A stretch of DNA of 64,000 nucleotides. It comes from Enterobacter phage EspM4VN. The stretch lies in sequence record LC373201.2. One strand, given 5' to 3'. A program made the translations under genes and the position numbers. Of this stretch, positions 1 through 64,000 are shown piece after piece. Numbering within the stretch: the stretch's first letter is position 1; every line of letters starts with the position of its first letter. The notes under the pieces were generated by a model that saw only the letters and a list, made by a program, of their open reading frames with translations, was not told the origin of the DNA and did no database searches.

Positions 1-2
1 CC

Positions 3-146
3 AAGAACTGGATGTTGGCAATGGACCAGATCCGCGAACTGCTAGACTCTGGCAATCTGCCTGGCCTGATCAAGGGTTCGAAGTTCGACGTGTTCGTTAC
101 GGGTCAGGGTCATCCTGGCGGTTATCCACATCTGTTCCGTATTAAC
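3..146 (+). CDS. 3' end (C-terminal ~48 aa) of a gene starting upstream of the window
   Basis: Frame open from the window edge to a stop near 146 (...GSKFDVFVTGQGHPGGYPHLFRIN*). The next start overlaps it (TGAggttgatcATG). Confidence 0.35.
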
Positions 147-151
147 TGAGG

Positions 152-394
152 TTGATCATGAGGATCAAAACTATCGGCGCAAGCCCATTGGGTGGAACTA
201 TCTATCAGGGTACTCTCGACACAGTCAAGTCCATGTGGGTTGGCAACAAGACTGATATCACCGATGAGTGTGTTCGGGCTACCGCAGAGCACCTGAAGAT
301 CGTGAAGAAGGACTATTGCTTTCCGACCAAAGATGGCAAGTTCCTGGTCATGTCAGCTGAACTGCACGACACCCTTCCCGACCGCTTCAAATAA
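152..394 (+). CDS. hypothetical protein (80 aa; ATG at 158 more likely than TTG at 152)
   Basis: ORF in the track with GAGG upstream. It is followed by an AT palindrome and a GC hairpin. Confidence 0.5.
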   Translation: MIMRIKTIGASPLGGTIYQGTLDTVKSMWVGNKTDITDECVRATAEHLKIVKKDYCFPTKDGKFLVMSAELHDTLPDRFK

Positions 395-415
395 ATTTTA
401 AATTTATTCAATAAA

Positions 416-442
416 CGGGGTTTACTTCTTCAATAAACCCCG
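416..442 (+). terminator. GC hairpin (cggggttta / taaaccccg) after gene 152..394, preceded by the AT palindrome AATAAATTTTAAATTTATT
   Basis: Inverted repeat read directly. It overlaps the -35 region of the downstream promoter. Confidence 0.45.
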
Positions 443-448
443 TATACT
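421..448 (+). promoter_or_regulatory. sigma70-like early promoter TTTACT-N16-TATACT inside the conserved TTTACTTCTTCAATAA element
   Basis: Hexamers and spacing read from the sequence. The same architecture recurs at 36914, 21351, 43467 and 50202. Confidence 0.5.
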
Positions 449-497
449 TCATTCCATAAGCAGCACAACACTGACTCTGAAATGAAGGAACTACACC

Positions 498-794
498 ATG
501 AACAACATGCCAACCACCAAAACTGCTCTGGTAATCGATTCTCGCTTTATCGTTGAAGCATGGGCCAATAGCCAAAACTCTTATGTGTATTCCCTTTACG
601 TCGGCGACACCTATATTTCTTGCCTCGGCATCGATGGTTCCGTGAATGAGCACGGCGTGAACGAGCGCTATACCAAAAAGCAGGCTATCGCCGATGCCAC
701 CAAATTCGCGACCGACATTCTGGGTCGCATCAATGCGGGCAAGCCGTACAAGCGCGGTGAAAAAGGCTACGCCACCCAATTGCTTGGTGCTTAA
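498..794 (+). CDS. hypothetical protein (98 aa)
   Basis: ORF directly downstream of a terminator/promoter cassette. It has the conserved start context gaaGGAACTACACCATG. Confidence 0.55.
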   Translation: MNNMPTTKTALVIDSRFIVEAWANSQNSYVYSLYVGDTYISCLGIDGSVNEHGVNERYTKKQAIADATKFATDILGRINAGKPYKRGEKGYATQLLGA

Positions 795-863
795 TTTGTT
801 CTAAACCTTTGAACGGGGTATGTTAAGCGCATACCCTATCCCCTACAAATAGAGGACTTTATC

Positions 864-1184
864 ATGGCTAACAGCATCCCAATTTTAGAAGCGGTCGTAA
901 AAGAGAACCCTCGAGCGCGCAAACCACGTCGCCGCCTGGTCACCAAGCTGGATCTTCTGAAACAGAAGTTTGGCGATCACAGCGTGTTCACCCGTATCCG
1001 CAATGCATTAAAGGAAGGCAGAACCGAGCTGGAGCTATACCGTCCGAACGGTTCGACACGCGCGTATCAGACCACCGACGGCTTGCTGGAACTGATCCGC
1101 CTGAGCGGGATGACGATCGAACCGCGTTCGTCAGGCACCCCTCTGTGCTCCCTGTATGTCATCGGCAATCTTGGGGCGCTGTGA
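864..1184 (+). CDS. hypothetical basic protein (106 aa)
   Basis: ORF with an AGAGGA RBS and the ctttatcATG start context. Confidence 0.5.
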   Translation: MANSIPILEAVVKENPRARKPRRRLVTKLDLLKQKFGDHSVFTRIRNALKEGRTELELYRPNGSTRAYQTTDGLLELIRLSGMTIEPRSSGTPLCSLYVIGNLGAL

Positions 1185-1189
1185 GTTCT

Positions 1190-1612
1190 ATGAAGAAGTA
1201 TATCGTTGTCATCACTGGTTCCCGCTCAATTACCGAGCGGGATAAGGTCTTCGCCAAGCTGGATGAACTCCTCGATCCTCATGAAGTCTATACGTTGATC
1301 GAGGGCGAAGCCACGGGCGTCGACACGATTTGTCGTGATTGGGCTGAAATCAATTATGTTAATGTCACCCCTATGCCAATTCCACCGGGCTATTATGAAA
1401 AATATGGCAAAGGGATGGGTAACAAACGCAATCAGGACATGTTAGACAAGGCATTGGAACTCGCCAGACAGACCAAGCTGGAAGTGTATCCGATTGCGAT
1501 GTGGGATGGTTCGTCCACTGGCACCCTGGACATGATAAACAGGCTGAAGAAGGCAGGTCTCCCTGTGGATATCACTCTGATGGGTAAACCCAAAACCAAG
1601 CGCCTTTTGTAA
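1190..1612 (+). CDS. hypothetical protein (140 aa), possibly a SLOG/Rossmann-like nucleotide-binding fold (VVITGSRS...EGEATGVD)
   Basis: The internal ATG at 1190 lies in the frame of track ORF 1145..1612. The fold call rests only on a weak motif resemblance. Confidence 0.45.
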   Translation: MKKYIVVITGSRSITERDKVFAKLDELLDPHEVYTLIEGEATGVDTICRDWAEINYVNVTPMPIPPGYYEKYGKGMGNKRNQDMLDKALELARQTKLEVYPIAMWDGSSTGTLDMINRLKKAGLPVDITLMGKPKTKRLL

Positions 1613-1653
1613 CCTGTCATAAATAATCTGAGTTCACACAGCGGAGATACATC

Positions 1654-1821
1654 ATGTTTGTCGTCAATCTGTTCTGCTATATCTTCACGGCGTACTTCCT
1701 GGGAGCAGTGGGGTTCGAGACCTACAATGACCTGAAGGATGGGGAATACGCCACCCGAACGGTCTATGCCAAGAAGTTTGTTCGCAAGTTCTGTTCAAAC
1801 TTCGTTTACAAACTGCCCTGA
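1654..1821 (+). CDS. small hydrophobic protein (~55 aa, MFVVNLFCYIFTAYFLGAVGF...)
   Basis: Found by hand translation. It has a GGAG RBS and a single predicted TM helix, and it is below the ORF-track size cut-off. Confidence 0.3.
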   Translation: MFVVNLFCYIFTAYFLGAVGFETYNDLKDGEYATRTVYAKKFVRKFCSNFVYKLP

Positions 1822-1843
1822 TCCCTAAATACCCCCATCATCC

Positions 1844-2587
1844 ATGGGGTATTTTCTTATGAACGCACAGATCTATGACGCCCTATCCCAGGGCAACGCC
1901 TTTACCAATCCTCTCCCGTCCCTCAGCAGCACCTCACAGGGATTAATCACCAGTGGCAAGGCGACTACAGCCGGATTGGCTAACACCGGAAATACGCAGA
2001 TCCAGAACGCCCTGACGGCAGGTGGGTTAACGACAGCCAAACTCAATGAATCGACGGCGATGTTCAACTCAGCCAACGCCAGCATCACCACTCTGAACAA
2101 CTATGGTGACCAGTCAGTGAACGAAGCCTATTCCCGCATCGGCACATCGGTGTCGTACAAGTCCGGTCTGAAGTCTATCGACCGAGAGCCGAACAACTGT
2201 GATCTGATCAACAATGCCTTTGGGGTTATCCAGAACCTCGGCAAGCAATGGCTCAACACCATGCAAAGCGTGCTCACAACTGTCACAGACAAGATGAATG
2301 AGCTGGCCGAGTTGGTAGCACAGGGTGTCAGTGCGGGGCTTGCTGCTATCCAGGCGCTGGCCGCCGAAGTCACCCAGGCCATCAACAATGCTGTGACAGC
2401 AGTCGCCTCTGTTGCTCAAGACATCACGAACGGTATTGCAGCAGAGTTGGCCCACATCCAAGACATGATTGGCAAGTGTCTGAACTTCTCTTTTGCCAAC
2501 GTGATCTCAGAGTGGGCGAAAGATATCTGCGCCGGAGGTGTCATCAACAGCATCGGTTCTGATAATCTGAAGAATGCCCTGAAGTGA
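1844..2587 (+). CDS. hypothetical Ala/Thr/Asn/Gly-rich protein (247 aa), possibly structural
   Basis: Long ORF of low-complexity composition. Its stop abuts the stop of the convergent lipoprotein gene (TGATCA). Confidence 0.5.
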   Translation: MGYFLMNAQIYDALSQGNAFTNPLPSLSSTSQGLITSGKATTAGLANTGNTQIQNALTAGGLTTAKLNESTAMFNSANASITTLNNYGDQSVNEAYSRIGTSVSYKSGLKSIDREPNNCDLINNAFGVIQNLGKQWLNTMQSVLTTVTDKMNELAELVAQGVSAGLAAIQALAAEVTQAINNAVTAVASVAQDITNGIAAELAHIQDMIGKCLNFSFANVISEWAKDICAGGVINSIGSDNLKNALK

Positions 2588-3229
2588 TCATCTAGATCTC
2601 GCTGGAAGAACTCCCACTGGTTCAATCCCATCCAACAGTAGGGAGTTCACCCCAACGTTGCTCAGCCTGATCCATATCGTTCCTTCCGGCTTCACCTCAA
2701 ATATGTTCATCTCATTCCCAACTGCTTCCCCATTCACAAACACGCCCTGTGTTGCTATCCTCACGGGTTTGGTCGAGTCATTCACTATCTTGAATGTTAC
2801 AGTGAGTTCAGAGTTGACGTCAAGGCGACCTACAGTGTGTTGCTTCAGCTTTGCATAGAACGATGGGTTGAACGTGATGATGATGCTGTTGTTCTGGGAG
2901 TAATAAATACTGGCAGACAGGTAAGGTATCTTCCCCTCATCACCCTTTCGAAGCAGGGGGATGGTAGTCTTCCAGTAAGGCTTGAGGGTGTTGGTGTTCT
3001 CCTCGAAGCAACCCAGAGGTATCAGCTTTTGGAACGTCTGGAACTCTTGGACGATCCCATCAAGGATTCCTTTGTTGCAGGTCTGAACATCAGCCGATAT
3101 CGTGACAGGCAATGTGCGCACTTCTGGGTTCCAGAGTTCGGAAACAGAAATGATTGGCGTGACAAAGATGCGACAGCTCACAAGAAGGAGCACCGCACAT
3201 GCCAACAGCAATCTACTGATCCCGCGCAT
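2588..3229 (-). CDS. putative lipoprotein (signal peptide plus lipobox LLLVSC)
   Basis: Minus-strand ORF with MRGISRLLLACAVLLLVSC at the N-terminus. It is an isolated reverse gene among + strand genes. Confidence 0.45.
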   Translation of the reverse strand: MRGISRLLLACAVLLLVSCRIFVTPIISVSELWNPEVRTLPVTISADVQTCNKGILDGIVQEFQTFQKLIPLGCFEENTNTLKPYWKTTIPLLRKGDEGKIPYLSASIYYSQNNSIIITFNPSFYAKLKQHTVGRLDVNSELTVTFKIVNDSTKPVRIATQGVFVNGEAVGNEMNIFEVKPEGTIWIRLSNVGVNSLLLDGIEPVGVLPARSR

Positions 3230-3267
3230 CAGGGTCACAAAATATCTCCACAGCAAAAGGTGCTATT

Positions 3268-3768
3268 ATGTCTGACGTACAATTCAAGAACGAAAACCCT
3301 AATTTTGCGGCGTCTGATAAATGGCGCTTATCAATCGGCGACTTAACGCTTGTGTCCCGCAATATTCATGACTTCAGCATTCCTGGCCTCTATTCAGAGG
3401 GTATCGATGGTCCATCACCAGGCGATGTGCTTGTATCCATACCGTCGGAACGTTTAACATATGATCCCATCGTATTTACTTTCGTTATAGATGAGGACTG
3501 GAAGTCATGGCTTCAGATCCACAACTGGATTAAGTCCAACGTTGGCTTGGATATGCCTGTCAGCAAGGATATCGTGATCGAGTTGTTGGACAACCTCAAC
3601 CGCCCGATTGGCCTGACCCTGGTACTGGAAGATGCTCGCCCGACGGCTCTTGACAACGTTCTGGTCGACGTCGATGCTGCAGTGCCTCAGCTGGTGACGA
3701 CTGTGACCTTCAAGTTCCAGCAGATGGTTCCTCAGCTGGCGACCAAAGAAGTTGTTCCTAACCCGTGA
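3268..3768 (+). CDS. gp19-family tail tube / tube-cap-like protein (166 aa)
   Basis: Two motifs match the T4 gp19 family: YDPIVFTFVIDEDW (compare FDDWTVTVMNDE) and RPTALDNVLVDVDAAVPQLVTTVTFKF (compare WPTNVGELQLDWDSNNEIQTFEVT). Confidence 0.45.
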   Translation: MSDVQFKNENPNFAASDKWRLSIGDLTLVSRNIHDFSIPGLYSEGIDGPSPGDVLVSIPSERLTYDPIVFTFVIDEDWKSWLQIHNWIKSNVGLDMPVSKDIVIELLDNLNRPIGLTLVLEDARPTALDNVLVDVDAAVPQLVTTVTFKFQQMVPQLATKEVVPNP

Positions 3769-3810
3769 AATGCGGTATAATTCTATGACATTGACAAGCT
3801 GGGATATTTT

Positions 3811-4263
3811 ATGAAAGAACAACTACAGACAATGGCAACCGAGGACATCATGAACGAACTGGAGCCGCTGATTACAGTGGACCCAGAAGACATGAACCTC
3901 GACCAGATCTCACTAAAGATCGGGCGCTCTTGGATGGCTGTACAGCGACATTACCTGCGTGAGGGACGTTATCTTGAATTCCTCAACGGGCGCTTCCGCC
4001 AGATCGATCTTTATCTGCGCCGCTATTATGCAGGGGAGTTACCACCGAACATCTATGCGGAGCGTCCCCTGAAGGTTCGCCCCCTGAAGTCTGACTTGGA
4101 CACATGGGTCAAAGCCGACGATGACTATGTAGAATTGTCTGTTCTATTGCAAGAGCAGAAGGCAAAGGTCAAATTTATTGAGACTTGTTTGGATCGTCTG
4201 AACAAGCTCGGGTATGAAGTGAAGAACGCCATCGATTGGCGTCGTTACATGGATGGTTCCTGA
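3811..4263 (+). CDS. hypothetical protein (150 aa)
   Basis: ORF in the track. The next gene is coupled through an ATGA overlap. Confidence 0.5.
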   Translation: MKEQLQTMATEDIMNELEPLITVDPEDMNLDQISLKIGRSWMAVQRHYLREGRYLEFLNGRFRQIDLYLRRYYAGELPPNIYAERPLKVRPLKSDLDTWVKADDDYVELSVLLQEQKAKVKFIETCLDRLNKLGYEVKNAIDWRRYMDGS

Positions 4264-5009
4264 TGGCATCTCTCCAAGCCCTGCGCAAGCTGAACGACTT
4301 CGAAAATCGCCATTACACATTCCAGCAGTACGAACTTCCTCATAAGGAACTGGAGTGTGTGACGACGGAGAACGGTCGTCATTATGTGTCACCAACTGGT
4401 GTCAAGCTGACGTCTGTCACGACTATGCTGGGGCGCACTGGTGATCATGAATGGCTTGAGGCTTGGAGGGAGAAGCTTGGTGCAGAGGCCGCCGACCTCG
4501 AGACCATGCGTTGTGCCGACCGAGGGGAGAAGCTGCATCTTGCATGTGAACTGTATTTGAAGAACCGCCCAATGAAAGAAGTGTTGGAAGCGGCTGGCGA
4601 ATACATGTTCATGTTCAAGCAGCTGTTCCCCTACCTGAACAAGATGACAAAGATCTATGCTCAGGAGATCCCATTATATAGCGAGGTGCTTGGCCTCGCA
4701 GGTCGAGTGGACCTTATCGGGGTTTATGAGGGCAAGCCTGCCATCATCGACTTCAAGACGTCGAACATCATGAAGACGCGGGGAATGATCGAGGACTACA
4801 GTATCCAGCTGTGCTTGTACTCTGTTATGTTCCAGCAGATGTTCGGTGTCAAGATCACCCGCCTCATCAATGTGATTGCCAACGAGTCTTCCCCTCTACC
4901 AACCGTCATTGAGTTCAACCGTGATGACATCCTGACAAAGATGTTTGAGCGTGTTCGTCTGTACCATCGCATGGATAAAGAACAGAACGGAGTCTGGCCG
5001 GATCGCTAA
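4263..5009 (+). CDS. PD-(D/E)xK family nuclease (RecB/Cas4-like fold)
   Basis: Motif D-x(n)-DLIGVYEGKPAIIDFKTS is a D...E-x-K core, with conserved VSPTG and LSVTTMLG segments upstream. Start is ATG at 4263, overlapping the upstream stop. Confidence 0.55.
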   Translation: MASLQALRKLNDFENRHYTFQQYELPHKELECVTTENGRHYVSPTGVKLTSVTTMLGRTGDHEWLEAWREKLGAEAADLETMRCADRGEKLHLACELYLKNRPMKEVLEAAGEYMFMFKQLFPYLNKMTKIYAQEIPLYSEVLGLAGRVDLIGVYEGKPAIIDFKTSNIMKTRGMIEDYSIQLCLYSVMFQQMFGVKITRLINVIANESSPLPTVIEFNRDDILTKMFERVRLYHRMDKEQNGVWPDR

Positions 5010-5037
5010 ATACCCCATAATCCTTGGGAGATTTTGT

Positions 5038-6545
5038 ATGGCAGACATTCAGATTGTTAAGGTTAACGAAGTCCGCATGCGTTGCATCGCAGATCTTTCT
5101 ATCAGGGAAGAACTGAATGACTACTTCAAATTCGAAGACCCGAACTTCGTTCCCAACCCTTCTCTAAATGGGACGGGGTTGTTCGCTTGTTTACCAAGTC
5201 ATCCGGCCTGATCGATATCGGCCTACTGTTTGAGGTGTTCAAGTTCTGCAAGAACAACAAATACACCATCGAACTGGATCCGGCTCTGAAGTACATTCAG
5301 GACATCCCAGATGAAGAAATCCATGACTTCATCGACAGCCTGCATCCAAAGATTCGCACCGAAAATCACGAATACATCGATGCCGAGACCCGTGACTATC
5401 AGTACGACACCATCGCCAAGGCTATGCGTCAAACCAGATGCGTCTGTGAACTGGCTACGAGTGCTGGTAAGTCCTTTATTCTGTATGTCATGGCGCGGTA
5501 CTACAGGCAGCGCAGAGAAGCTCTCGAAAGCCCTCTGAAGACGCTTATCGTGGTGCCGTCGATTCACCTGGTTACTCAGCTGTACGACAACTTTGAAGAG
5601 TATGCACACGGCAGTGATTGGAAGCCCGTTGTCAACACTCAGCTGATCTATGAGGGTGCGACTAAACAGATCAGCAAGCCGATCGTCATCAGTACATGGC
5701 AGGGCATTCAAGACCAGCCGAAGGAATGGTTCCATCAGTTCGGTGACATCGTGGTGGATGAAGTGCACACCTCCAAGTCTGAGAAGCTGTCCTACATCCT
5801 GAACAACTGCATCTATGCAGATCAGCGTCTGGGTGTTACGGGTACGCTGGCAAACACGAAGGTCGCAGGCCTGCAGGTCGTGGCCCACTTCGGGGCATAC
5901 CACAAGATCATCACGGCTCGCGACCTTATCAATCTCGGGTATGCCACCGACATCAAGGTGAAGATGATCCAGCTGAAGCACACTTCAGCAGATGCAGTTG
6001 GTCTGGACGGGGATTATACCAAGGAAATAGAATACCTTATTACACACCAATCCCGCAACGAACTGATCGCCAAGATGGCACTGAATCTGAAAGGGAACGT
6101 GGCGATCATGTTCGAGCGTATTGATGGCCACATGATGGTCGTGTATGATATGCTGAGCGCAGTTAAGCCCAACGTGTTTGTCATCAACGGGGAAGTGAAG
6201 ATCGAAGACCGCCGCCGCATACAGAAAGCGATGGAGGATGGAGAAGATATCACCCTGTTGGCTTCATATGGGACAATGCAGCAGGGTGTGTCAATCAAGA
6301 AGTTACATCACCTTGTGCTGGCGCACCCGAGCAAGTCGTATATCCGCGTCATACAGACATTGGGTCGTCTGATGCGTCAGCACTCCTCTAAGGACGTCGC
6401 ATGGATATGGGATTTAGTGGATGATGTGTCTTACAACGCAAGCACGAACCACGCTATCAGGCACTCTCATGAGCGTTACAAGTTCTACCTGACAGAGCGC
6501 CACCCTGTGGAGTTCATGAAGGTGGCGCTGGGTAATCACGATTGA
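5038..6545 (+). CDS. uvsW: UvsW-like SF2 DNA helicase, interrupted by one frameshift near 5157-5190 (track ORFs 5038..5211 in frame 1 and 5187..6545 in frame 3)
   Basis: N-terminus MADIQIVKVNEVRMRCI...DYFKFEDPNFVPNP aligns with the T4 UvsW N-terminus. The next frame then gives FSKWDGVVRL... and continues through helicase motifs (ELATSAGKS, VVDEVH, TGTLANT, QTLGRLMR). Adding one C to the CCC run at ~5157 restores the frame. Confidence 0.75.
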
Positions 6546-6913
6546 TCTTGATTCACATAGGCGGGGGTGGCCTCGCCTTCATCAGTTACTGCACCGAACA
6601 ATTTGTCTAGAGAAGCCAGACACTGTGCGTTCAGGTGTTCACTGATCGTATCCTTCAGCATTTGTTCACTACCCAATTTGAATGGCAGCACCTTCGCTTC
6701 GATACCGTTTTCAAACGTCACGACAGCGACATACAGACCAACTTTCAGGCCTGCCATCAGACCTAGAGGGAAGAAGCGCGGCTCCGATGGTAAGTTCTTG
6801 TCTGACGCCAGCTGTGCCAGATAAACTGGGGTGCCTGTGACAAATTGCCCTGCGGTGAGGATGGCGTCTGGCTTGCTGCATCCCACCGCATATAATCCTA
6901 CGAACTGTTTCAT
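6536..6913 (-). CDS. hypothetical protein (125 aa)
   Basis: Minus-strand ORF convergent with uvsW, with overlapping stops. A 340-bp AT-rich region lies upstream of it. Confidence 0.45.
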   Translation of the reverse strand: MKQFVGLYAVGCSKPDAILTAGQFVTGTPVYLAQLASDKNLPSEPRFFPLGLMAGLKVGLYVAVVTFENGIEAKVLPFKLGSEQMLKDTISEHLNAQCLASLDKLFGAVTDEGEATPAYVNQDQS

Positions 6914-7257
6914 ATATTACTCTCGTGTGTTGGTTAACCTGACATACATATTATTTCGCGTGCATGTTTAGACCAAATTAAATTAATTTTGCTGTTGAAT
7001 AAAAACTGCTTTCCTGTTGAACAAATGGCGTGGTATTATACGAGTTGTGAGTGTTAACGAGCAACGAGTATTAGCAGTTATGAGCGAAGCGAATAGGATT
7101 AATAAAGATTATTATCTTTAATAAAGTCCATAAATGCCGAAGGCATTTATTAATAACGCGTAGCGTAATTTGCCACTTGTTCTATAAGCACAACACAGCG
7201 ATACTAGATTGCGTCAAACATGACTTGAACCCCACTATATTTTGAGGATACATACAA
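6914..7257. promoter_or_regulatory. 340-bp AT-rich intergenic control region upstream of gene 45 and of the divergent minus-strand gene. It contains direct repeats TGTTGAATAA / TGTTGAACAA, AACGAGCAACGAG / GAGCGAAGCGAA and the hairpin ataaatgcc-gaa-ggcatttat
   Basis: Read directly. No ORF of 60 aa or more on either strand. Confidence 0.4.
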
Positions 7258-7926
7258 ATGCAAGAGATCACTCTCTCCGAACGTACACTTCAGTTGCTGG
7301 CCAACTTTGAGACCATCAACCCGTCAATCGTTCTGACACCGGGTAAGATGCTGCGCAGCATTAACGATTCGTCTACTGTAATCGCCGTGGCGCAGATCGA
7401 AGAAGACTTCCCGTTTGAGTTTCCGATCCTGGACCTGACAAAGCTGCTGGCCATCCAGCGCCTGCCTTCCTTCAAAGGCGGTAAAGCCGAATTCCATCAG
7501 GACTACATCCTGCTGAAAGGTGAAAGCTCCCAGCTGCAGTTCTGGCGTTCTGCTAAAGAACTCACTGTTGTTCCGGCTGACACTATTGAACTGCCGTCTG
7601 TCGACTTTGAAGCGATTATCACTCCAGAAAAGATGAAAGAACTGACCCGCGCCTGTTCTACCCTCGGCCACAAGACTGTACGCCTTGTTGCTCAGGGTGG
7701 CAAAACCCGCCTGGTTGCGACCACCACTACACTGGATAACTCCAACAACTACACCGTTGAGCTGGGTGAAACCGCGCTGCCGGACTTCGTAATGCCGCTG
7801 GATGTTGCGAACCTGAAGATGATCGAAGGCAACTACACTCTGCGTGCCTGCGCTGAACTGCAGATGGTGAACTTCCAGTCCTCCGACGCGACGATCAATT
7901 ACTTCGTCGGCGCACAGATTGAGTAA
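7258..7926 (+). CDS. 45: DNA polymerase sliding clamp (T4 gp45 family)
   Basis: 222 aa against 228 aa for T4 gp45. It sits directly upstream of the clamp-loader genes in the T4 order 45-44-62-regA, and the N-terminal pattern is gp45-like. Confidence 0.75.
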   Translation: MQEITLSERTLQLLANFETINPSIVLTPGKMLRSINDSSTVIAVAQIEEDFPFEFPILDLTKLLAIQRLPSFKGGKAEFHQDYILLKGESSQLQFWRSAKELTVVPADTIELPSVDFEAIITPEKMKELTRACSTLGHKTVRLVAQGGKTRLVATTTTLDNSNNYTVELGETALPDFVMPLDVANLKMIEGNYTLRACAELQMVNFQSSDATINYFVGAQIE

Positions 7927-8005
7927 TCAATCTCCAGCCTGATGCTATAATGTGTGGGCGGGGCTTTCCTGCCCATTTGAAATGATTCTTCTACAAGAGG
8001 CTGAA

Positions 8006-8995
8006 ATGTCTAATATCACTATCGTTTCCGACCAGTACGCATGGGAAAACAAATACCGCCCCGACAACCTGGATGAGATCATCATCCCTCAGGACGTCCG
8101 CGCCAAAATCCATGGCTACATTACCAGCGGCAACGGCAACATCCCGTCTATGCTGTTCTACTCCCCTGGACCTGGTACTGGCAAGACCACTTCTGCTCTG
8201 GCCGTGTGTAATGAAATCGGCTGTAAGCAACCTCTGTTGATCAACGCATCCCTAGACAACAGCATCGATGTGATCCGTGATCGTGTGATTCAGTATTCTA
8301 CTGGTGTGAGCGTATTCGGCGGTCGCAAAGTCGTTATCCTCGACGAAGTAGAGCGTCTGTCTATGGCAGCACAGGAGTCGCTGAAGGGTATCGTGGAGAA
8401 GGTCTCCAAGAACTGTTCATTCATCCTGACCACCAACGCCAAGCAACGCGTGAACGAACCTCTGCGCTCTCGTTGCCGTGAAATCGACTTTATCTGGAAC
8501 GAGCAGGAAGCACTGGAAGTTCAGAACAAGTTCTGCCTGCGTTGCGTTGAAATCCTCCGCGCCGAAGGTGTTGAGTTCGTTCCTCAGGTGTTGGCCGCCA
8601 TCGTCAAGCGCAACTTCCCTGACAACCGCCGCATCATGGGTGCCCTGCAAGACAACGTCACCACCTACGGCAAGATTGATGAACGCGCTCTGGCTGTCCT
8701 GAAAGCTGCCGACCTCGGTACTCTGGTCAGTATGCTGAAATCCAATGACTGGGCTGGCATGAAGCAGTGGGTGACCGACAACCAGAACTACATCACTGAA
8801 GACTTCTATTCCCGCTTCTTCCAGTTCTGTGTACCACAGGACAAAGAGAAGTCGATGGCTGTGCAATCCGAGTCTATTCCTGATCTGGTGTGCGTGTGTG
8901 GTCAGTCTCAAATTGAGCACCGTCAGGTCGGGGACGTATGGCTGCATGCCGTGTACTTCCTGACCAACATCATGCTCAACATCAAGTGGAAGTGA
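8006..8995 (+). CDS. 44: clamp loader large subunit (T4 gp44, AAA+)
   Basis: MSNITIVSDQYAWENKYRPDNLDEIIIP matches T4 gp44 (...EQKYRPSTIDECILP). Walker A is SPGPGTGKTT, and VVILDEVERL and SRC motifs follow. AGAGG RBS. Confidence 0.85.
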   Translation: MSNITIVSDQYAWENKYRPDNLDEIIIPQDVRAKIHGYITSGNGNIPSMLFYSPGPGTGKTTSALAVCNEIGCKQPLLINASLDNSIDVIRDRVIQYSTGVSVFGGRKVVILDEVERLSMAAQESLKGIVEKVSKNCSFILTTNAKQRVNEPLRSRCREIDFIWNEQEALEVQNKFCLRCVEILRAEGVEFVPQVLAAIVKRNFPDNRRIMGALQDNVTTYGKIDERALAVLKAADLGTLVSMLKSNDWAGMKQWVTDNQNYITEDFYSRFFQFCVPQDKEKSMAVQSESIPDLVCVCGQSQIEHRQVGDVWLHAVYFLTNIMLNIKWK

Positions 8996-8999
8996 TACT

Positions 9000-9422
9000 A
9001 TGGCCGCTCCTGGATTGTTCGATTATCTGTCTGCCCTGAACAGCAGCAAAGAGAACCTTCTGCAAACCGATGATCCGGAAGTGCTGAAGGGGTTCGACCC
9101 GTTCATGACGCGGCGTGGTCTCGCTCAGAGCAAAGACACTCTGGTGTTCGCTCAGCAAATGAACAAGCTGCATGCCATCACTCCATGGATGCAATGGTCA
9201 TACGCCTTTCATTCCATTCCGGCGCGGAAACGCTACGACAAATGGTCTAAGAAAGGTCCGATCGATCCTGACGTGAAGTTACTCTCTGAGTACTTCTACA
9301 TCAGCATGGAGAAGGCATCCGAGTACGTCCGTTTCTTGCCGAAGGAAGTCCTGGCCGAGATACGTGAGAAGATGGGACGTACTGAGCTGAACGCCAAAGC
9401 GAAACCGCGCAAGGCTAAGTAG
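9000..9422 (+). CDS. 62: clamp loader small subunit (T4 gp62-like)
   Basis: Sits between gp44 and regA. IPARKRYDKWSK resembles gp62 VPRGKRYGKWAK. Confidence 0.6.
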   Translation: MAAPGLFDYLSALNSSKENLLQTDDPEVLKGFDPFMTRRGLAQSKDTLVFAQQMNKLHAITPWMQWSYAFHSIPARKRYDKWSKKGPIDPDVKLLSEYFYISMEKASEYVRFLPKEVLAEIREKMGRTELNAKAKPRKAK

Positions 9423-9451
9423 TTCAAACTATTGTAAAAGGGGAATGAGTC

Positions 9452-9916
9452 ATGGCGCGCAATACGCTAGACATATTGAACATTTCAGCCGTCAACGATG
9501 AGGCCAGCATCGTTGATTGTATGGTTGAAGTTCAATTGAACCAAGATCGGCCAGGGATCTTCCTGGGGATCAAGGAAACACTGAGCCGAATTGGGGTAAA
9601 CACGCGCCAAGAGCCGAATACTCTGTATCAGACTTGCCATATCCTCCATAAGTACGGCAAGTATTATATCGTTCACTTCAAGCATTTGTTCATGCTGGAC
9701 GGCCATTACAACGGCTTCAACCGTGAGGACATCCTGCGGATGAACCGTATCATCAAGCTGCTTGAGCAGTGGAACATGGTGAAGGTCATTCATCCCGAGC
9801 AGGTCACCGAAGCCGCCGATATGTCACGCATCAAAGTGGTCAAACACGATCAGGTTCCCGAATGGAAACTGGTCCCAAAATACATTATCCGGCCTACAAA
9901 GGCCAAAAGCGAATAA
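9452..9916 (+). CDS. regA: translational repressor RegA
   Basis: ETLSRIGV, LYQTCHILHKYGKYYIVHFKH and EWKLVPKYII match T4 RegA (ETLTRMGI, LYQSCHILQKKGLYYIVHFKE, EWKLVPKYTI). Confidence 0.85.
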   Translation: MARNTLDILNISAVNDEASIVDCMVEVQLNQDRPGIFLGIKETLSRIGVNTRQEPNTLYQTCHILHKYGKYYIVHFKHLFMLDGHYNGFNREDILRMNRIIKLLEQWNMVKVIHPEQVTEAADMSRIKVVKHDQVPEWKLVPKYIIRPTKAKSE

Positions 9917-9932
9917 CTGGAGTCGCTAAATC

Positions 9933-10796
9933 ATGACAACTACATTTTCTAAGAACGTGAATCTGAATCTGGCTTTCGGTAATGCAAAGGGCGATGTGAC
10001 GTCGCCCGACTTCACTAAGATCCGCAACCAGGCCAAACTGGTACTGGAAGAAACTCGTGAACTGCTGGAAGCGGCTTATTTTGACCACGATGTAAAAATC
10101 GAGTTCACTGCTATTCCTCGCGAAGCCGCTGTAGTGGACATCAAAGATGTTATGCGACAAATCCTGGACGCCCAGGGTGACATCACCACTGTAAACGACG
10201 GCGTGGCGCACATTGCTGGTTTCGACGGCGACGAGTGCTTACAGCGCGTGTATGCCTCCAACATGAGCAAGTTCGTCCGCAGTAAAGATGAAGTTGTGCC
10301 AGCGCTGGACTACTATTACAACAAAGGCTTCCCACGTGAAAGCCTGCGTATCGAAGGTGAATTCCCTCAGGCCTGCATCAAGGTGGTGGACACGATCACC
10401 GTTGACGGCAAAGAGTATCCAGCAGGTAAGTTCCTGAAGAACATGGCCACTTTCAAAGAGCCTGACTTCAGTGATATGCTGACCGCCGAGCCTAAGCGCC
10501 AGATCACCGAAATCATCGTGACGGGCACTGCCACTGCGGGTCGAATGGGCATGAACGAATCCATGGGCGTTGCATACGCACCTTTCGATTTCCCAGAAGA
10601 GATCCTTCGGTACGCCGAGATGGGCTTCCAGGCGTATTCTGGGGAAGCGCTGGAGAGTTACATCCCTGTGTTTGAGCTGAACGAAGTAAACTTCCCGACT
10701 CTGCCTCTCCTGTGGGGTACGTGGAAAGCCAACATCCGCGTTTACGTTTCCAGCCCAGTGCAATCTTCAATCACCCAGCTGACCCGTATCGATTAA
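9933..10796 (+). CDS. hypothetical protein (287 aa). The N-terminal EExxE...D pattern is weakly MazG/all-alpha NTP-PPase-like
   Basis: ORF at the position T4 gives to gene 43, but it is not a DNA polymerase. LVLEETRELLEAAYFDHD motif. An intrinsic terminator follows at ~10817. Confidence 0.45.
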   Translation: MTTTFSKNVNLNLAFGNAKGDVTSPDFTKIRNQAKLVLEETRELLEAAYFDHDVKIEFTAIPREAAVVDIKDVMRQILDAQGDITTVNDGVAHIAGFDGDECLQRVYASNMSKFVRSKDEVVPALDYYYNKGFPRESLRIEGEFPQACIKVVDTITVDGKEYPAGKFLKNMATFKEPDFSDMLTAEPKRQITEIIVTGTATAGRMGMNESMGVAYAPFDFPEEILRYAEMGFQAYSGEALESYIPVFELNEVNFPTLPLLWGTWKANIRVYVSSPVQSSITQLTRID

Positions 10797-10816
10797 GATA
10801 TCCGGTTATTCACTAA

Positions 10817-10848
10817 ACAACAGAGGCTATAATGGCCTCTGTTTTCGT
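10817..10848 (+). terminator. intrinsic terminator (aacagaggc-tataat-ggcctctgtt-ttcg)
   Basis: Stem plus T-run after gene 9933..10796. Confidence 0.5.
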
Positions 10849-10864
10849 ATTCTAAGAGGATACC

Positions 10865-12079
10865 ATGAAAGATAAAGCCCTGGACGTCCCGTACTGCGGT
10901 GTCCGTGAAGACAAGATAAAGTCGGCCAAACCGGTTCTCAGTCCGACCCATACCCGCCTGTCTTATGACTGGATGAGCGAGCGTTATAAGATCCACGTTC
11001 GAAAGGACGTCCAGCGTCTTCCTGCTCCTTGGACTAACAATCCTATACTACGGCAGGTCAAGTTCTGTAACGTCCGGAGAGAGCACGACAGGCAGTCTCT
11101 CAACCTGATCAATAACATTGTCAAGAACGATGCTCTGGGCATGGCAGACAAGATGTTCAACTGCGTTCTGTTCCGCATGTTCAATCTCTGGGATCCGATT
11201 CAGGCTATCGGCGGCGCGATGACGATCAACGATTTCGCCAAGATTAATCTTGACGCAACCCGTGAACGTCTGCAGAAATTCGAGGCTGACGGTGGTAAGG
11301 TATTCACCAATGCCTTCAACACAGGCGGCCTGAAGCAATGCCTGGCTTTCCCTGAGCTGGTTGTCAACCACAAGGAGCAGCGCTTCGGTGGGATGATGGT
11401 GAAAGTGTATCGCGTTGGTCAGGGTATCGTTGACGAGATGGATTACAAGGTCGCCAAAAAGCTCGCCGAAGAGAATCCTGGTGAGTACACCATCGAAGGA
11501 TGGGAACCGTACATGCCAATGCGTGTCATCCGTTCCCTGAAGGCATTCGTCAACAAGTATCCAAATTACTTCCATGACCTGCTGCGCCTTGATACTCCTT
11601 TGGAAGTATACCAGCGCATGTATGACGACATCGAAGGGCTTGGTCCATTCTTGGCCTATCAGATCTGGGTTGATTTCACGTACATGCCTGGTTATCCTTT
11701 CAGCGAGAACCACTTCACGATCGCCGGACCAGGCTGTCGCGCAGGCATCGATCTGCTGTTCCTGAACAAAGACGGCATGACTCACGAAGAATGCATCTTC
11801 TGGTTGCGGGACAATCAGGACGCAGTGTACTCCCAATATGGGTATGTTCGCGAGCAATTCTGGTCGGCCGAAGAGCCTGTAGACCAATGCATGAACGTCA
11901 TGCAGCTGGAGAACATGTTCTGTGAACTGAGCAAGTACACGCGCTGTGTTGAGGCCGTCGGGCGTGGTGAAAAACCTCGGGGCAAAGTCGGTTACAACGG
12001 CGGGGAAGTACATGTGTCGCCGCCAAAGACGCATGTACTCTCCGTCAATCTACTCAACCGTTTGAAGAAACCTGAATAA
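10865..12079 (+). CDS. hypothetical protein (404 aa), candidate nucleotide/DNA-modification enzyme
   Basis: Long ORF with an AGAGGA RBS and no recognisable P-loop. I considered placing it in a DNA-hypermodification transferase family but could not support that. Confidence 0.5.
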   Translation: MKDKALDVPYCGVREDKIKSAKPVLSPTHTRLSYDWMSERYKIHVRKDVQRLPAPWTNNPILRQVKFCNVRREHDRQSLNLINNIVKNDALGMADKMFNCVLFRMFNLWDPIQAIGGAMTINDFAKINLDATRERLQKFEADGGKVFTNAFNTGGLKQCLAFPELVVNHKEQRFGGMMVKVYRVGQGIVDEMDYKVAKKLAEENPGEYTIEGWEPYMPMRVIRSLKAFVNKYPNYFHDLLRLDTPLEVYQRMYDDIEGLGPFLAYQIWVDFTYMPGYPFSENHFTIAGPGCRAGIDLLFLNKDGMTHEECIFWLRDNQDAVYSQYGYVREQFWSAEEPVDQCMNVMQLENMFCELSKYTRCVEAVGRGEKPRGKVGYNGGEVHVSPPKTHVLSVNLLNRLKKPE

Positions 12080-12194
12080 AGATTCCCTTTACTTCATTCT
12101 TCAATAACTCTTTTCAACGTATTATTGACCTCACTTAAACGAAGCGCCCTAGCAAACGGGGCGCACATTTGAACTGAAACAGGAAGACTACATC

Positions 12195-14225
12195 ATGTCA
12201 GAATTTAAGCCCTTCGCAGTAGCTGTTAACAATAACGTGCTGGCCATGTCGGCAACTGGTCTGTTCATGACCAATATCGATAAAGATGCTCTGTGGGATC
12301 TGTATCTGTCTTCTTTCCCTGCTGGTACCAACCCGCTTTACCGTGAGCGTACCGAGCACGACTGCACCTGCTGCAAACAATTCATCCGTAACATCGGCGG
12401 TGTGGTGACCATCACCCCTGATTACGAAATGATTACTATCTGGGACGGTATTCAGCTGGGTAACGAATACGATGTTGTCGCTGCGGCGCTGTCTGCGTAT
12501 GTTAAGCAGCACGCAATCGTCGACGTGTACTTCAACGACACCAAGAAAGTCGGTGTTGAGTCGAATCACGAAATGAAAGACGGCAACGTCCGCACGTACA
12601 ATCACTTCCACACCGACCTGCTCAGCAAATTCGTTTTGCGCGGCGACGACATTGCTTCTAAGAAGGGTGAAATCCGCCAGGCTGTAGAAGTATTTCGTCG
12701 CTCGGCTGAAGAATTGACTCTGGAGTCGGTTGAAATCGTTCTGGAACTCATTGATCAGAATTCTCTGTACCGTGGCGACGAACACAAGCACACGGTCAAG
12801 AACTTCTTTGATTTCAAACGTAAACTGTTCCCTCGCGTTCAGCAAATGCCAGAAGCGCAGAAATCTATGTTCTACTGGTACGAAGGTACTCGTGAAAACG
12901 TGGCTCGTTCCTTGGGTATCCGAAACACTGTCATCGGTACGTTGCTGCAAGATCTGTCAGAAGGCCGCGACCTGGAAACCGCCGTCAAGTCTTTCGAAGC
13001 CAAAGTCGCTCCGACGAACTACAAGCGCCCAACCGCGCTGGTCACGAAGTCCATGATCGAAAATGCGCAGAAAGAAGTTGAAGCGCTGGGGCTGACTGAT
13101 TCGCTCGGCCGCCGTTATGCTGTGTATGACGACCTGACCATCAACAACGTCCTGTTCGCCGATCTGGCGGCTCAGAAGAAGATGGACCCGTTTGCTCAGC
13201 TGGCGTCTGAAGTGAAGACTCCGACCAAGTCCCTAGATAAGGTTGAAGAGATCACGATCGACGACTTCCTGGCCAATGTGCTGCCGAAAGCGCACTCAAT
13301 GGAAGTGCTGGTTGAGAACTCTCATACTGGCAACCTGATGTCTCTGATCGCTCCGGCTACCGCAGGCGCTCCTAACCTGTTCAAGTGGAACAACGGCTTC
13401 AGCTGGTCGTACAATGGCGAAGTGGCCGACTCCATCAAAGAGCGTGTGAAGACAGCAGGCGGTAACGTCGACGGTTTCCTCCGTGTGTCGCTGGCGTGGC
13501 ATAACAACGACGACCTGGACCTGAGCATGAACGATCCGCTGCACAATCATGTGTATTACCACAACCGTCGTTCGGCAACTGGCGCAACCCTGGATATCGA
13601 CATGAACGGTATGGACGGTATTGATCCAAACCGCCGTCCGGTTGAGAACATCTTCTTTAGCGATGAGCGCCGACTGCGTGATGGGGAATATAAATTCTAT
13701 GTCACCAACTTTAGACAGCGCGAAACCTGTGATGCGGGCTTCGAAATCGAAGTCGAATACAAAGGTCAGACCAAGCGTTATTCGCATCCTGTTATGAAGG
13801 ACAAAGATCGCATTCTGGCTGTTGTGATTGATGTCCGTGCTGGTCAGGTAGTGGATATTCGTTCAGACCTGAAAGACGATGCTCGCTCTCAGGAAATCTG
13901 GGGTATCAAGACTGCCGTCTTCCAGAAGGTGCAGCTGGTTCTGAACTCACCAAACCATTGGGACGGCGAGCAGACAGGCAACAAGCACGTGTTCTTCATC
14001 CTGGAAGGTTGTGCTAACCCTGTCGGCACCCGTGGCTTCTACAACGAGTATCTGAAGCCGGAACTGGATAAACACCGCAAGGTTTTTGAAATGTTAGGCG
14101 GTAAGATTAAGGTACAGCCAAGCACTGAGCAGCTGTCCGGTCTGGGCTTCTCCACCACCCAACGCAACCACGTGTTCGTGAAGGTGAGCGGCTCGTTCAA
14201 CCGCACTGTGAAAGTTGTGTTCTAA
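12195..14225 (+). CDS. large protein (676 aa) with a N-terminal Cys cluster (HDCTCCKQF) and a central TerD-like segment
   Basis: VSLAWHNNDDLDLSMND...SATGATLDIDMNGMDGIDP resembles the TerD GLGWD...DFDLDASAF...GDN.TGEGDGDDE Ca-binding core. The assignment is tentative. Confidence 0.5.
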   Translation: MSEFKPFAVAVNNNVLAMSATGLFMTNIDKDALWDLYLSSFPAGTNPLYRERTEHDCTCCKQFIRNIGGVVTITPDYEMITIWDGIQLGNEYDVVAAALSAYVKQHAIVDVYFNDTKKVGVESNHEMKDGNVRTYNHFHTDLLSKFVLRGDDIASKKGEIRQAVEVFRRSAEELTLESVEIVLELIDQNSLYRGDEHKHTVKNFFDFKRKLFPRVQQMPEAQKSMFYWYEGTRENVARSLGIRNTVIGTLLQDLSEGRDLETAVKSFEAKVAPTNYKRPTALVTKSMIENAQKEVEALGLTDSLGRRYAVYDDLTINNVLFADLAAQKKMDPFAQLASEVKTPTKSLDKVEEITIDDFLANVLPKAHSMEVLVENSHTGNLMSLIAPATAGAPNLFKWNNGFSWSYNGEVADSIKERVKTAGGNVDGFLRVSLAWHNNDDLDLSMNDPLHNHVYYHNRRSATGATLDIDMNGMDGIDPNRRPVENIFFSDERRLRDGEYKFYVTNFRQRETCDAGFEIEVEYKGQTKRYSHPVMKDKDRILAVVIDVRAGQVVDIRSDLKDDARSQEIWGIKTAVFQKVQLVLNSPNHWDGEQTGNKHVFFILEGCANPVGTRGFYNEYLKPELDKHRKVFEMLGGKIKVQPSTEQLSGLGFSTTQRNHVFVKVSGSFNRTVKVVF

Positions 14226-14269
14226 ACCTGATTTGAAACTGTAACCCATTCATCATTGAGGATAGTAAA

Positions 14270-14641
14270 ATGTTTGATAAAGCAACCCGTCTGAAACTGC
14301 GCTTCGAGTCTAACAAAGGTCTGCTGTCTGTTGAGCAGGTTTGGGACCTGAGCCTGACCGCTCTGAACGAAATGGCGAAAAGCCTGAGCCGTCAGGTGAA
14401 GGCAGCGGAAACCGATGAAGAAGATTTCATCGGCACCAAAAGCAACGTTGACTCCGAACTGCAGCTGCGCTTCGACGTTGTCAAGCACATCATCGGCGTT
14501 AAGCTGAAAGAGCGTGACGACAGCAAAGACGCGGCAGAGCGTAAGGCGAACAACCAGGTTATCCTGGAACTGATCCAGCGTAAGAAACAGCAGGAGCTGG
14601 AAGGCAAATCTGTTGAAGAACTGGAAGCGCTGCTGAAATAA
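14270..14641 (+). CDS. hypothetical charged protein (123 aa)
   Basis: ORF followed by a clear intrinsic terminator at 14663-14690. Confidence 0.5.
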   Translation: MFDKATRLKLRFESNKGLLSVEQVWDLSLTALNEMAKSLSRQVKAAETDEEDFIGTKSNVDSELQLRFDVVKHIIGVKLKERDDSKDAAERKANNQVILELIQRKKQQELEGKSVEELEALLK

Positions 14642-14662
14642 CCTGTCGGCCTCGGCCTGAGC

Positions 14663-14690
14663 AACCCCGCCATGTGCGGGGTTTCTTTTG
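14663..14690 (+). terminator. intrinsic terminator (aaccccgc-catgt-gcggggtt-tcttttg)
   Basis: GC stem plus T-run after gene 14270..14641. Confidence 0.6.
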
Positions 14691-14700
14691 GACAAAGAAT

Positions 14701-15102
14701 ATGAAACCTGTCATCTGTGATTACTGCGGCCTCCCAGCCGAATTCGTCGGTGGTGATGTTCTCTACCCTCATCGCCCTGACCTTCGCAATCTGAAGTTCT
14801 GGGTTTGTACCCCATGTGACGCTCGTGTCGGTTGTCATACCCATGGCGACGGTAGACAGCCTCTGGGAAGGATGGCGAATGCCGCTCTCCGTGCCGAGAA
14901 GCAAAATGCCCATAGATCGTTTGACCCACTGTGGAAAAGCGGAGAAAGGAGCAGGAGCGACGCTTACAGTTGGCTGGCGCATAAGCTGGGGATCAAGAAG
15001 CGCGATTGCCATATCGGCTTGTTCGATATCGACATGTGCCGTAAAGTAGTTGCTGTATGCAACCAATTACGGGAAACACAGAATGGCAACCATCAATCGT
15101 AA
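14701..15102 (+). CDS. Cys-rich zinc-ribbon protein (133 aa)
   Basis: CDYCG...CTPCDARVGCH. The ATG at 14701 is in the frame of track ORF 14674..15102. Confidence 0.5.
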   Translation: MKPVICDYCGLPAEFVGGDVLYPHRPDLRNLKFWVCTPCDARVGCHTHGDGRQPLGRMANAALRAEKQNAHRSFDPLWKSGERSRSDAYSWLAHKLGIKKRDCHIGLFDIDMCRKVVAVCNQLRETQNGNHQS

Positions 15103-15877
15103 TGAACCCAAAGGTGTTGAGCTGAAGGGTAAATCTGTTCGCGAAGGTCTGAAGCTGTCTCCAGACCTCCTGAAGTCACACATCGCCGAAGTCATCTATG
15201 AAGACCGTGAAGTCGGCGGCCACCGCGTCATCACCTGCCACTTCAAGATGGACAACGGATTTATCGTCTGGGGCAAGAATAGCTCTACTTCCATCGACCC
15301 TGCCAACTTTGATGAAGAGTTGGGCAAGAAGCTGGCCTATGACAAGACCTTCTCCCAGTTGTGGGAACTGGAAGCCTACCGCGCCGTCGTAGAGAAGCAG
15401 ATGTTGGAGGTGGCTACCGCCGATGCGAAGATAGACATTTTCCAGTACATCTCCGAAAGGGGGAAGATAAATCAGATGGCTGGCATGGAATTCTTGAAAG
15501 GTCATGGCCAGTCTTTCTTGTTCCACCACTCACGAGATCCGAGTCGAGGGTTCGTTGCTGATTTTGTTCAAACAGACAATGAACGATACAACGACCAACA
15601 CAACAGTAAAGCCCAAGCTGGGGTGGAAGCATATCTGCGTTCGCACATGCTACCAGATGAACTGTATTCTGAACTCGTTGTTCGTCTGGCCAAGACTTGC
15701 GCGGCGGCTTACAAGGGTGGGATCTACTTTAATGCCACCACTTGGGATAAGATGAGCGCTGAAGAACAGAAAGACTGCTGTGAAGACATCAGGCGGCTCT
15801 TGCTGGCTCCGGTGGATTATATCCCAACCGACCAGAAGGACGCGCTGTTCAAGGCCATCGTAGACTCCTACAAATAA
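15083..15877 (+). CDS. hypothetical protein (264 aa)
   Basis: ORF overlapping the 3' end of the upstream gene. A terminator lies at ~15908-15934. Confidence 0.5.
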   Translation: MATINRNEPKGVELKGKSVREGLKLSPDLLKSHIAEVIYEDREVGGHRVITCHFKMDNGFIVWGKNSSTSIDPANFDEELGKKLAYDKTFSQLWELEAYRAVVEKQMLEVATADAKIDIFQYISERGKINQMAGMEFLKGHGQSFLFHHSRDPSRGFVADFVQTDNERYNDQHNSKAQAGVEAYLRSHMLPDELYSELVVRLAKTCAAAYKGGIYFNATTWDKMSAEEQKDCCEDIRRLLLAPVDYIPTDQKDALFKAIVDSYK

Positions 15878-15907
15878 CTGAATTATCAAACTCCTTCAAT
15901 AACAATG

Positions 15908-15956
15908 ACGCCCAGTATATTTGCTGGGCGTTTCAATTTGTGCATCACAGTATAAT
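15908..15956 (+). promoter_or_regulatory. terminator (cgcccag-tatatttg-ctgggcg-ttt) followed by a consensus -10 TATAAT (weak -35), upstream of the prs/nampt pair
   Basis: Read directly. A CTTCAATAA element lies 20 nt upstream, at ~15889. Confidence 0.4.
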
Positions 15957-15987
15957 ACGGCTGTACAATACACCATGAGGCTACATT

Positions 15988-16842
15988 ATGTTTCGTTTGA
16001 AATTGAACGACCAAGATGTGTTCTACAAACACTTCACCTTCCCAGGTGGTGAGGAACACGTCAAGATCCAAAAGGCTGGCATCCCTGTCGGAAGAGTAAG
16101 AACCGTGGAAATCGAAGCCCATATCAAAACGTCGGCAGGCTTCATTGAACTGGCGCTATTAATGGACGCCTTGCGTGGTCTGGGTAACGTGGATCGCATG
16201 ACGGAATATCACGTCACTATCCCTTACTTCCCATATGCCCGCCAGGATCGCCGTTGCGACTTTGGTGAGCCTCTGTCGGTGAAGTGGGCGGCTGAGTTCA
16301 TCAATAGTATGAACTTTGACAATGTGTGGATCAAAGACCCTCACAGCAATGTCGTTACTTCTCTGATCAACAACGTCCATGTGGTCCCGCAAGATTACAT
16401 CGTGCGTCAGTATCTGGGCTGGTTCATCCGTGGGAACAACGCTGTGTTGGTAGCCCCTGACGGCGGCGCGGCGAAGAAGACCGAAACCCTCAGCCTGTCA
16501 TTGGATGGCGTTCCTGTTGTCTACGGGCACAAGAATCGTGACACCAAGACTGGTGAGATCATTGGGGTGAGCATTACAAACCCTGAACTGATCAAAGACC
16601 GCTATCTGGTAGTGGTCGATGATATCTGTGACGGTGGGCGCACGTTTGTTGAGCTGGGCAAAGAGCTTCAGAAGCACAAGCCTAAGCACATGACGCTCTT
16701 CGTCACCCATGGCATCTTCAGCAAAGGTCTCTCTGTTTTCGACGGGATCTACGATGCTGTGTATGCCGACACTGTCTGGTGGGAGAACATCACCGCCGAC
16801 GGTCTTCCTTTCAAAACTGAAAATACAGGACGTGTAAAATGA
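15988..16842 (+). CDS. ribose-phosphate pyrophosphokinase (Prs) homologue, candidate NARP1 Adps
   Basis: PRPP-synthetase/type-I PRTase signatures: YFPYARQDRR, VAPDGGAAKK and the PRPP-binding loop LVVVDDICDGGRT. It is translationally coupled (ATGA) to the NAMPT-like gene. Confidence 0.75.
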   Translation: MFRLKLNDQDVFYKHFTFPGGEEHVKIQKAGIPVGRVRTVEIEAHIKTSAGFIELALLMDALRGLGNVDRMTEYHVTIPYFPYARQDRRCDFGEPLSVKWAAEFINSMNFDNVWIKDPHSNVVTSLINNVHVVPQDYIVRQYLGWFIRGNNAVLVAPDGGAAKKTETLSLSLDGVPVVYGHKNRDTKTGEIIGVSITNPELIKDRYLVVVDDICDGGRTFVELGKELQKHKPKHMTLFVTHGIFSKGLSVFDGIYDAVYADTVWWENITADGLPFKTENTGRVK

Positions 16843-18503
16843 GCATGCGCCACTTAGATCCAATCCATGCAATCGACTTCTACAAATCAGGTCACATCTA
16901 TCAATTCCCTGAAGGCAGCGAGCTGGTGTTCTCCAACGGAACTCCGCGTTCCAACAAACTGTTCAACTCTCACCTGCCGAAGAACGGCGTGGTGGTCTGG
17001 GGTATCCAGGGCTTCATGACCTGGTTCCACGAACTGTTTGACGAAGCGTTCTTCCAGCGCCCAAAGGCCAAGGTGCTGAAGAAGTATGCCCGTCGCATGA
17101 ACAAAGTGCTGGGACCAGGCCGCGTCGGCACAGAGCATATCGAAGCCCTGCACGACCTCGGCTACCTGCCTATCGAAGTCCGTGCTCTGCCTGAAGGCAC
17201 CATGTGCCCGTATGGCGTTCCGGTGTATGTGATGTTCAACACCTTGCCGGAGTTCTACTGGCTGACCAACTATCTGGAGACTGTATTCAGCTCTGAGATC
17301 TGGAAGCCGATGACGAACGCCACCATCGCCCTGCACTACAAAGCGTTGATGGTGAAAGCTGCTATCGCTACAGGCGTGTCGCCGGACCATTGGTTCATCG
17401 ACTACCAAGGCCATGACTTCTCCTTCCGTGGTATGAGCGGGTGGCATGACGCTGCGTCTTCCGGTTCCGGCCACCTGGTGTTCTTCAAAGGCACCGATAC
17501 CAACCCTGCCCTAGACTTCGTTGAAGAGTACTATGGCGCAGACATCGACGAAGACTATGTCGTTGCTGGCTCCGTTGCGGCTACCGAACACGCCGTGATG
17601 TGTATGGGCACGAAGGATGGCGAATTCGAAACCTTCCGCCGCCTGGTGCAGGACGTGTATCCTGATGGCATCGTCAGTATCGTGTCTGACGCGTGGGACT
17701 ATTGGCAGGTCATCGACGACTATCTGCCTCGCCTGAAAGACATTATCATGGCACGCAACGGTAAAGTCGTGATCCGCCCTGACTCGGGCGACCCTGTACA
17801 CATCGTTGGCGGCTACCGCATTGAATCATTCCGCAATCGTGGGACGCTTCAGTTAAGCAGCGTGTCCAGCAGCACCGAAGTCATTCACATCGAAGAGACG
17901 AACACCTATCACCTGATCACAGGCGAAGGCACGATCAACTCTCTGATGGCAGATGACCGCAATATCATCAGCCGTTCTGAAGCGGTCGGCTCTATTCAAC
18001 GCCTGTGGGAGATCTTTGGTGGCACCCAGACCGAAACTGGCCACTTCCTGTTGGATGAGCACATCGGTCTGATCTACGGTGACTCCATCACCCTGGCACG
18101 TGAAGACCAGATCTTTGGCCGTCTGGCTGGCCGGAACTTCGCTTCCATCAACGTGGTCTTCGGTATCGGTTCCTACACCTACCAGATGAACACCCGTGAC
18201 AGCACTGGGACGGCGGTGAAAGCCACGGCTGGTAAAGTGAACGGTGAATTCCGTGAGATCTTCAAAGAGCCGAAGACTGACAAAGGCGGGACTAAAAAGT
18301 CTGCGCGTGGTTTCCTTAAAGTCATTAAAGACTCTCAGGGTAAACTAGTGTTGGTTGACGGTATCACCTTTGATCAGGTACAAGACGCCGACAACCAGCA
18401 CCAGCTGGTGTACCGTGATGGTAAGTTCTCCAACACTCAGACTCTGGAAGATGCGCGTGTTCGTGCCGCTCCTCTGGTGGCGGAACTGGCCTCACAAATC
18501 TGA
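16839..18503 (+). CDS. nadV: nicotinamide phosphoribosyltransferase (NAMPT/NadV) homologue, candidate NARP1 Namat
   Basis: 554 aa. The N-terminus MSMRHLDPIHAIDFYKSGH...GFMTWFHELFDEAFFQRPKAKVL is typical of NAMPT. A strong terminator follows at 18513-18535. Confidence 0.85.
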   Translation: MSMRHLDPIHAIDFYKSGHIYQFPEGSELVFSNGTPRSNKLFNSHLPKNGVVVWGIQGFMTWFHELFDEAFFQRPKAKVLKKYARRMNKVLGPGRVGTEHIEALHDLGYLPIEVRALPEGTMCPYGVPVYVMFNTLPEFYWLTNYLETVFSSEIWKPMTNATIALHYKALMVKAAIATGVSPDHWFIDYQGHDFSFRGMSGWHDAASSGSGHLVFFKGTDTNPALDFVEEYYGADIDEDYVVAGSVAATEHAVMCMGTKDGEFETFRRLVQDVYPDGIVSIVSDAWDYWQVIDDYLPRLKDIIMARNGKVVIRPDSGDPVHIVGGYRIESFRNRGTLQLSSVSSSTEVIHIEETNTYHLITGEGTINSLMADDRNIISRSEAVGSIQRLWEIFGGTQTETGHFLLDEHIGLIYGDSITLAREDQIFGRLAGRNFASINVVFGIGSYTYQMNTRDSTGTAVKATAGKVNGEFREIFKEPKTDKGGTKKSARGFLKVIKDSQGKLVLVDGITFDQVQDADNQHQLVYRDGKFSNTQTLEDARVRAAPLVAELASQI

Positions 18504-18512
18504 TAACCGAAG

Positions 18513-18535
18513 GGGAGGAAACTCCCCTGTTTTGA
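18513..18535 (+). terminator. intrinsic terminator (ggggag-gaaa-ctcccc-tgttttg) after the nampt-like gene
   Basis: GC stem plus T-run. Confidence 0.6.
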
Positions 18536-18544
18536 GGTCGAGGA

Positions 18545-18715
18545 ATGTCCAAACCATTCAAAAATGCGGGTGTCGACAACCTCGACCGCCGCTTTACTCC
18601 ATCGGAAACGCTGATGAGCCAGATTGAACTCAATCGCGATTTCCTGGAACATATGCTGGTCAAGCCGGAAGGTGAGGCCGAAGACAACCCTGAAGAAGGC
18701 AATAACGATGATTGA
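18545..18715 (+). CDS. small acidic protein (~56 aa)
   Basis: Hand-found ORF (MSKPFKNAGVDNLDRRF...EGNNDD) with a GAGG RBS. Its stop overlaps the vWA gene start (ATGATTGA). Confidence 0.3.
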   Translation: MSKPFKNAGVDNLDRRFTPSETLMSQIELNRDFLEHMLVKPEGEAEDNPEEGNNDD

Positions 18716-20939
18716 ATCATTAGAATTTAAGAATGCGGTTGCGACTGCTGCTCCGTCCAACCATGTAATCGTTGTGGACATCTCTTATTCGATGTACCGT
18801 GCGCTCCCTGAAGTCCGTAAGCATCTGAAGGAGAACCTGCCTTCTCTGGTGAAACCGGAAGACACTGTGAGTGTTCTGTACTTCTCATCCCGTGGCGACT
18901 TTGGTACTGTGTTCGCTGGCCGTCAGGTTAGTGCAGCATCTGACCTGAGTGAGCTGAACAAACTGATCGACCGCTTCCTGCAGCCATCTGGCTGTACTGG
19001 CTTTGTTGAGCCTTTAAAGCTGGCGTTCGATACTGCAGACAGCCTGAAGAAGCCTGGCTATGTCAACAACCTGGCGTTCATGACCGATGGTTATGACAAC
19101 TGCTGGCGTACCAACGAAATCCTGCTGGTCGCCGAGACCCTGCCTCATGCATTCGACAACATCACGTTCATCGAATACGGCTGGAACTGTAACCGCGAAC
19201 TGCTGTCGCAGATGGCTGAACGCTCTGGTGCGACTCACGTGTTCGCCGAAGGCCAGACTGAATATCAGACTGAGCTGGAAAACGTTCTGAAGTCCTCGGT
19301 GCCGAAGGTTCGTGTCGACATCAGCGCCCTATACACGCATGCCATCTACGTTGAAAATGGCGTAGCAACTGTGTTAGCTGCTCAGTCGGACGTGAAAGAT
19401 TCGGATATCCCTGGGGTGAAGGTCGAAGTAAGCGCCTACGTTAACGTCCCTGAGAGCGTCACCAAGCTGTGGGTTGTAAACCCTAACATGATCGACCAGA
19501 TGGATAGCCTGACGGATATCCAGGCGGCATACGTGCTGGCGTTCTACGGCGTACACACGATGGACGCAGATCTGGTTTGGGCTGCTCTGAAGAAGACTGG
19601 TGACGTGCGCTTCATCAAGCGTTACAACAACTGCTTCACCAAGCAGGACTACTCCAACATCAAGATCGATCTGGTACAGGCTATCGTTGACGACCAGCTG
19701 CGCGGCGTTGAAGGCATCGACTACAACCTGGTTCCGGCTGAAGACGCAACCACCGTCGTTGATGTGCTGACGTACCTGGCCGAAGCTGGTGTGTCTGTTG
19801 CAACCAAGCATCCTATGTTCTCCTATCGCAGCATTGGTCGCGGTACTGTGCAGAAAGCCGACGACACCGAAGACAAGCTGGCTGAAGAGATCGCGAATGC
19901 TCAGTCCAAAGAAGAGCGTAAAGCCCTGGCTCTCAAGCTGGCAGAGCACGAAGAGTGGACGCCGTCGTTTGAACCTGCGAACGATCTGGGCGTGGTTCCA
20001 ATCAGCGACCTGGTCTATAACTCCGAGCGCCCGAACATCAGTGTGCGTACAATTCAACACGGTACTGTGGCGGTGCCTGAGTTCGCGCAGAAGAAGTTTG
20101 GCCTGCCTGAAGAACTGGACACCTTCCAGTGGCGCAACTACACCATCGTCAAAGATGGCATCATCAACGTGAAGACCCTGCCGTTCAAGGCTGACGCCGA
20201 AGTTGCGACTGTTCTTCATCAGATGGGCGTTCACGTGTTCGGTGGCCAGAACGACGTGTTCATCCTGAACCTGGAAAGCGTACCGCTGGTCAACCGCGCC
20301 ATGACCAAGAACATCAGTGCTGCTCAGTTCTTTGCCGACAACGTCCGCCTGGAAGCCCTGAAAGGCAAACAGAAGGTGCTGAAGTTCTACCGTGACGCCC
20401 TGGTTGGTAAGGGTAACGCCAAAGGTCTGGCTATTCAGTACGGTGCCGAGGCCGCAGAATACCTGTCTGGCGTTGGCATCCGTGATTACGGCTTCTCACC
20501 GAAGACTGAGACCAAGGAGTCTACCGACTTCTACATGAGCCGTGAGCTGAACGTGAAGATCGCTGGCGCTTCTTCCCTGCCGTCTATCGCAGCGGTGCAG
20601 AAGAAGATTGCCGACAAGAAGAACCTGAATGCTGGTGACATGTTCATCGCCAATGCGCTGAAAGAGTACGATGCATTCGTGAAGTCTCCGGCCATTACTG
20701 CTGTACCTGAAGCCGTACAGAAACAGCTGATCGAAAACTGGATCGACGCTGCTGCCAAGGCGGCCATCACCGAAGTCCGCGCCCTGAACAAGACGCTGTC
20801 TAAAGTGGTGTACGGTATCGTTGCTGGCCACGGCTGGTTCACCGACCTCGATCTGGAAGAGTCAACCATGGAAGTTGAAGTGGATGGCGTGAAGTACAAG
20901 GTCACTGCCGAACTGGCAGAGAAAGAGATCAAAATCTAA
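18708..20939 (+). CDS. von Willebrand factor A (vWA) domain protein (~743 aa)
   Basis: MIDAS motif VIVVDISYSMY (DxSxS), then TGFVEPL and FMTDGYDN. The long C-terminal part is alpha-helical and Ala-rich. A terminator follows at 20946-20969. Confidence 0.7.
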   Translation: MIESLEFKNAVATAAPSNHVIVVDISYSMYRALPEVRKHLKENLPSLVKPEDTVSVLYFSSRGDFGTVFAGRQVSAASDLSELNKLIDRFLQPSGCTGFVEPLKLAFDTADSLKKPGYVNNLAFMTDGYDNCWRTNEILLVAETLPHAFDNITFIEYGWNCNRELLSQMAERSGATHVFAEGQTEYQTELENVLKSSVPKVRVDISALYTHAIYVENGVATVLAAQSDVKDSDIPGVKVEVSAYVNVPESVTKLWVVNPNMIDQMDSLTDIQAAYVLAFYGVHTMDADLVWAALKKTGDVRFIKRYNNCFTKQDYSNIKIDLVQAIVDDQLRGVEGIDYNLVPAEDATTVVDVLTYLAEAGVSVATKHPMFSYRSIGRGTVQKADDTEDKLAEEIANAQSKEERKALALKLAEHEEWTPSFEPANDLGVVPISDLVYNSERPNISVRTIQHGTVAVPEFAQKKFGLPEELDTFQWRNYTIVKDGIINVKTLPFKADAEVATVLHQMGVHVFGGQNDVFILNLESVPLVNRAMTKNISAAQFFADNVRLEALKGKQKVLKFYRDALVGKGNAKGLAIQYGAEAAEYLSGVGIRDYGFSPKTETKESTDFYMSRELNVKIAGASSLPSIAAVQKKIADKKNLNAGDMFIANALKEYDAFVKSPAITAVPEAVQKQLIENWIDAAAKAAITEVRALNKTLSKVVYGIVAGHGWFTDLDLEESTMEVEVDGVKYKVTAELAEKEIKI

Positions 20940-20945
20940 TCCAAC

Positions 20946-20969
20946 GGGCGGGGCAACCCGCCTTTCTTT
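20946..20969 (+). terminator. intrinsic terminator (gggcgggg-caa-cccgcc-tttcttt) after the vWA gene
   Basis: GC stem plus T-run. Confidence 0.55.
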
Positions 20970-20981
20970 GGGAGAAGTAAC

Positions 20982-21308
20982 ATGAGCAGTAAACCAACAT
21001 ATGTTGAAGTCATGCGTCATCTGGCTCAGTACGCCACTGACAATCTGAATCTGGAAGTCAGTGATGAGGACAAGAGTAGCATCAAAGGAATCGTCGACGC
21101 CGAAGTGGTAATCAACGATGCCCTGGACAAGCTGGCTGGCCTCCGCACCAAGAAAGACCTCGGTGGTGATGAACTCGATGCTATCGAAATCGTAATGGAC
21201 CTCGAAGAAGAGTTTCAGGTAGAAATCGACGATGGTTGGCTGGGTAGTAAAGGCGATGACCCTACCATGGGCGAACTCGCTGAACTCGTGGTTGCCCTGC
21301 GCAAATAA
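20982..21308 (+). CDS. acyl-carrier-protein-like protein with Ser-to-Glu substitution at the phosphopantetheine site
   Basis: KKDLGGDELDAIEIVMDLEEEFQVEIDD aligns with ACP ...[27 protein letters not shown]. The DSL attachment serine is DEL here. Confidence 0.6.
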   Translation: MSSKPTYVEVMRHLAQYATDNLNLEVSDEDKSSIKGIVDAEVVINDALDKLAGLRTKKDLGGDELDAIEIVMDLEEEFQVEIDDGWLGSKGDDPTMGELAELVVALRK

Positions 21309-21313
21309 CAGAA

Positions 21314-21379
21314 GTCCCCAACGTTTGTTGGGGATTTTTACTTTTAGGGGTTTACTTCTTCCAAGTAATGTCCTATTAT
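21314..21379 (+). promoter_or_regulatory. intrinsic terminator (tccccaac-gttt-gttgggga-ttttt) followed by promoter TTTACT-N17-TATTAT
   Basis: Hairpin plus T-run, then the TTTACTTCTTCC element. Confidence 0.5.
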
Positions 21380-21416
21380 TCAATAACTGGCGAACGATGG
21401 GGTTCACCAGATTGAG

Positions 21417-21671
21417 ATGAAGGGTTACATTATGAAACTGCCTGGTTACGTTGAAATCTATGTCCGCCTCGATAAAGACGGTAATCTGAAAGCCAAAGAG
21501 TTGACGCACATGATTATCAAGTACGGCGTCGACACTGTGGTCGAAGTTGAAAACGAACAAGTTAAAGGTGAGTATGTCAAAATTAAAGGGCGTGGCCTCA
21601 GAACAAACCCGACTTACTTTGTGGGAGTTCACCTTGACACAGGTAAAGAAGTCGTGGAGATGGTGGCATAA
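21417..21671 (+). CDS. hypothetical protein (~79-84 aa)
   Basis: ORF downstream of the promoter at 21351-21379 with the ggttacattATG start context. The second ATG is the likelier start. Confidence 0.4.
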   Translation: MKGYIMKLPGYVEIYVRLDKDGNLKAKELTHMIIKYGVDTVVEVENEQVKGEYVKIKGRGLRTNPTYFVGVHLDTGKEVVEMVA

Positions 21672-21916
21672 TGTCAAATAAGAACAAAATGGTCGAAACT
21701 TCAGTAGAGATTGATCGCAATTGGGGTTTGCTGCGCGCCAAAGGGTTCCGTCGTGTGTATGCGACCAAAGAAGTCTATGCCCAGCGCCGTGACGTTATCA
21801 TCAGCAAGAAAGGCAAAGAGTGGGTTGCTGAAGAAGTCGATGTTGAGACGGGCGTCGTCGGTAAGGTGAAGGCCAAGGCCGCGATCCTCTTCGCTCTTCT
21901 GAAGCATATCAATTAA
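21671..21916 (+). CDS. hypothetical basic protein (81 aa)
   Basis: ORF coupled to the previous one through an ATGA overlap. Confidence 0.4.
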   Translation: MSNKNKMVETSVEIDRNWGLLRAKGFRRVYATKEVYAQRRDVIISKKGKEWVAEEVDVETGVVGKVKAKAAILFALLKHIN

Positions 21917-21975
21917 TTCTATAAACTCCGGCGGGGTATGATTACCCCGTCTATTTGAAATGCAGGAACTATATC

Positions 21976-22431
21976 ATGACCCGTATCAATGTTATTCCCG
22001 TTGAATCTCTTTGTGACCAGCACCTCCTTGCCGAGTACACCGAACTCGCGCCTGTCGTTCTTAATGTGGTGAACGGCAAGCGCCGCAACCTCAAGGGTGC
22101 TCCGAAGCAGTACAAACTCAACGAAGGTCATGTGCTGTTCTTCCGCGACAAGCTCATTTATCTGATTGAGCGATATGATCAGCTTGTTACCGAACTGCTG
22201 TCCCGTGGGTACACTGTCAACTATCCGTCCCTCCGCAATCAGGTGACCTCCGATAATCGACAGGAACTCGCGATCTATCTGAACGATTACCAACCGACCC
22301 AAGCCGCAGTCCAAGAGAATGTCGAGCGCATTGTCGAACGCCTGAATGGGATGGGTAAAATCACGTATAACCGCACACCAGTAGACCCATCCTACATGGT
22401 GAACGTTATGAAACAATCATTCCAATTCTGA
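21976..22431 (+). CDS. denV: pyrimidine dimer DNA glycosylase / endonuclease V (T4 DenV family)
   Basis: MTRINVIPVESLCDQHLLAEYTELAP matches T4 DenV [39 protein letters not shown] start context. Confidence 0.85.
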   Translation: MTRINVIPVESLCDQHLLAEYTELAPVVLNVVNGKRRNLKGAPKQYKLNEGHVLFFRDKLIYLIERYDQLVTELLSRGYTVNYPSLRNQVTSDNRQELAIYLNDYQPTQAAVQENVERIVERLNGMGKITYNRTPVDPSYMVNVMKQSFQF

Positions 22432-22443
22432 AGAGACTATATC

Positions 22444-22818
22444 ATGAAAAAGTTAATCCTTGTCGTTGCCATGCTGGGCGCTTCCTTCTCTGCTGTTTCC
22501 GCTCCTCCTGTCATCACCGGAGTGTCTACCAACGGTGTTTATGCTTTCAAGGCGTATGGCCAAGACCTCGTTCTGTATAAGAACGGGAAGATGATTGAGC
22601 GCTGCGTATCAGACGGCGTAAACCGTGGGATCGACAATCAGGGCAGCCCGTTCATTCTAGACTTCTATGCCTGCTCCAACGGGACTAAGACCTTCGGTGT
22701 CAAGACCTTTGGTAACGTTGCCGACGGTGGTTGGGGCTTCATGATTGAAACCCGCAATCGCCGCCCAGTCACCACCATGGAAGAAGAGTTCATGATCTCT
22801 GTTGGGGGCACGTTATGA
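22444..22818 (+). CDS. secreted protein with signal peptide (124 aa)
   Basis: MKKLILVVAMLGASFSAVSA / PPV cleavage-site pattern. Confidence 0.5.
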   Translation: MKKLILVVAMLGASFSAVSAPPVITGVSTNGVYAFKAYGQDLVLYKNGKMIERCVSDGVNRGIDNQGSPFILDFYACSNGTKTFGVKTFGNVADGGWGFMIETRNRRPVTTMEEEFMISVGGTL

Positions 22819-23102
22819 CTCCTGAACAACGCCGTTCCGTGAAAGTCATGGTGAAAGGCAAGACACATCTGAGTTATGTCCAGTCTGCCAATGTTGTCCG
22901 CCTGATGGAAGTCAAGAACGACATCGACAACTCCCGATTCCAATCGGCGCTCTATGGGCTTCTCGAGTTCGTTCTGCGCCAGGCTGATCTTGGTCATGTC
23001 GATACTCTTGATGATCTGACCAATCTGTTGAATACGGGCGGGGAAGGTTTCGACACCGCCCGTATCCTGATTGATGGCGGACCTGAAGAAGACGAGGTGT
23101 AA
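22815..23102 (+). CDS. hypothetical protein (95 aa)
   Basis: ORF with a 4-nt overlap with the upstream gene. Confidence 0.45.
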   Translation: MTPEQRRSVKVMVKGKTHLSYVQSANVVRLMEVKNDIDNSRFQSALYGLLEFVLRQADLGHVDTLDDLTNLLNTGGEGFDTARILIDGGPEEDEV

Positions 23103-23103
23103 T

Positions 23104-23262
23104 ATGGATAAAGAATTGGTTTGGGAAATTGTGAAGGGTGTCCTGGTAATAATCGCGGTGGTTTTCATCTTGGGTGGGAACTTCTTCTATTGGTTATTCC
23201 GATCCGACCAGAAACGTCGCGAACGCAAGGAGAAAGAGAGAAAGGATCGCTGGATGCGCTAA
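23104..23262 (+). CDS. small single-pass membrane protein (~52 aa)
   Basis: MDKELVWEIVKGVLVIIAVVFILGG..., then a basic tail. Confidence 0.3.
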   Translation: MDKELVWEIVKGVLVIIAVVFILGGNFFYWLFRSDQKRRERKEKERKDRWMR

Positions 23263-23286
23263 CTAAGGGATAATCCATATCCCGAG

Positions 23287-23745
23287 GTGAATCTCATGTT
23301 CATGTCTTCCTTCATAGACTGGTTGAACATTATCAACGGCCTGAGGATTCCTGTTGGAAACCTCGGGCTTTCTCGTTCTTCTATGCCACAGATTGACGAT
23401 GACAAGCAGCAGGCGTTCCATGACTACCTGGAGGAACTTGGCATCACCATCGACGCTGGCCAGGTTCCAATCAGATCCCTCCGTCTCACCCAGAACGAAA
23501 TCAACAAGATGAAGGTCTGGAAGATCATGAAGAACATTCGGAACAAGAAGCCCATGGGACGGGTTTGGGTTTCTTCTGACAATTATGTGGTCGACGGCTC
23601 ACACCGCTATGTCGCCGCCCTGAACATGGATGACCGCCAGCGCCTCAAGGTCTACAAAGTGGACATGCCTGCTCTGGAGTTCGTCAAGGTTGCCAAGCAG
23701 TTCAAGGGTGTGAAGTTCAGAACCGTGTCTGACGCTCGCTTCTGA
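23287..23745 (+). CDS. ParB/Srx-like nuclease-domain protein
   Basis: YVVDGSHRYVAALN matches the ParB N-terminal DGxHR motif. Confidence 0.45.
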   Translation: MNLMFMSSFIDWLNIINGLRIPVGNLGLSRSSMPQIDDDKQQAFHDYLEELGITIDAGQVPIRSLRLTQNEINKMKVWKIMKNIRNKKPMGRVWVSSDNYVVDGSHRYVAALNMDDRQRLKVYKVDMPALEFVKVAKQFKGVKFRTVSDARF

Positions 23746-23824
23746 ATACGATAGTTTATTGAAACCCTTTACTCAACATGGTGAGCCGCCTATCATTTCA
23801 TCCAATGAAATAAGGAGAATCACC

Positions 23825-24510
23825 ATGAAACGTTTAATCCTCGGGTTGTGCTGGCTGGTCTGGCATTACCCGCCGCTGCCAAGCTGAACTCCACAGGTGA
23901 CAAACTGTGGTCTGATCTTTCCTACTGTGCTGGGTTCTCCCAGGCAGTTGCCATCGATAAGTCTGGTTCCATAGAGAACTTTGCTGAACTCTGGAACACA
24001 GGCAACGTCTCAACCGCTGTGGTCAACGCTGGGATTGAGTTCAACCGTTACAAACAGGGAGCCTATAACCTCAAGGGCTACCTAAATGACGATGAATTTA
24101 ATCGAGGAGGCATGGAGGCAGGCGATTTGATCATGACTGGCCGAATGGGCACACAAGGTCGCATAAAGGTGAGAGAGTGCCGTTCGCTCCCTTCTCCGGC
24201 ATTACAGAAGGGTGTGCAGATAGGCCGCCGTCACCTGAACCTGATCAACGATGGCAACCAGTGCATCAAGGTCTTCGAATACAGCGCCACACAGACCTCT
24301 GATCGTGTCCTGAAGAAGGAATGGCGCACCCGCGCTCTCGGCCTCAGAGCCTGGTTGGTAGAGAATGACCGTTATTTTGAGGATCGTGTTCAGAACGGCC
24401 TGAAAGATCTGGCCACTGACCTGAGCGTGAACCTTGATGACCCTCGCATGTCACACGAACTCCAGCAGACTCGTGTCGACTGCGACAATATGATGAAGGA
24501 GAACGAATGA
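23825..24510 (+). CDS. secreted protein (~228 aa), frameshifted inside the signal peptide (~23845)
   Basis: MKRLILGL in frame 2 continues as (V)LAGLALPAAAKLNSTGDK in frame 1 (track ORF 23848..24510). Adding one G restores the frame. Confidence 0.45.
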
Positions 24511-24839
24511 TGTTACGCAAAATCATCCTCCTGCTGTTGCTGGCTGTTGTCGTGAGTTACGTTGCTGGTGCGTATGCAGCACCGCCGTCTAAGCTGAACA
24601 CGTGTGCGGCTTGGATGAACACGTATCAACAGTTCCATCCAGACGACAAGGACACTTCCATTCTTCTGTCTGACTTCGAGGGTGAGATGAAGCGCCTAGA
24701 CCTGTTCAGCGTGGACGAGATTGAGAATGCTCTGGACCTACCCATGATGCTGTCTGCCGCCGATAACAGTCCACAGACGAAGAAAGATCTGATGTATTGT
24801 CGTGGAATTGCTCAGGACTTTGTCGGCTTTCAAAAATAA
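24507..24839 (+). CDS. secreted protein with signal peptide (110 aa)
   Basis: MMLRKIILLLLLAVVVSYVAGAYA. Confidence 0.5.
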   Translation: MMLRKIILLLLLAVVVSYVAGAYAAPPSKLNTCAAWMNTYQQFHPDDKDTSILLSDFEGEMKRLDLFSVDEIENALDLPMMLSAADNSPQTKKDLMYCRGIAQDFVGFQK

Positions 24840-24888
24840 GTTTCGGGTTAAAATTTAGCCCTACATTGAACTGAAGGAATACACTGTG

Positions 24889-25815
24889 ATGCTCCCGACC
24901 AAATCAATCGCTGCGGCGATTATCGAAAAGAATAAGGCTTTTGCCCCCAACACAGCCAAAGTTATGTTGGTGCACGAAGACGCTCGCGTGATCTTCGCTG
25001 AGAAGTTCGAGATGGGCGCAAAGTTCTGGTATGCCGACAACTTGCGTGAGAGCAAACTTCAGGGCATCATCCACAAACTGACTCTGGTCGCCAAGCGCAA
25101 TGACCAGGGTGATTGGGTGGGTGTTTCCGACTTCAGTACGAAGATCACGCCAAAGGCTCCGCTTTCTCGTCAAGAGCGCGTGCTGCAAGCCCAAGAAAAG
25201 CTACGGCTGGCAAGAGGTGCACCGAAGGCGAAACCGGATGCAAGTCCTGTTATAACGCCTGCCACCAAACTGCCTCCGGTGAGCGAAAAGTCTGTTGAGC
25301 AATATGCGGAGAAGCGCAAGGGTGTGGTGAAACCAGAGAATGGTCACGCAGTTGTCAAGACCGACAAGACTGTAGAACCCTTTAAGGATTCTTCAAAATC
25401 AGCTGTTGAAGTCGTTTCAGCAGTAACTGATGTTGTCAACAAAGTGCGCCAAGACATGGTTGCGCTGGGTACTCTGGATGATCCATCCGAATTCATCTCC
25501 CTGCGTGAACTTGAGCCGCCTGCTCGCCGTCGCATTGCCAACGAAATGTTTGTGTCCTTCAGGCCGGACGGGAAGATCATCCTGTGCAAAGCCCTGCGCG
25601 ATGCACTCCCGTGGACAACTCTGAACATGATGGTGACACGCGACTTCAAGCGCTTCGGCATCATGCAAGGCAAGGACTACAATGTGAATCAGAGCGGGAC
25701 TTATGTCAATCGTGCCATGTGCGACAAGCTAACCTTCCCAGAAGATGCCGGAACGATCCGCGTCGTTCTGACCTGGGACGACAAGCTGAACATGTATGTT
25801 GGTGAATTCCAATAA
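24889..25815 (+). CDS. hypothetical protein (~308 aa)
   Basis: ORF with a central basic Lys/Pro-rich linker. A weak terminator lies at ~25816-25850. Confidence 0.55.
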   Translation: MLPTKSIAAAIIEKNKAFAPNTAKVMLVHEDARVIFAEKFEMGAKFWYADNLRESKLQGIIHKLTLVAKRNDQGDWVGVSDFSTKITPKAPLSRQERVLQAQEKLRLARGAPKAKPDASPVITPATKLPPVSEKSVEQYAEKRKGVVKPENGHAVVKTDKTVEPFKDSSKSAVEVVSAVTDVVNKVRQDMVALGTLDDPSEFISLRELEPPARRRIANEMFVSFRPDGKIILCKALRDALPWTTLNMMVTRDFKRFGIMQGKDYNVNQSGTYVNRAMCDKLTFPEDAGTIRVVLTWDDKLNMYVGEFQ

Positions 25816-25871
25816 TCAATAACCTCGGGCGGCTTATCATAAGGTCGCCCTTTCATTTGAGAGACTATATC

Positions 25872-26523
25872 ATGGAAAAACTTTATTCTATCATCGTCGG
25901 TCCTGATCCTGACGGATTATTCTTCGCGCCGTTGTCTTATATTGCCCACGCCCGTATCGGCAGCCATTATGCATATTGCACACATGGCCACGACGGTTCC
26001 AACGTCCTCCATTATGGTCGTTTTAACGATTTTCTGGCTCTTCAACCTGAAGATGTTGTGTTGGCGCGTCGCGTGTTCATCGATTTCAACGCGATGCACA
26101 ACAACGAAATCGACGCTCGCTACCATGCCATGCGTTCTATGGAAGGGCGAGACTGCATTTACCGTGTCGACCATTTTGGTGAGTTTGCCCAATCGATCGA
26201 TTGGTTCGTTTCGGACAAGACATTGGGCGACGACTCCGTGGGCGCATGCAGAACAACTTCGCGTGTCTACCGATGCGTACAAAGAAGTCGACAATCTGTG
26301 CAACAAGTTCCGCATCTCCGTGACCTGTAATCAAGACCTCGGCGAAGTGGTTCAATGGACGGCGCAGTCTCCTCACTTCAGTGACCTGGTGATGCGAGCT
26401 GAAACACGTTCCCGCGCTGTCGTTCAGTTGGTTCTGTGGGCGTTCTACCAGCGCACCCCATTCTCCTATATGGGGCAGAAAGCGATTGATGAACTCCTGA
26501 AGTCTCACGCGGTGGAGGTGTAA
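25872..26523 (+). CDS. hypothetical protein, frame-disrupted near ~26225
   Basis: Track ORFs 25857..26330 and 25942..26523 both read as natural protein (...FVSDKTLGDDSVG | AHAEQLRVSTDAYKEVDNL...). GAGACTATATCATG start context. Confidence 0.4.
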
Positions 26524-26524
26524 C

Positions 26525-26974
26525 ATGGGTGGTGTATGGTGTGATGTCTTGCTGGTTCGCTACAGCATAAATGGGACCACGCAAGTGTGTTCCGCCTTCT
26601 ATCCAGTTCCATTCTCTTCTGGCGGCCTGACGGTTCAGCGAGTTCTCGATATTGAAGCAGAACTGAACAAACGATCTTGGGGTGTGCGTGATGTGCAAGT
26701 CCTGGGGTACGATCTTCTGAATGAAATGTTGGTTGAAGAAGACAAAGTTGAGACTGTCATTGGTCGCCCAGAGATGCAGGTCTTGATGAATCTGGCTGGC
26801 ACCGAAACAACCGAAGTCGAAACGGTGTCTGCGCCTGTCATACCAACACAGGAACGCCTTAACGCCATCGCCGGATTATTCAAGGATGGTTTTTGTGATG
26901 ACCGCATGGCTCACGAGATCTATGCCGTCGCACTGGGCATTGAAGATGCCCAAATGCGTGATAACCGATCATAA
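26525..26974 (+). CDS. hypothetical protein (149 aa)
   Basis: ORF coupled to the previous gene (TAACATGG). Confidence 0.5.
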   Translation: MGGVWCDVLLVRYSINGTTQVCSAFYPVPFSSGGLTVQRVLDIEAELNKRSWGVRDVQVLGYDLLNEMLVEEDKVETVIGRPEMQVLMNLAGTETTEVETVSAPVIPTQERLNAIAGLFKDGFCDDRMAHEIYAVALGIEDAQMRDNRS

Positions 26975-27066
26975 TTTTTCGCTTTATTCAATATGTTTTG
27001 TTAGGTAAGCTGTAGTCCTCTTGTAGTGAACATGAAAGTAAACATTAACCCAACGGAGAAATCCAG

Positions 27067-27345
27067 ATGAATCGTACTGAATTTGTTGCCCACATTGCTT
27101 CGACCCAGAACATCACCAAAGGCGAAGCGGAGAAAGTAGTGGCATCCTTTATCGACGGCGTTAAAACTGCAGTTGCTGCAGGCGCATCTGTACAGCTGGT
27201 CGGCTTCGGCGCGTTCGAAGTGAAGCACCAGGAAGCTCGTGAAGGTCGTAACCCTCTGAACGGTCAGACCATTCAGATCGAAGCGAAAAACGTTGTGAAA
27301 TTCAAAGTGGGCGAAGGTCTGAAGAACGCTGCCAACGGCAAGTAA
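27067..27345 (+). CDS. HU/IHF-family DNA-binding protein
   Basis: MNRTEFVAHIA...GEAEKVVASFIDGV...LVGFGAFEVKHQEAREGRNPLNGQTIQIEAKNVVKFKVG is the canonical HU fold. A strong terminator follows at 27398-27430. Confidence 0.8.
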   Translation: MNRTEFVAHIASTQNITKGEAEKVVASFIDGVKTAVAAGASVQLVGFGAFEVKHQEAREGRNPLNGQTIQIEAKNVVKFKVGEGLKNAANGK

Positions 27346-27397
27346 TTCAACCTGGTTCGGTCCGACCTCTGCAACGCAGGGGTGTGACAAAAGAGAA

Positions 27398-27430
27398 AGC
27401 CGGAGTACAATGCTCCGGCTTTTTCTTTCT
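27398..27430 (+). terminator. intrinsic terminator (agccggag-tacaatg-ctccggct-ttttctttct) after the HU-like gene
   Basis: 8-bp GC-rich stem plus a long T-run. Confidence 0.65.
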
Positions 27431-27474
27431 TGGGAATCGGGTAAACTATAGGCGAATCCCATAGGAGGAAGCAA

Positions 27475-29192
27475 GTGACAGCATTCAATCAATATACCAA
27501 GGCGCTTGATGGCGTCGGACCAGTCAGCATAGACCGCATCAAGTCTCTTGCCGCTGAGTTCTTCCCATACGACACCGCCAACCCAGGACAGATGGAATGC
27601 ATCGTTGAAGCCGTGGACGCCCTTTTGAACAAGAAGGTCAAACACGTGATCATCGAGGCTCCGACTGGTGTGGGTAAATCCTCATCGGCACTACCATTCA
27701 TAATGTGCTTCGCCATCTGGTTCTTGAGCGCAATCCGTATGGCCAGTTCCGCACGTCTATCACGACGCCGACCAAAGGTCTGCAGGATCAGTATGCGGCG
27801 GAGAAAGCCGTGGCGATAGACATCCTGAAGGGCAAGAAGAACTATCGTTGCCATATCAGCCCTGACCTGTACTACAACGCCATCCAGTGCCGTATGGCAT
27901 GCCGTGACGGCCACTGTAACAAGAATCGTTGCCCATATGTTCAGGCTCGTCGCCTGTGGACGGATATCTCTTCCCTGCGCTGCACCAACGCCGCCATGAT
28001 GGTGGAGATGTGTACGACGATCTGTATGAAGCCCGAAAACCGCGCCGATATGCTGATCCTTGACGAGTGCCATAAAATGCCCTCTACGCTCCTAGAGCAC
28101 ACGATCATGGAATACAGTATAAATGCTGTAAGGGGGTTGCTTACAATCCCCGAGGGAGTGCCTATCGTGGAGACCATCACGGATATCGTCAGGCGCACAG
28201 AAAACTATGAGCTGGGCAAGCTGTACTCGCTGACAGGTGAGATGCATGCGATATTTGACGACCTGCATGAAAAGGTTGAATCCCTGTTGGAAACTCTTGA
28301 GGAACTGGTAGAAGACGAGCGCCTGACGGAAGCCCAGGTGATGAAGCTGTCTGACATCATTGATACTCTTCACAACCTCAGCGACTACTGCGGCATCATG
28401 GGGCAAACCAACGCCAGCACCTTCATCGTACAGGAGAAAGACAAGGGCATGATTCAGTTCAAGCCTGTCATCGCCTCTGACGTGTCCCAGTTCGGCCTGT
28501 TCCGCAAAGGCGACTATCATGTTCATATGTCGGCAACGATCTGTGGGATTGAGTCCTATGCTCGTTCCCTGGGCATCCGTGAGGGTGAGTACCACAAGAT
28601 TCAAATCGGCAACCCAATCCCGATAGAGAACCGGAAGGTCAACTACATGCCCATCATGAAGATGACAGCGAACATGGGTGACTACGAGATGAAGAAGCTG
28701 GCCGAATACGTGGATGAGATCATCGCATTCCATCCTGGTCAGTCTGGCATCATTCACACAGTCAGCTACGACCGCGCCCTGGCTCTACAGAAGTTCAGCA
28801 AGTACAGGAATATGATTCACGTTCCTCGTACTCGTAAGGCTCTGATGGATATCATGGAACAAGCGTTCAGGACGAAGACGCCTTGTGTCATCGCCAGTCC
28901 GGCTATGGAGGAGGGGTATGACTTCAAAGGCGATTACAGTCGCTTCCAGATCCTGATCAAGGTTCCATACGATTACCTTGGTGATCCTCTGGTGGCTCAC
29001 GTTAACAGTGTGGACCCATCGGCGTACTTCAGGATGGCGGTACTGCGTATCGTTCAGATGTGTGGGCGTTCGGTCAGGGGCGTGAATGACTGGGCTGCGA
29101 CATACATCCTTGATTCTTCTTTTGAATCACTGATGATGCGCAACCCAGAGTTCTTCCCCGCTTGGTTCACTGATGCCGTGTTCGAGGTTTAG
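27475..29192 (+). CDS. DinG/XPD (Rad3)-like Fe-S helicase, interrupted by a frameshift near 27690-27710 (track ORFs 27475..27819 in frame 1 and 27705..29192 in frame 3)
   Basis: Motif I is IIEAPTGVGKSS (frame 1). Then come motif Ia ITTPTKGLQDQY, the Fe-S Cys cluster CRMACRDGHCNKNRCPY and the DEAH-type box LILDECHK (frame 3). Adding one A to ataat gives ...ALPFINVLRHL... and restores the frame. Confidence 0.7.
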
Positions 29193-29956
29193 TAACCAGC
29201 AACGAACGACAGATGGCACTTGACGTTCGGTTCCAGTGATGTCACAGAAACCGTCATACTGTCCGTATCTTGGCTGAAGTTAATCTCGGCGAGTGGTTTG
29301 GTCTGCACATGGTTGTACGTGCTGTAGAACAGATCCTCGCCGCGATACCCGACTTTTCCGTCGGTGTCCTGCCAATGGCCCAGTGTCTCATCGTAGACAT
29401 GCACTCGGAACTCAATCATATGGAAGAGCGCCTTGGGGATGTCCTTGAGTACGCTGGTGCCAATCACAGGCATCTCAATGGAAGAGTCATTGGAGTTCCC
29501 TTCATAGACCGAAGCCCATGCAAAGGTGGGATCTCCCCCAGCAACAGGGGTTCGCTTCCAGTATTGGAACTCAGGGTTGCCTGAAGTGTTCTTCTGAAGT
29601 AGAATGACCTCGCCACCTGTGAAGTTCGTGGTGTCAATGTCATCTCGCTCAAGTTCATCGGCCGGAGATCCAATAAATTTCCAGCCTTCGCGATCCAGAA
29701 GAGACTTATAATAGTCGGTGAACACGTTGCTGTCTTCTGCGGCGTTGATGGCGTCTTTGAGGCCTTCGCCAGTCACCATCTCGTTGAGACGGAGCCACAT
29801 GTCTTTGACGGCGGACGCAGCTGCGACCTGCCCAACAGTCCCACCTGCAGTGTAATCATAGACGATATCAGTCAGCTTGATAGCGTCATTGATAGACAAG
29901 AGCAGTTGCTCAATCTGCGGTGCGGTGAGACTGAAACGATATGCGCGGGGTGCCAT
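29189..29956 (-). CDS. hypothetical protein (~255 aa), possibly structural
   Basis: Minus-strand ORF. The internal start MAPRAYRF has an AGAGGAA RBS. The track ORF runs further upstream and overlaps the divergent rnhA. Confidence 0.5.
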   Translation of the reverse strand: MAPRAYRFSLTAPQIEQLLLSINDAIKLTDIVYDYTAGGTVGQVAAASAVKDMWLRLNEMVTGEGLKDAINAAEDSNVFTDYYKSLLDREGWKFIGSPADELERDDIDTTNFTGGEVILLQKNTSGNPEFQYWKRTPVAGGDPTFAWASVYEGNSNDSSIEMPVIGTSVLKDIPKALFHMIEFRVHVYDETLGHWQDTDGKVGYRGEDLFYSTYNHVQTKPLAEINFSQDTDSMTVSVTSLEPNVKCHLSFVAGY

Positions 29957-30000
29957 AGTTTCATTCCTCTTTCTATAAAACCAGTTTGGGATATTTATAT

Positions 30001-30529
30001 CATGATAGAAATTTATTCTGACGGGGGTTCTAACCCGAAGACCAACCAGGCCGCAGGCTGGGCATTTGCCATTAAGCCGATGTCGGGTATGCAATGGAAG
30101 GTATTCTTCGGTCACCTGCCTCCTCCGTCCACAAACAACATCGCCGAATTGTTAGGTGTCACCAATGCATTGAAGCTGCTGTGGGCATTCTCTGGAAAGG
30201 GTGAGCGCAGCATACCGGACGTCCGCATCTGGTCCGATAGCCAATACACCATCAAGAGCGTCACTGAATGGCGAGCGAAGTGGGAGTATCAGGGCTTCCC
30301 AGACAAGAACGTTGATCTCATCAAAGATCTGTTCAGAATCTATGATCTCGTTTGTTCAATTTGTGAAGTTGAACTAAAATGGGTTAAAGGTCATGCGGGT
30401 GTTGAAGGTAACGAAATCGCTGACACTTGGGCCACCGCCGCCAAGAACGACAGCAACTTCCTGATAGAGAATGAAAGGATCTCTGTGAAGAAAGTTGTTG
30501 GATCTTTTGATGAATTTATCGGTATCTGA
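30001..30529 (+). CDS. rnhA: ribonuclease HI (RnhA family)
   Basis: IEIYSDGGS...WVKGHAGVEGNEIADTWATAA matches the RNase H1 catalytic core (DGS...VKGHAG..NE.AD.LA). The start MIEIY lies within track ORF 29906..30529. Confidence 0.8.
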
Positions 30530-30540
30530 GGGTTCCCACA

Positions 30541-31332
30541 ATGGGTATGAATTATGTTGATCGTGGCGAGAATGTCGTCAAATATTTCACGGACGAAGAT
30601 AACGAGCGTGTCATCAGTATCCTTCGTGATTGGATCCCCGCTCGCAAGAAAGCACTTGCCGAGGGCACCAGGCTTCCAAAGATCCCCAACTATGTTGCTC
30701 TGCAGGTCCAGCGCATCATCACCAAGATGAGCACCCGCTACAACTATCGTGATTATCCCTTCCGCGAAGACATGGTCTCCGAAGCAATCGTCAACATCCT
30801 GCGTTACCTCCACACTTTCGACGTCGGCCACATTGGAAAGAAAGGGAAGATCAACTTCTTCTCTTGGGTGACCATGTGCGCTGATCGATCATTCGCCCGT
30901 AAGCTGAACATCGAAGAAGAGCACACGTACATCAAATTGCGCTCCTTTGAAGAGGCGGGTGGGTTCGCAGGCCTGGCCGACGACCCCGACTTCCAACAAG
31001 AAACCTTCGTCGATGCCACAGGGATTGGTATGGACTTCCGTGAACGCATCGGCAACTTTGAGAACAAGAAGGACGCTCAAAGACAGAAGGAAAGGGAGAA
31101 GGTGGAGACAGCCCGCGCCGCCGAATCGAACAAAAAGATTGCGAAAGGCATACTTCAATACATGTCCCAGGGTAAGAATACCCCAACAGCACAGGCCGAA
31201 GACGATTCAGATCAGGACTTTGGCAAAACCCAATTCAATCTGGAAGATGACATCTGTGCGATGGAACCAGATTGGGAAGCCCTCAAACAAAGATCAGAAG
31301 AACGGGAGAAAAATAATAATGGCGATTGCTAA
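30541..31332 (+). CDS. 55: late-transcription sigma factor (T4 gp55-like)
   Basis: YVALQVQRIITKMSTRYNYRDYPFREDMVSEAIVNILRYLHTFD parallels T4 gp55 [44 protein letters not shown]. Order is 55-47-46 as in T4. Confidence 0.6.
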   Translation: MGMNYVDRGENVVKYFTDEDNERVISILRDWIPARKKALAEGTRLPKIPNYVALQVQRIITKMSTRYNYRDYPFREDMVSEAIVNILRYLHTFDVGHIGKKGKINFFSWVTMCADRSFARKLNIEEEHTYIKLRSFEEAGGFAGLADDPDFQQETFVDATGIGMDFRERIGNFENKKDAQRQKEREKVETARAAESNKKIAKGILQYMSQGKNTPTAQAEDDSDQDFGKTQFNLEDDICAMEPDWEALKQRSEEREKNNNGDC

Positions 31333-32434
31333 AATAGGCGATCTGCATATCGGGAGCCGTAATGGTTCCCGTTACGTTCGCGACTTCATCAAGAACTATC
31401 TCATCAATTACTTCATTCCCGAGCTGGTAGACTCTGACATCAAAGAGGTCTGGCAGTTTGGCGATACTTTTGATGTCCGCAAATTCATGTACGGGCGTGA
31501 CAAAGACTGGCTGAAGGATGAGTTCACTCCTGCGCTGAAAGCCGCTGGTATCAAGTGGAATGGCATTGTAGGCAACCATGACATCACCCTAGAAGAGTCC
31601 AACCGCATCAACTGGCCATCCTACCTGAACGAGCTGGACCCCGATGTGTTCTGCTACTACAGCGAACCGACCGAAGTGATGATCGAGGGCGTGAAGACTC
31701 TGCTGCTGCCTTGGATCAACAAGGAGAACTATGATGCGTCTATTAAAGCGATACAAGATACAGACGCCGAATACTGTTTTGCGCATCTGGAGCTGGCAGG
31801 GTTCAAAATGTACCAGTCTTCTACTTGTGATCACGGTCAGATCGACGTTGCGTTGCTTTCCAAGTTTACCAGGGTCGACACGGGGCATTTCCATACCCGT
31901 TCGATGGAAGGTAACATTCAATATATTGGGACTCCGTATCACCTGAACTGGGAAGACTACAAAGACGGCACCAACCGTGGCTTCTATGTAGACGACATGC
32001 GCGGCGGCGAAGTGTTCATCCCGAACGCCGAGCACCAGACGCTGTTCCGCTATGTGGAATATGATTACACCAAGCTATCTTCAGACAGTGAAGGCAACTG
32101 GATCGACCCAGATTGGCTGAACACAGGTTTGGGTATTGAAGGGCAAATCGTTAAGGTAATCGTACAGAACCGTGACAATGCCAAGCATTATGAAAAGTTC
32201 TGTGATGCCATGAAGCGCTGCAAGTGTATCGACTACAACTTCATCGACCGGACGATTACTGTTGCTGCTGAGAAGGTTGAGGTCACCGAAGAGATGGTGG
32301 CAACCGATGCAGTGGAAGTCCTGAAGAAGGATATCCGCGCTGGCAACAACATCCAACGGCCTGAGAACGTCTGCAAGTTGGCAGAGCACTTCTACAACGC
32401 CGCCCAACAACGCCTGAACAAACTGGACGCATAA
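31319..32434 (+). CDS. 47: recombination endonuclease subunit gp47 (Mre11/SbcD-like)
   Basis: MAIAKIGDLHIGSRNGSR...VWQFGDTFDVRKFMYGRD...GIVGNHD has the phosphoesterase motifs (GDLH, GDTFD, GNHD) and aligns with the T4 gp47 N-terminus. Confidence 0.8.
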   Translation: MAIAKIGDLHIGSRNGSRYVRDFIKNYLINYFIPELVDSDIKEVWQFGDTFDVRKFMYGRDKDWLKDEFTPALKAAGIKWNGIVGNHDITLEESNRINWPSYLNELDPDVFCYYSEPTEVMIEGVKTLLLPWINKENYDASIKAIQDTDAEYCFAHLELAGFKMYQSSTCDHGQIDVALLSKFTRVDTGHFHTRSMEGNIQYIGTPYHLNWEDYKDGTNRGFYVDDMRGGEVFIPNAEHQTLFRYVEYDYTKLSSDSEGNWIDPDWLNTGLGIEGQIVKVIVQNRDNAKHYEKFCDAMKRCKCIDYNFIDRTITVAAEKVEVTEEMVATDAVEVLKKDIRAGNNIQRPENVCKLAEHFYNAAQQRLNKLDA

Positions 32435-32436
32435 CC

Positions 32437-34773
32437 ATGACCCAAAGTACAGATATCCTGTCCAAGTTTGGCGCTCTCCTGCAGGAAGCCGATGCTCCTG
32501 TTCAGGTTGACGTGCCATTCGAAGTGCGTGACAACATCACGCACAAGCTGACCTTCCACAAAGGCCGCGCCAAGAACTTCCGTTCCATCGGCAATCAGTT
32601 CATGGAGATCGATTATCAGCGAAACCCGGCCACGCTCGTCACCTCCGACGATAACGGCGCGGGTAAGTCCACTATGTTGGTATGGCTCCTGTTCTTCGTA
32701 TTGTACAACGACACGTACAGTAAGAAGGAGAAGAAGGCAGGCCTGGTGAACTCACAAAGCCGTAAGGAATGTGTGGGTGAGGTCGAATTCTCATGCCGTG
32801 GGAGCGAATGGAAGGTGCGCCGTGGCATCAAGCCTGACTTTGTTGAAGTCTACCAGATGGTGGACGGCAAGTGGATGCAGATCGATAACGAAGCAGCCAA
32901 AGCCGACATGAACAAGTACATCGTGAACCTCATCGGCGTGGACCAGAAGATGTTTGAGAACTCTCTGGTGCTGGGCAAAGAGAAGTTCATTCCGTTCACG
33001 GAGATGTACACCGCCGACCGCCGCGCTATGGTAGAGACGATCTGGGACTTGGGATTCTTCAGCCTGATGAACGAAGATGTCAAGGCTTCCATCAAGAACG
33101 CCAACGCCGTACTGGACAGCATCTCTACTGAGTGTGCACTGAAGGTCGTTGACCATACCAACAAGAAGACGCAGCTGCAGCAGATCGAGCAATCCAACGC
33201 CCTGATACAGCAACAGTCAGCCGATATTCTTTTACAGCAACAGGAAGCCCTGACGTCCCTGAACGCTGACATCGCTACCCAGAACGAAGAGCGCACCCGC
33301 CTCGCTGGCGTGGAGTTCGACGCCACCCAGGAAATGAAGACGGTAGAAAGCCGCCTGCATGATGAATCCATGGTAGAGATCGAGGCGATCAAGAAAGATT
33401 TTGAAGCCCGAATCCAGTCTGTGAAAGACGCCGCGCAGGACAAGGCTGACGATTATGAGCGCATCGAAGTGTCTACTGCGGAGCATGATCTCCAAGTCTT
33501 GCGTGACCGCGCCTATACCGTGTCTGAAAGCAAGATGACATTAGTCAACGAGCGCAATGCAAACATGGACGCTCTGAACGCTGCTATCCAGCGCCGCCAA
33601 CAGGGTGAAAACTTCCGTATCAAGTTCCAGACCGAAATGGACGGACATCAGTCGGCGATTAAGCGCTTCCATGACATGGGGACTTGCCCTACGTGCACCC
33701 AACTGGTCTCCGATGATACCAAGGCGCGTATTGAAAGCGAGTACAATCCTCAGATTCAGGATCTACAGGCGAAACTGGATCAGCTGGATAAAGTCACCAC
33801 CGAAGTCACTGCGCTGATTGATGACCACAAGGCTCAGGACGACAAGCTGGTTGCTGATATTGCTGTGATCGATGCTGAACTGGATGCAATGCGCAAGCAG
33901 GCTGACGAAATCGTTGACAACATCAAGCAGTTGCGCCGTGATATTCAAGGGTTCCATGATGCCGCCACGATTGAGTGTAACTCTCTGAACCGTGAATGCC
34001 AACAGAAGATCCTTGACATCCGCAAGGCGTTGAACGTTCGTTTTGAAGACATCACTGCGTCTCTGCAACAGACGCGAGAGAATGCCGTCAGCGGGATTAA
34101 AGTCGTTGATGATAAGATCGCCGAGCTGAAAGCCCGTCGTGCTCCCCTCGTGGCGTCTATTGCCGATCTGGAGCGCAAACTGGCTGTACAGCCGACGCCT
34201 ACAGCCGATCTAGAGAACGCTATCTCTTCCATTGAGAGTGAACTGGAGGATCTATACCAGCGCCGCGAAGATGCCGATCAGGAACTCCAGGATCTACAGC
34301 ACCTGTTATTCTTCCTGAAGGATGACCAGACCAAGGCGCGCATCATCGCCCTGTACCTGCCATTCCTCAATAGCAAGATCAATGAGTATCTTGAAGCCCT
34401 CAACATGTTCTTGGACATCGTTGTTGACGATACCTTTGAGATCACGATGAGCGCAGCAGGCCGCAAGGGGCAGAGCATCTTCTCCCTGTCTACTGGCCAG
34501 CGCAGTCGTCTGAACCTGGCTGTGACACTAGCTCTGCGCGACGTGGCTAACCTCAAGGCATCAGTGCAATGTAACCTGTTTGTCCTGGATGAAATCCTTG
34601 AGAACATGAGCGAGCGCGGGGTGCAGGAATCGGTTGAGATGCTGAAGCATAAGTTCGGCGGGAACAACCTGTTTGTCATCAGCCAGCGTGAGCAGGAGTT
34701 CCAAGAGTACTTCCCTCACAACATCCGCTATGGCCTGCGCAACGGCCTGACCGAAGTTATCAAGAAGGATTGA
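32437..34773 (+). CDS. 46: recombination ATPase gp46 (Rad50/SbcC-like)
   Basis: Walker A is NGAGKSTML. A long coiled coil carries a CPTC zinc hook (GTCPTCTQ). The C-terminus has the signature and D-loop (LSTGQRSRLNLA, LFVLDEILE). Confidence 0.85.
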   Translation: MTQSTDILSKFGALLQEADAPVQVDVPFEVRDNITHKLTFHKGRAKNFRSIGNQFMEIDYQRNPATLVTSDDNGAGKSTMLVWLLFFVLYNDTYSKKEKKAGLVNSQSRKECVGEVEFSCRGSEWKVRRGIKPDFVEVYQMVDGKWMQIDNEAAKADMNKYIVNLIGVDQKMFENSLVLGKEKFIPFTEMYTADRRAMVETIWDLGFFSLMNEDVKASIKNANAVLDSISTECALKVVDHTNKKTQLQQIEQSNALIQQQSADILLQQQEALTSLNADIATQNEERTRLAGVEFDATQEMKTVESRLHDESMVEIEAIKKDFEARIQSVKDAAQDKADDYERIEVSTAEHDLQVLRDRAYTVSESKMTLVNERNANMDALNAAIQRRQQGENFRIKFQTEMDGHQSAIKRFHDMGTCPTCTQLVSDDTKARIESEYNPQIQDLQAKLDQLDKVTTEVTALIDDHKAQDDKLVADIAVIDAELDAMRKQADEIVDNIKQLRRDIQGFHDAATIECNSLNRECQQKILDIRKALNVRFEDITASLQQTRENAVSGIKVVDDKIAELKARRAPLVASIADLERKLAVQPTPTADLENAISSIESELEDLYQRREDADQELQDLQHLLFFLKDDQTKARIIALYLPFLNSKINEYLEALNMFLDIVVDDTFEITMSAAGRKGQSIFSLSTGQRSRLNLAVTLALRDVANLKASVQCNLFVLDEILENMSERGVQESVEMLKHKFGGNNLFVISQREQEFQEYFPHNIRYGLRNGLTEVIKKD

Positions 34774-34775
34774 TC

Positions 34776-34940
34776 ATGAACTACGAACAAATTAAACTGG
34801 CTATTCTGATCTTTGCATGCATCATTGACATCATTGCATTTTCTCGTGAAACCGAAAGGAAAAACTACCTGAAAGCACTGGGGTATCTCGGGCTTTCTGT
34901 CTGGTTCTGTTATCTACTTGCAGGTCAAATCCTGAAATGA
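34776..34940 (+). CDS. small membrane protein (~54 aa)
   Basis: Hand-found ORF (MNYEQIKLAILIFACIIDIIAF...). Both ends overlap neighbouring genes. Confidence 0.3.
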   Translation: MNYEQIKLAILIFACIIDIIAFSRETERKNYLKALGYLGLSVWFCYLLAGQILK

Positions 34941-35266
34941 AAGTCGTCCACTTCAAGAAGGAGCCATACGACGTCTACATTGGTCGGCCTGGTAAATGGG
35001 GAAACCCGTTCGAGGTCAAAGACCATGGACGAGGCGTCTGCATCGAACTGTTTGAGGACGACCTGTATGTGCGCCTGATTGAAGGGGATATCACTGAGGA
35101 TGAACTCCTTGAGCTTGACGGGAAGGTGCTGGGGTGCTGGTGTAAGCCGCGCCCCTGCCACGGAGATGTTTACGTCAAAGTCATTGGTCGTATTAAACTA
35201 TTCCGCAAGCTGGGTAAATCCTTTACTGAACACCTGAGACAAACATATGTCAGAATCAAAAGATGA
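34937..35266 (+). CDS. DUF4326-like small protein (CWCKPRPCHGD motif)
   Basis: KVVHFKKEPYDVYIGRPGKWGNPF...GCWCKPRPCHGDVY is typical of the phage/bacterial DUF4326 family. Confidence 0.5.
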   Translation: MKVVHFKKEPYDVYIGRPGKWGNPFEVKDHGRGVCIELFEDDLYVRLIEGDITEDELLELDGKVLGCWCKPRPCHGDVYVKVIGRIKLFRKLGKSFTEHLRQTYVRIKR

Positions 35267-35531
35267 AATCCAAGACTCCTGTGCCATTGCGGTTGAAACC
35301 TGGAACCGCAGGAATCCTCATTACCAGGTGACTGTCACACCAAATCGCTACCTCGAGCAGGGCGGCCTGATTGTTGTTGATGCTGTGCTTGCGTTCAACA
35401 AGTACACTGACATGCAGATCTTGGACGGCAACTTCACTGTCGCGACCAAGACAGCTTGGGATGATCCCATGGAGTTCGTCTACGGCTGGCTAGAGTGCAT
35501 CGAGGAATCCTACCACCTCATCTATGAATGA
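35247..35531 (+). CDS. hypothetical protein (94 aa)
   Basis: ORF overlapping the upstream gene by 20 nt. Confidence 0.45.
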   Translation: MSESKDEIQDSCAIAVETWNRRNPHYQVTVTPNRYLEQGGLIVVDAVLAFNKYTDMQILDGNFTVATKTAWDDPMEFVYGWLECIEESYHLIYE

Positions 35532-35630
35532 GGCTAAAGGGCACTAAATACTACGTGCCCTTTATCTTTCAACCCCTGTCAGGAGGCTCAATCGAGCTGC
35601 AAGTCGACAAACCACATAAGGAACGCCATC

Positions 35631-36245
35631 ATGACGATGACAACGTTGAAGGCCATGGCCTTGTCCGTGACCTTTACCATTGCCAGCGGGAATGTGCACG
35701 CTTCCCAAAATACAAGTCAATGTGTTTATGATTTCTCTGAGCAACAACTTAATACGCTGGCAACTGCCTATCACATAGGCAAGACACAAGACCTTGGTTA
35801 CACTCTGGCCGCCATATCCTGGCGAGAGAGTCGCGCTGGTGAAGATGTAGTGTCAATGCGATACGGCCTCAAGGCGGCCAACATGGGAGCCTTTCAGAAC
35901 AAGGTGAAGACAGTTGGTGATCGCGAAGGTTGTAAGAATCGCAAGTGCTATGCCAATGTCGCCATCAAGTTGCTGACCGACCAAGAATATGCCGCGCAAG
36001 CCGCCCTCGATGAGATGCAGTTCTGGCTGACCTATCACAAGCAGAATGTACGCAAATCCCTCTCCTCTTACAATGCTGGCTTCGCCCGTAATCCCGCATC
36101 GAACGCCTATGCTGCCGACGTCGTGAAGAAAGCTAAATATCTTCAGAAATGTGTATCCTTCAAAGGCCGGACCATCTCCGAGGTAGATCCTCAGGTGATC
36201 GCCATGAACAAGCGCACAATAGAGAAACTGAAGAGGACAAGATAA
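35631..36245 (+). CDS. secreted lytic-transglycosylase-like (SLT) protein
   Basis: Signal peptide MTMTTLKAMALSVTFTIASGNVHA. AAISWRESRAGEDVVS fits the SLT E-S catalytic motif. Confidence 0.45.
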   Translation: MTMTTLKAMALSVTFTIASGNVHASQNTSQCVYDFSEQQLNTLATAYHIGKTQDLGYTLAAISWRESRAGEDVVSMRYGLKAANMGAFQNKVKTVGDREGCKNRKCYANVAIKLLTDQEYAAQAALDEMQFWLTYHKQNVRKSLSSYNAGFARNPASNAYAADVVKKAKYLQKCVSFKGRTISEVDPQVIAMNKRTIEKLKRTR

Positions 36246-36883
36246 TGAACATCACTCCATCCCAGACCGGATATGAACATATCTTGGTCTTCATTGCCCT
36301 ACAGGGTGCGAAGGAAGGCATCATCGTATCCGAGTACTCGGGCACAGTTCGCCTTGCTGACTACGTCGCGCCGGAGGCATTCATCAAGAAGTGCATTGAT
36401 GCATGGTGCCTCTATGCCCTCGGCACGTATCCTGCTCCTCCGGCTGGTGAGCTGTTGTTTACCGTACCGACTCCGGCTGCTGGAGATACAGACGCGATCT
36501 TTGCCGATATGCTGGCCAAGGGGTATCTGGTGTATGACATCACCCACGATGTCTATTCCTTCACCTCCCTGAACACTGTGTTTGGGTTCACCATCACATC
36601 TGAAGCCAACATTCCCGACTGGGGTATCTTGGCATGGGGTGTTGACGGCCTGGGCGCAACTTATGCATCGTCCGACGTCGGTCCCGTTCTGATTGACGAG
36701 GGTGTAACCATGGAGCAGTACCTTGCCCAGTTCCCTCAGCACAATATCACAGGCAGCGACATCATTTTGGTCCAGCCTGGCGCTATCGCTCTACCCCGTT
36801 TGGTGGATGGCTGGAAACCACAGCTGAAGGACATCATAGCAGGAATCAGATTCCACATTCCGGTTGTGAATCCGACGCCGTAA
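36245..36883 (+). CDS. hypothetical protein (~212 aa)
   Basis: ATG at 36245 lies in the frame of track ORF 36149..36883. A terminator/promoter cassette follows. Confidence 0.5.
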   Translation: MNITPSQTGYEHILVFIALQGAKEGIIVSEYSGTVRLADYVAPEAFIKKCIDAWCLYALGTYPAPPAGELLFTVPTPAAGDTDAIFADMLAKGYLVYDITHDVYSFTSLNTVFGFTITSEANIPDWGILAWGVDGLGATYASSDVGPVLIDEGVTMEQYLAQFPQHNITGSDIILVQPGAIALPRLVDGWKPQLKDIIAGIRFHIPVVNPTP

Positions 36884-36896
36884 AAATAATTCAATA

Positions 36897-36942
36897 AAAG
36901 GGGCTTTTGCCCCTTTACTTCTTCAATATCCTTCCTTATACT
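36897..36942 (+). promoter_or_regulatory. terminator hairpin (aggggc-tttt-gcccct) fused to early promoter TTTACT-N17-TATACT
   Basis: Near-identical to the cassette at 416-448, including cttcattccataagcag downstream. Confidence 0.5.
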
Positions 36943-36990
36943 TCATTCCATAAGCAGTACGACACCAACTTGAAAAGCAGGAACTATATT

Positions 36991-37362
36991 ATGAACGCAA
37001 TCGAAACAGATTTCACCAAATCAGAAATGTCTATCCTTGAATCCTTTGGCTTCGGCGTTGTAACCCTCGAAGGTCAAATCGTCGACCGTGGCTTACCGGA
37101 CAACGTTGAAATGGGTATCATGACTAATGGTGATCGCGACGCCGTGATGAAGGCAGTTCACGCAAAATTCCTGGCCGAAGGTTGGAATTTTAAGAATTCC
37201 CCCATTGACGGCAAACCAGTCAACCACATGCACCACACGATCTTCCTGAAAGACGGATTCCAGATCGGTTTCTATTCTATGGATGCCGTCGTCGAATCTG
37301 GCGCATCCCTGGTTGAGTATAAAGACCATTACCTGAGCGTTTCTAAATCCACTTGGGCTTAA
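36991..37362 (+). CDS. hypothetical protein (~123 aa)
   Basis: GGAACTATATTATG start context, downstream of the promoter at 36914-36942. Confidence 0.5.
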   Translation: MNAIETDFTKSEMSILESFGFGVVTLEGQIVDRGLPDNVEMGIMTNGDRDAVMKAVHAKFLAEGWNFKNSPIDGKPVNHMHHTIFLKDGFQIGFYSMDAVVESGASLVEYKDHYLSVSKSTWA

Positions 37363-37384
37363 TTTGAACTGAAGGAACTATATC

Positions 37385-37696
37385 ATGAAAGCTAAAATCT
37401 CTGTTTGGGCGTTCAACAATTTTACTCGTTTCGATGCCATCGCAAACGCTCTGGGTTGTGAGTCCAATCCCACGAAAACATATGACCGCGCCGACTCAGT
37501 AAAAATGGTCAACTCCAACAATGACTTCAAAATGGATTTACTGCCCTTCTTGAGCGTCATAAAAGAACGTGTTTCCGAACAAGAATTTTCTTGCCTGAAC
37601 AACACATTGTTTAAGAAGAACGGTGAAATCCGTAAATTGGAAGGCAAGGAAATCAAGTGGGCGTTTGACGACTTCTTTTTAGTTTTCAATTTCTAA
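37385..37696 (+). CDS. hypothetical protein (103 aa)
   Basis: GGAACTATATCATG start context. Confidence 0.5.
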   Translation: MKAKISVWAFNNFTRFDAIANALGCESNPTKTYDRADSVKMVNSNNDFKMDLLPFLSVIKERVSEQEFSCLNNTLFKKNGEIRKLEGKEIKWAFDDFFLVFNF

Positions 37697-37769
37697 ACCA
37701 CAACGGCTTCGGCTCCCTTTTGGTTTCGCTAATTAAGGGAAACCGCCATATTCCATCAGGAGATACAAA

Positions 37770-39410
37770 ATGTCAAAGCCAAGTTTCCTCCAGTTCATGC
37801 AGGAGAAAGACCAGTTGGACGAAGCGTTCAACTCCGCTCCGTATGAGCTGACCATGGGTAAGAAGAACGCAGGCGATGTGTTCTTCACCTTCATCGACGA
37901 AGATGAAAAGGAATACCGCATTCAGTTCTATACCCCACAGGGGCTGGGCAAGAACGTTCGTCAGGTCTTCATCGGCCAGAAACGCGGCTCCGTCTATCCT
38001 GATGCTATCGCTCGCTTCAAGAACCCAATGCGTGTTATCGCCTCCATGATCGAAGCGACCAAGCAGTTCTTGGCGACTCCTCTGGGCAAGACCATCGATG
38101 GCTATGCTGTCAACTTCTCTAAGAAAGCGCTGGATCGCGGGATGACCCTGATTCCAAAGATCATCCGCCAGTCCGGCCTGAAGCAGAAACTGAACGTCAT
38201 GGATCTGACCTACGCGCCTGTCCCTGACCGTGGTTATGTTTGGCTGGTTCGTAAGGGCAAAGATCCGGCTCAGGTATTCGACGGTCCGAAGATGCAGGGC
38301 ATCACCTGGGACGATCCGGACAAGGTCGGCGACGTTCCGGTTCAGTCCAATGCTCCAGACGTAGGGGCTTCGTCAAACAATCCCGATTGGAACATCTCCG
38401 TCATGGCGAAATCCAACGGCATCTTCAGTTCTGTTGTGAAGGTAGTCGGTGCCAACGACGTGACTCTGAGTTCCAACGATCTGGCCATCATGGTCAAAGA
38501 TGGCGCAATGGCGAAGATTGCTCGCACCCAAACCATCGCCCAGGTAACTGTGTTCAACAAAGAGTATGTTGGTCGTGGGGAAGTGGATCGCAAAATCATG
38601 GCGATGTCAGATCGTCAGGGTATGGGTTGGGAACTGAAGTCTGGTGGTAAGATTGTGGCCTATGTTGAATTTGGCGTTGGGGCTGTGGCTCCTGTTCAAA
38701 CCACTGCAGCCGAACTCACAACAGACCGCTGGCGTGCTCTGGTAAACGCATTCTACAAAGTAAATGAACTTCGTGGTGTGTCTTCTTCTACGATGGCCTC
38801 CGGTAGTGTCTCTTTTGGTGCGAAAGGGGCTGTAACAGCGACGATAAACCGTGGCATCAGAAAAGAAGACGATCCCGTCGTATTGACTGTCAAAGCAATT
38901 ACCGAATATGGACCGAATGGGAAGACCATCGGCCAGCCTATCGTCATCCGCGACATCGACATCACCAAACCTTCCAAACTGACCGCAATAGTGCAAACCG
39001 CTATTGACCGCTTGGCACCCTTGGTTCTAGCGACCACTAAAAAGACTGGTGTAGACCTTGCAACATACGCTGGTTCCATCCGCGACAACGCTCCAAAAGG
39101 CCGCGACCTGGATTGGCAGATCTATGCAAGCCGCGATGGCCAGACCCTGAACGTGGACTGGGATATCACCTTCCGTCGTAACACAACCGAAGGTGCTTTC
39201 CGTGAGTTCAAGGCTCAAATCGATCGCGCTAACCAGTACCTGCAGACCCTGTATCAGGATGCGAAGTCTAAGGGATACAACCCGACCGAGCCAAACCTGA
39301 TGACTCTGGCTCGTGCCCAGCAGTCTGACGAATGGGCTGCAAGCAACGGGGAAAGCGCGTACAGCGAGTACGAGCAGTCCCTGGGCGGCAACATGCAGAT
39401 TAAGATCTGA
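37770..39410 (+). CDS. hypothetical protein (546 aa), possibly virion-associated
   Basis: Long ORF with an AGGAGA RBS. A terminator plus late promoter follows it. Confidence 0.55.
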   Translation: MSKPSFLQFMQEKDQLDEAFNSAPYELTMGKKNAGDVFFTFIDEDEKEYRIQFYTPQGLGKNVRQVFIGQKRGSVYPDAIARFKNPMRVIASMIEATKQFLATPLGKTIDGYAVNFSKKALDRGMTLIPKIIRQSGLKQKLNVMDLTYAPVPDRGYVWLVRKGKDPAQVFDGPKMQGITWDDPDKVGDVPVQSNAPDVGASSNNPDWNISVMAKSNGIFSSVVKVVGANDVTLSSNDLAIMVKDGAMAKIARTQTIAQVTVFNKEYVGRGEVDRKIMAMSDRQGMGWELKSGGKIVAYVEFGVGAVAPVQTTAAELTTDRWRALVNAFYKVNELRGVSSSTMASGSVSFGAKGAVTATINRGIRKEDDPVVLTVKAITEYGPNGKTIGQPIVIRDIDITKPSKLTAIVQTAIDRLAPLVLATTKKTGVDLATYAGSIRDNAPKGRDLDWQIYASRDGQTLNVDWDITFRRNTTEGAFREFKAQIDRANQYLQTLYQDAKSKGYNPTEPNLMTLARAQQSDEWAASNGESAYSEYEQSLGGNMQIKI

Positions 39411-39413
39411 TCA

Positions 39414-39442
39414 TCGAAAGCCCCTTCGGGGGCTTATAAATA
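39414..39442 (+). promoter_or_regulatory. terminator hairpin (agcccc-ttcg-ggggct) immediately followed by the T4-type late promoter TATAAATA (39435-39442)
   Basis: Exact TATAAATA 25 nt upstream of the ATG at 39467. Confidence 0.55.
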
Positions 39443-39466
39443 ACTGAAATCCCCGAGGAGATTAAG

Positions 39467-40036
39467 ATGAAACCGTTCCTTCAATACTTCAAAGAACAAG
39501 CCGCTCAGCCTCAGACCCATGCTGGCATCCAGGGCAAGAGTGTATCCATCAAAAGCCAAGCTGATGGAACATTGTGGTGCTCTGGAGCAGTCATCACCCA
39601 GATCACCCCCGACAATCAGGCCGACGTCTATAACCTGGAACTCACTGACGGCAACACAGCAAAAGTCAGACTGACACCAGATCAGACCCATGGCATCACC
39701 CAAGGCCAGGAAGTTGTTGCTGTCCACGGCGGGTTCGAATTCTTCTTCGGCAAGTCTGCTGACAAAGGCCAGGTGACTGAAGCCTATGCTCAGGAACTGG
39801 CGAACATGGACAAGATGATCGGCAACGCGCTGGGTGTTGGCAAATCTCGTAAGAGTGGTCGCACCGAGTTCGAATACTCCGGCATCCCAGGCCATGGCAA
39901 AGCCATCACCGTGAACTTCGGCGGCGAAGACGACCCGTATGTGATCGTCACCTGCAACGGCAAGGAGCAGGACATCAGCAAGGGTAAAAACCTGGCTGCT
40001 GATATCGCCAAGTTCCTCGGCGTTAAGCCTGTCTAA
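39467..40036 (+). CDS. hypothetical late protein (189 aa)
   Basis: A perfect TATAAATA late promoter lies ~25 nt upstream. GAGGAG RBS. Confidence 0.55.
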   Translation: MKPFLQYFKEQAAQPQTHAGIQGKSVSIKSQADGTLWCSGAVITQITPDNQADVYNLELTDGNTAKVRLTPDQTHGITQGQEVVAVHGGFEFFFGKSADKGQVTEAYAQELANMDKMIGNALGVGKSRKSGRTEFEYSGIPGHGKAITVNFGGEDDPYVIVTCNGKEQDISKGKNLAADIAKFLGVKPV

Positions 40037-40045
40037 GGAGGTTGT

Positions 40046-40528
40046 ATGAAAGGGTTTAAAGACTTCCTAACGGAGGCCAAGCAAGTTGGATGGCGTTTAG
40101 TCAAGACTGAATGGACTTGTTCCCTTGTGTACGACAGCAAAGGTCCGAGCTATTCAATCTATCAAGGCAAGACTCCTGGTACGTTCTACGGGCACAAGTC
40201 CCCTAGTGGTTCGGCCATCAAAGGTGAGCCACAGGAATTGGCCGAGAAGCTGAAGCTACCTCCTATCCCAGACGATCTGCTCAAAGCATTCCTGGAGGGG
40301 GTTAAGAATCTAAAGACCGAAGGCGTGGATCACCGGGCGCTGGGGCAGCGTGGCCTGTACGACATCACCGACGTTGGCCGCCCCAACAAAGGCGATCTGA
40401 TTGATTTTTACGATCGCAACGGGGACAAACATCAGGGGAAAGTGAAGTCTGTGAACGCACAGAATATTATGACCCTGACAAACACCAGCACGGGTGAAAC
40501 CGTCAAGCTGACTCTGATCAAGCCGTGA
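40046..40528 (+). CDS. hypothetical protein (160 aa)
   Basis: ORF with a GGAGG RBS. Confidence 0.5.
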   Translation: MKGFKDFLTEAKQVGWRLVKTEWTCSLVYDSKGPSYSIYQGKTPGTFYGHKSPSGSAIKGEPQELAEKLKLPPIPDDLLKAFLEGVKNLKTEGVDHRALGQRGLYDITDVGRPNKGDLIDFYDRNGDKHQGKVKSVNAQNIMTLTNTSTGETVKLTLIKP

Positions 40529-40578
40529 TTACAATCCCCCTAAATACAGGGGGATTTCTTTTTCTGAGGAAACAAATC

Positions 40579-40932
40579 ATGGTTAACGCGAGTATTTTCA
40601 TCAACCGTGGACTGCTTGCTATAGCCCACTCTCATGCCTTGCACTTCGTTACAACGTCCTATGCCAAGCACAAGGCGCTCGGGGAGTTCTACGGGGAACT
40701 GGAGGACTTGCTGGACACGTTTACCGAAGCATACATCGGCGCGGGTGGTCAGTATGTTCCGTCATTTGAGAACATCAAGCTCTACAACCCAGACCCTATC
40801 TCCTATGTCAACAGCGTGGTGATAGACGTCGATGGCATCTACAGGCAATGTGACTCCCACCTTCAGAACACGCTTGATGAAATCAAGACGCTGTGCTATC
40901 AGACGATCTACAAACTGAAGCAACTCGGGTAG
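40579..40932 (+). CDS. hypothetical protein (~118 aa)
   Basis: ATG at 40579 lies within track ORF 40525..40932. Confidence 0.45.
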   Translation: MVNASIFINRGLLAIAHSHALHFVTTSYAKHKALGEFYGELEDLLDTFTEAYIGAGGQYVPSFENIKLYNPDPISYVNSVVIDVDGIYRQCDSHLQNTLDEIKTLCYQTIYKLKQLG

Positions 40933-40991
40933 TTTCTATACAACATGGCGTGAGTATCATATGAGAATCTTTCCCAACAAGGACTCACGCC

Positions 40992-41501
40992 ATGACCTGT
41001 ATATCCATCCCGCATTACATCGCTGGTTTCAATCGCCCAGACAATTCAACTCCGGAAGTGTTCAGGAAGTCACAAAAAGTCATAGAAAAGGCATTGAAGA
41101 CAGCCGTGATTTGTGGTGGGTTTCATCTGTACAAGAAAGTGAAGCATTTCGCTTCACCGAATCTGATCTCTGTTTGTGACCCCTATATTTCCGAAGCGAA
41201 TTGCGTGCCTGTCAATTGTTTCACTTTGCCAAGCGTTGTTATGTCGGAACAATTCAACACTCGTTGTTCTGAAGAATTATTGACGGACTGGCGTTCCCTG
41301 AAGGATCAATATGTGTCATGGGTCAGAACTGCCTATCCCAGCATGGAAATTTACACAGACATCCGTTGTGAAGAAGAGGTGGCCTGTGCTCGCATTTGGG
41401 CGATAGACATTGAGTGTGTAGACTACAGCATGCAGACCCTGCGGTTTATCAACAAAGAAGACGCTATTGCCGCTGTCGAGATGATCAGGGGTGCGATGTA
41501 A
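40992..41501 (+). CDS. hypothetical Cys-rich protein (169 aa)
   Basis: ORF whose stop overlaps the next start (ATGTAATGG). Confidence 0.45.
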   Translation: MTCISIPHYIAGFNRPDNSTPEVFRKSQKVIEKALKTAVICGGFHLYKKVKHFASPNLISVCDPYISEANCVPVNCFTLPSVVMSEQFNTRCSEELLTDWRSLKDQYVSWVRTAYPSMEIYTDIRCEEEVACARIWAIDIECVDYSMQTLRFINKEDAIAAVEMIRGAM

Positions 41502-42112
41502 TGGCCAAGATCTATGTCCCAACGCATCGTGAAGGATGTGAGATCGCGGCCAACTACCTGCGCGGTCGTATGAACTGCGGTGCAGTCTTCATCGAGCCAA
41601 ATTCGTTTGACAACAAAGAGTCACCAGATGCAATCGGATTCCGCTCGGGTGGTTGCTCTATCCTGGCTGAAGTCAAAGTCTCCCGCGCCGACTTCCTCAC
41701 TGACAAGAAGAAGCCTCACCGCATGGATCCAACGACGGGCATGGGCGCATACCGATTTTATGTCTGTCCTCAGGATGTGATCAGGGTTGAAGACCTGCCG
41801 CCGAAGTGGGGACTGTTCTACTTCACATCCCGCAAATCTCTGATGCCCGTTCATGTGCCAGACATGCAGTACTCTTCATTGTCATCACCAGAGCATTATC
41901 AGAAGTATCTTGATGAACAGATCAAGAGAGGAAGAACCGTCACCCGGCATATGCGCAGCTACATGGAACTTCTCGACGGCTTCGCCCACTTTGAGCGCAA
42001 CACGGCTGGAGAACAGAATATCCTGTATGGGGCTTGGCGGCAACTGTGTATAGCTCAAAGTCGTGGTGTAGACTATACTGTGACCGAAGTGTTCCAGAGG
42101 CCGAAGATCTAA
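41501..42112 (+). CDS. putative PD-(D/E)xK-fold nuclease (~204 aa)
   Basis: D...ILAEVKVSRADF is an E-x-K motif after an acidic residue. It sits directly upstream of the primase gene. Confidence 0.4.
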   Translation: MAKIYVPTHREGCEIAANYLRGRMNCGAVFIEPNSFDNKESPDAIGFRSGGCSILAEVKVSRADFLTDKKKPHRMDPTTGMGAYRFYVCPQDVIRVEDLPPKWGLFYFTSRKSLMPVHVPDMQYSSLSSPEHYQKYLDEQIKRGRTVTRHMRSYMELLDGFAHFERNTAGEQNILYGAWRQLCIAQSRGVDYTVTEVFQRPKI

Positions 42113-43170
42113 TGAAATTTCTTGACGAGCAATTTATCAACAACGTGTCACCCCGCCTTGACAAGTTCAAGTGGGAGCGCGTTGGTACTGTCGCAAACTT
42201 CCGTTGTCCCCTGTGTGGTGACTCCACGAAGTCTGCCAACAAGCGCCGTGGATACTTCTTCTATGATCGGGATCATGACTGCTTCCGGTTCAAGTGCCAC
42301 AACTGCAACCAGATGAATGGCTGGTCATTTGAGTTCTGGCTGAAGAAGTTCGATGAGCGTCTCTCAACCGAATACAACATGGAGAAGTTCCGCCTGCTGG
42401 GCGATACGTCGGGCAGACCACTTCCTTCCCTGAAGCCGTTGCCAAAGCTGACACAGACCGCCCGTATCGGCTCGGTGGCGGCGAAACGCGATGAGAGCCT
42501 CCTCGGCAATATGCTGCGCCTTGATCTGCTACCGCCTGACCATAAGGCTCGCCAGTACGTACAGTGGCGTGGACTGCCGGAGAGCACTTGGTCTTTGCTA
42601 TACTATACGCAGCGCTTCCGCGAAGACCTGAAGCTGTTTGAAACAGATCCTGAAAAGCAGCTGAAGATCCCCGACGATGAGCGGCTGGTGATCCCATTCT
42701 GGACGCAAGATGGACGGATGAAGATCGTCCAGGGGCGTGCATTCGACGAATCAGCCACACTGCGGTACGCAACAGTCAAGCCCAAGGATGAAGACACGAA
42801 GGTGTACGGTGAAGACCGTGTGATGTTCAACAAGACCAAATTGGTGGTGGAAGGTCCGATTGACAGCCTCTTCCTGCCCAATTGCATGGCATCAGCTGAC
42901 GCCGACTTATTGAGTGTGAAGGGCGACATCTATATCCCTGACAACCAGTACCGGAACCCACAGGTGTGTGACGGCATTCAGAAGATGATAGATAAAGGTG
43001 TCAAGGTCGTGCTGTTCCCGCCTGACGTTCCGTGGAAGGATATCAACGACATGCTCATGCCCAGCAAGGGTAACATGGCAATACAAGACCTCCTGAAGCT
43101 GATCGCCAAGAACGTCTACCAGGGTATGGCCGCCTCATTACAATTTGCTGAACTGAGGAAAGTGCGATGA
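42112..43170 (+). CDS. 61: DNA primase (T4 gp61 family: zinc ribbon plus TOPRIM)
   Basis: The N-terminal zinc ribbon NFRCPLCGDSTKSANKRRGYFFYD...FKCHNC is as in gp61. The TOPRIM core is LVVEGPIDSLFLPN. Confidence 0.8.
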   Translation: MKFLDEQFINNVSPRLDKFKWERVGTVANFRCPLCGDSTKSANKRRGYFFYDRDHDCFRFKCHNCNQMNGWSFEFWLKKFDERLSTEYNMEKFRLLGDTSGRPLPSLKPLPKLTQTARIGSVAAKRDESLLGNMLRLDLLPPDHKARQYVQWRGLPESTWSLLYYTQRFREDLKLFETDPEKQLKIPDDERLVIPFWTQDGRMKIVQGRAFDESATLRYATVKPKDEDTKVYGEDRVMFNKTKLVVEGPIDSLFLPNCMASADADLLSVKGDIYIPDNQYRNPQVCDGIQKMIDKGVKVVLFPPDVPWKDINDMLMPSKGNMAIQDLLKLIAKNVYQGMAASLQFAELRKVR

Positions 43171-43373
43171 CGTTAGAAGAACTGAACAAACTGGACGACG
43201 GGGAGATTGTGCGGGGGTACTTGAAATCTCGTGAGGGGTATGTCCTATCTGGGGAAGAGTCTCCGAGTTTCATCCACGGCTGGAAGAACGGTCAGGTGGA
43301 CTTCCATGGGGTTCCCATCAGTGCTGAGCAGGCAGAATTGGCTCGCGAGTTTGTAAGAGTCCGCCCGAACTAA
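43167..43373 (+). CDS. hypothetical protein (68 aa)
   Basis: ORF coupled to the primase stop. A terminator follows at ~43397-43420. Confidence 0.4.
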   Translation: MTLEELNKLDDGEIVRGYLKSREGYVLSGEESPSFIHGWKNGQVDFHGVPISAEQAELAREFVRVRPN

Positions 43374-43396
43374 AACTTTTTACTTCACATTAATTC

Positions 43397-43495
43397 CCTC
43401 CAGGCCTCGTCGAATGAGGCCTTTTAAAATACTTCAAAAATATTTTAAAAATTTATTGAAAAAGACTTTACTCTTCAATAATGATGCACTATTAT
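43397..43495 (+). promoter_or_regulatory. terminator (aggcctcgtcgaatgaggcct-ttt), an A/T-rich UP-like tract, then promoter TTTACT-N17-TATTAT
   Basis: Read directly. It drives gene 43569..44057. Confidence 0.5.
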
Positions 43496-43568
43496 AGTTC
43501 ACATAGGGCGGTAACACACCGCCGAATGAAAAGTGAAACGAACCAACTACATTATGAGGAATTACATC

Positions 43569-44057
43569 ATGGCTACTACCAAAACTCTGATCACCAACGG
43601 CACCATCTCTTTCGAACTGAACACCGAAGTTGCTAAAGTTGAAATGTTCCGCATCGCTCAGGCAGCTGGCTTCACTGGTGGCAAAACTTCCTTCATGAAC
43701 CTGCTGAACGGCAAAGTGAAAGCGACCAACGGCTTCACTCTGATCGAGCAGGTTGTGGTTGACAAAGCTGTGGTTGCTAAAACTGCTGACAAAGTTGGCA
43801 TGCTGAAAGGCCTGGGTCACGACATCCACGTCGTTGAAGCGAACACCGAAACTTACGGCACCATCGTAGTCGGTAAAGGTCGCATCCAGCTGAACCCGCT
43901 GAACAACGGTTCCTTCTCTGTGATGGTCTTCCCTAAGAAAGGCTACGCAAACGAAGACATCGTGAAAGCAGCAGGCGGCGAAGCCAAAACCCAGTACGTC
44001 AAAATGGGTAAACTGAGCGCCGACGCAGTTGAAGCTCTGGTGAGCAAACTGGCCTAA
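43569..44057 (+). CDS. hypothetical, probably abundant protein (~162 aa)
   Basis: Strong promoter with an upstream AT tract, a stem-loop leader and a GAGGAATTACATCATG context. Codon usage is biased. The track ORF starts earlier, at 43533. Confidence 0.6.
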   Translation: MATTKTLITNGTISFELNTEVAKVEMFRIAQAAGFTGGKTSFMNLLNGKVKATNGFTLIEQVVVDKAVVAKTADKVGMLKGLGHDIHVVEANTETYGTIVVGKGRIQLNPLNNGSFSVMVFPKKGYANEDIVKAAGGEAKTQYVKMGKLSADAVEALVSKLA

Positions 44058-44118
44058 GCCAGACGCATAACAGGGGAGGCAACTCCCCTCCCATTCAGAT
44101 TTTTGGTAGGAGATTACC

Positions 44119-44307
44119 ATGCCCCGCGCTGTCATTCAAGCCTCTTCAGGCGCTCTCTGGGTTGCTGACCGCATTCCGAACAAAGTCTTCCCTCAGTTCC
44201 AAGAGGAACTCGAGCAGGCGATGTTAGCAGTCCTGGAAAAATACGGGTACGACACTGAAGTTCGTACGTCCTTCAACGAAGTCATGCCAGTGGTGGTAGC
44301 AAGATGA
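44119..44307 (+). CDS. hypothetical protein (62 aa)
   Basis: ORF with a GGAG RBS. Confidence 0.35.
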   Translation: MPRAVIQASSGALWVADRIPNKVFPQFQEELEQAMLAVLEKYGYDTEVRTSFNEVMPVVVAR

Positions 44308-44591
44308 TCACTAACGCTGAATTGGTAAGGCAAGCCAAATTAGATTTGAAAGTGTCATTGGGTCAGACTGACTGGGTGGTCCTATCCGATGACGAAGATT
44401 TCGAGCCGAGATTGGTTCGCAGGTTGACTCGCGAAACCATCATTCTTTCATATCATCGCCGCAATTGCAATTGGTCTGCAAGAGTTATCGGTCAACCATT
44501 TTCTGCCGAGGTCGGACCTTCGGCTCCGGAAGCGTACATCAAATTGCGCAAGGTGGTAGAATTTATGGCATCGATGCTCAAAGACATGTAG
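44304..44591 (+). CDS. hypothetical protein (95 aa)
   Basis: ORF coupled through an ATGA overlap. Confidence 0.4.
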   Translation: MITNAELVRQAKLDLKVSLGQTDWVVLSDDEDFEPRLVRRLTRETIILSYHRRNCNWSARVIGQPFSAEVGPSAPEAYIKLRKVVEFMASMLKDM

Positions 44592-44660
44592 TACAGCAGT
44601 TCCTCAAGTAGTTCACTTTCACTTTAAATACCTCTGCATTCATTGTGGAGGTATTTTCTT

Positions 44661-45455
44661 ATGGCCATTCTAAAACTTGGCACACGCGGCTCTGAAGTCA
44701 AATCACTTCAGCAGAGCCTCAACAAAATCGGCTTCACTCTCGTCGCCGACGGCATCTTTGGTAAGGCAACAGAGAACGCCGTCAAGACCGTTCAGGCGGG
44801 TGCGGGGCTTGTCATCGATGGTATCGTGGGTCCAAAGACCTCCTATGCTATTCGCAACGCCGGAGACGCTCATCAGGATCACCTGACTGAGGCTGACCTT
44901 ATCGACGCAGCCAACCAGCTGGGAGTTGATCTCGCCTCTGTGAAGGCAGTCAACCAGGTGGAATCCCGTGGCACTGGCTTCACCAAGTCTGGTAAGATCA
45001 AGACATTGTTCGAACGCCACATCATGTACAAGAAGCTGATGGCGAAGTTCGGCCAGGCTCGGGCGAATGCCATGGGGCAGATGTATCCGACGTTGGTCAG
45101 TCCTGCAGCAGGCGGGTATACGGGCGGCGACGCGGAGTTGGATCGACTTCAGGCGGCGATCAACATCGACGAGGATTGTGCGTACGAGAGCGCTTCATAT
45201 GGCCTCTTCCAGATCATGGGCTTCAACTGCCAGGTCTGTGGGTACGCCAACGCCAAGGAGATGTTCAATGACTTCCTGACGGGAGAACGTGCTCATCTGA
45301 TGGCATTCGTGAAGTTCATCAAGGCCGACGCCAAGCTCTGGCAGGCTCTGAAGGACAAGAACTGGGCTGAGTTTGCGCGGCGCTATAATGGTCCGGCGTA
45401 TGCCAAGAACCAGTACGACACGAAGCTTGCAGCAGCATACAACAGCTTCAATTAA
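44661..45455 (+). CDS. endolysin: N-terminal peptidoglycan-binding domain plus N-acetylmuramidase domain
   Basis: LKLGTRGSEVKSLQQSLNKIGFTLVADGIFGKATENAVKTVQ is a PG_binding_1 repeat. The C-terminal ...EFARRYNGPAYAKNQYDTKLAAAY is typical of phage muramidases. A terminator follows at 45462-45483. Confidence 0.8.
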   Translation: MAILKLGTRGSEVKSLQQSLNKIGFTLVADGIFGKATENAVKTVQAGAGLVIDGIVGPKTSYAIRNAGDAHQDHLTEADLIDAANQLGVDLASVKAVNQVESRGTGFTKSGKIKTLFERHIMYKKLMAKFGQARANAMGQMYPTLVSPAAGGYTGGDAELDRLQAAINIDEDCAYESASYGLFQIMGFNCQVCGYANAKEMFNDFLTGERAHLMAFVKFIKADAKLWQALKDKNWAEFARRYNGPAYAKNQYDTKLAAAYNSFN

Positions 45456-45461
45456 TCACAA

Positions 45462-45483
45462 GGCCGGAAACGGCCTTTTTCTT
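45462..45483 (+). terminator. intrinsic terminator (ggccg-gaaa-cggcc-tttttctt) after the endolysin gene
   Basis: Stem plus T-run. Confidence 0.55.
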
Positions 45484-45559
45484 TATCCAAGCCTCGGGTA
45501 TGCTGGGTGTGTCGCCTTAATTAAAGGTGATGACACCCCTGAGATATAGGAAGGTTCCC

Positions 45560-46402
45560 ATGCAATCTGCCACCAAAGTTGTAAGTATGAAGCCAGCGGG
45601 CAAGACCAAGTCAGCACGTAAGAAGGAGACAATCCAGAAAGAAGATGACTGGATGAAGTTCTCCAAAGGTGACTTCAGAATCGCTCCGTTCAATGGCCTC
45701 TCAGAGAATCAGAACCTCGCTTATCAATCTGCTCTTGAAGAAAACCTCACCATCGCGATCGGTCCGGCGGGTACAGGTAAATCGTACTGTGGTGCCTCAG
45801 CCGCCGCCAAGCTCCTGATCGATAAAGTTGTCAGCAAGATTGTCATCACGCGCTCTCCGCTGCCAACAGGCCAGACAGCAGGCTTCCGTCCTGGTGACAC
45901 GTACGAAAAGCTCATGCCATACCTGATGCCCCTGATTCAGACGTTGAAGAAGGTACTGAAGACCGACACGGGCAATGATGGTTTCTTCAACTACCTGTGG
46001 GAGAAGCGGATCATCGAGATCCAGGATCTGGAGACCATCAAGGGGATGACCTTTGAAGACACCTTCCTGATCATTGAAGAAGCCCAGGAATGCGATATGG
46101 AGCAGCTGAAGAACCTGCTGACTCGCAACGCAGATTCAACCTACGTCTTTGTAAACGGTGACATCAAGCAGTCCAACAATCGCCTGCGCGACAATGCCCT
46201 TGAGAGATACGTCCATGCTTTCCGTGACTTCAATGCCAAACTCGAAGCCGGAACTCTGGTGATCGACGATGTTGGCGTCGGTGATGAATATCCTGAATGG
46301 GTTCAACCGTTCAGTATCATCGAATTCAACAAGACCGACCGCAACGGACGCGGGGACTTCACCCGCCGTATGCTGGAAGTTAACGATCTGTACGACATTT
46401 AA
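45560..46402 (+). CDS. phoH: PhoH-family ATPase
   Basis: Walker A GPAGTGKS, then IVITRSPLPTGQTAGFRPGDTYEKLMPYLMPL and IIEEAQ match the PhoH signature. Confidence 0.85.
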   Translation: MQSATKVVSMKPAGKTKSARKKETIQKEDDWMKFSKGDFRIAPFNGLSENQNLAYQSALEENLTIAIGPAGTGKSYCGASAAAKLLIDKVVSKIVITRSPLPTGQTAGFRPGDTYEKLMPYLMPLIQTLKKVLKTDTGNDGFFNYLWEKRIIEIQDLETIKGMTFEDTFLIIEEAQECDMEQLKNLLTRNADSTYVFVNGDIKQSNNRLRDNALERYVHAFRDFNAKLEAGTLVIDDVGVGDEYPEWVQPFSIIEFNKTDRNGRGDFTRRMLEVNDLYDI

Positions 46403-46487
46403 GTAACTCACCAACACTCCCCGCCGCCTTCAATCTAAGAGGGCGGCGTATAATAAAACCTGCTTATAACACAAACCGAGGATCGCT

Positions 46488-48767
46488 ATGATTAACGTCA
46501 TTAAGCGGGACGGATCTTCTGTCCCCTTTGATATTGAGAAACTACACGCAGTCGTAGACCGCGCATGTGACGGCCTGCCTGGTGTATCAATGTCAGAGGT
46601 GATCGCTGCATCGAAGATTCAGTTCACCGACAACATGAGAACAGATCGCATTCAGGATATCCTCATCCAGGCTGCGGCTTCGCTGATCTCTGTAGACAAA
46701 CCCAATTACCAGTATGTGGCTGCTCGTCTGAAGTCATATGATCTGCGCAAGGCTGTCTATGGCCAGTACAAGCCGCCTCACCTGCTGGATATCTTCGTCA
46801 AGAACATCAAACAGCGTGTGTATGATCGTGAGTTCCTTGATCTCTACACGACCGAAGAGTTCAACGAACTGAACGATGTCATCAATCACAAACGTGACAA
46901 GAACTTCACGTGGGCGGCCATGGGCCAGCTGACTGAGAAGTATCTGCTGCGCGACCGTTCCAAGAAAGACAGCAAGATCTTCTACGAAACCCCTCAGGTC
47001 ATGTACATGGGCATCGCCATGGCGTTGTTCTCTAACTGGGACAAAGACAGCCGCCTAGAGATGGTGAAGAAGTTCTATGAATACGCCAGCACAGGCAAGT
47101 TCAGTCTTCCAACCCCGATTATGGCAGGCGTTCGTACTCCTACCCGTCAGTTCAGTTCCTGCGTGTTGATCAAAACTGGTGACACCCTGGATTCTATCAA
47201 CGCAACAGCCAAAACCATCGTTGACTATGTGTCCAAACGTGCGGGTATCGGCTTCGACATCGGGGCTATCCGTGGGATCGGCAGTCCTATTCGCGGCGGA
47301 GAGATGGTTCACACAGGCCTGATCCCGTTCATCAAGTATCTCACTGGGGCGCTCAAGTCGTGCTCTCAGGGCGGCATTCGTGGTGGTGCAGCAACAGCTT
47401 ATATCCCTCTGTGGCATTACCAGTTCGATGACGTTGTCGTTCTTAAGAACAACCGTGGCACTGAAGAGAACCGCGAACGCCGTATCGACTACGGTATTCA
47501 GATCAACCGCGTGATGTTTGAGCGCCTGGTTGCCAAGCAGCCTCTGTATCTGTTCGACCCGAAAGACAACCGCGAAATGTACGAAGCATACTTCGCCGAC
47601 GTTGACAAGTTCCGTACTCTGTACGAGAACATGATCAAGGCCGCCGACGCTGGCCTGGTACGTTCTAAGAAGCTGCAGGCCGAAGAAGTGTTCCAGATGC
47701 TGTTGGATCAGCGTTCAGACACAGGCCGCATCTACATCGCATTTGTCGATCACATGAATGAATACAGTCCATTCAACCTCGACACCATCTACAGCTCCAA
47801 CCTGTGTCTTGAAATCGCCCTGCCGACCCGTGAGTTCGAGCAGTACAACGATGAAAATGGACGCGTCGCCCTGTGTACCCTGGCTTCCTTTAACCTGACG
47901 GCGTTCGAAGATCCTACGGAAATGGAAGACGTGGCGTTCGTGTTGGTGTCGGCACTGGACATGCTGCTTGAATATCAGGACTATCCAGCGATTCAGGCTC
48001 GTAAGGCTGTTGAAGACTATCGTCCTCTAGGTGTTGGTATCGTGAACGTGGCGCACTTCTTGGCCAAGAACTTCACGGGCTACGGCTCACCAGATGGTCT
48101 TGAGATGTTGGATGCGTGGATGGCACACCTGCACTACTATCTGGTCAAGGCATCCAACCGTCTGGCGATGAAGTTCGGCGCTTGCAAACGTGGAACCATC
48201 CATGGTATGGGACAGGTCACCGCCGATCTTCAGCCGCTTCCGCTTGACATCCTACCAAACGGCAAGAAGCCGGAAGGCATGGCATACGGTCTGGACTGGG
48301 ATGAGTTGAAGGATGACCTGAAGACCTATGGTATCCGCAACGCCACCCTGCTGGCAGTAGCCCCTACCGAAAGCTCCTCACAGGTCCTCAACGCAACGAA
48401 CGGCATTGAGCCACCGAAGGGCTTGGTAAGCATTAAGGGCAGCAAGGACGGCACGTACAAGCAGGTTGTTCCGGATGTAGAGACCCTTGGACCGCTGTAT
48501 GACCTCAAGTGGGACCTGGACTGCATCGAGTACCTGAAGACCGCTGCTGTTATCCAGCGCTGGGTTGACCAGTCCATCAGTACCAACACATGGTATGACC
48601 CAGAGAAGTACCCTGACGGCAAGATCCCTCGTTCCAAGATGATGCAGGATATCCTGTCGTTCTATATGTGGGGTGGTAAGACTCTGTATTACAACACGAA
48701 CAAGGACGCCAAGGAAGACGAAGAGCTGAAACAGGCTGAGGAAGTTTGTGACACCTGTGTCGTCTGA
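46488..48767 (+). CDS. nrdA: ribonucleotide reductase class Ia alpha subunit
   Basis: ATP-cone N-terminus MINVIKRDGSSVPFDIEKL. Catalytic-site segments SNLCLEI and a C-terminal Cys pair CDTCVV. 759 aa. Confidence 0.9.
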   Translation: MINVIKRDGSSVPFDIEKLHAVVDRACDGLPGVSMSEVIAASKIQFTDNMRTDRIQDILIQAAASLISVDKPNYQYVAARLKSYDLRKAVYGQYKPPHLLDIFVKNIKQRVYDREFLDLYTTEEFNELNDVINHKRDKNFTWAAMGQLTEKYLLRDRSKKDSKIFYETPQVMYMGIAMALFSNWDKDSRLEMVKKFYEYASTGKFSLPTPIMAGVRTPTRQFSSCVLIKTGDTLDSINATAKTIVDYVSKRAGIGFDIGAIRGIGSPIRGGEMVHTGLIPFIKYLTGALKSCSQGGIRGGAATAYIPLWHYQFDDVVVLKNNRGTEENRERRIDYGIQINRVMFERLVAKQPLYLFDPKDNREMYEAYFADVDKFRTLYENMIKAADAGLVRSKKLQAEEVFQMLLDQRSDTGRIYIAFVDHMNEYSPFNLDTIYSSNLCLEIALPTREFEQYNDENGRVALCTLASFNLTAFEDPTEMEDVAFVLVSALDMLLEYQDYPAIQARKAVEDYRPLGVGIVNVAHFLAKNFTGYGSPDGLEMLDAWMAHLHYYLVKASNRLAMKFGACKRGTIHGMGQVTADLQPLPLDILPNGKKPEGMAYGLDWDELKDDLKTYGIRNATLLAVAPTESSSQVLNATNGIEPPKGLVSIKGSKDGTYKQVVPDVETLGPLYDLKWDLDCIEYLKTAAVIQRWVDQSISTNTWYDPEKYPDGKIPRSKMMQDILSFYMWGGKTLYYNTNKDAKEDEELKQAEEVCDTCVV

Positions 48768-48800
48768 GTTGGTCTAAACCTGCTACCGTTATATCATCAG

Positions 48801-48826
48801 GGGTGAGAGATCACCCCTTATTTATC
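48801..48826 (+). terminator. hairpin (ggggtga-gaga-tcacccc-ttatttat) between nrdA and nrdB, a possible attenuator
   Basis: Stem plus U-rich tail. It sits between two genes that should be co-expressed. Confidence 0.4.
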
Positions 48827-48837
48827 AGGAAAGAAAC

Positions 48838-49941
48838 ATGAGCGAACAGAAACAATTCTCCGTATTCGACCCAAGCTCGAACAACACTGGTCTGCCGTTC
48901 TTCGGCGATCCGGTGAGCATCCAGCGCTATGACATCGTGGCCTGGCCATTCGTGCAGAAGTGGTATGAGAAAGGCCTCAGCCAGTTCTGGCGTCCGGAAG
49001 AGGTGGACATCACCAAGGACAAGGCCGACTATGCAACCCTCACACCTGCTGAAAAGCGCATCTATGAGAGCAACCTGAAGCGCCAGACCATGCTGGATTC
49101 TATTCAGGGTGCGGCTCCGTTTGAAGCATTTGGTCCATGGGCGTCTACCCCTGAAATGCAGTTCGCCGTACTTGAGTGGACGCGCCAGGAAGCCATCCAC
49201 TCCCTGTCGTACACCCACATCCTGCGCAACACTGTGAACGATCCTGGCATCGTGTTTGATCACGTGTTGGACGTTGCGGAGATTGTGGATTGTGCCCATC
49301 AGATTAGTACTCACTATGACGATATGGTTCGTTACAGTGGCATGCGTATGGCTGGCCGCGCCTTTACTCGTGAAGACATTATGAATGCCAAACGTGCATT
49401 CTGGCGTGCTCTATTCGCTGCCAACACGCTGGAAGGCATCCGCTTCTACGTGTCTTTCGCATGCTCTTGGGCGTTCACGCAGTTCCAGAAGAAGATGGAA
49501 GGCAATGCTAAAATCATTCGCCAGATCGCACGTGATGAGCAAGATCACCTGATCCTGACCCAGACTCTGCTGAACCGCCTGCCTGGCATGGACCCTGACT
49601 TCGAAATCATCCGTGAGGAACTACGTGGTGAGATGACCCAGATGTTCCTGGACGTGGGAAATCAGGAGAAGCAATGGGCTGACTATCTGTTCCAGGACGG
49701 CTCTATGCTTGGTCTGAACGCGAAGATCCTACACCATATGGTAGACTGGTTGCTCACCCACCGCATGGGCGCTATCGGACACCCATATCCTGGGGAACCA
49801 CGTAAGGAATGCCCAGTGCCATGGATCAACGAATGGCTAAATAATAAGACAATGCAATACGCGTTGCAGGAAGCTGAAGCTCCTGATTATCTGATGGGTG
49901 TACTGACTGGTTCAGTATCCGATGGCCTCAAATTCGCTTAA
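48838..49941 (+). CDS. nrdB: ribonucleotide reductase beta subunit
   Basis: Ferritin-like di-iron motifs (EAIHSLSYTHI, EGIRFYVSF, RDEQDHL). It lies downstream of nrdA, after a terminator-like hairpin. Confidence 0.9.
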   Translation: MSEQKQFSVFDPSSNNTGLPFFGDPVSIQRYDIVAWPFVQKWYEKGLSQFWRPEEVDITKDKADYATLTPAEKRIYESNLKRQTMLDSIQGAAPFEAFGPWASTPEMQFAVLEWTRQEAIHSLSYTHILRNTVNDPGIVFDHVLDVAEIVDCAHQISTHYDDMVRYSGMRMAGRAFTREDIMNAKRAFWRALFAANTLEGIRFYVSFACSWAFTQFQKKMEGNAKIIRQIARDEQDHLILTQTLLNRLPGMDPDFEIIREELRGEMTQMFLDVGNQEKQWADYLFQDGSMLGLNAKILHHMVDWLLTHRMGAIGHPYPGEPRKECPVPWINEWLNNKTMQYALQEAEAPDYLMGVLTGSVSDGLKFA

Positions 49942-49950
49942 AGGTGAGAA

Positions 49951-50175
49951 ATGATTACGATCTATTCCAAACAAGGTTGCGCTCAGTGTGTAACAGCTGA
50001 AAATCTGTGCAAGATGAAAGGGCTGGAACACAAGATCCTCAAGCTGGACAAAGACTACCAGCTGGAAGAACTTCAGCAGTTGACGGGTAAGCAGCGCATG
50101 TCGATGCCTGTAATCGTCCTCGCTGACCAGACCGTGACCGACGTTACTGGACTCGCCGCCAGCCTCAAACGCTGA
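49951..50175 (+). CDS. glutaredoxin/NrdH-like redoxin
   Basis: MITIYSKQGCAQCV has a CxxC active site. It sits immediately after nrdB. Confidence 0.7.
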   Translation: MITIYSKQGCAQCVTAENLCKMKGLEHKILKLDKDYQLEELQQLTGKQRMSMPVIVLADQTVTDVTGLAASLKR

Positions 50176-50181
50176 TCTGTC

Positions 50182-50230
50182 AAAGCCCCTCATTGAGGGG
50201 CTTTACTTTTGAAACCCCCTCCCCTATACT
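50182..50230 (+). promoter_or_regulatory. terminator (agcccctc-attg-aggggct-tt) fused to promoter TTTACT-N17-TATACT
   Basis: Same cassette architecture, after the nrd operon. Confidence 0.5.
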
Positions 50231-50280
50231 TCCCAGTAATTCATTGGCATTCGCCACAAATTGAAAGCGGGAACTATATC

Positions 50281-50742
50281 ATGACAAACAAAGTACTCAC
50301 CAACCCACTGCACAACTTCGGTTACATTCAGCTCCCTCTGGTGATCGACACCCTCTTCCCTGAAGACAAGGAAGCTATCTGCTGGTCACCATCCGCTCTG
50401 ATTGAACGCGAAATCTTCAAGTCTGTGGTTGATGTCATGTTCCGTATCGGGCGCAATGGACCTCTGGTCTACCTCGGCAAGGCGACCGAGTTGAAGACAA
50501 GTCACAACGAACGCTTCCTCCGTATCGATACCACAGGGTGCTCTCAGCAGGACTTCAACACATTGCGCAATTATGTGCTGGTCAATCGCCCAATCAGCCA
50601 GCACCGCCCGTATCTGACGTCTATGCATATCGACAACTTCATCACGGATGTGCACCTGCAGGCCGATACGCTCTATGATGACGATCAATGCGTCGCTACC
50701 GACACAGTCTTAAATATGGTTGTGATCACCCTGGCGGAGTAA
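50281..50742 (+). CDS. hypothetical protein (~153 aa)
   Basis: GGAACTATATCATG start context downstream of the promoter at 50202-50230. Confidence 0.5.
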   Translation: MTNKVLTNPLHNFGYIQLPLVIDTLFPEDKEAICWSPSALIEREIFKSVVDVMFRIGRNGPLVYLGKATELKTSHNERFLRIDTTGCSQQDFNTLRNYVLVNRPISQHRPYLTSMHIDNFITDVHLQADTLYDDDQCVATDTVLNMVVITLAE

Positions 50743-50748
50743 ACCATC

Positions 50749-51138
50749 ATGAACTACCCTCTTGACGCGAAGTTTATTCTCCCAAGGAAGGAACTGGACA
50801 CCTTCCGAGTTCTGCATCAACTCTTGGCCGCTGGAGAAACAATCCCATTATACGAGGGCGGAAAGAAGGTAGGGAAAGGGGTTTCGTGCGCGATAGAAGA
50901 CAGTGAATACTGGGCATTTGATTTCAATCGCACCGAGAATTTCAAGCCAAGGGATTCATCAATGATGATGAGGTTCATGATTGACAAACCAATTGACCTA
51001 CAGAAGTATGATCTGTTCTTGGACGCGATCCCATACGAATTCAGGGAGGATGGTCTGAATTACAGATTTGCGTTGTTGGTGTGCTTCAAAATGACTATCG
51101 TCCTGAAGCCTATGTTCACACCACCCAACGCAAGTTAA
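50749..51138 (+). CDS. hypothetical protein (129 aa)
   Basis: ORF coupled to the upstream gene. Confidence 0.5.
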   Translation: MNYPLDAKFILPRKELDTFRVLHQLLAAGETIPLYEGGKKVGKGVSCAIEDSEYWAFDFNRTENFKPRDSSMMMRFMIDKPIDLQKYDLFLDAIPYEFREDGLNYRFALLVCFKMTIVLKPMFTPPNAS

Positions 51139-51519
51139 TCAGTTCGTCCGCTTCAACCACACGGTGTCTGTTATTGGATCTGGGTTGTTGACCACATAGA
51201 ATGTGATGGTCACGCCCAAAGAGTGGTAATCCTCTGACAGACTCACCGTGACTTCCTCTACCTCTGCACGTGGTTCATACAGAGCAATAGCATCTTCAAC
51301 TTTGTTCTTCACATCCACCTGAATCGTTGGGGTGGTGTTCTCTCCAAGAAGATTATACAGCCCTGCGCCGATCCCAGGATAAGTGGGCCAGTCCCCGACT
51401 GAAGACATGACGATATTCCGCACAGATTGCAAGACAGCATAAATCCCAGATTTCATGGTGACATCTTTGGTCACCGGATGCATGCCGAACTTCAGATCGA
51501 CATCTTTGTACTCTTTCAT
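51139..51519 (-). CDS. 25: baseplate wedge protein (T4 gp25 / GPW family)
   Basis: GDWPTYPGIGAGLYNLLGENTTP...ALYEPRAEV...NNPDPI parallels T4 gp25 (G.RP..P.FG..L...LFEN.TP, YEPRI, NPDD). Confidence 0.7.
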   Translation of the reverse strand: MKEYKDVDLKFGMHPVTKDVTMKSGIYAVLQSVRNIVMSSVGDWPTYPGIGAGLYNLLGENTTPTIQVDVKNKVEDAIALYEPRAEVEEVTVSLSEDYHSLGVTITFYVVNNPDPITDTVWLKRTN

Positions 51520-51591
51520 TTCGCGATCCTCTCAGGATGCCTATAAGGAGCAGAGAGACGTGCTGCCCCTCTGCCACTAAACTATACCAAC

Positions 51592-53202
51592 TTACTCTTC
51601 GGTGCCGAAATTACCACCATTGTCTTTTAATTCTGCCTTGATATCAATCTCACCTGGACCCGTAGGGGATGCAGGGGTTGCACCTGACAGAGAAGAAGCG
51701 CGACCAGCACCTTCGGCATATATGATGTTGCCATTGATCGTCTGCGCCACAGTCAGTTTGTCGGCAATAATCTCAGTCGCTAGAATCTTAGGAACCTTCA
51801 ACGTCCCGCCGACCTCCAGAGTCTCACAGATGATGCGCAGAATATTCTGTGCCTGCATCTCAGCCAGGTTACTGAATTTCATCAACGCTGTGCCTGCAAC
51901 CACGTTGGAGTAGTTGTTAGAATGCAGATGATAGACTTCACCTTTCTTGCGCTGGACTTCGGTGCCGTTGATCGTCAGGTTGTGATCGCCGCCAACATAA
52001 TAGCGCTTGTTGAACATCGTCAGGTCATAGTGGTCTTTGACGGCCTTGTTGACCACATCACCGTCTGGCAACATTTGCTTGTACGACCCAGACATATGCA
52101 TCCAGTGAAGACGTTCACCGCCAGGAGTGTCATCCACTTCCATAATATGCCCAGCGCGGGATGCCATGACATTGTTGTATGGGTATTTGGATCCACCCGC
52201 AGCCGGAACCATGGTCTCGCCAGTGTTATCAATATCCTGAACTCGCCCAGTAGGAGCCGGAGTCGGTTGTTCCTTTGGAGTACGATCTGGGATAGGTTCT
52301 GACCATTTACCATTCTGCTGTGCAGGCGCGGCTGTGGCTGTGTTAGCAGGACCAGGCCAGCGATAACCCAAGACTGAAGAACGGCTGAAACGACTGACCT
52401 TGACTGAATCGGATTGGTTGCCCCCGATACACCAGACATAGTTTGCATCGAACTTCTGTACAAACGCCACGTGACCAAACGTAGGGTTGTTGCCGCGCCG
52501 GAAGACTACGATAGCACCATATTGTGGTGCTGACAGTGCACTACCCCATGTTAAGTAAGATCGGGCAAGAGCGGAGCGTGTAGACGTGTATCCGGCCTGC
52601 AACATAACCCAGCCCACGAACGCCGCACACCATGACACTTCATCTTCAGAAGCACCAAGGGAGGTTGTCTTGTGGTATTCTACAATGCGCGGGTTGTTGT
52701 TGAACTTTCCGGCGTACTCCTTGACGCCCAATTCACCACGAGCGATTGTCATCCACTTCTCTGGATCATACCCGCCAACAGGTGGTTGTGGATCTGGTTG
52801 TGGTTCGTCTTCTTGTTTCACAGGAACGTCAGTGACAGCGTTGTACGCCTGACGTTCTACAGATTGAACAACCTGCCCCAGCGCCAGCGGGTTTGTGTCC
52901 GCGCCGTCTGTTGGGGTAGCACCAGGCCATGTCCATGTGATACGCAGATTCTGATATGCATCATCCAGGGCGAAGCCCATGACCTCGGTGCCAACGATAA
53001 TACCCGTCGGAGACCAGCCTAATCCAGCAGAGGAGGCATTGGACGCAGGCATCATCACCTTTGCCCATGGGAGTTTGTCCGAAGGCAGGAGAACGGGATC
53101 TTCGGTATGAATACCACGGACACGGACGGCAACGCGTCCATTTTCATCTGGATCGTTGACGTCCTCAACGGTGCCATAAAACCATCTCATTTTGTCTAAC
53201 AT
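51592..53202 (-). CDS. 5: baseplate hub / tail-associated lysin (T4 gp5-like OB domain plus CHAP/NlpC-P60 peptidase domain)
   Basis: The N-terminus WFYGTVEDVNDPDENGRVAVRVRGIHTEDPVLLPSDKLPWAKVMMP matches the T4 gp5 OB domain. The central region EVSWCAAFVGWV...TFGHVAFV is a Cys/His CHAP domain. A late-like box CATAAATA lies ~35 nt upstream. Confidence 0.75.
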   Translation of the reverse strand: MLDKMRWFYGTVEDVNDPDENGRVAVRVRGIHTEDPVLLPSDKLPWAKVMMPASNASSAGLGWSPTGIIVGTEVMGFALDDAYQNLRITWTWPGATPTDGADTNPLALGQVVQSVERQAYNAVTDVPVKQEDEPQPDPQPPVGGYDPEKWMTIARGELGVKEYAGKFNNNPRIVEYHKTTSLGASEDEVSWCAAFVGWVMLQAGYTSTRSALARSYLTWGSALSAPQYGAIVVFRRGNNPTFGHVAFVQKFDANYVWCIGGNQSDSVKVSRFSRSSVLGYRWPGPANTATAAPAQQNGKWSEPIPDRTPKEQPTPAPTGRVQDIDNTGETMVPAAGGSKYPYNNVMASRAGHIMEVDDTPGGERLHWMHMSGSYKQMLPDGDVVNKAVKDHYDLTMFNKRYYVGGDHNLTINGTEVQRKKGEVYHLHSNNYSNVVAGTALMKFSNLAEMQAQNILRIICETLEVGGTLKVPKILATEIIADKLTVAQTINGNIIYAEGAGRASSLSGATPASPTGPGEIDIKAELKDNGGNFGTEE

Positions 53203-53236
53203 ATTGAGTTCCGGTTGTCAAACAAGGATTTGAAGG

Positions 53237-53244
53237 TATTTATG
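53237..53244 (-). promoter_or_regulatory. late-promoter-like box CATAAATA (minus strand) upstream of the gp5-like gene
   Basis: 7/8 match to TATAAATA, ~35 nt upstream of the ATG at 53202. Confidence 0.35.
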
Positions 53245-53548
53245 CGCAGTGGATTTTGCCTTATATACTATAGGAAGCTCTGCTTCCGTTCAGTTAATTG
53301 TCCTTATCGATCTTATTCGCTTCGCTCATCAAACCGCCCTATGCAGGCAGCACCATTCCAATGCCATGGAGGCATAAGAGCGAGGCAATAACTGTACACC
53401 TCAGAACACTCCTTGAAAAATGGTATTTTACTGACAATCTGATTCAAAACAGACTATCACCAACAAATGACTCAGGGATACACCTATTATAACAATTTCG
53501 GGTAAAGAGAGCACGTGTTAACCTGTTTTACAGTTAAGCCAGTAAAAA

Positions 53549-53575
53549 TCCCGCCGAAGCGGGATTACTGTTTCT
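53549..53575 (-). terminator. intrinsic terminator (aatcccgc-ttcg-gcgggatt-tttt on the minus strand) downstream of gene 53713..54519
   Basis: Hairpin plus T-run when read on the minus strand. Confidence 0.5.
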
Positions 53576-53712
53576 TAGACAACCTGACCTTGAGGCTTCG
53601 GTTAACAAGTCAAGATGCCACGGCATCGACTCGTTGATTTCAAATATGCTATAGCCGTGTAACTTCAATTCATCACACATCACGAAGTAGGATAGTAAAT
53701 CAGTTTCAAACA

Positions 53713-54519
53713 TTAGATGAAAATTTCATTAATGCTATTGAACTCGATCGGGTGGTCTTTACCACATTTAGGACACTTGATCTTGTTCTTGTAGTAGATG
53801 CGCGGGATCTTATGGAAGAAGTCCTTGGTGATCTGTTCAATAACATCAGACTCGAGGTTATCTTTCACCCAATCAACAAACGCTTCTTTCACACGGCGGC
53901 GCTCAATAGCTTCATCAGGCGCGATACCTGCTTCATCAGGGTTCTCAATTCGCCAGACCTGACCATCGTCGTCATACAGGCAATCAATGAACGTGGCCAA
54001 CATCACCTGAATGCTGTCCGCGTCTGAGAGCGCCGAGGCATCAGAGAAGGAAGGTTGACGCATCTTGAGGTGATAGCCGCCGGGTAGATCAAACACATCC
54101 CTGAATCCCTCTTTCGCCACGCATTTAACGTTCTGTAAAGGGATTGGCAATGTGAGTTCTTGTTCACACGGAACCATCTTCTTCTGTTGTGTGCCGTCAC
54201 CGAGGTCGATGGTTTCTTCAACCTGGTTGTTGCACTTGTAACGAATCTTCATCAATTCACCGATGGCGATGCAACGCATGCGGATGAACACTTCCTCAAC
54301 AACTCCGATTGGCAGTTTGCTGAAAGGAGCGCCAGCCTCCACACATTCACCAAACAGGCTCTCCATAATGGTGGCGCGTTCGGCAATCGGCGTTTGCGGA
54401 TCAGACACCTGAAGCAATAAAGTTTGTTGCCCTGCAGTGAAAGCGCGATACTTAATGGTGCTCGGCCAGAAATCACTTTTGAACGTTTTCTCCGTTCTGG
54501 GCAATGATGGTAAATTCAT
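53713..54519 (-). CDS. late structural protein, possibly baseplate-associated (268 aa, C-terminal CPKCGKDH zinc ribbon)
   Basis: A perfect TATAAATA late promoter lies 30 nt upstream on the minus strand. It is upstream of gp5 and gp25. An intrinsic terminator lies ~140 nt downstream. Confidence 0.5.
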   Translation of the reverse strand: MNLPSLPRTEKTFKSDFWPSTIKYRAFTAGQQTLLLQVSDPQTPIAERATIMESLFGECVEAGAPFSKLPIGVVEEVFIRMRCIAIGELMKIRYKCNNQVEETIDLGDGTQQKKMVPCEQELTLPIPLQNVKCVAKEGFRDVFDLPGGYHLKMRQPSFSDASALSDADSIQVMLATFIDCLYDDDGQVWRIENPDEAGIAPDEAIERRRVKEAFVDWVKDNLESDVIEQITKDFFHKIPRIYYKNKIKCPKCGKDHPIEFNSINEIFI

Positions 54520-54548
54520 AATGTATCTCCACAGTATAGTTGTACAGA

Positions 54549-54556
54549 TATTTATA
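54549..54556 (-). promoter_or_regulatory. T4-type late promoter TATAAATA (minus strand) for gene 53713..54519
   Basis: tatttata on the + strand is TATAAATA on the minus strand, 30 nt upstream of the start codon. Confidence 0.5.
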
Positions 54557-54563
54557 ACGAGGA

Positions 54564-55094
54564 ATGAAAATGCGCGGATTTTGTTTTAGTGAAATCGGCA
54601 AGGAATTGTCCATACAATATCCTGACCCCAACACCGACTTCTTTATTTTCTTGTCAGACTATGCCAAGAAAGAAAATGCCACCCATATTGCGATGAAGCA
54701 TGATGATTATAAGTTCTGTCGTCTGGGTGTCAAAGATCTATTGCGCGCCGGACTGAACGTAATCATCGTCGATCCCAGTTATAGCCCAATAGATGATGAA
54801 GAAGTCCTTCCTGTGTTTGTCCATCGAAATATCAATACACTAGACAAACATTTCCCAGATTGCGTTGTTATCGGAGAATTGGTCTCTTATTTCCACCATG
54901 GGCGGAAGCTCAAACAAATTAAAAGTTATTTTCAAGAGGGTGTTGGTCAATATAAGATGAACGCCCTCAGTAGTGGATGGAGGGTGTTGTCGACAGCTGG
55001 CGGCACCGACTATATTAAAATGCGTGTCTACGAATATGTTGTGGAGCGCGATTATGAACTGGAGAAAGGTAATGCAAAACGAAACCGCCATTGA
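54564..55094 (+). CDS. hypothetical protein (176 aa)
   Basis: ORF divergent from the late structural gene. Confidence 0.5.
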   Translation: MKMRGFCFSEIGKELSIQYPDPNTDFFIFLSDYAKKENATHIAMKHDDYKFCRLGVKDLLRAGLNVIIVDPSYSPIDDEEVLPVFVHRNINTLDKHFPDCVVIGELVSYFHHGRKLKQIKSYFQEGVGQYKMNALSSGWRVLSTAGGTDYIKMRVYEYVVERDYELEKGNAKRNRH

Positions 55095-55563
55095 ACGCAC
55101 CCCGATTGAGGAAGTGCAGCAGCATGTTCTGGATCTGATGAAGCACACGGTGTCGGATGCAGATGGTAAAGTTCCTGATGAATTTGTCGGCGCGTTCGAA
55201 CAAGTTGCTCTGGATACAGAGGGTGTTCCTTTGATCCAGACTATCGGTGGCCTGCTGATGTTTGAAGAAAAGGCTCTGGCCGATGGCGCTGTTTTGTACT
55301 CTGCCAACATTGGCGTGGACGGTGAATCACTGTCTATCGAAGTGTGCAACTTGGCCAAGTACCTTCTGCAATGTGGCTATGACCTGCGTGTGGTGACAGC
55401 CCACTACATCGACCCACAGGGGCAGATCTCTTACGGTGATGAAGGTCGCAAAGTGAAGCGTCACATTGAAACCTCATTCATCCTGCAGAGCATCCAGCAG
55501 ATGCAGAAGAACCTGGACCACCCTGGCCTGATCCTGCCTGACAGTAAAATCATCACCCGTTAA
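55072..55563 (+). CDS. hypothetical protein (~164 aa)
   Basis: ATG at 55072 with a GGAGAAAGG RBS, inside track ORF 54973..55563. Confidence 0.5.
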   Translation: MQNETAIERTPIEEVQQHVLDLMKHTVSDADGKVPDEFVGAFEQVALDTEGVPLIQTIGGLLMFEEKALADGAVLYSANIGVDGESLSIEVCNLAKYLLQCGYDLRVVTAHYIDPQGQISYGDEGRKVKRHIETSFILQSIQQMQKNLDHPGLILPDSKIITR

Positions 55564-55614
55564 TCCGGCGTAAATACCCATAACACTACATGAAACTTCG
55601 TTATGGGTATTTAC

Positions 55615-56205
55615 ATGAAATATTGCGGAATTGACTACTCGTATGGTTGCCCATCCCTGTGCTTCTGGGATGACAAAGACCCTCTTGATTTTGACCATCT
55701 GCGCTTCTACGCGTATTACACCGTGGAGAAGTACTGCACTCAGATTCGCCAGAACATCCTCATCATGAAGCAGCCGAAGTGGGACACTCCTGAGGAGCGC
55801 TTCTACAACATCTGTAAATGGGCTGAGGCCGTCCTGTTGACTGAGAAGCCGGATGCCATCACCCTTGAAGGGTATGCCATGGGCAACTCCAAGAACTCCA
55901 ACAACATCTGTCAGACAGCGGAGAATACTTCCCTGTTGAAGCAGGTGCTGCGTCGTCACGGTTTCGACTTCCAGATCGTGTCACCGTCCCATGTGAAGAA
56001 GATGTTCACAGACAAAGGCAATGCTGATAAACTCGCCATGATCGCCCACTTCGAAGCCCTGTTCAATGTTAATATGCGCGGTATAATGGATATGTTGGAA
56101 GTTAAGGATCCCAAGCCGATCGATGACCTTGTAGATGGGTTCGCGATCATGACCTGTGGTTCCTACTTCATTGAGAATAATCCAGACTTCAACAGAGGTG
56201 TATGA
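55615..56205 (+). CDS. putative RuvC-like Holliday junction resolvase (RNase H fold)
   Basis: MKYCGIDYSYG resembles the RuvC N-terminal ..GIDPG catalytic Asp region. A C-terminal acidic DGFAIMTCG is present. This is a weak call. Confidence 0.4.
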   Translation: MKYCGIDYSYGCPSLCFWDDKDPLDFDHLRFYAYYTVEKYCTQIRQNILIMKQPKWDTPEERFYNICKWAEAVLLTEKPDAITLEGYAMGNSKNSNNICQTAENTSLLKQVLRRHGFDFQIVSPSHVKKMFTDKGNADKLAMIAHFEALFNVNMRGIMDMLEVKDPKPIDDLVDGFAIMTCGSYFIENNPDFNRGV

Positions 56206-56502
56206 TGGTCGATTACTGGTTGTTGGCGAACTTCCTGACGTTCGCTTTGTTGTTAGTGGTTGTGTTGGTCTGGGTGAAGTCATTCTTCACTCTGATTCAC
56301 GCGTATGTGTATCAGATCAACTTCTATACACTGTCGCCATATCGTGACACGAACGTCCGTGCCGATCAACAGGCCGAGGCCATACTCTCGTATCAGTTTA
56401 TCCATATGCGTGACAAAATGATTAAGCGCGTTGTGTTTTCTACAGTGGCGTTGCTGGTTATCATTATGGTTCGTTTCGTACTGACAACTGTGGGGTGTTC
56501 CA
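56202..56502 (+). CDS. small membrane protein (2 TM segments)
   Basis: N-terminal part of track ORF 56202..56984 (MMVDYWLLANFLTFALLLVVVLVWV...). It overlaps the upstream stop (ATGA). Confidence 0.3.
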
Positions 56503-56750
56503 TGCCGTTGTATGATTATCAATGTCAAGGGTGTGGCGATACCAAAACTCTGCGGAAATCCATCGCCGACCGCCATGAACCAGAGTCCAACCCATGCGTA
56601 GAGTGTGGATCGGAAGTGAAGATGGTCATCTATGCCCCGAAGATTGTTTCTGGGTTAAGGGACCACAGTCTGCGCCGGACTCCTTCAAGGACGTTCTGCG
56701 CACGATCAAGAAGAGTTCTGGCAAGGGGAACACGATCGATGTCTGATGAT
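56503..56750 (+). CDS. FmdB-family zinc-ribbon protein, probably frameshifted near ~56650
   Basis: MPLYDYQCQGCGDT...CVECGS is the FmdB signature. The C-terminal continuation reads naturally in another frame (...FWVKGPQSAPDSFKDVLRTIKKSSGKGNTIDV*). Confidence 0.4.
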
Positions 56751-56984
56751 AAATCACCAGCACAGGTGCTGACAGCAGACTCCTTCTCAGAAGCCGTGTT
56801 GCTCCGCGCCGCCCGTACCAGGGAAACTATCCTTGAGACCCTCGTGGCTGTCTGTGAAGAAAACGACATAGACGAAACAAAGGTCAGAAAAATGATCACA
56901 GCACCTCTTCTGTCCCGACTGACAGCTGAGTGCTCCGATGCACGTTTGATCAAAGACGTGCTGAAGTCGAAGAAATTAGTGTAG
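56742..56984 (+). CDS. hypothetical small protein (~80 aa)
   Basis: MSDDKSPAQVLTADSF... starts at an ATG overlapping the stop of the shifted FmdB-like frame. Confidence 0.35.
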   Translation, partial: SDDKSPAQVLTADSFSEAVLLRAARTRETILETLVAVCEENDIDETKVRKMITAPLLSRLTAECSDARLIKDVLKSKKLV

Positions 56985-56991
56985 GTGTAAT

Positions 56992-57231
56992 ATGAGCAAA
57001 GAATCAATTTACAGCGCAATGAAAGCTGCGGAGTTCCTTCCAGGCTCTATGCGCTGGCGTGTGGGTAGCATCAACGAGAACGCCGATCAGACGGATCGTA
57101 TTCGCTACGTCACCCCTGATGGTCGCTCATATGTTGTTGAGTACCACACCCACGACGAAGGCAAGAAGACGTTTTCGGACGTGTTCGACATTATTGAAAT
57201 TGACCCAGCGAATCAAGTGCTTAAAGGTTAA
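56992..57231 (+). CDS. hypothetical protein (79 aa)
   Basis: ORF followed by the hairpin acggggtataattaccccgc. Confidence 0.5.
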   Translation: MSKESIYSAMKAAEFLPGSMRWRVGSINENADQTDRIRYVTPDGRSYVVEYHTHDEGKKTFSDVFDIIEIDPANQVLKG

Positions 57232-57329
57232 TTCAATGTAGTAACGGGGTATAATTACCCCGCTGTAAATTAAATTGACAATACATGTGACAGAATAGCC
57301 CTGAGGGCGGAAACAGAGGAATCAACAAA

Positions 57330-58376
57330 ATGGGTAATTTATTCGACCGTCTGAAGCAGTCCCGTGGTCAGCAGACCGATGCAATGCAAGCGCGTCTGGC
57401 TCAGCAAGGTCAAAAGTCCGGCTTCCAGAAGGATCCTCGCATCTGGAAATGGACTTGGAACAAAGATGGTATCTCCCAGAACACCATCCGCTTCCTGCCA
57501 GTTCCGCTGGTAGACATCAAGGCACAGGATGAAGGTACGATCGATAAAGATCAGATCCTTACCCCGTGCGCCATGGTGATGAAGCATCAGTTCCAGGGAC
57601 CTGGTGGTTGGTACATCGAAAACTCACCTCAGACGTTCGGCAACGACGATCCGGTGCGCGACCATGACCGCCCGCTGTGGAAGCAGCAGAAAGATACAAA
57701 CGATGACAAGCTGAAAGACGTGCTGAAGAAGCGTCTGCCAGACACCAAATACTACGCCAACATCCTGGTGATTGAAGATGTCAACGTACCGGAAAACAAC
57801 GGCAAGGTCTTCCTGCTGGAGTTCGGTCCTGCCATCCTGAAGATCCTAGACCAGGCGCAGAATCCTAAGTTCCCAACCGACCCTAAATTCGATCCGTACG
57901 ATCTGTGGGAAGGTGCGAACCTGAATCTGAAGCTCTTCAGTGAGCAGAAGAAGTTCGGGAACTGGGAAGGTCCGGTGGCTAACTTCTCCAACGTGAGCTG
58001 GGCTGCGCCTGCGCCGTTGAGCGACGATGAAGCCTACATGGAAGACGTGTGGTCTCGTGAACACAGCCTGTTTGAATTCTTCAATCCGGCTAACTTCAAG
58101 AGCTACGAAGATCTGGAAAAACGTCTGCGTAAAGTTCTGGCGATCCCTGATGACCAGCCTCTGGTTGAGAACGGCGCGGCCACTATGGCTCATGCACCGA
58201 CCAGCCAGACTGCAGGTCAACAACCAGTGAAGCAACAGACTGCCCAGGATAGCCTGAACCAACAGCAGTCTCAGCAGTCTCAGTCTGCTGTAAATCAGCA
58301 GTCGGCGGCTCAGCAGCCGGATCCGAAAGGCACAGGGTCGATCGAAGACTTTGAAGCGTTCCTGAAGCAAAACTGA
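57330..58376 (+). CDS. 32: ssDNA-binding protein (T4 gp32 family)
   Basis: IRFLPVP, WYIENSPQTFG, ENNGKVFLLEFG and WEGANLNLKL parallel T4 gp32 (IRFLPS, WYIETCSSTHG, ENEGKVFKYRFG, WEGANFVLKV). Acidic Gln-rich C-terminal tail. A bidirectional terminator lies at 58384-58405. Confidence 0.85.
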   Translation: MGNLFDRLKQSRGQQTDAMQARLAQQGQKSGFQKDPRIWKWTWNKDGISQNTIRFLPVPLVDIKAQDEGTIDKDQILTPCAMVMKHQFQGPGGWYIENSPQTFGNDDPVRDHDRPLWKQQKDTNDDKLKDVLKKRLPDTKYYANILVIEDVNVPENNGKVFLLEFGPAILKILDQAQNPKFPTDPKFDPYDLWEGANLNLKLFSEQKKFGNWEGPVANFSNVSWAAPAPLSDDEAYMEDVWSREHSLFEFFNPANFKSYEDLEKRLRKVLAIPDDQPLVENGAATMAHAPTSQTAGQQPVKQQTAQDSLNQQQSQQSQSAVNQQSAAQQPDPKGTGSIEDFEAFLKQN

Positions 58377-58383
58377 TAACAAA

Positions 58384-58405
58384 GCCCTCTTCGGAGGGCT
58401 TTTTA
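58384..58405. terminator. bidirectional intrinsic terminator (gccctc-ttcg-gagggc, flanked by A-run and T-run) between gp32 and the convergent minus-strand gene
   Basis: aaa-gccctc-ttcg-gagggc-ttttt reads as a terminator on both strands. Confidence 0.55.
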
Positions 58406-59344
58406 TTTGCCCATCACGTCTTGCAATATCCCCAACAGGCTCGTCTTCTCCGCCGCCGTCAGGTTGTCATTGCCCATGATGTCACGAGAGATACCCACTG
58501 AGATGCGCTCGAAGTCCTGCAGGCTAATCCCAGCCAGATTGTTCACCAATTGGTCCAGCTGTTTGTAAGCCAAGAGAGCCTCGCCTGTGAAGTTCCCTTC
58601 TTTCACCTTGCGATAAAGCTGTCCGGCTTTGGAGGCCGCAGTTTCCCAATCGCCACTGGCAAGAGCATCAGCAATCCCAAGAGGAAGAAAATCGCTGGCA
58701 AGGCTGCGTGTTTCATATTCAGTCTCCGATAGCACTTTGTTGTATGAGAATGTGACATTGTACTGGTTGAACTGGTCTGTTGCGCCCTTGTCAAGTTCGA
58801 TTGTGCTGAAGTTGATCGGGTGGCTTCGACGATGTATACACGGTGAACAACCTGGTCTTCGGTATCCAGCTGCTCAATACAGATGTCTGTTACGAAGTCT
58901 TCGTAATAACCCATCTTGGTCGTGTACGGATCAAAGATCAGATTCTTCCATTTGTCCATTACAGACTTTTCGTAGTAATCATTGGCAAGCAGGAATGTCA
59001 GGTCCAGATCCACGTTCGATTTGTTGTTCGGCATCTTGATGTGGTTGCCGTTGTTGTTCATGGGCGTGGTGTCGATACCGACCCCTGGCATTCCAGCAAC
59101 CATACACATCATCTGGAGGAACGGGATGTCTGGTTTGTCCCTCCAAAGAAAGCGTTTACAATACGTGCAGACTGTTTGAACAGATCACCAAATGAAGAAC
59201 TGGTGGAGTACGCCTTGCCGTCATTGGTGAGGGTTGCATTACTGTCAAACACGCCAGGAGGAAGTGGGATGGTGACCCGAAACCGTTCTTGCGTGAGATC
59301 CCACGCTGCAACAATTCAGTGATGAAATTGCGATAGTCTTCCAC
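58403..59344 (-). pseudogene. minus-strand gene (~310 aa, probably structural) broken into at least 3 frames (track ORFs 58403..58735 and 58603..59112, and the two frames hand-translated across 59112..59344, the first being track ORF 59156..59344)
   Basis: All segments read as natural protein when joined (MEDYRNFITELLQRGIS | RKRFRVTIPLPPGVFD...NAFFGGTNQTSRSS | ...MMCMVAGMPGVG...VHRVYIV | ...STIELDKGATDQ...QDVMGK). Each frame change is consistent with one missing base. Confidence 0.4.
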
Positions 59345-59398
59345 GATGAGGACTCCACTTAAATATGATATCTGTTGTTACTTATAAGGAGTTGACAA

Positions 59399-60099
59399 AT
59401 GGCAAAGAACTCAGCAGGCGAAGAAGATCCGTTGCTGTTTCCGGCCGAGATGGACGCCCCCGAGTTGGTGAAGCGCTACATCCGCAAATACCGTCAACAC
59501 TTCGGTCCTGAGGCGAAGCGTAATATCCGCCGCTCTCATGTGTGGTTCATGGAGCGTGTGTCGAAGGATGCCAACCTGACACCAAACCACATGAAGCAGG
59601 CGTTCGCCGAGAACAAGCGCCCTGTGCAGGGTGTGCGTTATATGGTCGGGCGTATGTTCTACTTCAAATATGATGCTCTGACGAAGGATGAACTACCCTA
59701 CTGGATATGTACCCTCTGGTGTTCTTCTTCAACTTTGCCAAGGGCGATGGTATCACCTTCGGAGAGAAGGGTGTGACATACCTCTGGGGATTGAACATGC
59801 ACTACCTGCCACCGAAGCTCAGGCTGTTAGTGTTCGAAGATCTCATCAAGTTGCGCAACGAACGGGCGTACCGTTCAAAGACGCGCCTGAAGCTCACTTG
59901 GGATGCCCTGAAGCGGTTCGCTAACCACCCGCTGTACAATCACTGTGTGAAGCTGTACCGCGCCGACCGCTTCCGCACTCAGCTCTATGAGATTGAGCCG
60001 CAGTACTGGGAAGTTGTCCTCTTCATGCGCACGGCTCGCTTCCAGAAACAGAGTCAGATGTCTGTGTGGAAAGATGCACGACGCGTTCATAAGAAGTAA
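59399..60099 (+). CDS. hypothetical protein (~233 aa) with one frameshift near 59705
   Basis: ...YDALTKDELPYW in frame 2 continues as DMYPLVFFFNFAKGDGITFGEKG... in frame 1. Adding one G (tgg to tggg) restores the frame. Confidence 0.45.
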
Positions 60100-60164
60100 T
60101 AGTTCTATAACCCGTTCCGAGGATAATTCGTGAACGGGTAATCCTTCAACAATGAGGCTATATC

Positions 60165-60916
60165 ATGTCACAAATTTATCGTCTGTTCGGTCTGGAGTTC
60201 ACGCCAGCCCGTCTTGAAATGAAACTCCCAAACTTTGAAAAGAGCGGGTTCGAAGTCGGTTGCGTTCTGGGTTCGATCGCAATGGCAGGTCTATCCGTGA
60301 ACACAACATCTTTGACGTGCTGGGATTGAAACCAGACAGTGAAACAGCAATCCAGTTCGAAGAAGACATTCGTTTTGGTCATGCCGACCTGTACGATTAT
60401 GTTCGCGACGTTATCGCTGGCTACGAGCATGCCAAAGCGCACATGAAGATGGCGACAGAGGCTTGTTTGAAGCTATCGCACTGTCTGTACTTCTTCGGCC
60501 GCAAACGTCAGGACTTCTGTATGCAATTCCCATCAGAAGTTCTCGCTCGCTTCTCTGAAACCGAATTCCTGGTGAAGCAGGCGGACGGCGTTGCTATCAA
60601 ATCCAGCGACGTGTTCCAACATCCAGTCAATTTGGTTTCAGGTCATCTGCTGGTCGGGCGCGATCAGGTTGACCTGGCTATTCATCCGGATATGGAATAC
60701 GACCAGAACTCTTGCCGTGCCATCCATAACTACATTGGTGTCATCCTCGACACTCTGTATGCTGCGATGGAAGAAGTAATGGCCGCCGAGCAACAAGAAG
60801 AGGTCATTCGTCGTATCCGCGCAGACATCGAAGGGAAGGTGAAGCAGGACGTCCTGGGTCATAACCTCCCAGAGCACTGTCCCGAAGTTCCGAACTTCTA
60901 TCTGGCCAAAGAATAA
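60165..60916 (+). CDS. hypothetical protein (~250 aa) with a probable frameshift near 60240-60330
   Basis: Start with the GAGGCTATATCATG context gives MSQIYRLFGLEFTPARLEMKLPNFEKSGFEV.... The C-terminal 218 aa (track ORF 60260..60916) are in another frame. Confidence 0.4.
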
Positions 60917-60962
60917 TTGGTTTTCAATATTGACGTTGAAAGTTAATATTCACGCAAGTTCG

Positions 60963-61052
60963 CGCCCCGCTTGGCTGGGCGCTGTTTAACACGAAGGTGT
61001 TAACTTCTTTTCAATAAAAAGTGGTTTACATCTATGAAAAATGCAGTATATT
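60963..61052 (+). promoter_or_regulatory. terminator (gcgccc-cgcttggct-gggcgc-tgttt), then an ACTTCTTTTCAATAAA element and promoter TTTACA-N16-TATATT
   Basis: Read directly, upstream of gene 61123. Confidence 0.45.
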
Positions 61053-61122
61053 ATGTTCTCACTACACGGTCAGAACAGCAATATGCCGCGAAGACGGTCT
61101 TAATAACGAAAGGGTTTTTATT

Positions 61123-62048
61123 ATGTCATATATTCTTCATGTAGAATCTGGTTCCAAATTTGATATTGAAGGCAAAGACGTTGCGGCTATCCAGGCTGAG
61201 ATCAAGGCCGCAGGCCTGCTGATTGGCAACGTTACCCTGCGCCGCATGGTTGAAGGTGCGCTTGAATCCGCTAACGGCTTCGAACTCATCGAAGGTCTGA
61301 GCGCTGAAGAGCAGGAAGAAACTCAGCAGGCTCTGGCGCAAGCCCAAGAGCAGGCCGATGCAACTGAAGCACTGAACGTAGCCGAAAACGTCGCTAACGA
61401 TACCCCGATTTCTGCTGACGCAACTTCTGGTGTTGCTTCTGCTGGCGACGGCGTTGCTGACACCGATACTGGTGCCCAGGACGTGAAACCTGCTGAAGAT
61501 GATCAGGCTGCCGACACTGGCACTTCTACCGCTTCATCCGATGCAATTAAAGACGCCGTGAATACTGCGCTGAAAGAAGGCGACCAGCCGTCTGACGCGA
61601 AGGTGGGTTCCCTGGCTTCCTCAATGCTGAAAGAAGCGGCGAAGGGCAAGACGTTGACGCCTATGCACCGCTGGAAGAGCGTAAGCGCCGCCACACCAAA
61701 CGCGAAGAAATGGTTGACGCCGCTCGTGCGTCCGAGCACGGTGCTATCTTGGCCGCGATTGAAGCGGGTGTGGTTCCAGGCGTCTTCCTGAGCTATGTTA
61801 ACCCTGACATGCGTTGGTTCCAGTTCCCTGTGACCGAACTGGCGAACCCTGAAAACCTGCACGCCCGCACCAACACATACGTTGATGTCGCGCCTATCGT
61901 TTCTGGTGGTTGGGGCTTTAGTCTGTACGTGAACGGCAAGTCTTTCACCAAACGCCAGAAGATCAAAGAGGCTGATGCCGAGTCTCTGGTCAAAGCAATC
62001 AACGCATGGTTGCCTCAGGCGCTGGCCGAAGCGAAAGCTGCTGCGTAA
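61123..62048 (+). CDS. acidic Ala/Glu/Asp-rich protein (~308 aa) with a frameshift near 61645
   Basis: Promoter TTTACA-N16-TATATT at 61025-61052. The N-terminus MSYILHVESG...MLKEAAKGK is in frame 1 and the C-terminus DVDAYAPLEERKRRHTKREEMVDAARA...AEAKAAA is in frame 3. Adding one G restores the frame. Confidence 0.45.
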
Positions 62049-62159
62049 TTTAAGTTCAGAAGCTGTTCAATAGATGAAGGGCTGCTATAATAGCAGCTCC
62101 TTTTGTTTATCGGAGCAGTCTATGTCCTACTCCCTCAAGGGCTACTGAAGCGCCCCGTA

Positions 62160-62798
62160 CACACATTTGTCAAGCCGCCTGTCGTAAAGGGATCTATCCG
62201 GCACGGGGGCAACTCTATTACGTCAAAGGCTCCAACGGTAGTGGTAAATCAACCGTGCCTTCTCAGCTGGCGGAGAGGATCCTCGGGCATATGTCGTGAC
62301 GCATGATGGCAAGATCATGTTGACCGTCTGCCCTTCGTTCAACGTCATCTGTGTCGGCAAATACGATAAATCGAACTCCAAAGGGTTGACACCCTGAAGG
62401 ATACTGAACAAATGCTGTTTGCCCTGAGCATCGCCGATCTACCTGAATATCAGGTATACGATGTGATCTTTGAAGGCATCATCCCTTCAACTCTGCTGAG
62501 TTCCTGGATCCCCCGCCTGACGCGCCCACCGCGCGAACTGGTCGTGCTCTTCATGGACACGCCTCTTGAAACCTGCATCGCCCGTGTCAAATCACGCAAC
62601 GGCGGCGCGGACTTCAATGAAAGTCTGGTGGTCGAGAAGTGGGAGCGCGTTCAGGACCACCGCCAGCGCCATAAGGGCTTGTTCCCTACGGTGGCCGCAG
62701 GTATGATGAAGTCTCACGGTCTAACAGTAGACCAGGCTGTAATGGCATTCCTCTGTCGTGATTTTGGGAGTATTGATGATGGAAATCAAAGCAATTAA
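62160..62798 (+). pseudogene. P-loop nucleotide/DNA kinase (candidate 5-hydroxymethyluracil-DNA kinase-like), split across 3 frames
   Basis: Walker A YVKGSNGSGKSTVPSQLAERILG is in frame 2. The middle segment VVTHDGKIMLTVCPSFNVICVGKYD is in frame 1. The C-terminal 128 aa (track ORF 62412..62798) are in frame 3. It is adjacent to the TS-family gene. Confidence 0.4.
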
Positions 62799-63750
62799 CA
62801 ACAATGACATGCTGAAGCAGGCTGTCTTGGCTATCCGTGAGCACGGAATTGAATCTGATCCTGGTAATGCGGAGATCAACACTGACGGCACTCGCTTCCT
62901 TGATGGCGTGACGATTACCGTCTCTGACATCCGCGATCGCTGGCTGTCTGTTGAAGGCGCAATTCATCAGCCATCGCCGCCATCGGCGAGACGTTCTGGG
63001 TTCTGTCTGGGCGCGATGATGTTCGCTTCCTGTCCCGCGTGTTACCCCGCGCCGCCAACTTTTCTGACAACGGTCACACATGGCGAGCCGCTTATGGTCC
63101 GCGTCTGTACGCCCATGGCCAGCTGGATAGCGTTATCAACCGCCTGCGCAAGAACCCAAACACCCGCCAGGCGTACCTCACCATCTATGATCCGGCTCTG
63201 GATTCGGATGCTGGTCTGGCGAAGTTCAGCGAGAGCGGCGAAGCGAAGACTAAGGACATGGTGTGTACCTGGCTCTGTTGTTCGCCATCGTTGAAGGTCG
63301 CCTGAACCTGACGGTCATCAACCGCTCACAGGATGTTCTGTGGGGGATGAGTTCAATCAACTTCATTGAGTTCTCTATTCTTCAGGAAGTGATTGCTCAG
63401 GTGCTGGATGTTGACGTCGGTCAGTACAAGCTCTTCTCCAACAATCTTCATTACTACAACAATGAAGTCAGCCAGAAGCAGCTGGGTAAGATCACGAAGG
63501 ACACCAAAGTAGAAGCTGGGTTCATCAACTCCATGATCCACTTCACGAACGTGACCACCAGAACCATATCCGCAATCTGTTCATGGGGTGCTTCATCACT
63601 GTGATATCGGTAGCCCGTGGGAAACTGTGGTTTCTCACCTGAAGGAATATGATGCTGATCGCGGCCTGATCGTGCAGATGGCATACTGCCTGTACTGCAA
63701 GCTCAACGACAAGCTCATCAACATGAACCTGATTCAGGATCTGGTTTGAA
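62776..63750 (+). pseudogene. thymidylate-synthase-family enzyme (candidate dUMP/dCMP hydroxymethylase), split across at least 3 frames
   Basis: GHTWRAAYGPRLYAHGQLDSVINRLRKNPNTRQAYLTIYDP parallels ThyA ...LGPVYGFQWRHFGA...DQL..VI..IK.NP.DRR.I. The downstream segment CTWLCC... / LLFAIVEGRLNLTVINRSQDVLWGMSSINFIEFSILQEVIAQVLD parallels the ThyA catalytic-Cys region. The pieces are track ORFs 62758..63294, 63039..63305 and 63263..63604. Confidence 0.45.
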
Positions 63751-64000
63751 CATCGCGCTCACCCATTCTCCGGTTGACCGCAAGATCGTTGATCCTAAGT
63801 TCCTGGAAGGTGCAGTAGATGTATCCGAACTTGAATTCTTTACGGGGCCAAGCGCTCCCGGTAAGGACTTCTGTTTGGAGTCCTTATCAGCTATCACCAT
63901 CTACAGGGCGATATGGACATCCAGCGCCTTCGTTCTCAGACGAACTGCGCCGTGTGGCCAACTACATCTACCCATGGCTCCCAGCGGAGGTAGAGGATGC

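What the first reader, a model, noticed from the sequence alone, without database searches (positions are those of the whole stretch)
15988..18503. Prs-like and NAMPT-like gene pair: a candidate NARP1 NAD+ reconstitution anti-defence module
A PRPP-synthetase homologue and a nicotinamide phosphoribosyltransferase homologue are translationally coupled (ATGA overlap). They share a dedicated sigma70-like promoter (TATAAT at ~15951) and a strong terminator at 18513. A lytic phage has no obvious need for PRPP synthesis. Phage genes annotated Prs and NadV have been shown to be Adps and Namat, which rebuild NAD+ from ADP-ribose and nicotinamide to defeat NAD-depleting immunity (Thoeris, DSR, SIR2-HerA, SEFIR). 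The two-gene architecture here fits that NARP1 pair. No NMNAT gene was found in this window, although part of its 3' end is frame-disrupted.
Basis: partly seen in the sequence, partly recalled or inferred. Interest (0 to 1): 0.65.

Follow-up and report, generated by a model that had tools for sequence, protein, structure and literature searches.

The report
Phage NAD-rebuilding gene pair (NARP1)
This is an ordinary, intact copy of the known two-gene phage pathway NARP1, which rebuilds NAD+ from the fragments left by NAD-destroying bacterial defences, and near-identical copies in sister phages were already catalogued as such.

Summary
Two intact, co-oriented genes lie at 15988-16842 (284 aa, Prs-like) and 16839-18503 (554 aa, Nampt-like), joined by an ATGA overlap. 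A TATAAT sits at 15951 and a hairpin plus T-run at 18511-18533.

ORF1 groups with the two experimentally validated Adps enzymes, apart from cellular Prs (bootstrap 200/200). It keeps the catalytic lysine and shows 8 of 9 Adps-specific residue states. ORF2 is 43% identical to both validated Namats. Its model best matches the Namat crystal structure (TM 0.95), and it carries the Namat adenine-clamp motif (GSYTYQMNTRD) rather than the Nampt form.

No NMNAT, NadR/PnuC, Macro or RyR partner was found in the window or in the whole genome of the closest relative.

It is not new. The window comes from an Agtrevirus-like phage (family Ackermannviridae). The NARP1 discovery paper's tables already list the orthologues from phages SKML-39, Ag3 and 0507-KN2-1, and a 2024 review makes the same link.

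Corrections:
- The promoter is the family's known TTCAAT-N14-TATAAT motif, not a canonical sigma-70 promoter.
- The terminator is modest.
- The pair is accessory cargo that Kuttervirus relatives replace with an unrelated small ORF.

The parts
15907..15932 (+). Hairpin (11-bp stem, 4-nt loop) followed by TTTCAATTT. It is a terminator-like element for the upstream gene and marks the left edge of the conserved slot.
   Evidence: RNA fold gives -19.2 kcal/mol, z = -4.63, with 0 of 200 shuffles as stable. It was also found by the terminator scan. It is partly conserved in Kuttervirus SE14 and ECML-4.
15932..15956 (+). Promoter-like motif TTCAAT-N13-TATAAT (TTCAAT at 15932-15937, TATAAT at 15951-15956).
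   Evidence: Five copies on the + strand of the window against 0.10 expected. It matches the published Ackermannviridae motif TTCAAT[N14]TATAAT (PMC7283392). It is invariant across Agtrevirus and Kuttervirus, and divergence starts right after TATAAT. It is not a canonical sigma-70 promoter. Activity is inferred, not shown.
15977..15980 (+). Shine-Dalgarno GAGG, 7 nt upstream of the ORF1 ATG.
   Evidence: Read directly from the sequence.
15988..16842 (+). adps: ADP-ribose pyrophosphokinase (Adps), 284 aa, a member of the Prs family.
   Evidence: Sits in the Adps clade, with the split from Prs supported 200/200. All 17 core residues shared by Prs and Adps are kept, and 8 of 9 Adps-diagnostic columns show the Adps state. 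Identity is 34.6% to Bas63 Adps and 27% to E. coli Prs. It scores 104 on TIGR01251, below the cutoff of 113; SPbetaL1 Adps scores 106 and E. coli Prs 423. dN/dS is 0.15 against P46FS4.
16531..16533 (+). Codon for Adps K182, equivalent to SPbetaL1 Adps K162, in the motif GHKNRDTKTGEI.
   Evidence: Alignment column shared with SPbetaL1 K162, Bas63 K190 and Bsu Prs K198. The K162A mutation abolishes NARP1 activity (10.1101/2024.02.11.579819).
16618..16647 (+). Adps-type ribose-phosphate loop DDICDGGRTF. Cellular Prs has DD(I/M)xDTxGT here.
   Evidence: Alignment. The diagnostic column Prs T229 to Adps G holds G216 in the window protein. A role in accommodating the ADP moiety is my inference.
16827..16842 (+). 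Translational coupling region: AGGA (16827-16830), 8 nt, then ATGA, which is the ORF2 start overlapping the ORF1 stop.
   Evidence: Read from the sequence.
16839..18503 (+). namat: nicotinamide ADP-ribose transferase (Namat), 554 aa, a member of the Nampt family.
   Evidence: 43% identical to SPbetaL1 Namat (E 9e-146) and to Bas63 Namat (E 2e-139). The best PDB sequence hits are 9w5w and 9w5x (E 1e-134), against 1e-50 for human NAMPT. The AlphaFold model has pLDDT 92.4. Its best fold match is the Namat crystal structure, with TM 0.95 and rmsd 1.9 A. All catalytic and ligand residues are conserved. dN/dS is 0.043.
16941..16979 (+). Selectivity-clamp loop (SCL) TPRSNKLFNSHLP. It has the same length and pattern as Bas63 TPRSDKWFNSPL.
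   Evidence: Alignment. K40 occupies the Arg/Lys/Tyr position described in PMC12774641. The next residue is L41, where Bas63 has the stacking Trp.
17814..17987 (+). 58-aa insertion (residues 326-383) after the RPDSGDP strand. It is absent from the crystallised SPbetaL1 Namat.
   Evidence: It is predicted as a folded beta-rich mini-domain with pLDDT of about 87-96. The site holds a variable insertion, of roughly 10-80 aa by motif spacing, in 61 of 119 close homologues, and a larger one in the validated Bas63 Namat. It has no Pfam family.
18168..18200 (+). Selectivity-clamp helix (SCH) motif GSYTYQMNTRD (residues 444-454).
   Evidence: Namat consensus is GSX-phi-X-phi-X-phi-TRD (PMC12774641). 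SPbetaL1 has GSFTYQYNTRD and Bas63 GSYTYQYMTRD. The Nampt forms are GGGLLQEVTRD (phage Matisse), GGGLLQKLTRD (human) and GAQTYQRNTRD (HdNadV). Position 7 is Met instead of Tyr. Among the 120 closest homologues, position 7 is Y in 92, M in 12, F in 8, H in 7 and C in 1.
18511..18533 (+). Intrinsic-terminator-like hairpin AGGGGAG-GAAA-CTCCCCT followed by G and TTTT. It marks the right end of the cassette.
   Evidence: Fold gives -15.4 kcal/mol, z = -1.35. It is conserved in P46FS4, where the megablast block ends at 18537. It is absent from Kuttervirus genomes that lack the pair.

Best explanation
The two genes encode NAD+ reconstitution pathway 1 (NARP1).

- ORF1 (Adps) uses ATP to pyrophosphorylate the terminal ribose of ADP-ribose, giving ADPR-pyrophosphate.
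- ORF2 (Namat) replaces that pyrophosphate with nicotinamide, giving NAD+ directly.

When a host defence such as SIR2-HerA, type I Thoeris, DSR1/2 or SEFIR cleaves NAD+ into ADPR and nicotinamide, the phage recycles those two products and keeps replicating.

The pair is expressed as one translationally coupled unit. It sits behind a conserved Ackermannviridae TTCAAT-N13-TATAAT element and ends at its own hairpin. It is accessory cargo in a slot that Kuttervirus relatives fill with a different small gene.

Shown here: gene integrity, clade membership, conserved catalytic and clamp residues, fold, purifying selection, absence of an NMNAT partner, and the cassette boundaries. Inferred from homologues: the two chemical reactions, the anti-defence phenotype and the promoter activity.
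For: - Gene anatomy and coupling.
- ORF1 lies inside the clade bracketed by the validated Bas63 and SPbetaL1 Adps. The split from Prs has 200/200 bootstrap support.
- K182 corresponds to catalytic K162. All 17 core residues are kept, and 8 of 9 diagnostic columns show the Adps state.
- ORF1 scores on Prs models like the validated SPbetaL1 Adps (104 vs 106 on TIGR01251, both below the cutoff of 113) and far below a true Prs.
- ORF2 is 43% identical to both validated Namats. The Namat SCH motif and all NAD+-contacting core residues are present.
- All 120 nearest homologues share the Namat motif. The closest bona fide Nampt, HdNadV, does not.
- The ORF2 model is most similar to Namat crystal structures 9w5x and 9w5w.
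- dN/dS is 0.15 for ORF1 and 0.04 for ORF2.
- No NMNAT, NadR or PnuC is annotated in P46FS4. There is no NadD or NadR similarity and no GxFxPxHxGH signature.
- Orthologues from SKML-39, Ag3 and 0507-KN2-1 are listed as the NARP1 type in Osterman et al. Tables S1 and S2.
- The mechanism and phenotypes of homologues are described in that paper and in PMC12774641.
Against: - No biochemical or genetic test exists for any Ackermannviridae copy.
- ORF1 is only 33-35% identical to the validated Adps enzymes, and no Adps structure exists to define substrate-specifying residues.
- Two of the three adenine-stacking positions of the Namat clamp are non-aromatic here. M450 replaces SPbetaL1 Y396, and L41 replaces the Bas63 Trp. 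The preference for ADPR-PP could therefore be weaker than in SPbetaL1.
- My tree holds only 20 sequences and three Prs outgroups.
- The NatV/NadM-type NMNAT was not searched with its own sequence. I could not locate the KVP40 gene.
Confidence: 0.88

Rival explanations
1. Canonical salvage. ORF1 is a true PRPP synthetase and ORF2 a true Nampt. Together they make NMN, which host enzymes (NadR, or PncC plus NadD/NadE) convert to NAD+. This would be a metabolic booster rather than direct ADPR recycling.
For: Pfam, PHROG and GenBank annotations say Prs and Nampt. NF006629 passes its cutoff for ORF2. Validated Namats can still make NMN from PRPP in vitro.
Against: The same annotations and HMM scores apply to the validated Adps and Namat proteins, so they do not discriminate. 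ORF1 is separated from Prs with 200/200 support, lacks the Prs N- and C-terminal segments, and carries the Adps states at diagnostic columns. The ORF2 clamp is the Namat type. SPbetaL1 Adps gave no product under the assay for Prs-type activity, and Bas63 still overcame defence in a pncC nadR double-deletion host.
Confidence: 0.04
2. A NARP1 variant with relaxed donor selectivity. With Met at SCH position 7 and Leu at the SCL stacking position, this Namat binds adenine less tightly. It would use ADPR-PP and PRPP (or another ADPR derivative) more evenly than SPbetaL1 Namat.
For: M450 and L41 replace aromatic stackers. In SPbetaL1, double clamp mutants lose ADPR-PP-driven NAD+ synthesis but keep NMN synthesis.
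Against: The dominant stacker is kept: Y446, equivalent to F392. S445, T452, R453 and D454 are also kept. Single clamp mutations cost only 1.3- to 1.7-fold. Met at position 7 recurs in 12 of the 120 nearest homologues, so it looks like tolerated variation. ORF2 is under strong purifying selection next to an intact Adps.
Confidence: 0.07
3. A decaying or non-functional remnant. The Ag3 copy is collapsed into a fusion, and the window shows frameshifts elsewhere.
For: Ag3 carries an in-frame fusion that lacks the Adps C-terminus and the first ~226 residues of Namat. Genes at 58-64 kb of the window are split.
Against: Both ORFs are full length, have no indels relative to P46FS4, keep every catalytic residue and have dN/dS of 0.15 and 0.04.
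Confidence: 0.01

Closest known systems
Orthologous adps-namat pairs of other Ackermannviridae (Salmonella phages P46FS4 and SKML-39, Shigella phage ChubbyThor, Klebsiella phage 0507-KN2-1)
   Same: Same position, order, ATGA-type coupling and lengths (284 and 554 aa). Amino-acid identity is 90-93% for Adps and 98% for Namat. SKML-39, Ag3 and 0507-KN2-1 are already listed in the NARP1 discovery paper's Tables S1 and S2. A 2024 review links Agtrevirus NAMPT and RPPK to evasion of NAD+ depletion.
   Different: The exact sequence is not in the phage collection; the best match is 93% nucleotide identity over the pair. The Adps differences from P46FS4 cluster in residues 25-124.
NARP1 of Escherichia phage Bas63 (JohannRWettstein; genes 79-80), validated in vivo
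   Same: A Prs-like gene followed by a Nampt-like gene. Namat is 43% identical, with the same SCL length and pattern (TPRSxKxFNSxL). It has an insertion at the same site after RPDSGDP and an SCH of the GSYTYQ type.
   Different: Adps is only 34.6% identical. The Bas63 genes are separated by 45 nt rather than overlapping. Bas63 has Trp and Tyr where the window has L41 and M450. Its insertion is larger, and its Namat is 593 aa.
NARP1 of Bacillus phage SPbetaL1 (Adps/Namat; biochemically and structurally characterised, PDB 9w5w and 9w5x)
   Same: Catalytic K162 corresponds to K182. All Namat residues contacting nicotinamide, ribose phosphate and the TRD motif are conserved. The fold match has TM 0.95 and rmsd 1.9 A.
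   Different: Adps identity is 33%. SPbetaL1 uses R40 as the SCL stacker and Y396 at SCH position 7. It has no 58-aa insertion.
NARP2 (Vibrio phage KVP40 NadV plus NatV) and NARP2-type phage Nampt (e.g. Klebsiella phage Matisse)
   Same: A Nampt-family enzyme used by phages to restore NAD+.
   Different: NARP2 needs an NMNAT and has no Adps. Its Nampt has GGGLLQxxTRD instead of the aromatic clamp. Identity is about 27%. No NMNAT was found here.
NARP1-AP (Vibrio phage Gary Adps-Adpp-Namat) and RyDEP-associated NARP1 (mycobacteriophage DyoEdafos)
   Same: The same two core enzymes.
   Different: The window has no Macro-domain phosphatase and no RyR-domain protein next to the pair. It is therefore the minimal two-gene form. 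By inference, it should not counter aRES (ADPR-1P) or degrade cADPR signals.
Cellular Prs (E. coli, B. subtilis, human PRPS1) and bona fide Nampt (H. ducreyi NadV, human NAMPT)
   Same: The same superfamilies and the same core catalytic residues.
   Different: Identity is 20-27% to Prs. The N- and C-terminal ends are shorter than in Prs. DPHS replaces DLHA, and DDICDGGRT replaces DDxxDTxGT. The Nampt enzymes lack the Ser-aromatic pair at SCH positions 2-3.

Membership tests
NARP1 (Adps + Namat) | A Prs-family gene and a Nampt-family gene, adjacent and co-oriented in one operon. | tested here: met
   ORFs at 15988-16842 and 16839-18503 with an ATGA overlap. Family assignments.
NARP1 (Adps + Namat) | Gene 1 belongs to the phage Adps clade, separate from cellular Prs. 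| tested here: met
   In the NJ tree the window protein lies inside the clade spanned by Bas63 and SPbetaL1 Adps. The split between Prs and phage proteins has 200/200 support. Eight of 9 diagnostic columns show the Adps state. The sample is small (20 sequences).
NARP1 (Adps + Namat) | The Adps catalytic lysine (SPbetaL1 K162) and the shared Prs-fold core residues are present. | tested here: met
   K182 aligns with K162, and all 17 core positions are kept.
NARP1 (Adps + Namat) | The Namat catalytic core is present (SPbetaL1 F189, R192, D215, R306, D308 and the catalytic His). | tested here: met
   F194, R197, D220, R313, D315 and H251.
NARP1 (Adps + Namat) | The Namat selectivity-clamp helix motif GSX-phi-X-phi-X-phi-TRD is present, with Ser at position 2 and an aromatic at position 3. 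| tested here: met
   GSYTYQMNTRD at residues 444-454. S445 and Y446 are present. The Nampt controls have GG or AQ at these positions.
NARP1 (Adps + Namat) | An aromatic residue at SCH position 7 (SPbetaL1 Y396) stacks on adenine. | tested here: not met
   The residue is M450. The source paper describes this position as 'most often' aromatic, not invariably so. Met occurs in 12 of the 120 nearest homologues.
NARP1 (Adps + Namat) | The clamp loop (SCL) supplies a stacking residue: Arg at the third position, or the residue after a Lys or Tyr. | tested here: inconclusive
   K40 is at the third position, as in Bas63, but the next residue is L41 (Trp in Bas63), followed by F42. Which residue contacts adenine cannot be read from sequence.
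NARP1 (Adps + Namat) | Enzymology: ADPR + ATP gives ADPR-PP, and ADPR-PP + nicotinamide gives NAD+, with preference over PRPP. | not testable with these tools
   This requires purified proteins and LC-MS.
NARP1 (Adps + Namat) | The pair rescues phage from NAD+-depleting defence systems. | not testable with these tools
   This requires a phage knockout and hosts carrying the defence systems.
NARP2 (Nampt + Nmnat) | An NMN adenylyltransferase is encoded in the same genome. | tested here: not met
   None among the 212 annotated features of P46FS4. There is no tblastn hit to NadD or NadR in the window or in P46FS4. No GxFxPx(H/T)xGH motif occurs in any frame of 100 aa or more. A NatV sequence itself was not used as a query.
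NARP2 (Nampt + Nmnat) | The enzyme is the Nampt type, preferring PRPP and lacking the aromatic clamp. | tested here: not met
   The window has the Namat-type motif. Identity to NARP2-type Nampt is about 27%.
NARP3 (PnuC + NadR-like) | A PnuC-like transporter and a NadR-like bifunctional enzyme are present. | tested here: not met
   The family is defined in PMC13464706. There is no NadR similarity, and neither gene is annotated in P46FS4.
NARP1-AP (extended NARP1 with Adpp phosphatase) | A Macro-domain ADPR-1P phosphatase lies within or next to the operon. | tested here: not met
   A Pfam scan of the seven flanking ORFs found no Macro domain. The family is defined.
RyDEP-associated NARP1 | A RyR (PF02026) domain protein lies next to NARP1. 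| tested here: not met
   The upstream 275-aa protein has an N-terminal Phage_gp49_66 domain. Its C-terminal half gave no Pfam hit even at E <= 5. That gene is also present in Kuttervirus genomes that lack NARP1.
Bona fide ribose-phosphate pyrophosphokinase (Prs) | The protein passes the curated NCBIfam Prs model cutoffs. | tested here: not met
   TIGR01251 scores 104.2 against a cutoff of 113. The equivalog models score 50-92 against cutoffs of 296-536. E. coli Prs scores 423-532.

The most novel reading that the evidence does not exclude
The conserved hairpin plus TTCAAT-N13/14-TATAAT slot may be an exchangeable anti-defence locus of Ackermannviridae. Agtrevirus-like, Klebsiella-infecting and Dickeya-infecting members load it with NARP1. 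Kuttervirus phages load it with an unrelated 119-aa protein of unknown function (phrog_4254), which would then be an uncharacterised counter-defence factor. Separately, the Met and Leu substitutions in this Namat's adenine clamp could mark a lineage with altered donor selectivity.
Probability: 0.15. Interest if true: 0.5.

Novelty: already known. Interest (0 to 1): 0.2.

Why it matters
This adds one more genome to a pathway found in about 4% of sequenced phages. In practice, it predicts that this Agtrevirus-like phage resists SIR2-, TIR- and SEFIR-based NAD+ depletion. It should stay sensitive to aRES, because it has no Adpp phosphatase. Both points are useful when choosing therapeutic or biocontrol Ackermannviridae phages. 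The pair is present in some members of the family and absent from most Kuttervirus genomes. That makes the family a natural test bed for the fitness value of NARP1. None of this changes current understanding.

Tried and rejected
1. Canonical promoter and terminator scan. It found no sigma-70 promoter and missed the downstream hairpin. I replaced it with a motif search and folding.
2. The idea that the upstream 275-aa gene is a RyR/RyDEP-like partner. A loose sequence resemblance suggested it. There was no Pfam hit at E <= 5, and the gene is kept in phages without NARP1, so I rejected it.
3. A Macro-domain Adpp partner. None was found in the neighbours.
4. Using NCBIfam NF006629 or Pfam to separate Namat from Nampt, or Adps from Prs. 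These are uninformative, because the validated enzymes score the same way.
5. Retrieving KVP40 NadV and NatV as controls. The 150-200 kb stretch I fetched did not contain them. I used the Matisse Nampt, E. coli NadD and NadR and a motif scan instead.
6. Treating the 58-aa Namat insertion as unusual. I rejected this, because the site is variable in half of the close homologues and in the validated Bas63 Namat.
7. Treating Met at clamp position 7 as unique. I rejected this, because it occurs in 12 of the 120 nearest homologues.
8. tRNA and Rfam scans of the window found nothing.
The two Prs alignments were identical residue for residue (8dbc, 1dkr), and human NAMPT matched 2gvg over its full length (1-491, 1131 bits).


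Full report
**What is there.** The window holds two intact, co-oriented ORFs at exactly the reported coordinates. ORF1 is 15988-16842 (284 aa) and ORF2 is 16839-18503 (554 aa). The ORF2 ATG overlaps the ORF1 TGA as ATGA. Each ORF has a Shine-Dalgarno sequence: GAGG at 15977-15980 and AGGA at 16827-16830. ORF1 matches Pfam PF00156 and PF13793 and PHROG 619 (ribose-phosphate pyrophosphokinase). ORF2 matches PF04095, PHROG 448 and NCBIfam NF006629.

**Where the window comes from.** It is collinear with 30.8-94.7 kb of Salmonella phage P46FS4 (Ackermannviridae, Agtrevirus) at about 90% nucleotide identity. No identical genome is in the phage collection. The best match over the gene pair is 93%.

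**Expression signals.**
- TATAAT at 15951-15956 is real, but the consensus scan finds no sigma-70 promoter in 14-21 kb because there is no -35 box.
- The element is TTCAAT-N13-TATAAT (15932-15956). This pattern occurs five times, all on the + strand, against 0.1 expected by chance.
- It is the published family motif TTCAAT[N14]TATAAT (PMC7283392).
- Immediately upstream is a strong hairpin at 15907-15932 (-19.2 kcal/mol, z = -4.6).
- Downstream of ORF2 is a 7-bp hairpin plus G and TTTT at 18511-18533. It is only modestly stable (-15.4 kcal/mol, z = -1.35).
- 'Dedicated sigma70 promoter' and 'strong terminator' are therefore overstatements. An independent transcription unit remains plausible. 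Promoter and terminator activity are inferred, not shown.

**Is ORF1 an Adps or a Prs?**
- I aligned ORF1 with the two experimentally validated Adps proteins: Bas63 gp79, fetched, and SPbetaL1 gp190, fetched.
- The alignment also held eleven phage proteins from Osterman et al. Table S1 that have an adjacent Namat, plus the close orthologues from P46FS4 and phage 0507-KN2-1.
- The outgroups were three bona fide Prs proteins: E. coli, and B. subtilis and human.
- In the NJ tree ORF1 sits inside the clade spanned by the two validated enzymes. The split between Prs and the phage proteins is recovered in 200 of 200 bootstraps.
- ORF1 keeps all 17 core residues shared by Prs and Adps. These include K182, the equivalent of SPbetaL1 K162, whose K162A mutation abolishes activity.
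- At 8 of the 9 columns that separate Adps from Prs, ORF1 shows the Adps state. Examples are DPHS against DLHA, and DDICDGGRT against DDxxDTxGT.
- Like the validated Adps proteins, ORF1 has shorter N- and C-terminal ends than Prs. On the Prs model TIGR01251 it scores 104; SPbetaL1 Adps scores 106, the cutoff is 113 and E. coli Prs scores 423.
- There is no solved Adps structure. Residues that specify ADPR as substrate therefore cannot be named with certainty.

**Is ORF2 a Namat or a Nampt?**
- ORF2 is 43% identical to both validated Namats. Its best PDB sequence hits are 9w5w and 9w5x, at E about 1e-134, against 1e-50 for human NAMPT.
- An AlphaFold model built on 59 homologues has pLDDT 92.4. 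It superposes best on 'Crystal structure of Namat' 9w5x and 9w5w (TM 0.95, rmsd 1.9 A). H. ducreyi NadV comes next, then mammalian NAMPT at TM about 0.90 and rmsd about 3.7 A.
- The Namat structure paper (PMC12774641) defines a selectivity clamp. One part is the helix motif (SCH) GSX-phi-X-phi-X-phi-TRD, whose aromatic residues stack on adenine. The other is a variable loop (SCL) that supplies one further stacking residue.
- ORF2 has GSYTYQMNTRD. SPbetaL1 has GSFTYQYNTRD and Bas63 GSYTYQYMTRD.
- The Nampt controls differ: phage Matisse has GGGLLQEVTRD, human NAMPT has GGGLLQKLTRD and HdNadV has GAQTYQRNTRD. The human sequence was checked.
- All catalytic and NAD+-contacting core residues are conserved.
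- There are two deviations. Position 7 of the helix motif is Met (M450) rather than Tyr. In the loop, the residue after K40 is Leu where Bas63 has Trp.
- Among the 120 nearest database homologues, all carry the Namat-type motif. Position 7 is Y in 92, M in 12, F in 8, H in 7 and C in 1. Met is therefore a tolerated minority state.
- The 58-aa insertion at residues 326-383 is predicted to be a folded mini-domain. Its site is length-variable in 61 of 119 close homologues and holds a larger insertion in Bas63 Namat. It is not a distinguishing oddity.

**Partner genes.**
- None of the seven flanking ORFs has a Macro or RyR domain. This is the minimal two-gene NARP1. It is neither NARP1-AP nor a RyDEP-linked operon.
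- None of the 212 annotated features of the complete P46FS4 genome is an NMNAT, NadR or PnuC.
- E. coli NadD and NadR give no tblastn hit better than E = 0.2 in the window or in P46FS4.
- No frame of 100 aa or more in either sequence contains the GxFxPx(H/T)xGH nucleotidyltransferase signature, which both controls show.
One caveat remains: I did not use a NatV-type sequence as a query.

**Selection and evolutionary context.**
- Against P46FS4, dN/dS is 0.15 for ORF1 and 0.043 for ORF2, with no indels.
- The pair is accessory cargo. Kuttervirus genomes such as SE14 and ECML-4 keep the flanking genes, the hairpin and the TTCAAT...TATAAT element. Between them they carry a 119-aa ORF of unknown function (phrog_4254) instead.
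- Sequence similarity breaks immediately after TATAAT and resumes inside the downstream 56-aa ORF.
- Only 85 phage records match the pair by megablast, against 286 that match the surrounding 22 kb.
- Shigella phage Ag3 carries an in-frame fusion of Adps residues 1-222 to Namat residues 227-554, which is probably inactive. This fusion is the source of the odd PHROG 12872.

**Mechanism.** The reactions are inferred from homologues and are not shown here.
- Adps: ADPR + ATP gives ADPR-PP.
- Namat: ADPR-PP + nicotinamide gives NAD+.
- Together they restore the NAD+ pool that SIR2-, TIR- or SEFIR-based defences cleave.
- The phage lacks Adpp, so it should not counter aRES.

**Novelty.** The NARP1 discovery paper reports the pathway in 859 phage genomes. 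Its Tables S1 and S2 list the orthologues from SKML-39, Ag3 and 0507-KN2-1 as Prs-family with an adjacent Namat, and the SKML-39 Namat as 'Adps-associated'. A 2024 review of Ackermannviridae explicitly suggests that Agtrevirus NAMPT and RPPK evade NAD+-depleting defence, citing that paper. In the held library, none of the 15 listed papers naming this family or its genera contains the term NARP1, and I found no experimental test of an Ackermannviridae copy. I rate interest at 0.2.

Noticed in passing
window 15932, 46429, 56062, 57232, 62066 (+ strand); also 1825 and 5006: TTCAAT-N12-14-TATAAT occurs five times, all on the + strand, against 0.1 expected. Several copies are embedded in hairpins. 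CTAAATACCCC occurs twice. Both are published Ackermannviridae regulatory motifs. The short 12-14 nt spacer does not fit sigma-70 -35/-10 geometry.
   Followed up: partly
L010 (Salmonella phage SE14) 2148-2607; L011 (Escherichia phage ECML-4) 2248-2607; window 15957-18544: Kuttervirus relatives keep the same hairpin and promoter slot but carry a 119-aa ORF of unknown function (phrog_4254) instead of adps-namat. In SE14 that ORF is not annotated. The slot looks like an exchangeable cargo site.
   Followed up: partly
P0009 (Shigella phage Ag3, FJ373894): Ag3 encodes a single 547-aa in-frame fusion of Adps residues 1-222 and Namat residues 227-554. It lacks the Adps C-terminus and the first ~226 Namat residues. 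It is either a natural loss of NARP1 or an assembly error, and it explains PHROG 12872.
   Followed up: partly
OR844942.1 'Enterococcus phage Efm 3-10', 3179-5836: A 111-kb unannotated record labelled as an Enterococcus faecium phage carries a 92% identical copy of this enterobacterial Ackermannviridae region. The host label is probably wrong, or the record is contaminated.
   Followed up: no
window 58400-64000: Several conserved genes are split into two ORFs each: the gp54-like tail tube/baseplate protein, the gp2-like DNA end protector and thymidylate synthase. There are 18 single-base gaps relative to P46FS4 in 61547-64000. Sequencing or assembly indels seem more likely than real pseudogenes.
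   Followed up: partly
window 16060-16360 (ORF1 residues 25-124): Of the 27 amino-acid differences between this Adps and the P46FS4 orthologue, 23 fall in residues 25-124. This suggests a mosaic or fast-evolving N-terminal domain.
   Followed up: no
window 17814-17987 (ORF2 residues 326-383): The Namat insertion right after the catalytic RPDSGDP strand is predicted as a folded beta-rich mini-domain. The same site holds unrelated insertions, of roughly 10-80 aa by motif spacing, in about half of the close homologues. Its function is unknown.
   Followed up: partly
P0040 (Chitinophaga caseinilytica), P0087 (Fibrella aestuarina): Chromosomal bacterial proteins about 50% identical to ORF2 carry the Namat-type clamp motif. 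This agrees with reports of bacterial NARP1 homologues.
   Followed up: no
window 12195-15877 and 18545-21308: The neighbours of the pair are mostly of unknown function:
- a 676-aa protein (phrog_1735);
- a DUF3268 zinc-finger protein;
- a 275-aa protein with an N4 gp49-like N-terminal domain;
- a 56-aa ORF;
- a 743-771-aa vWA-domain protein;
- an acyl carrier protein.
   Followed up: partly
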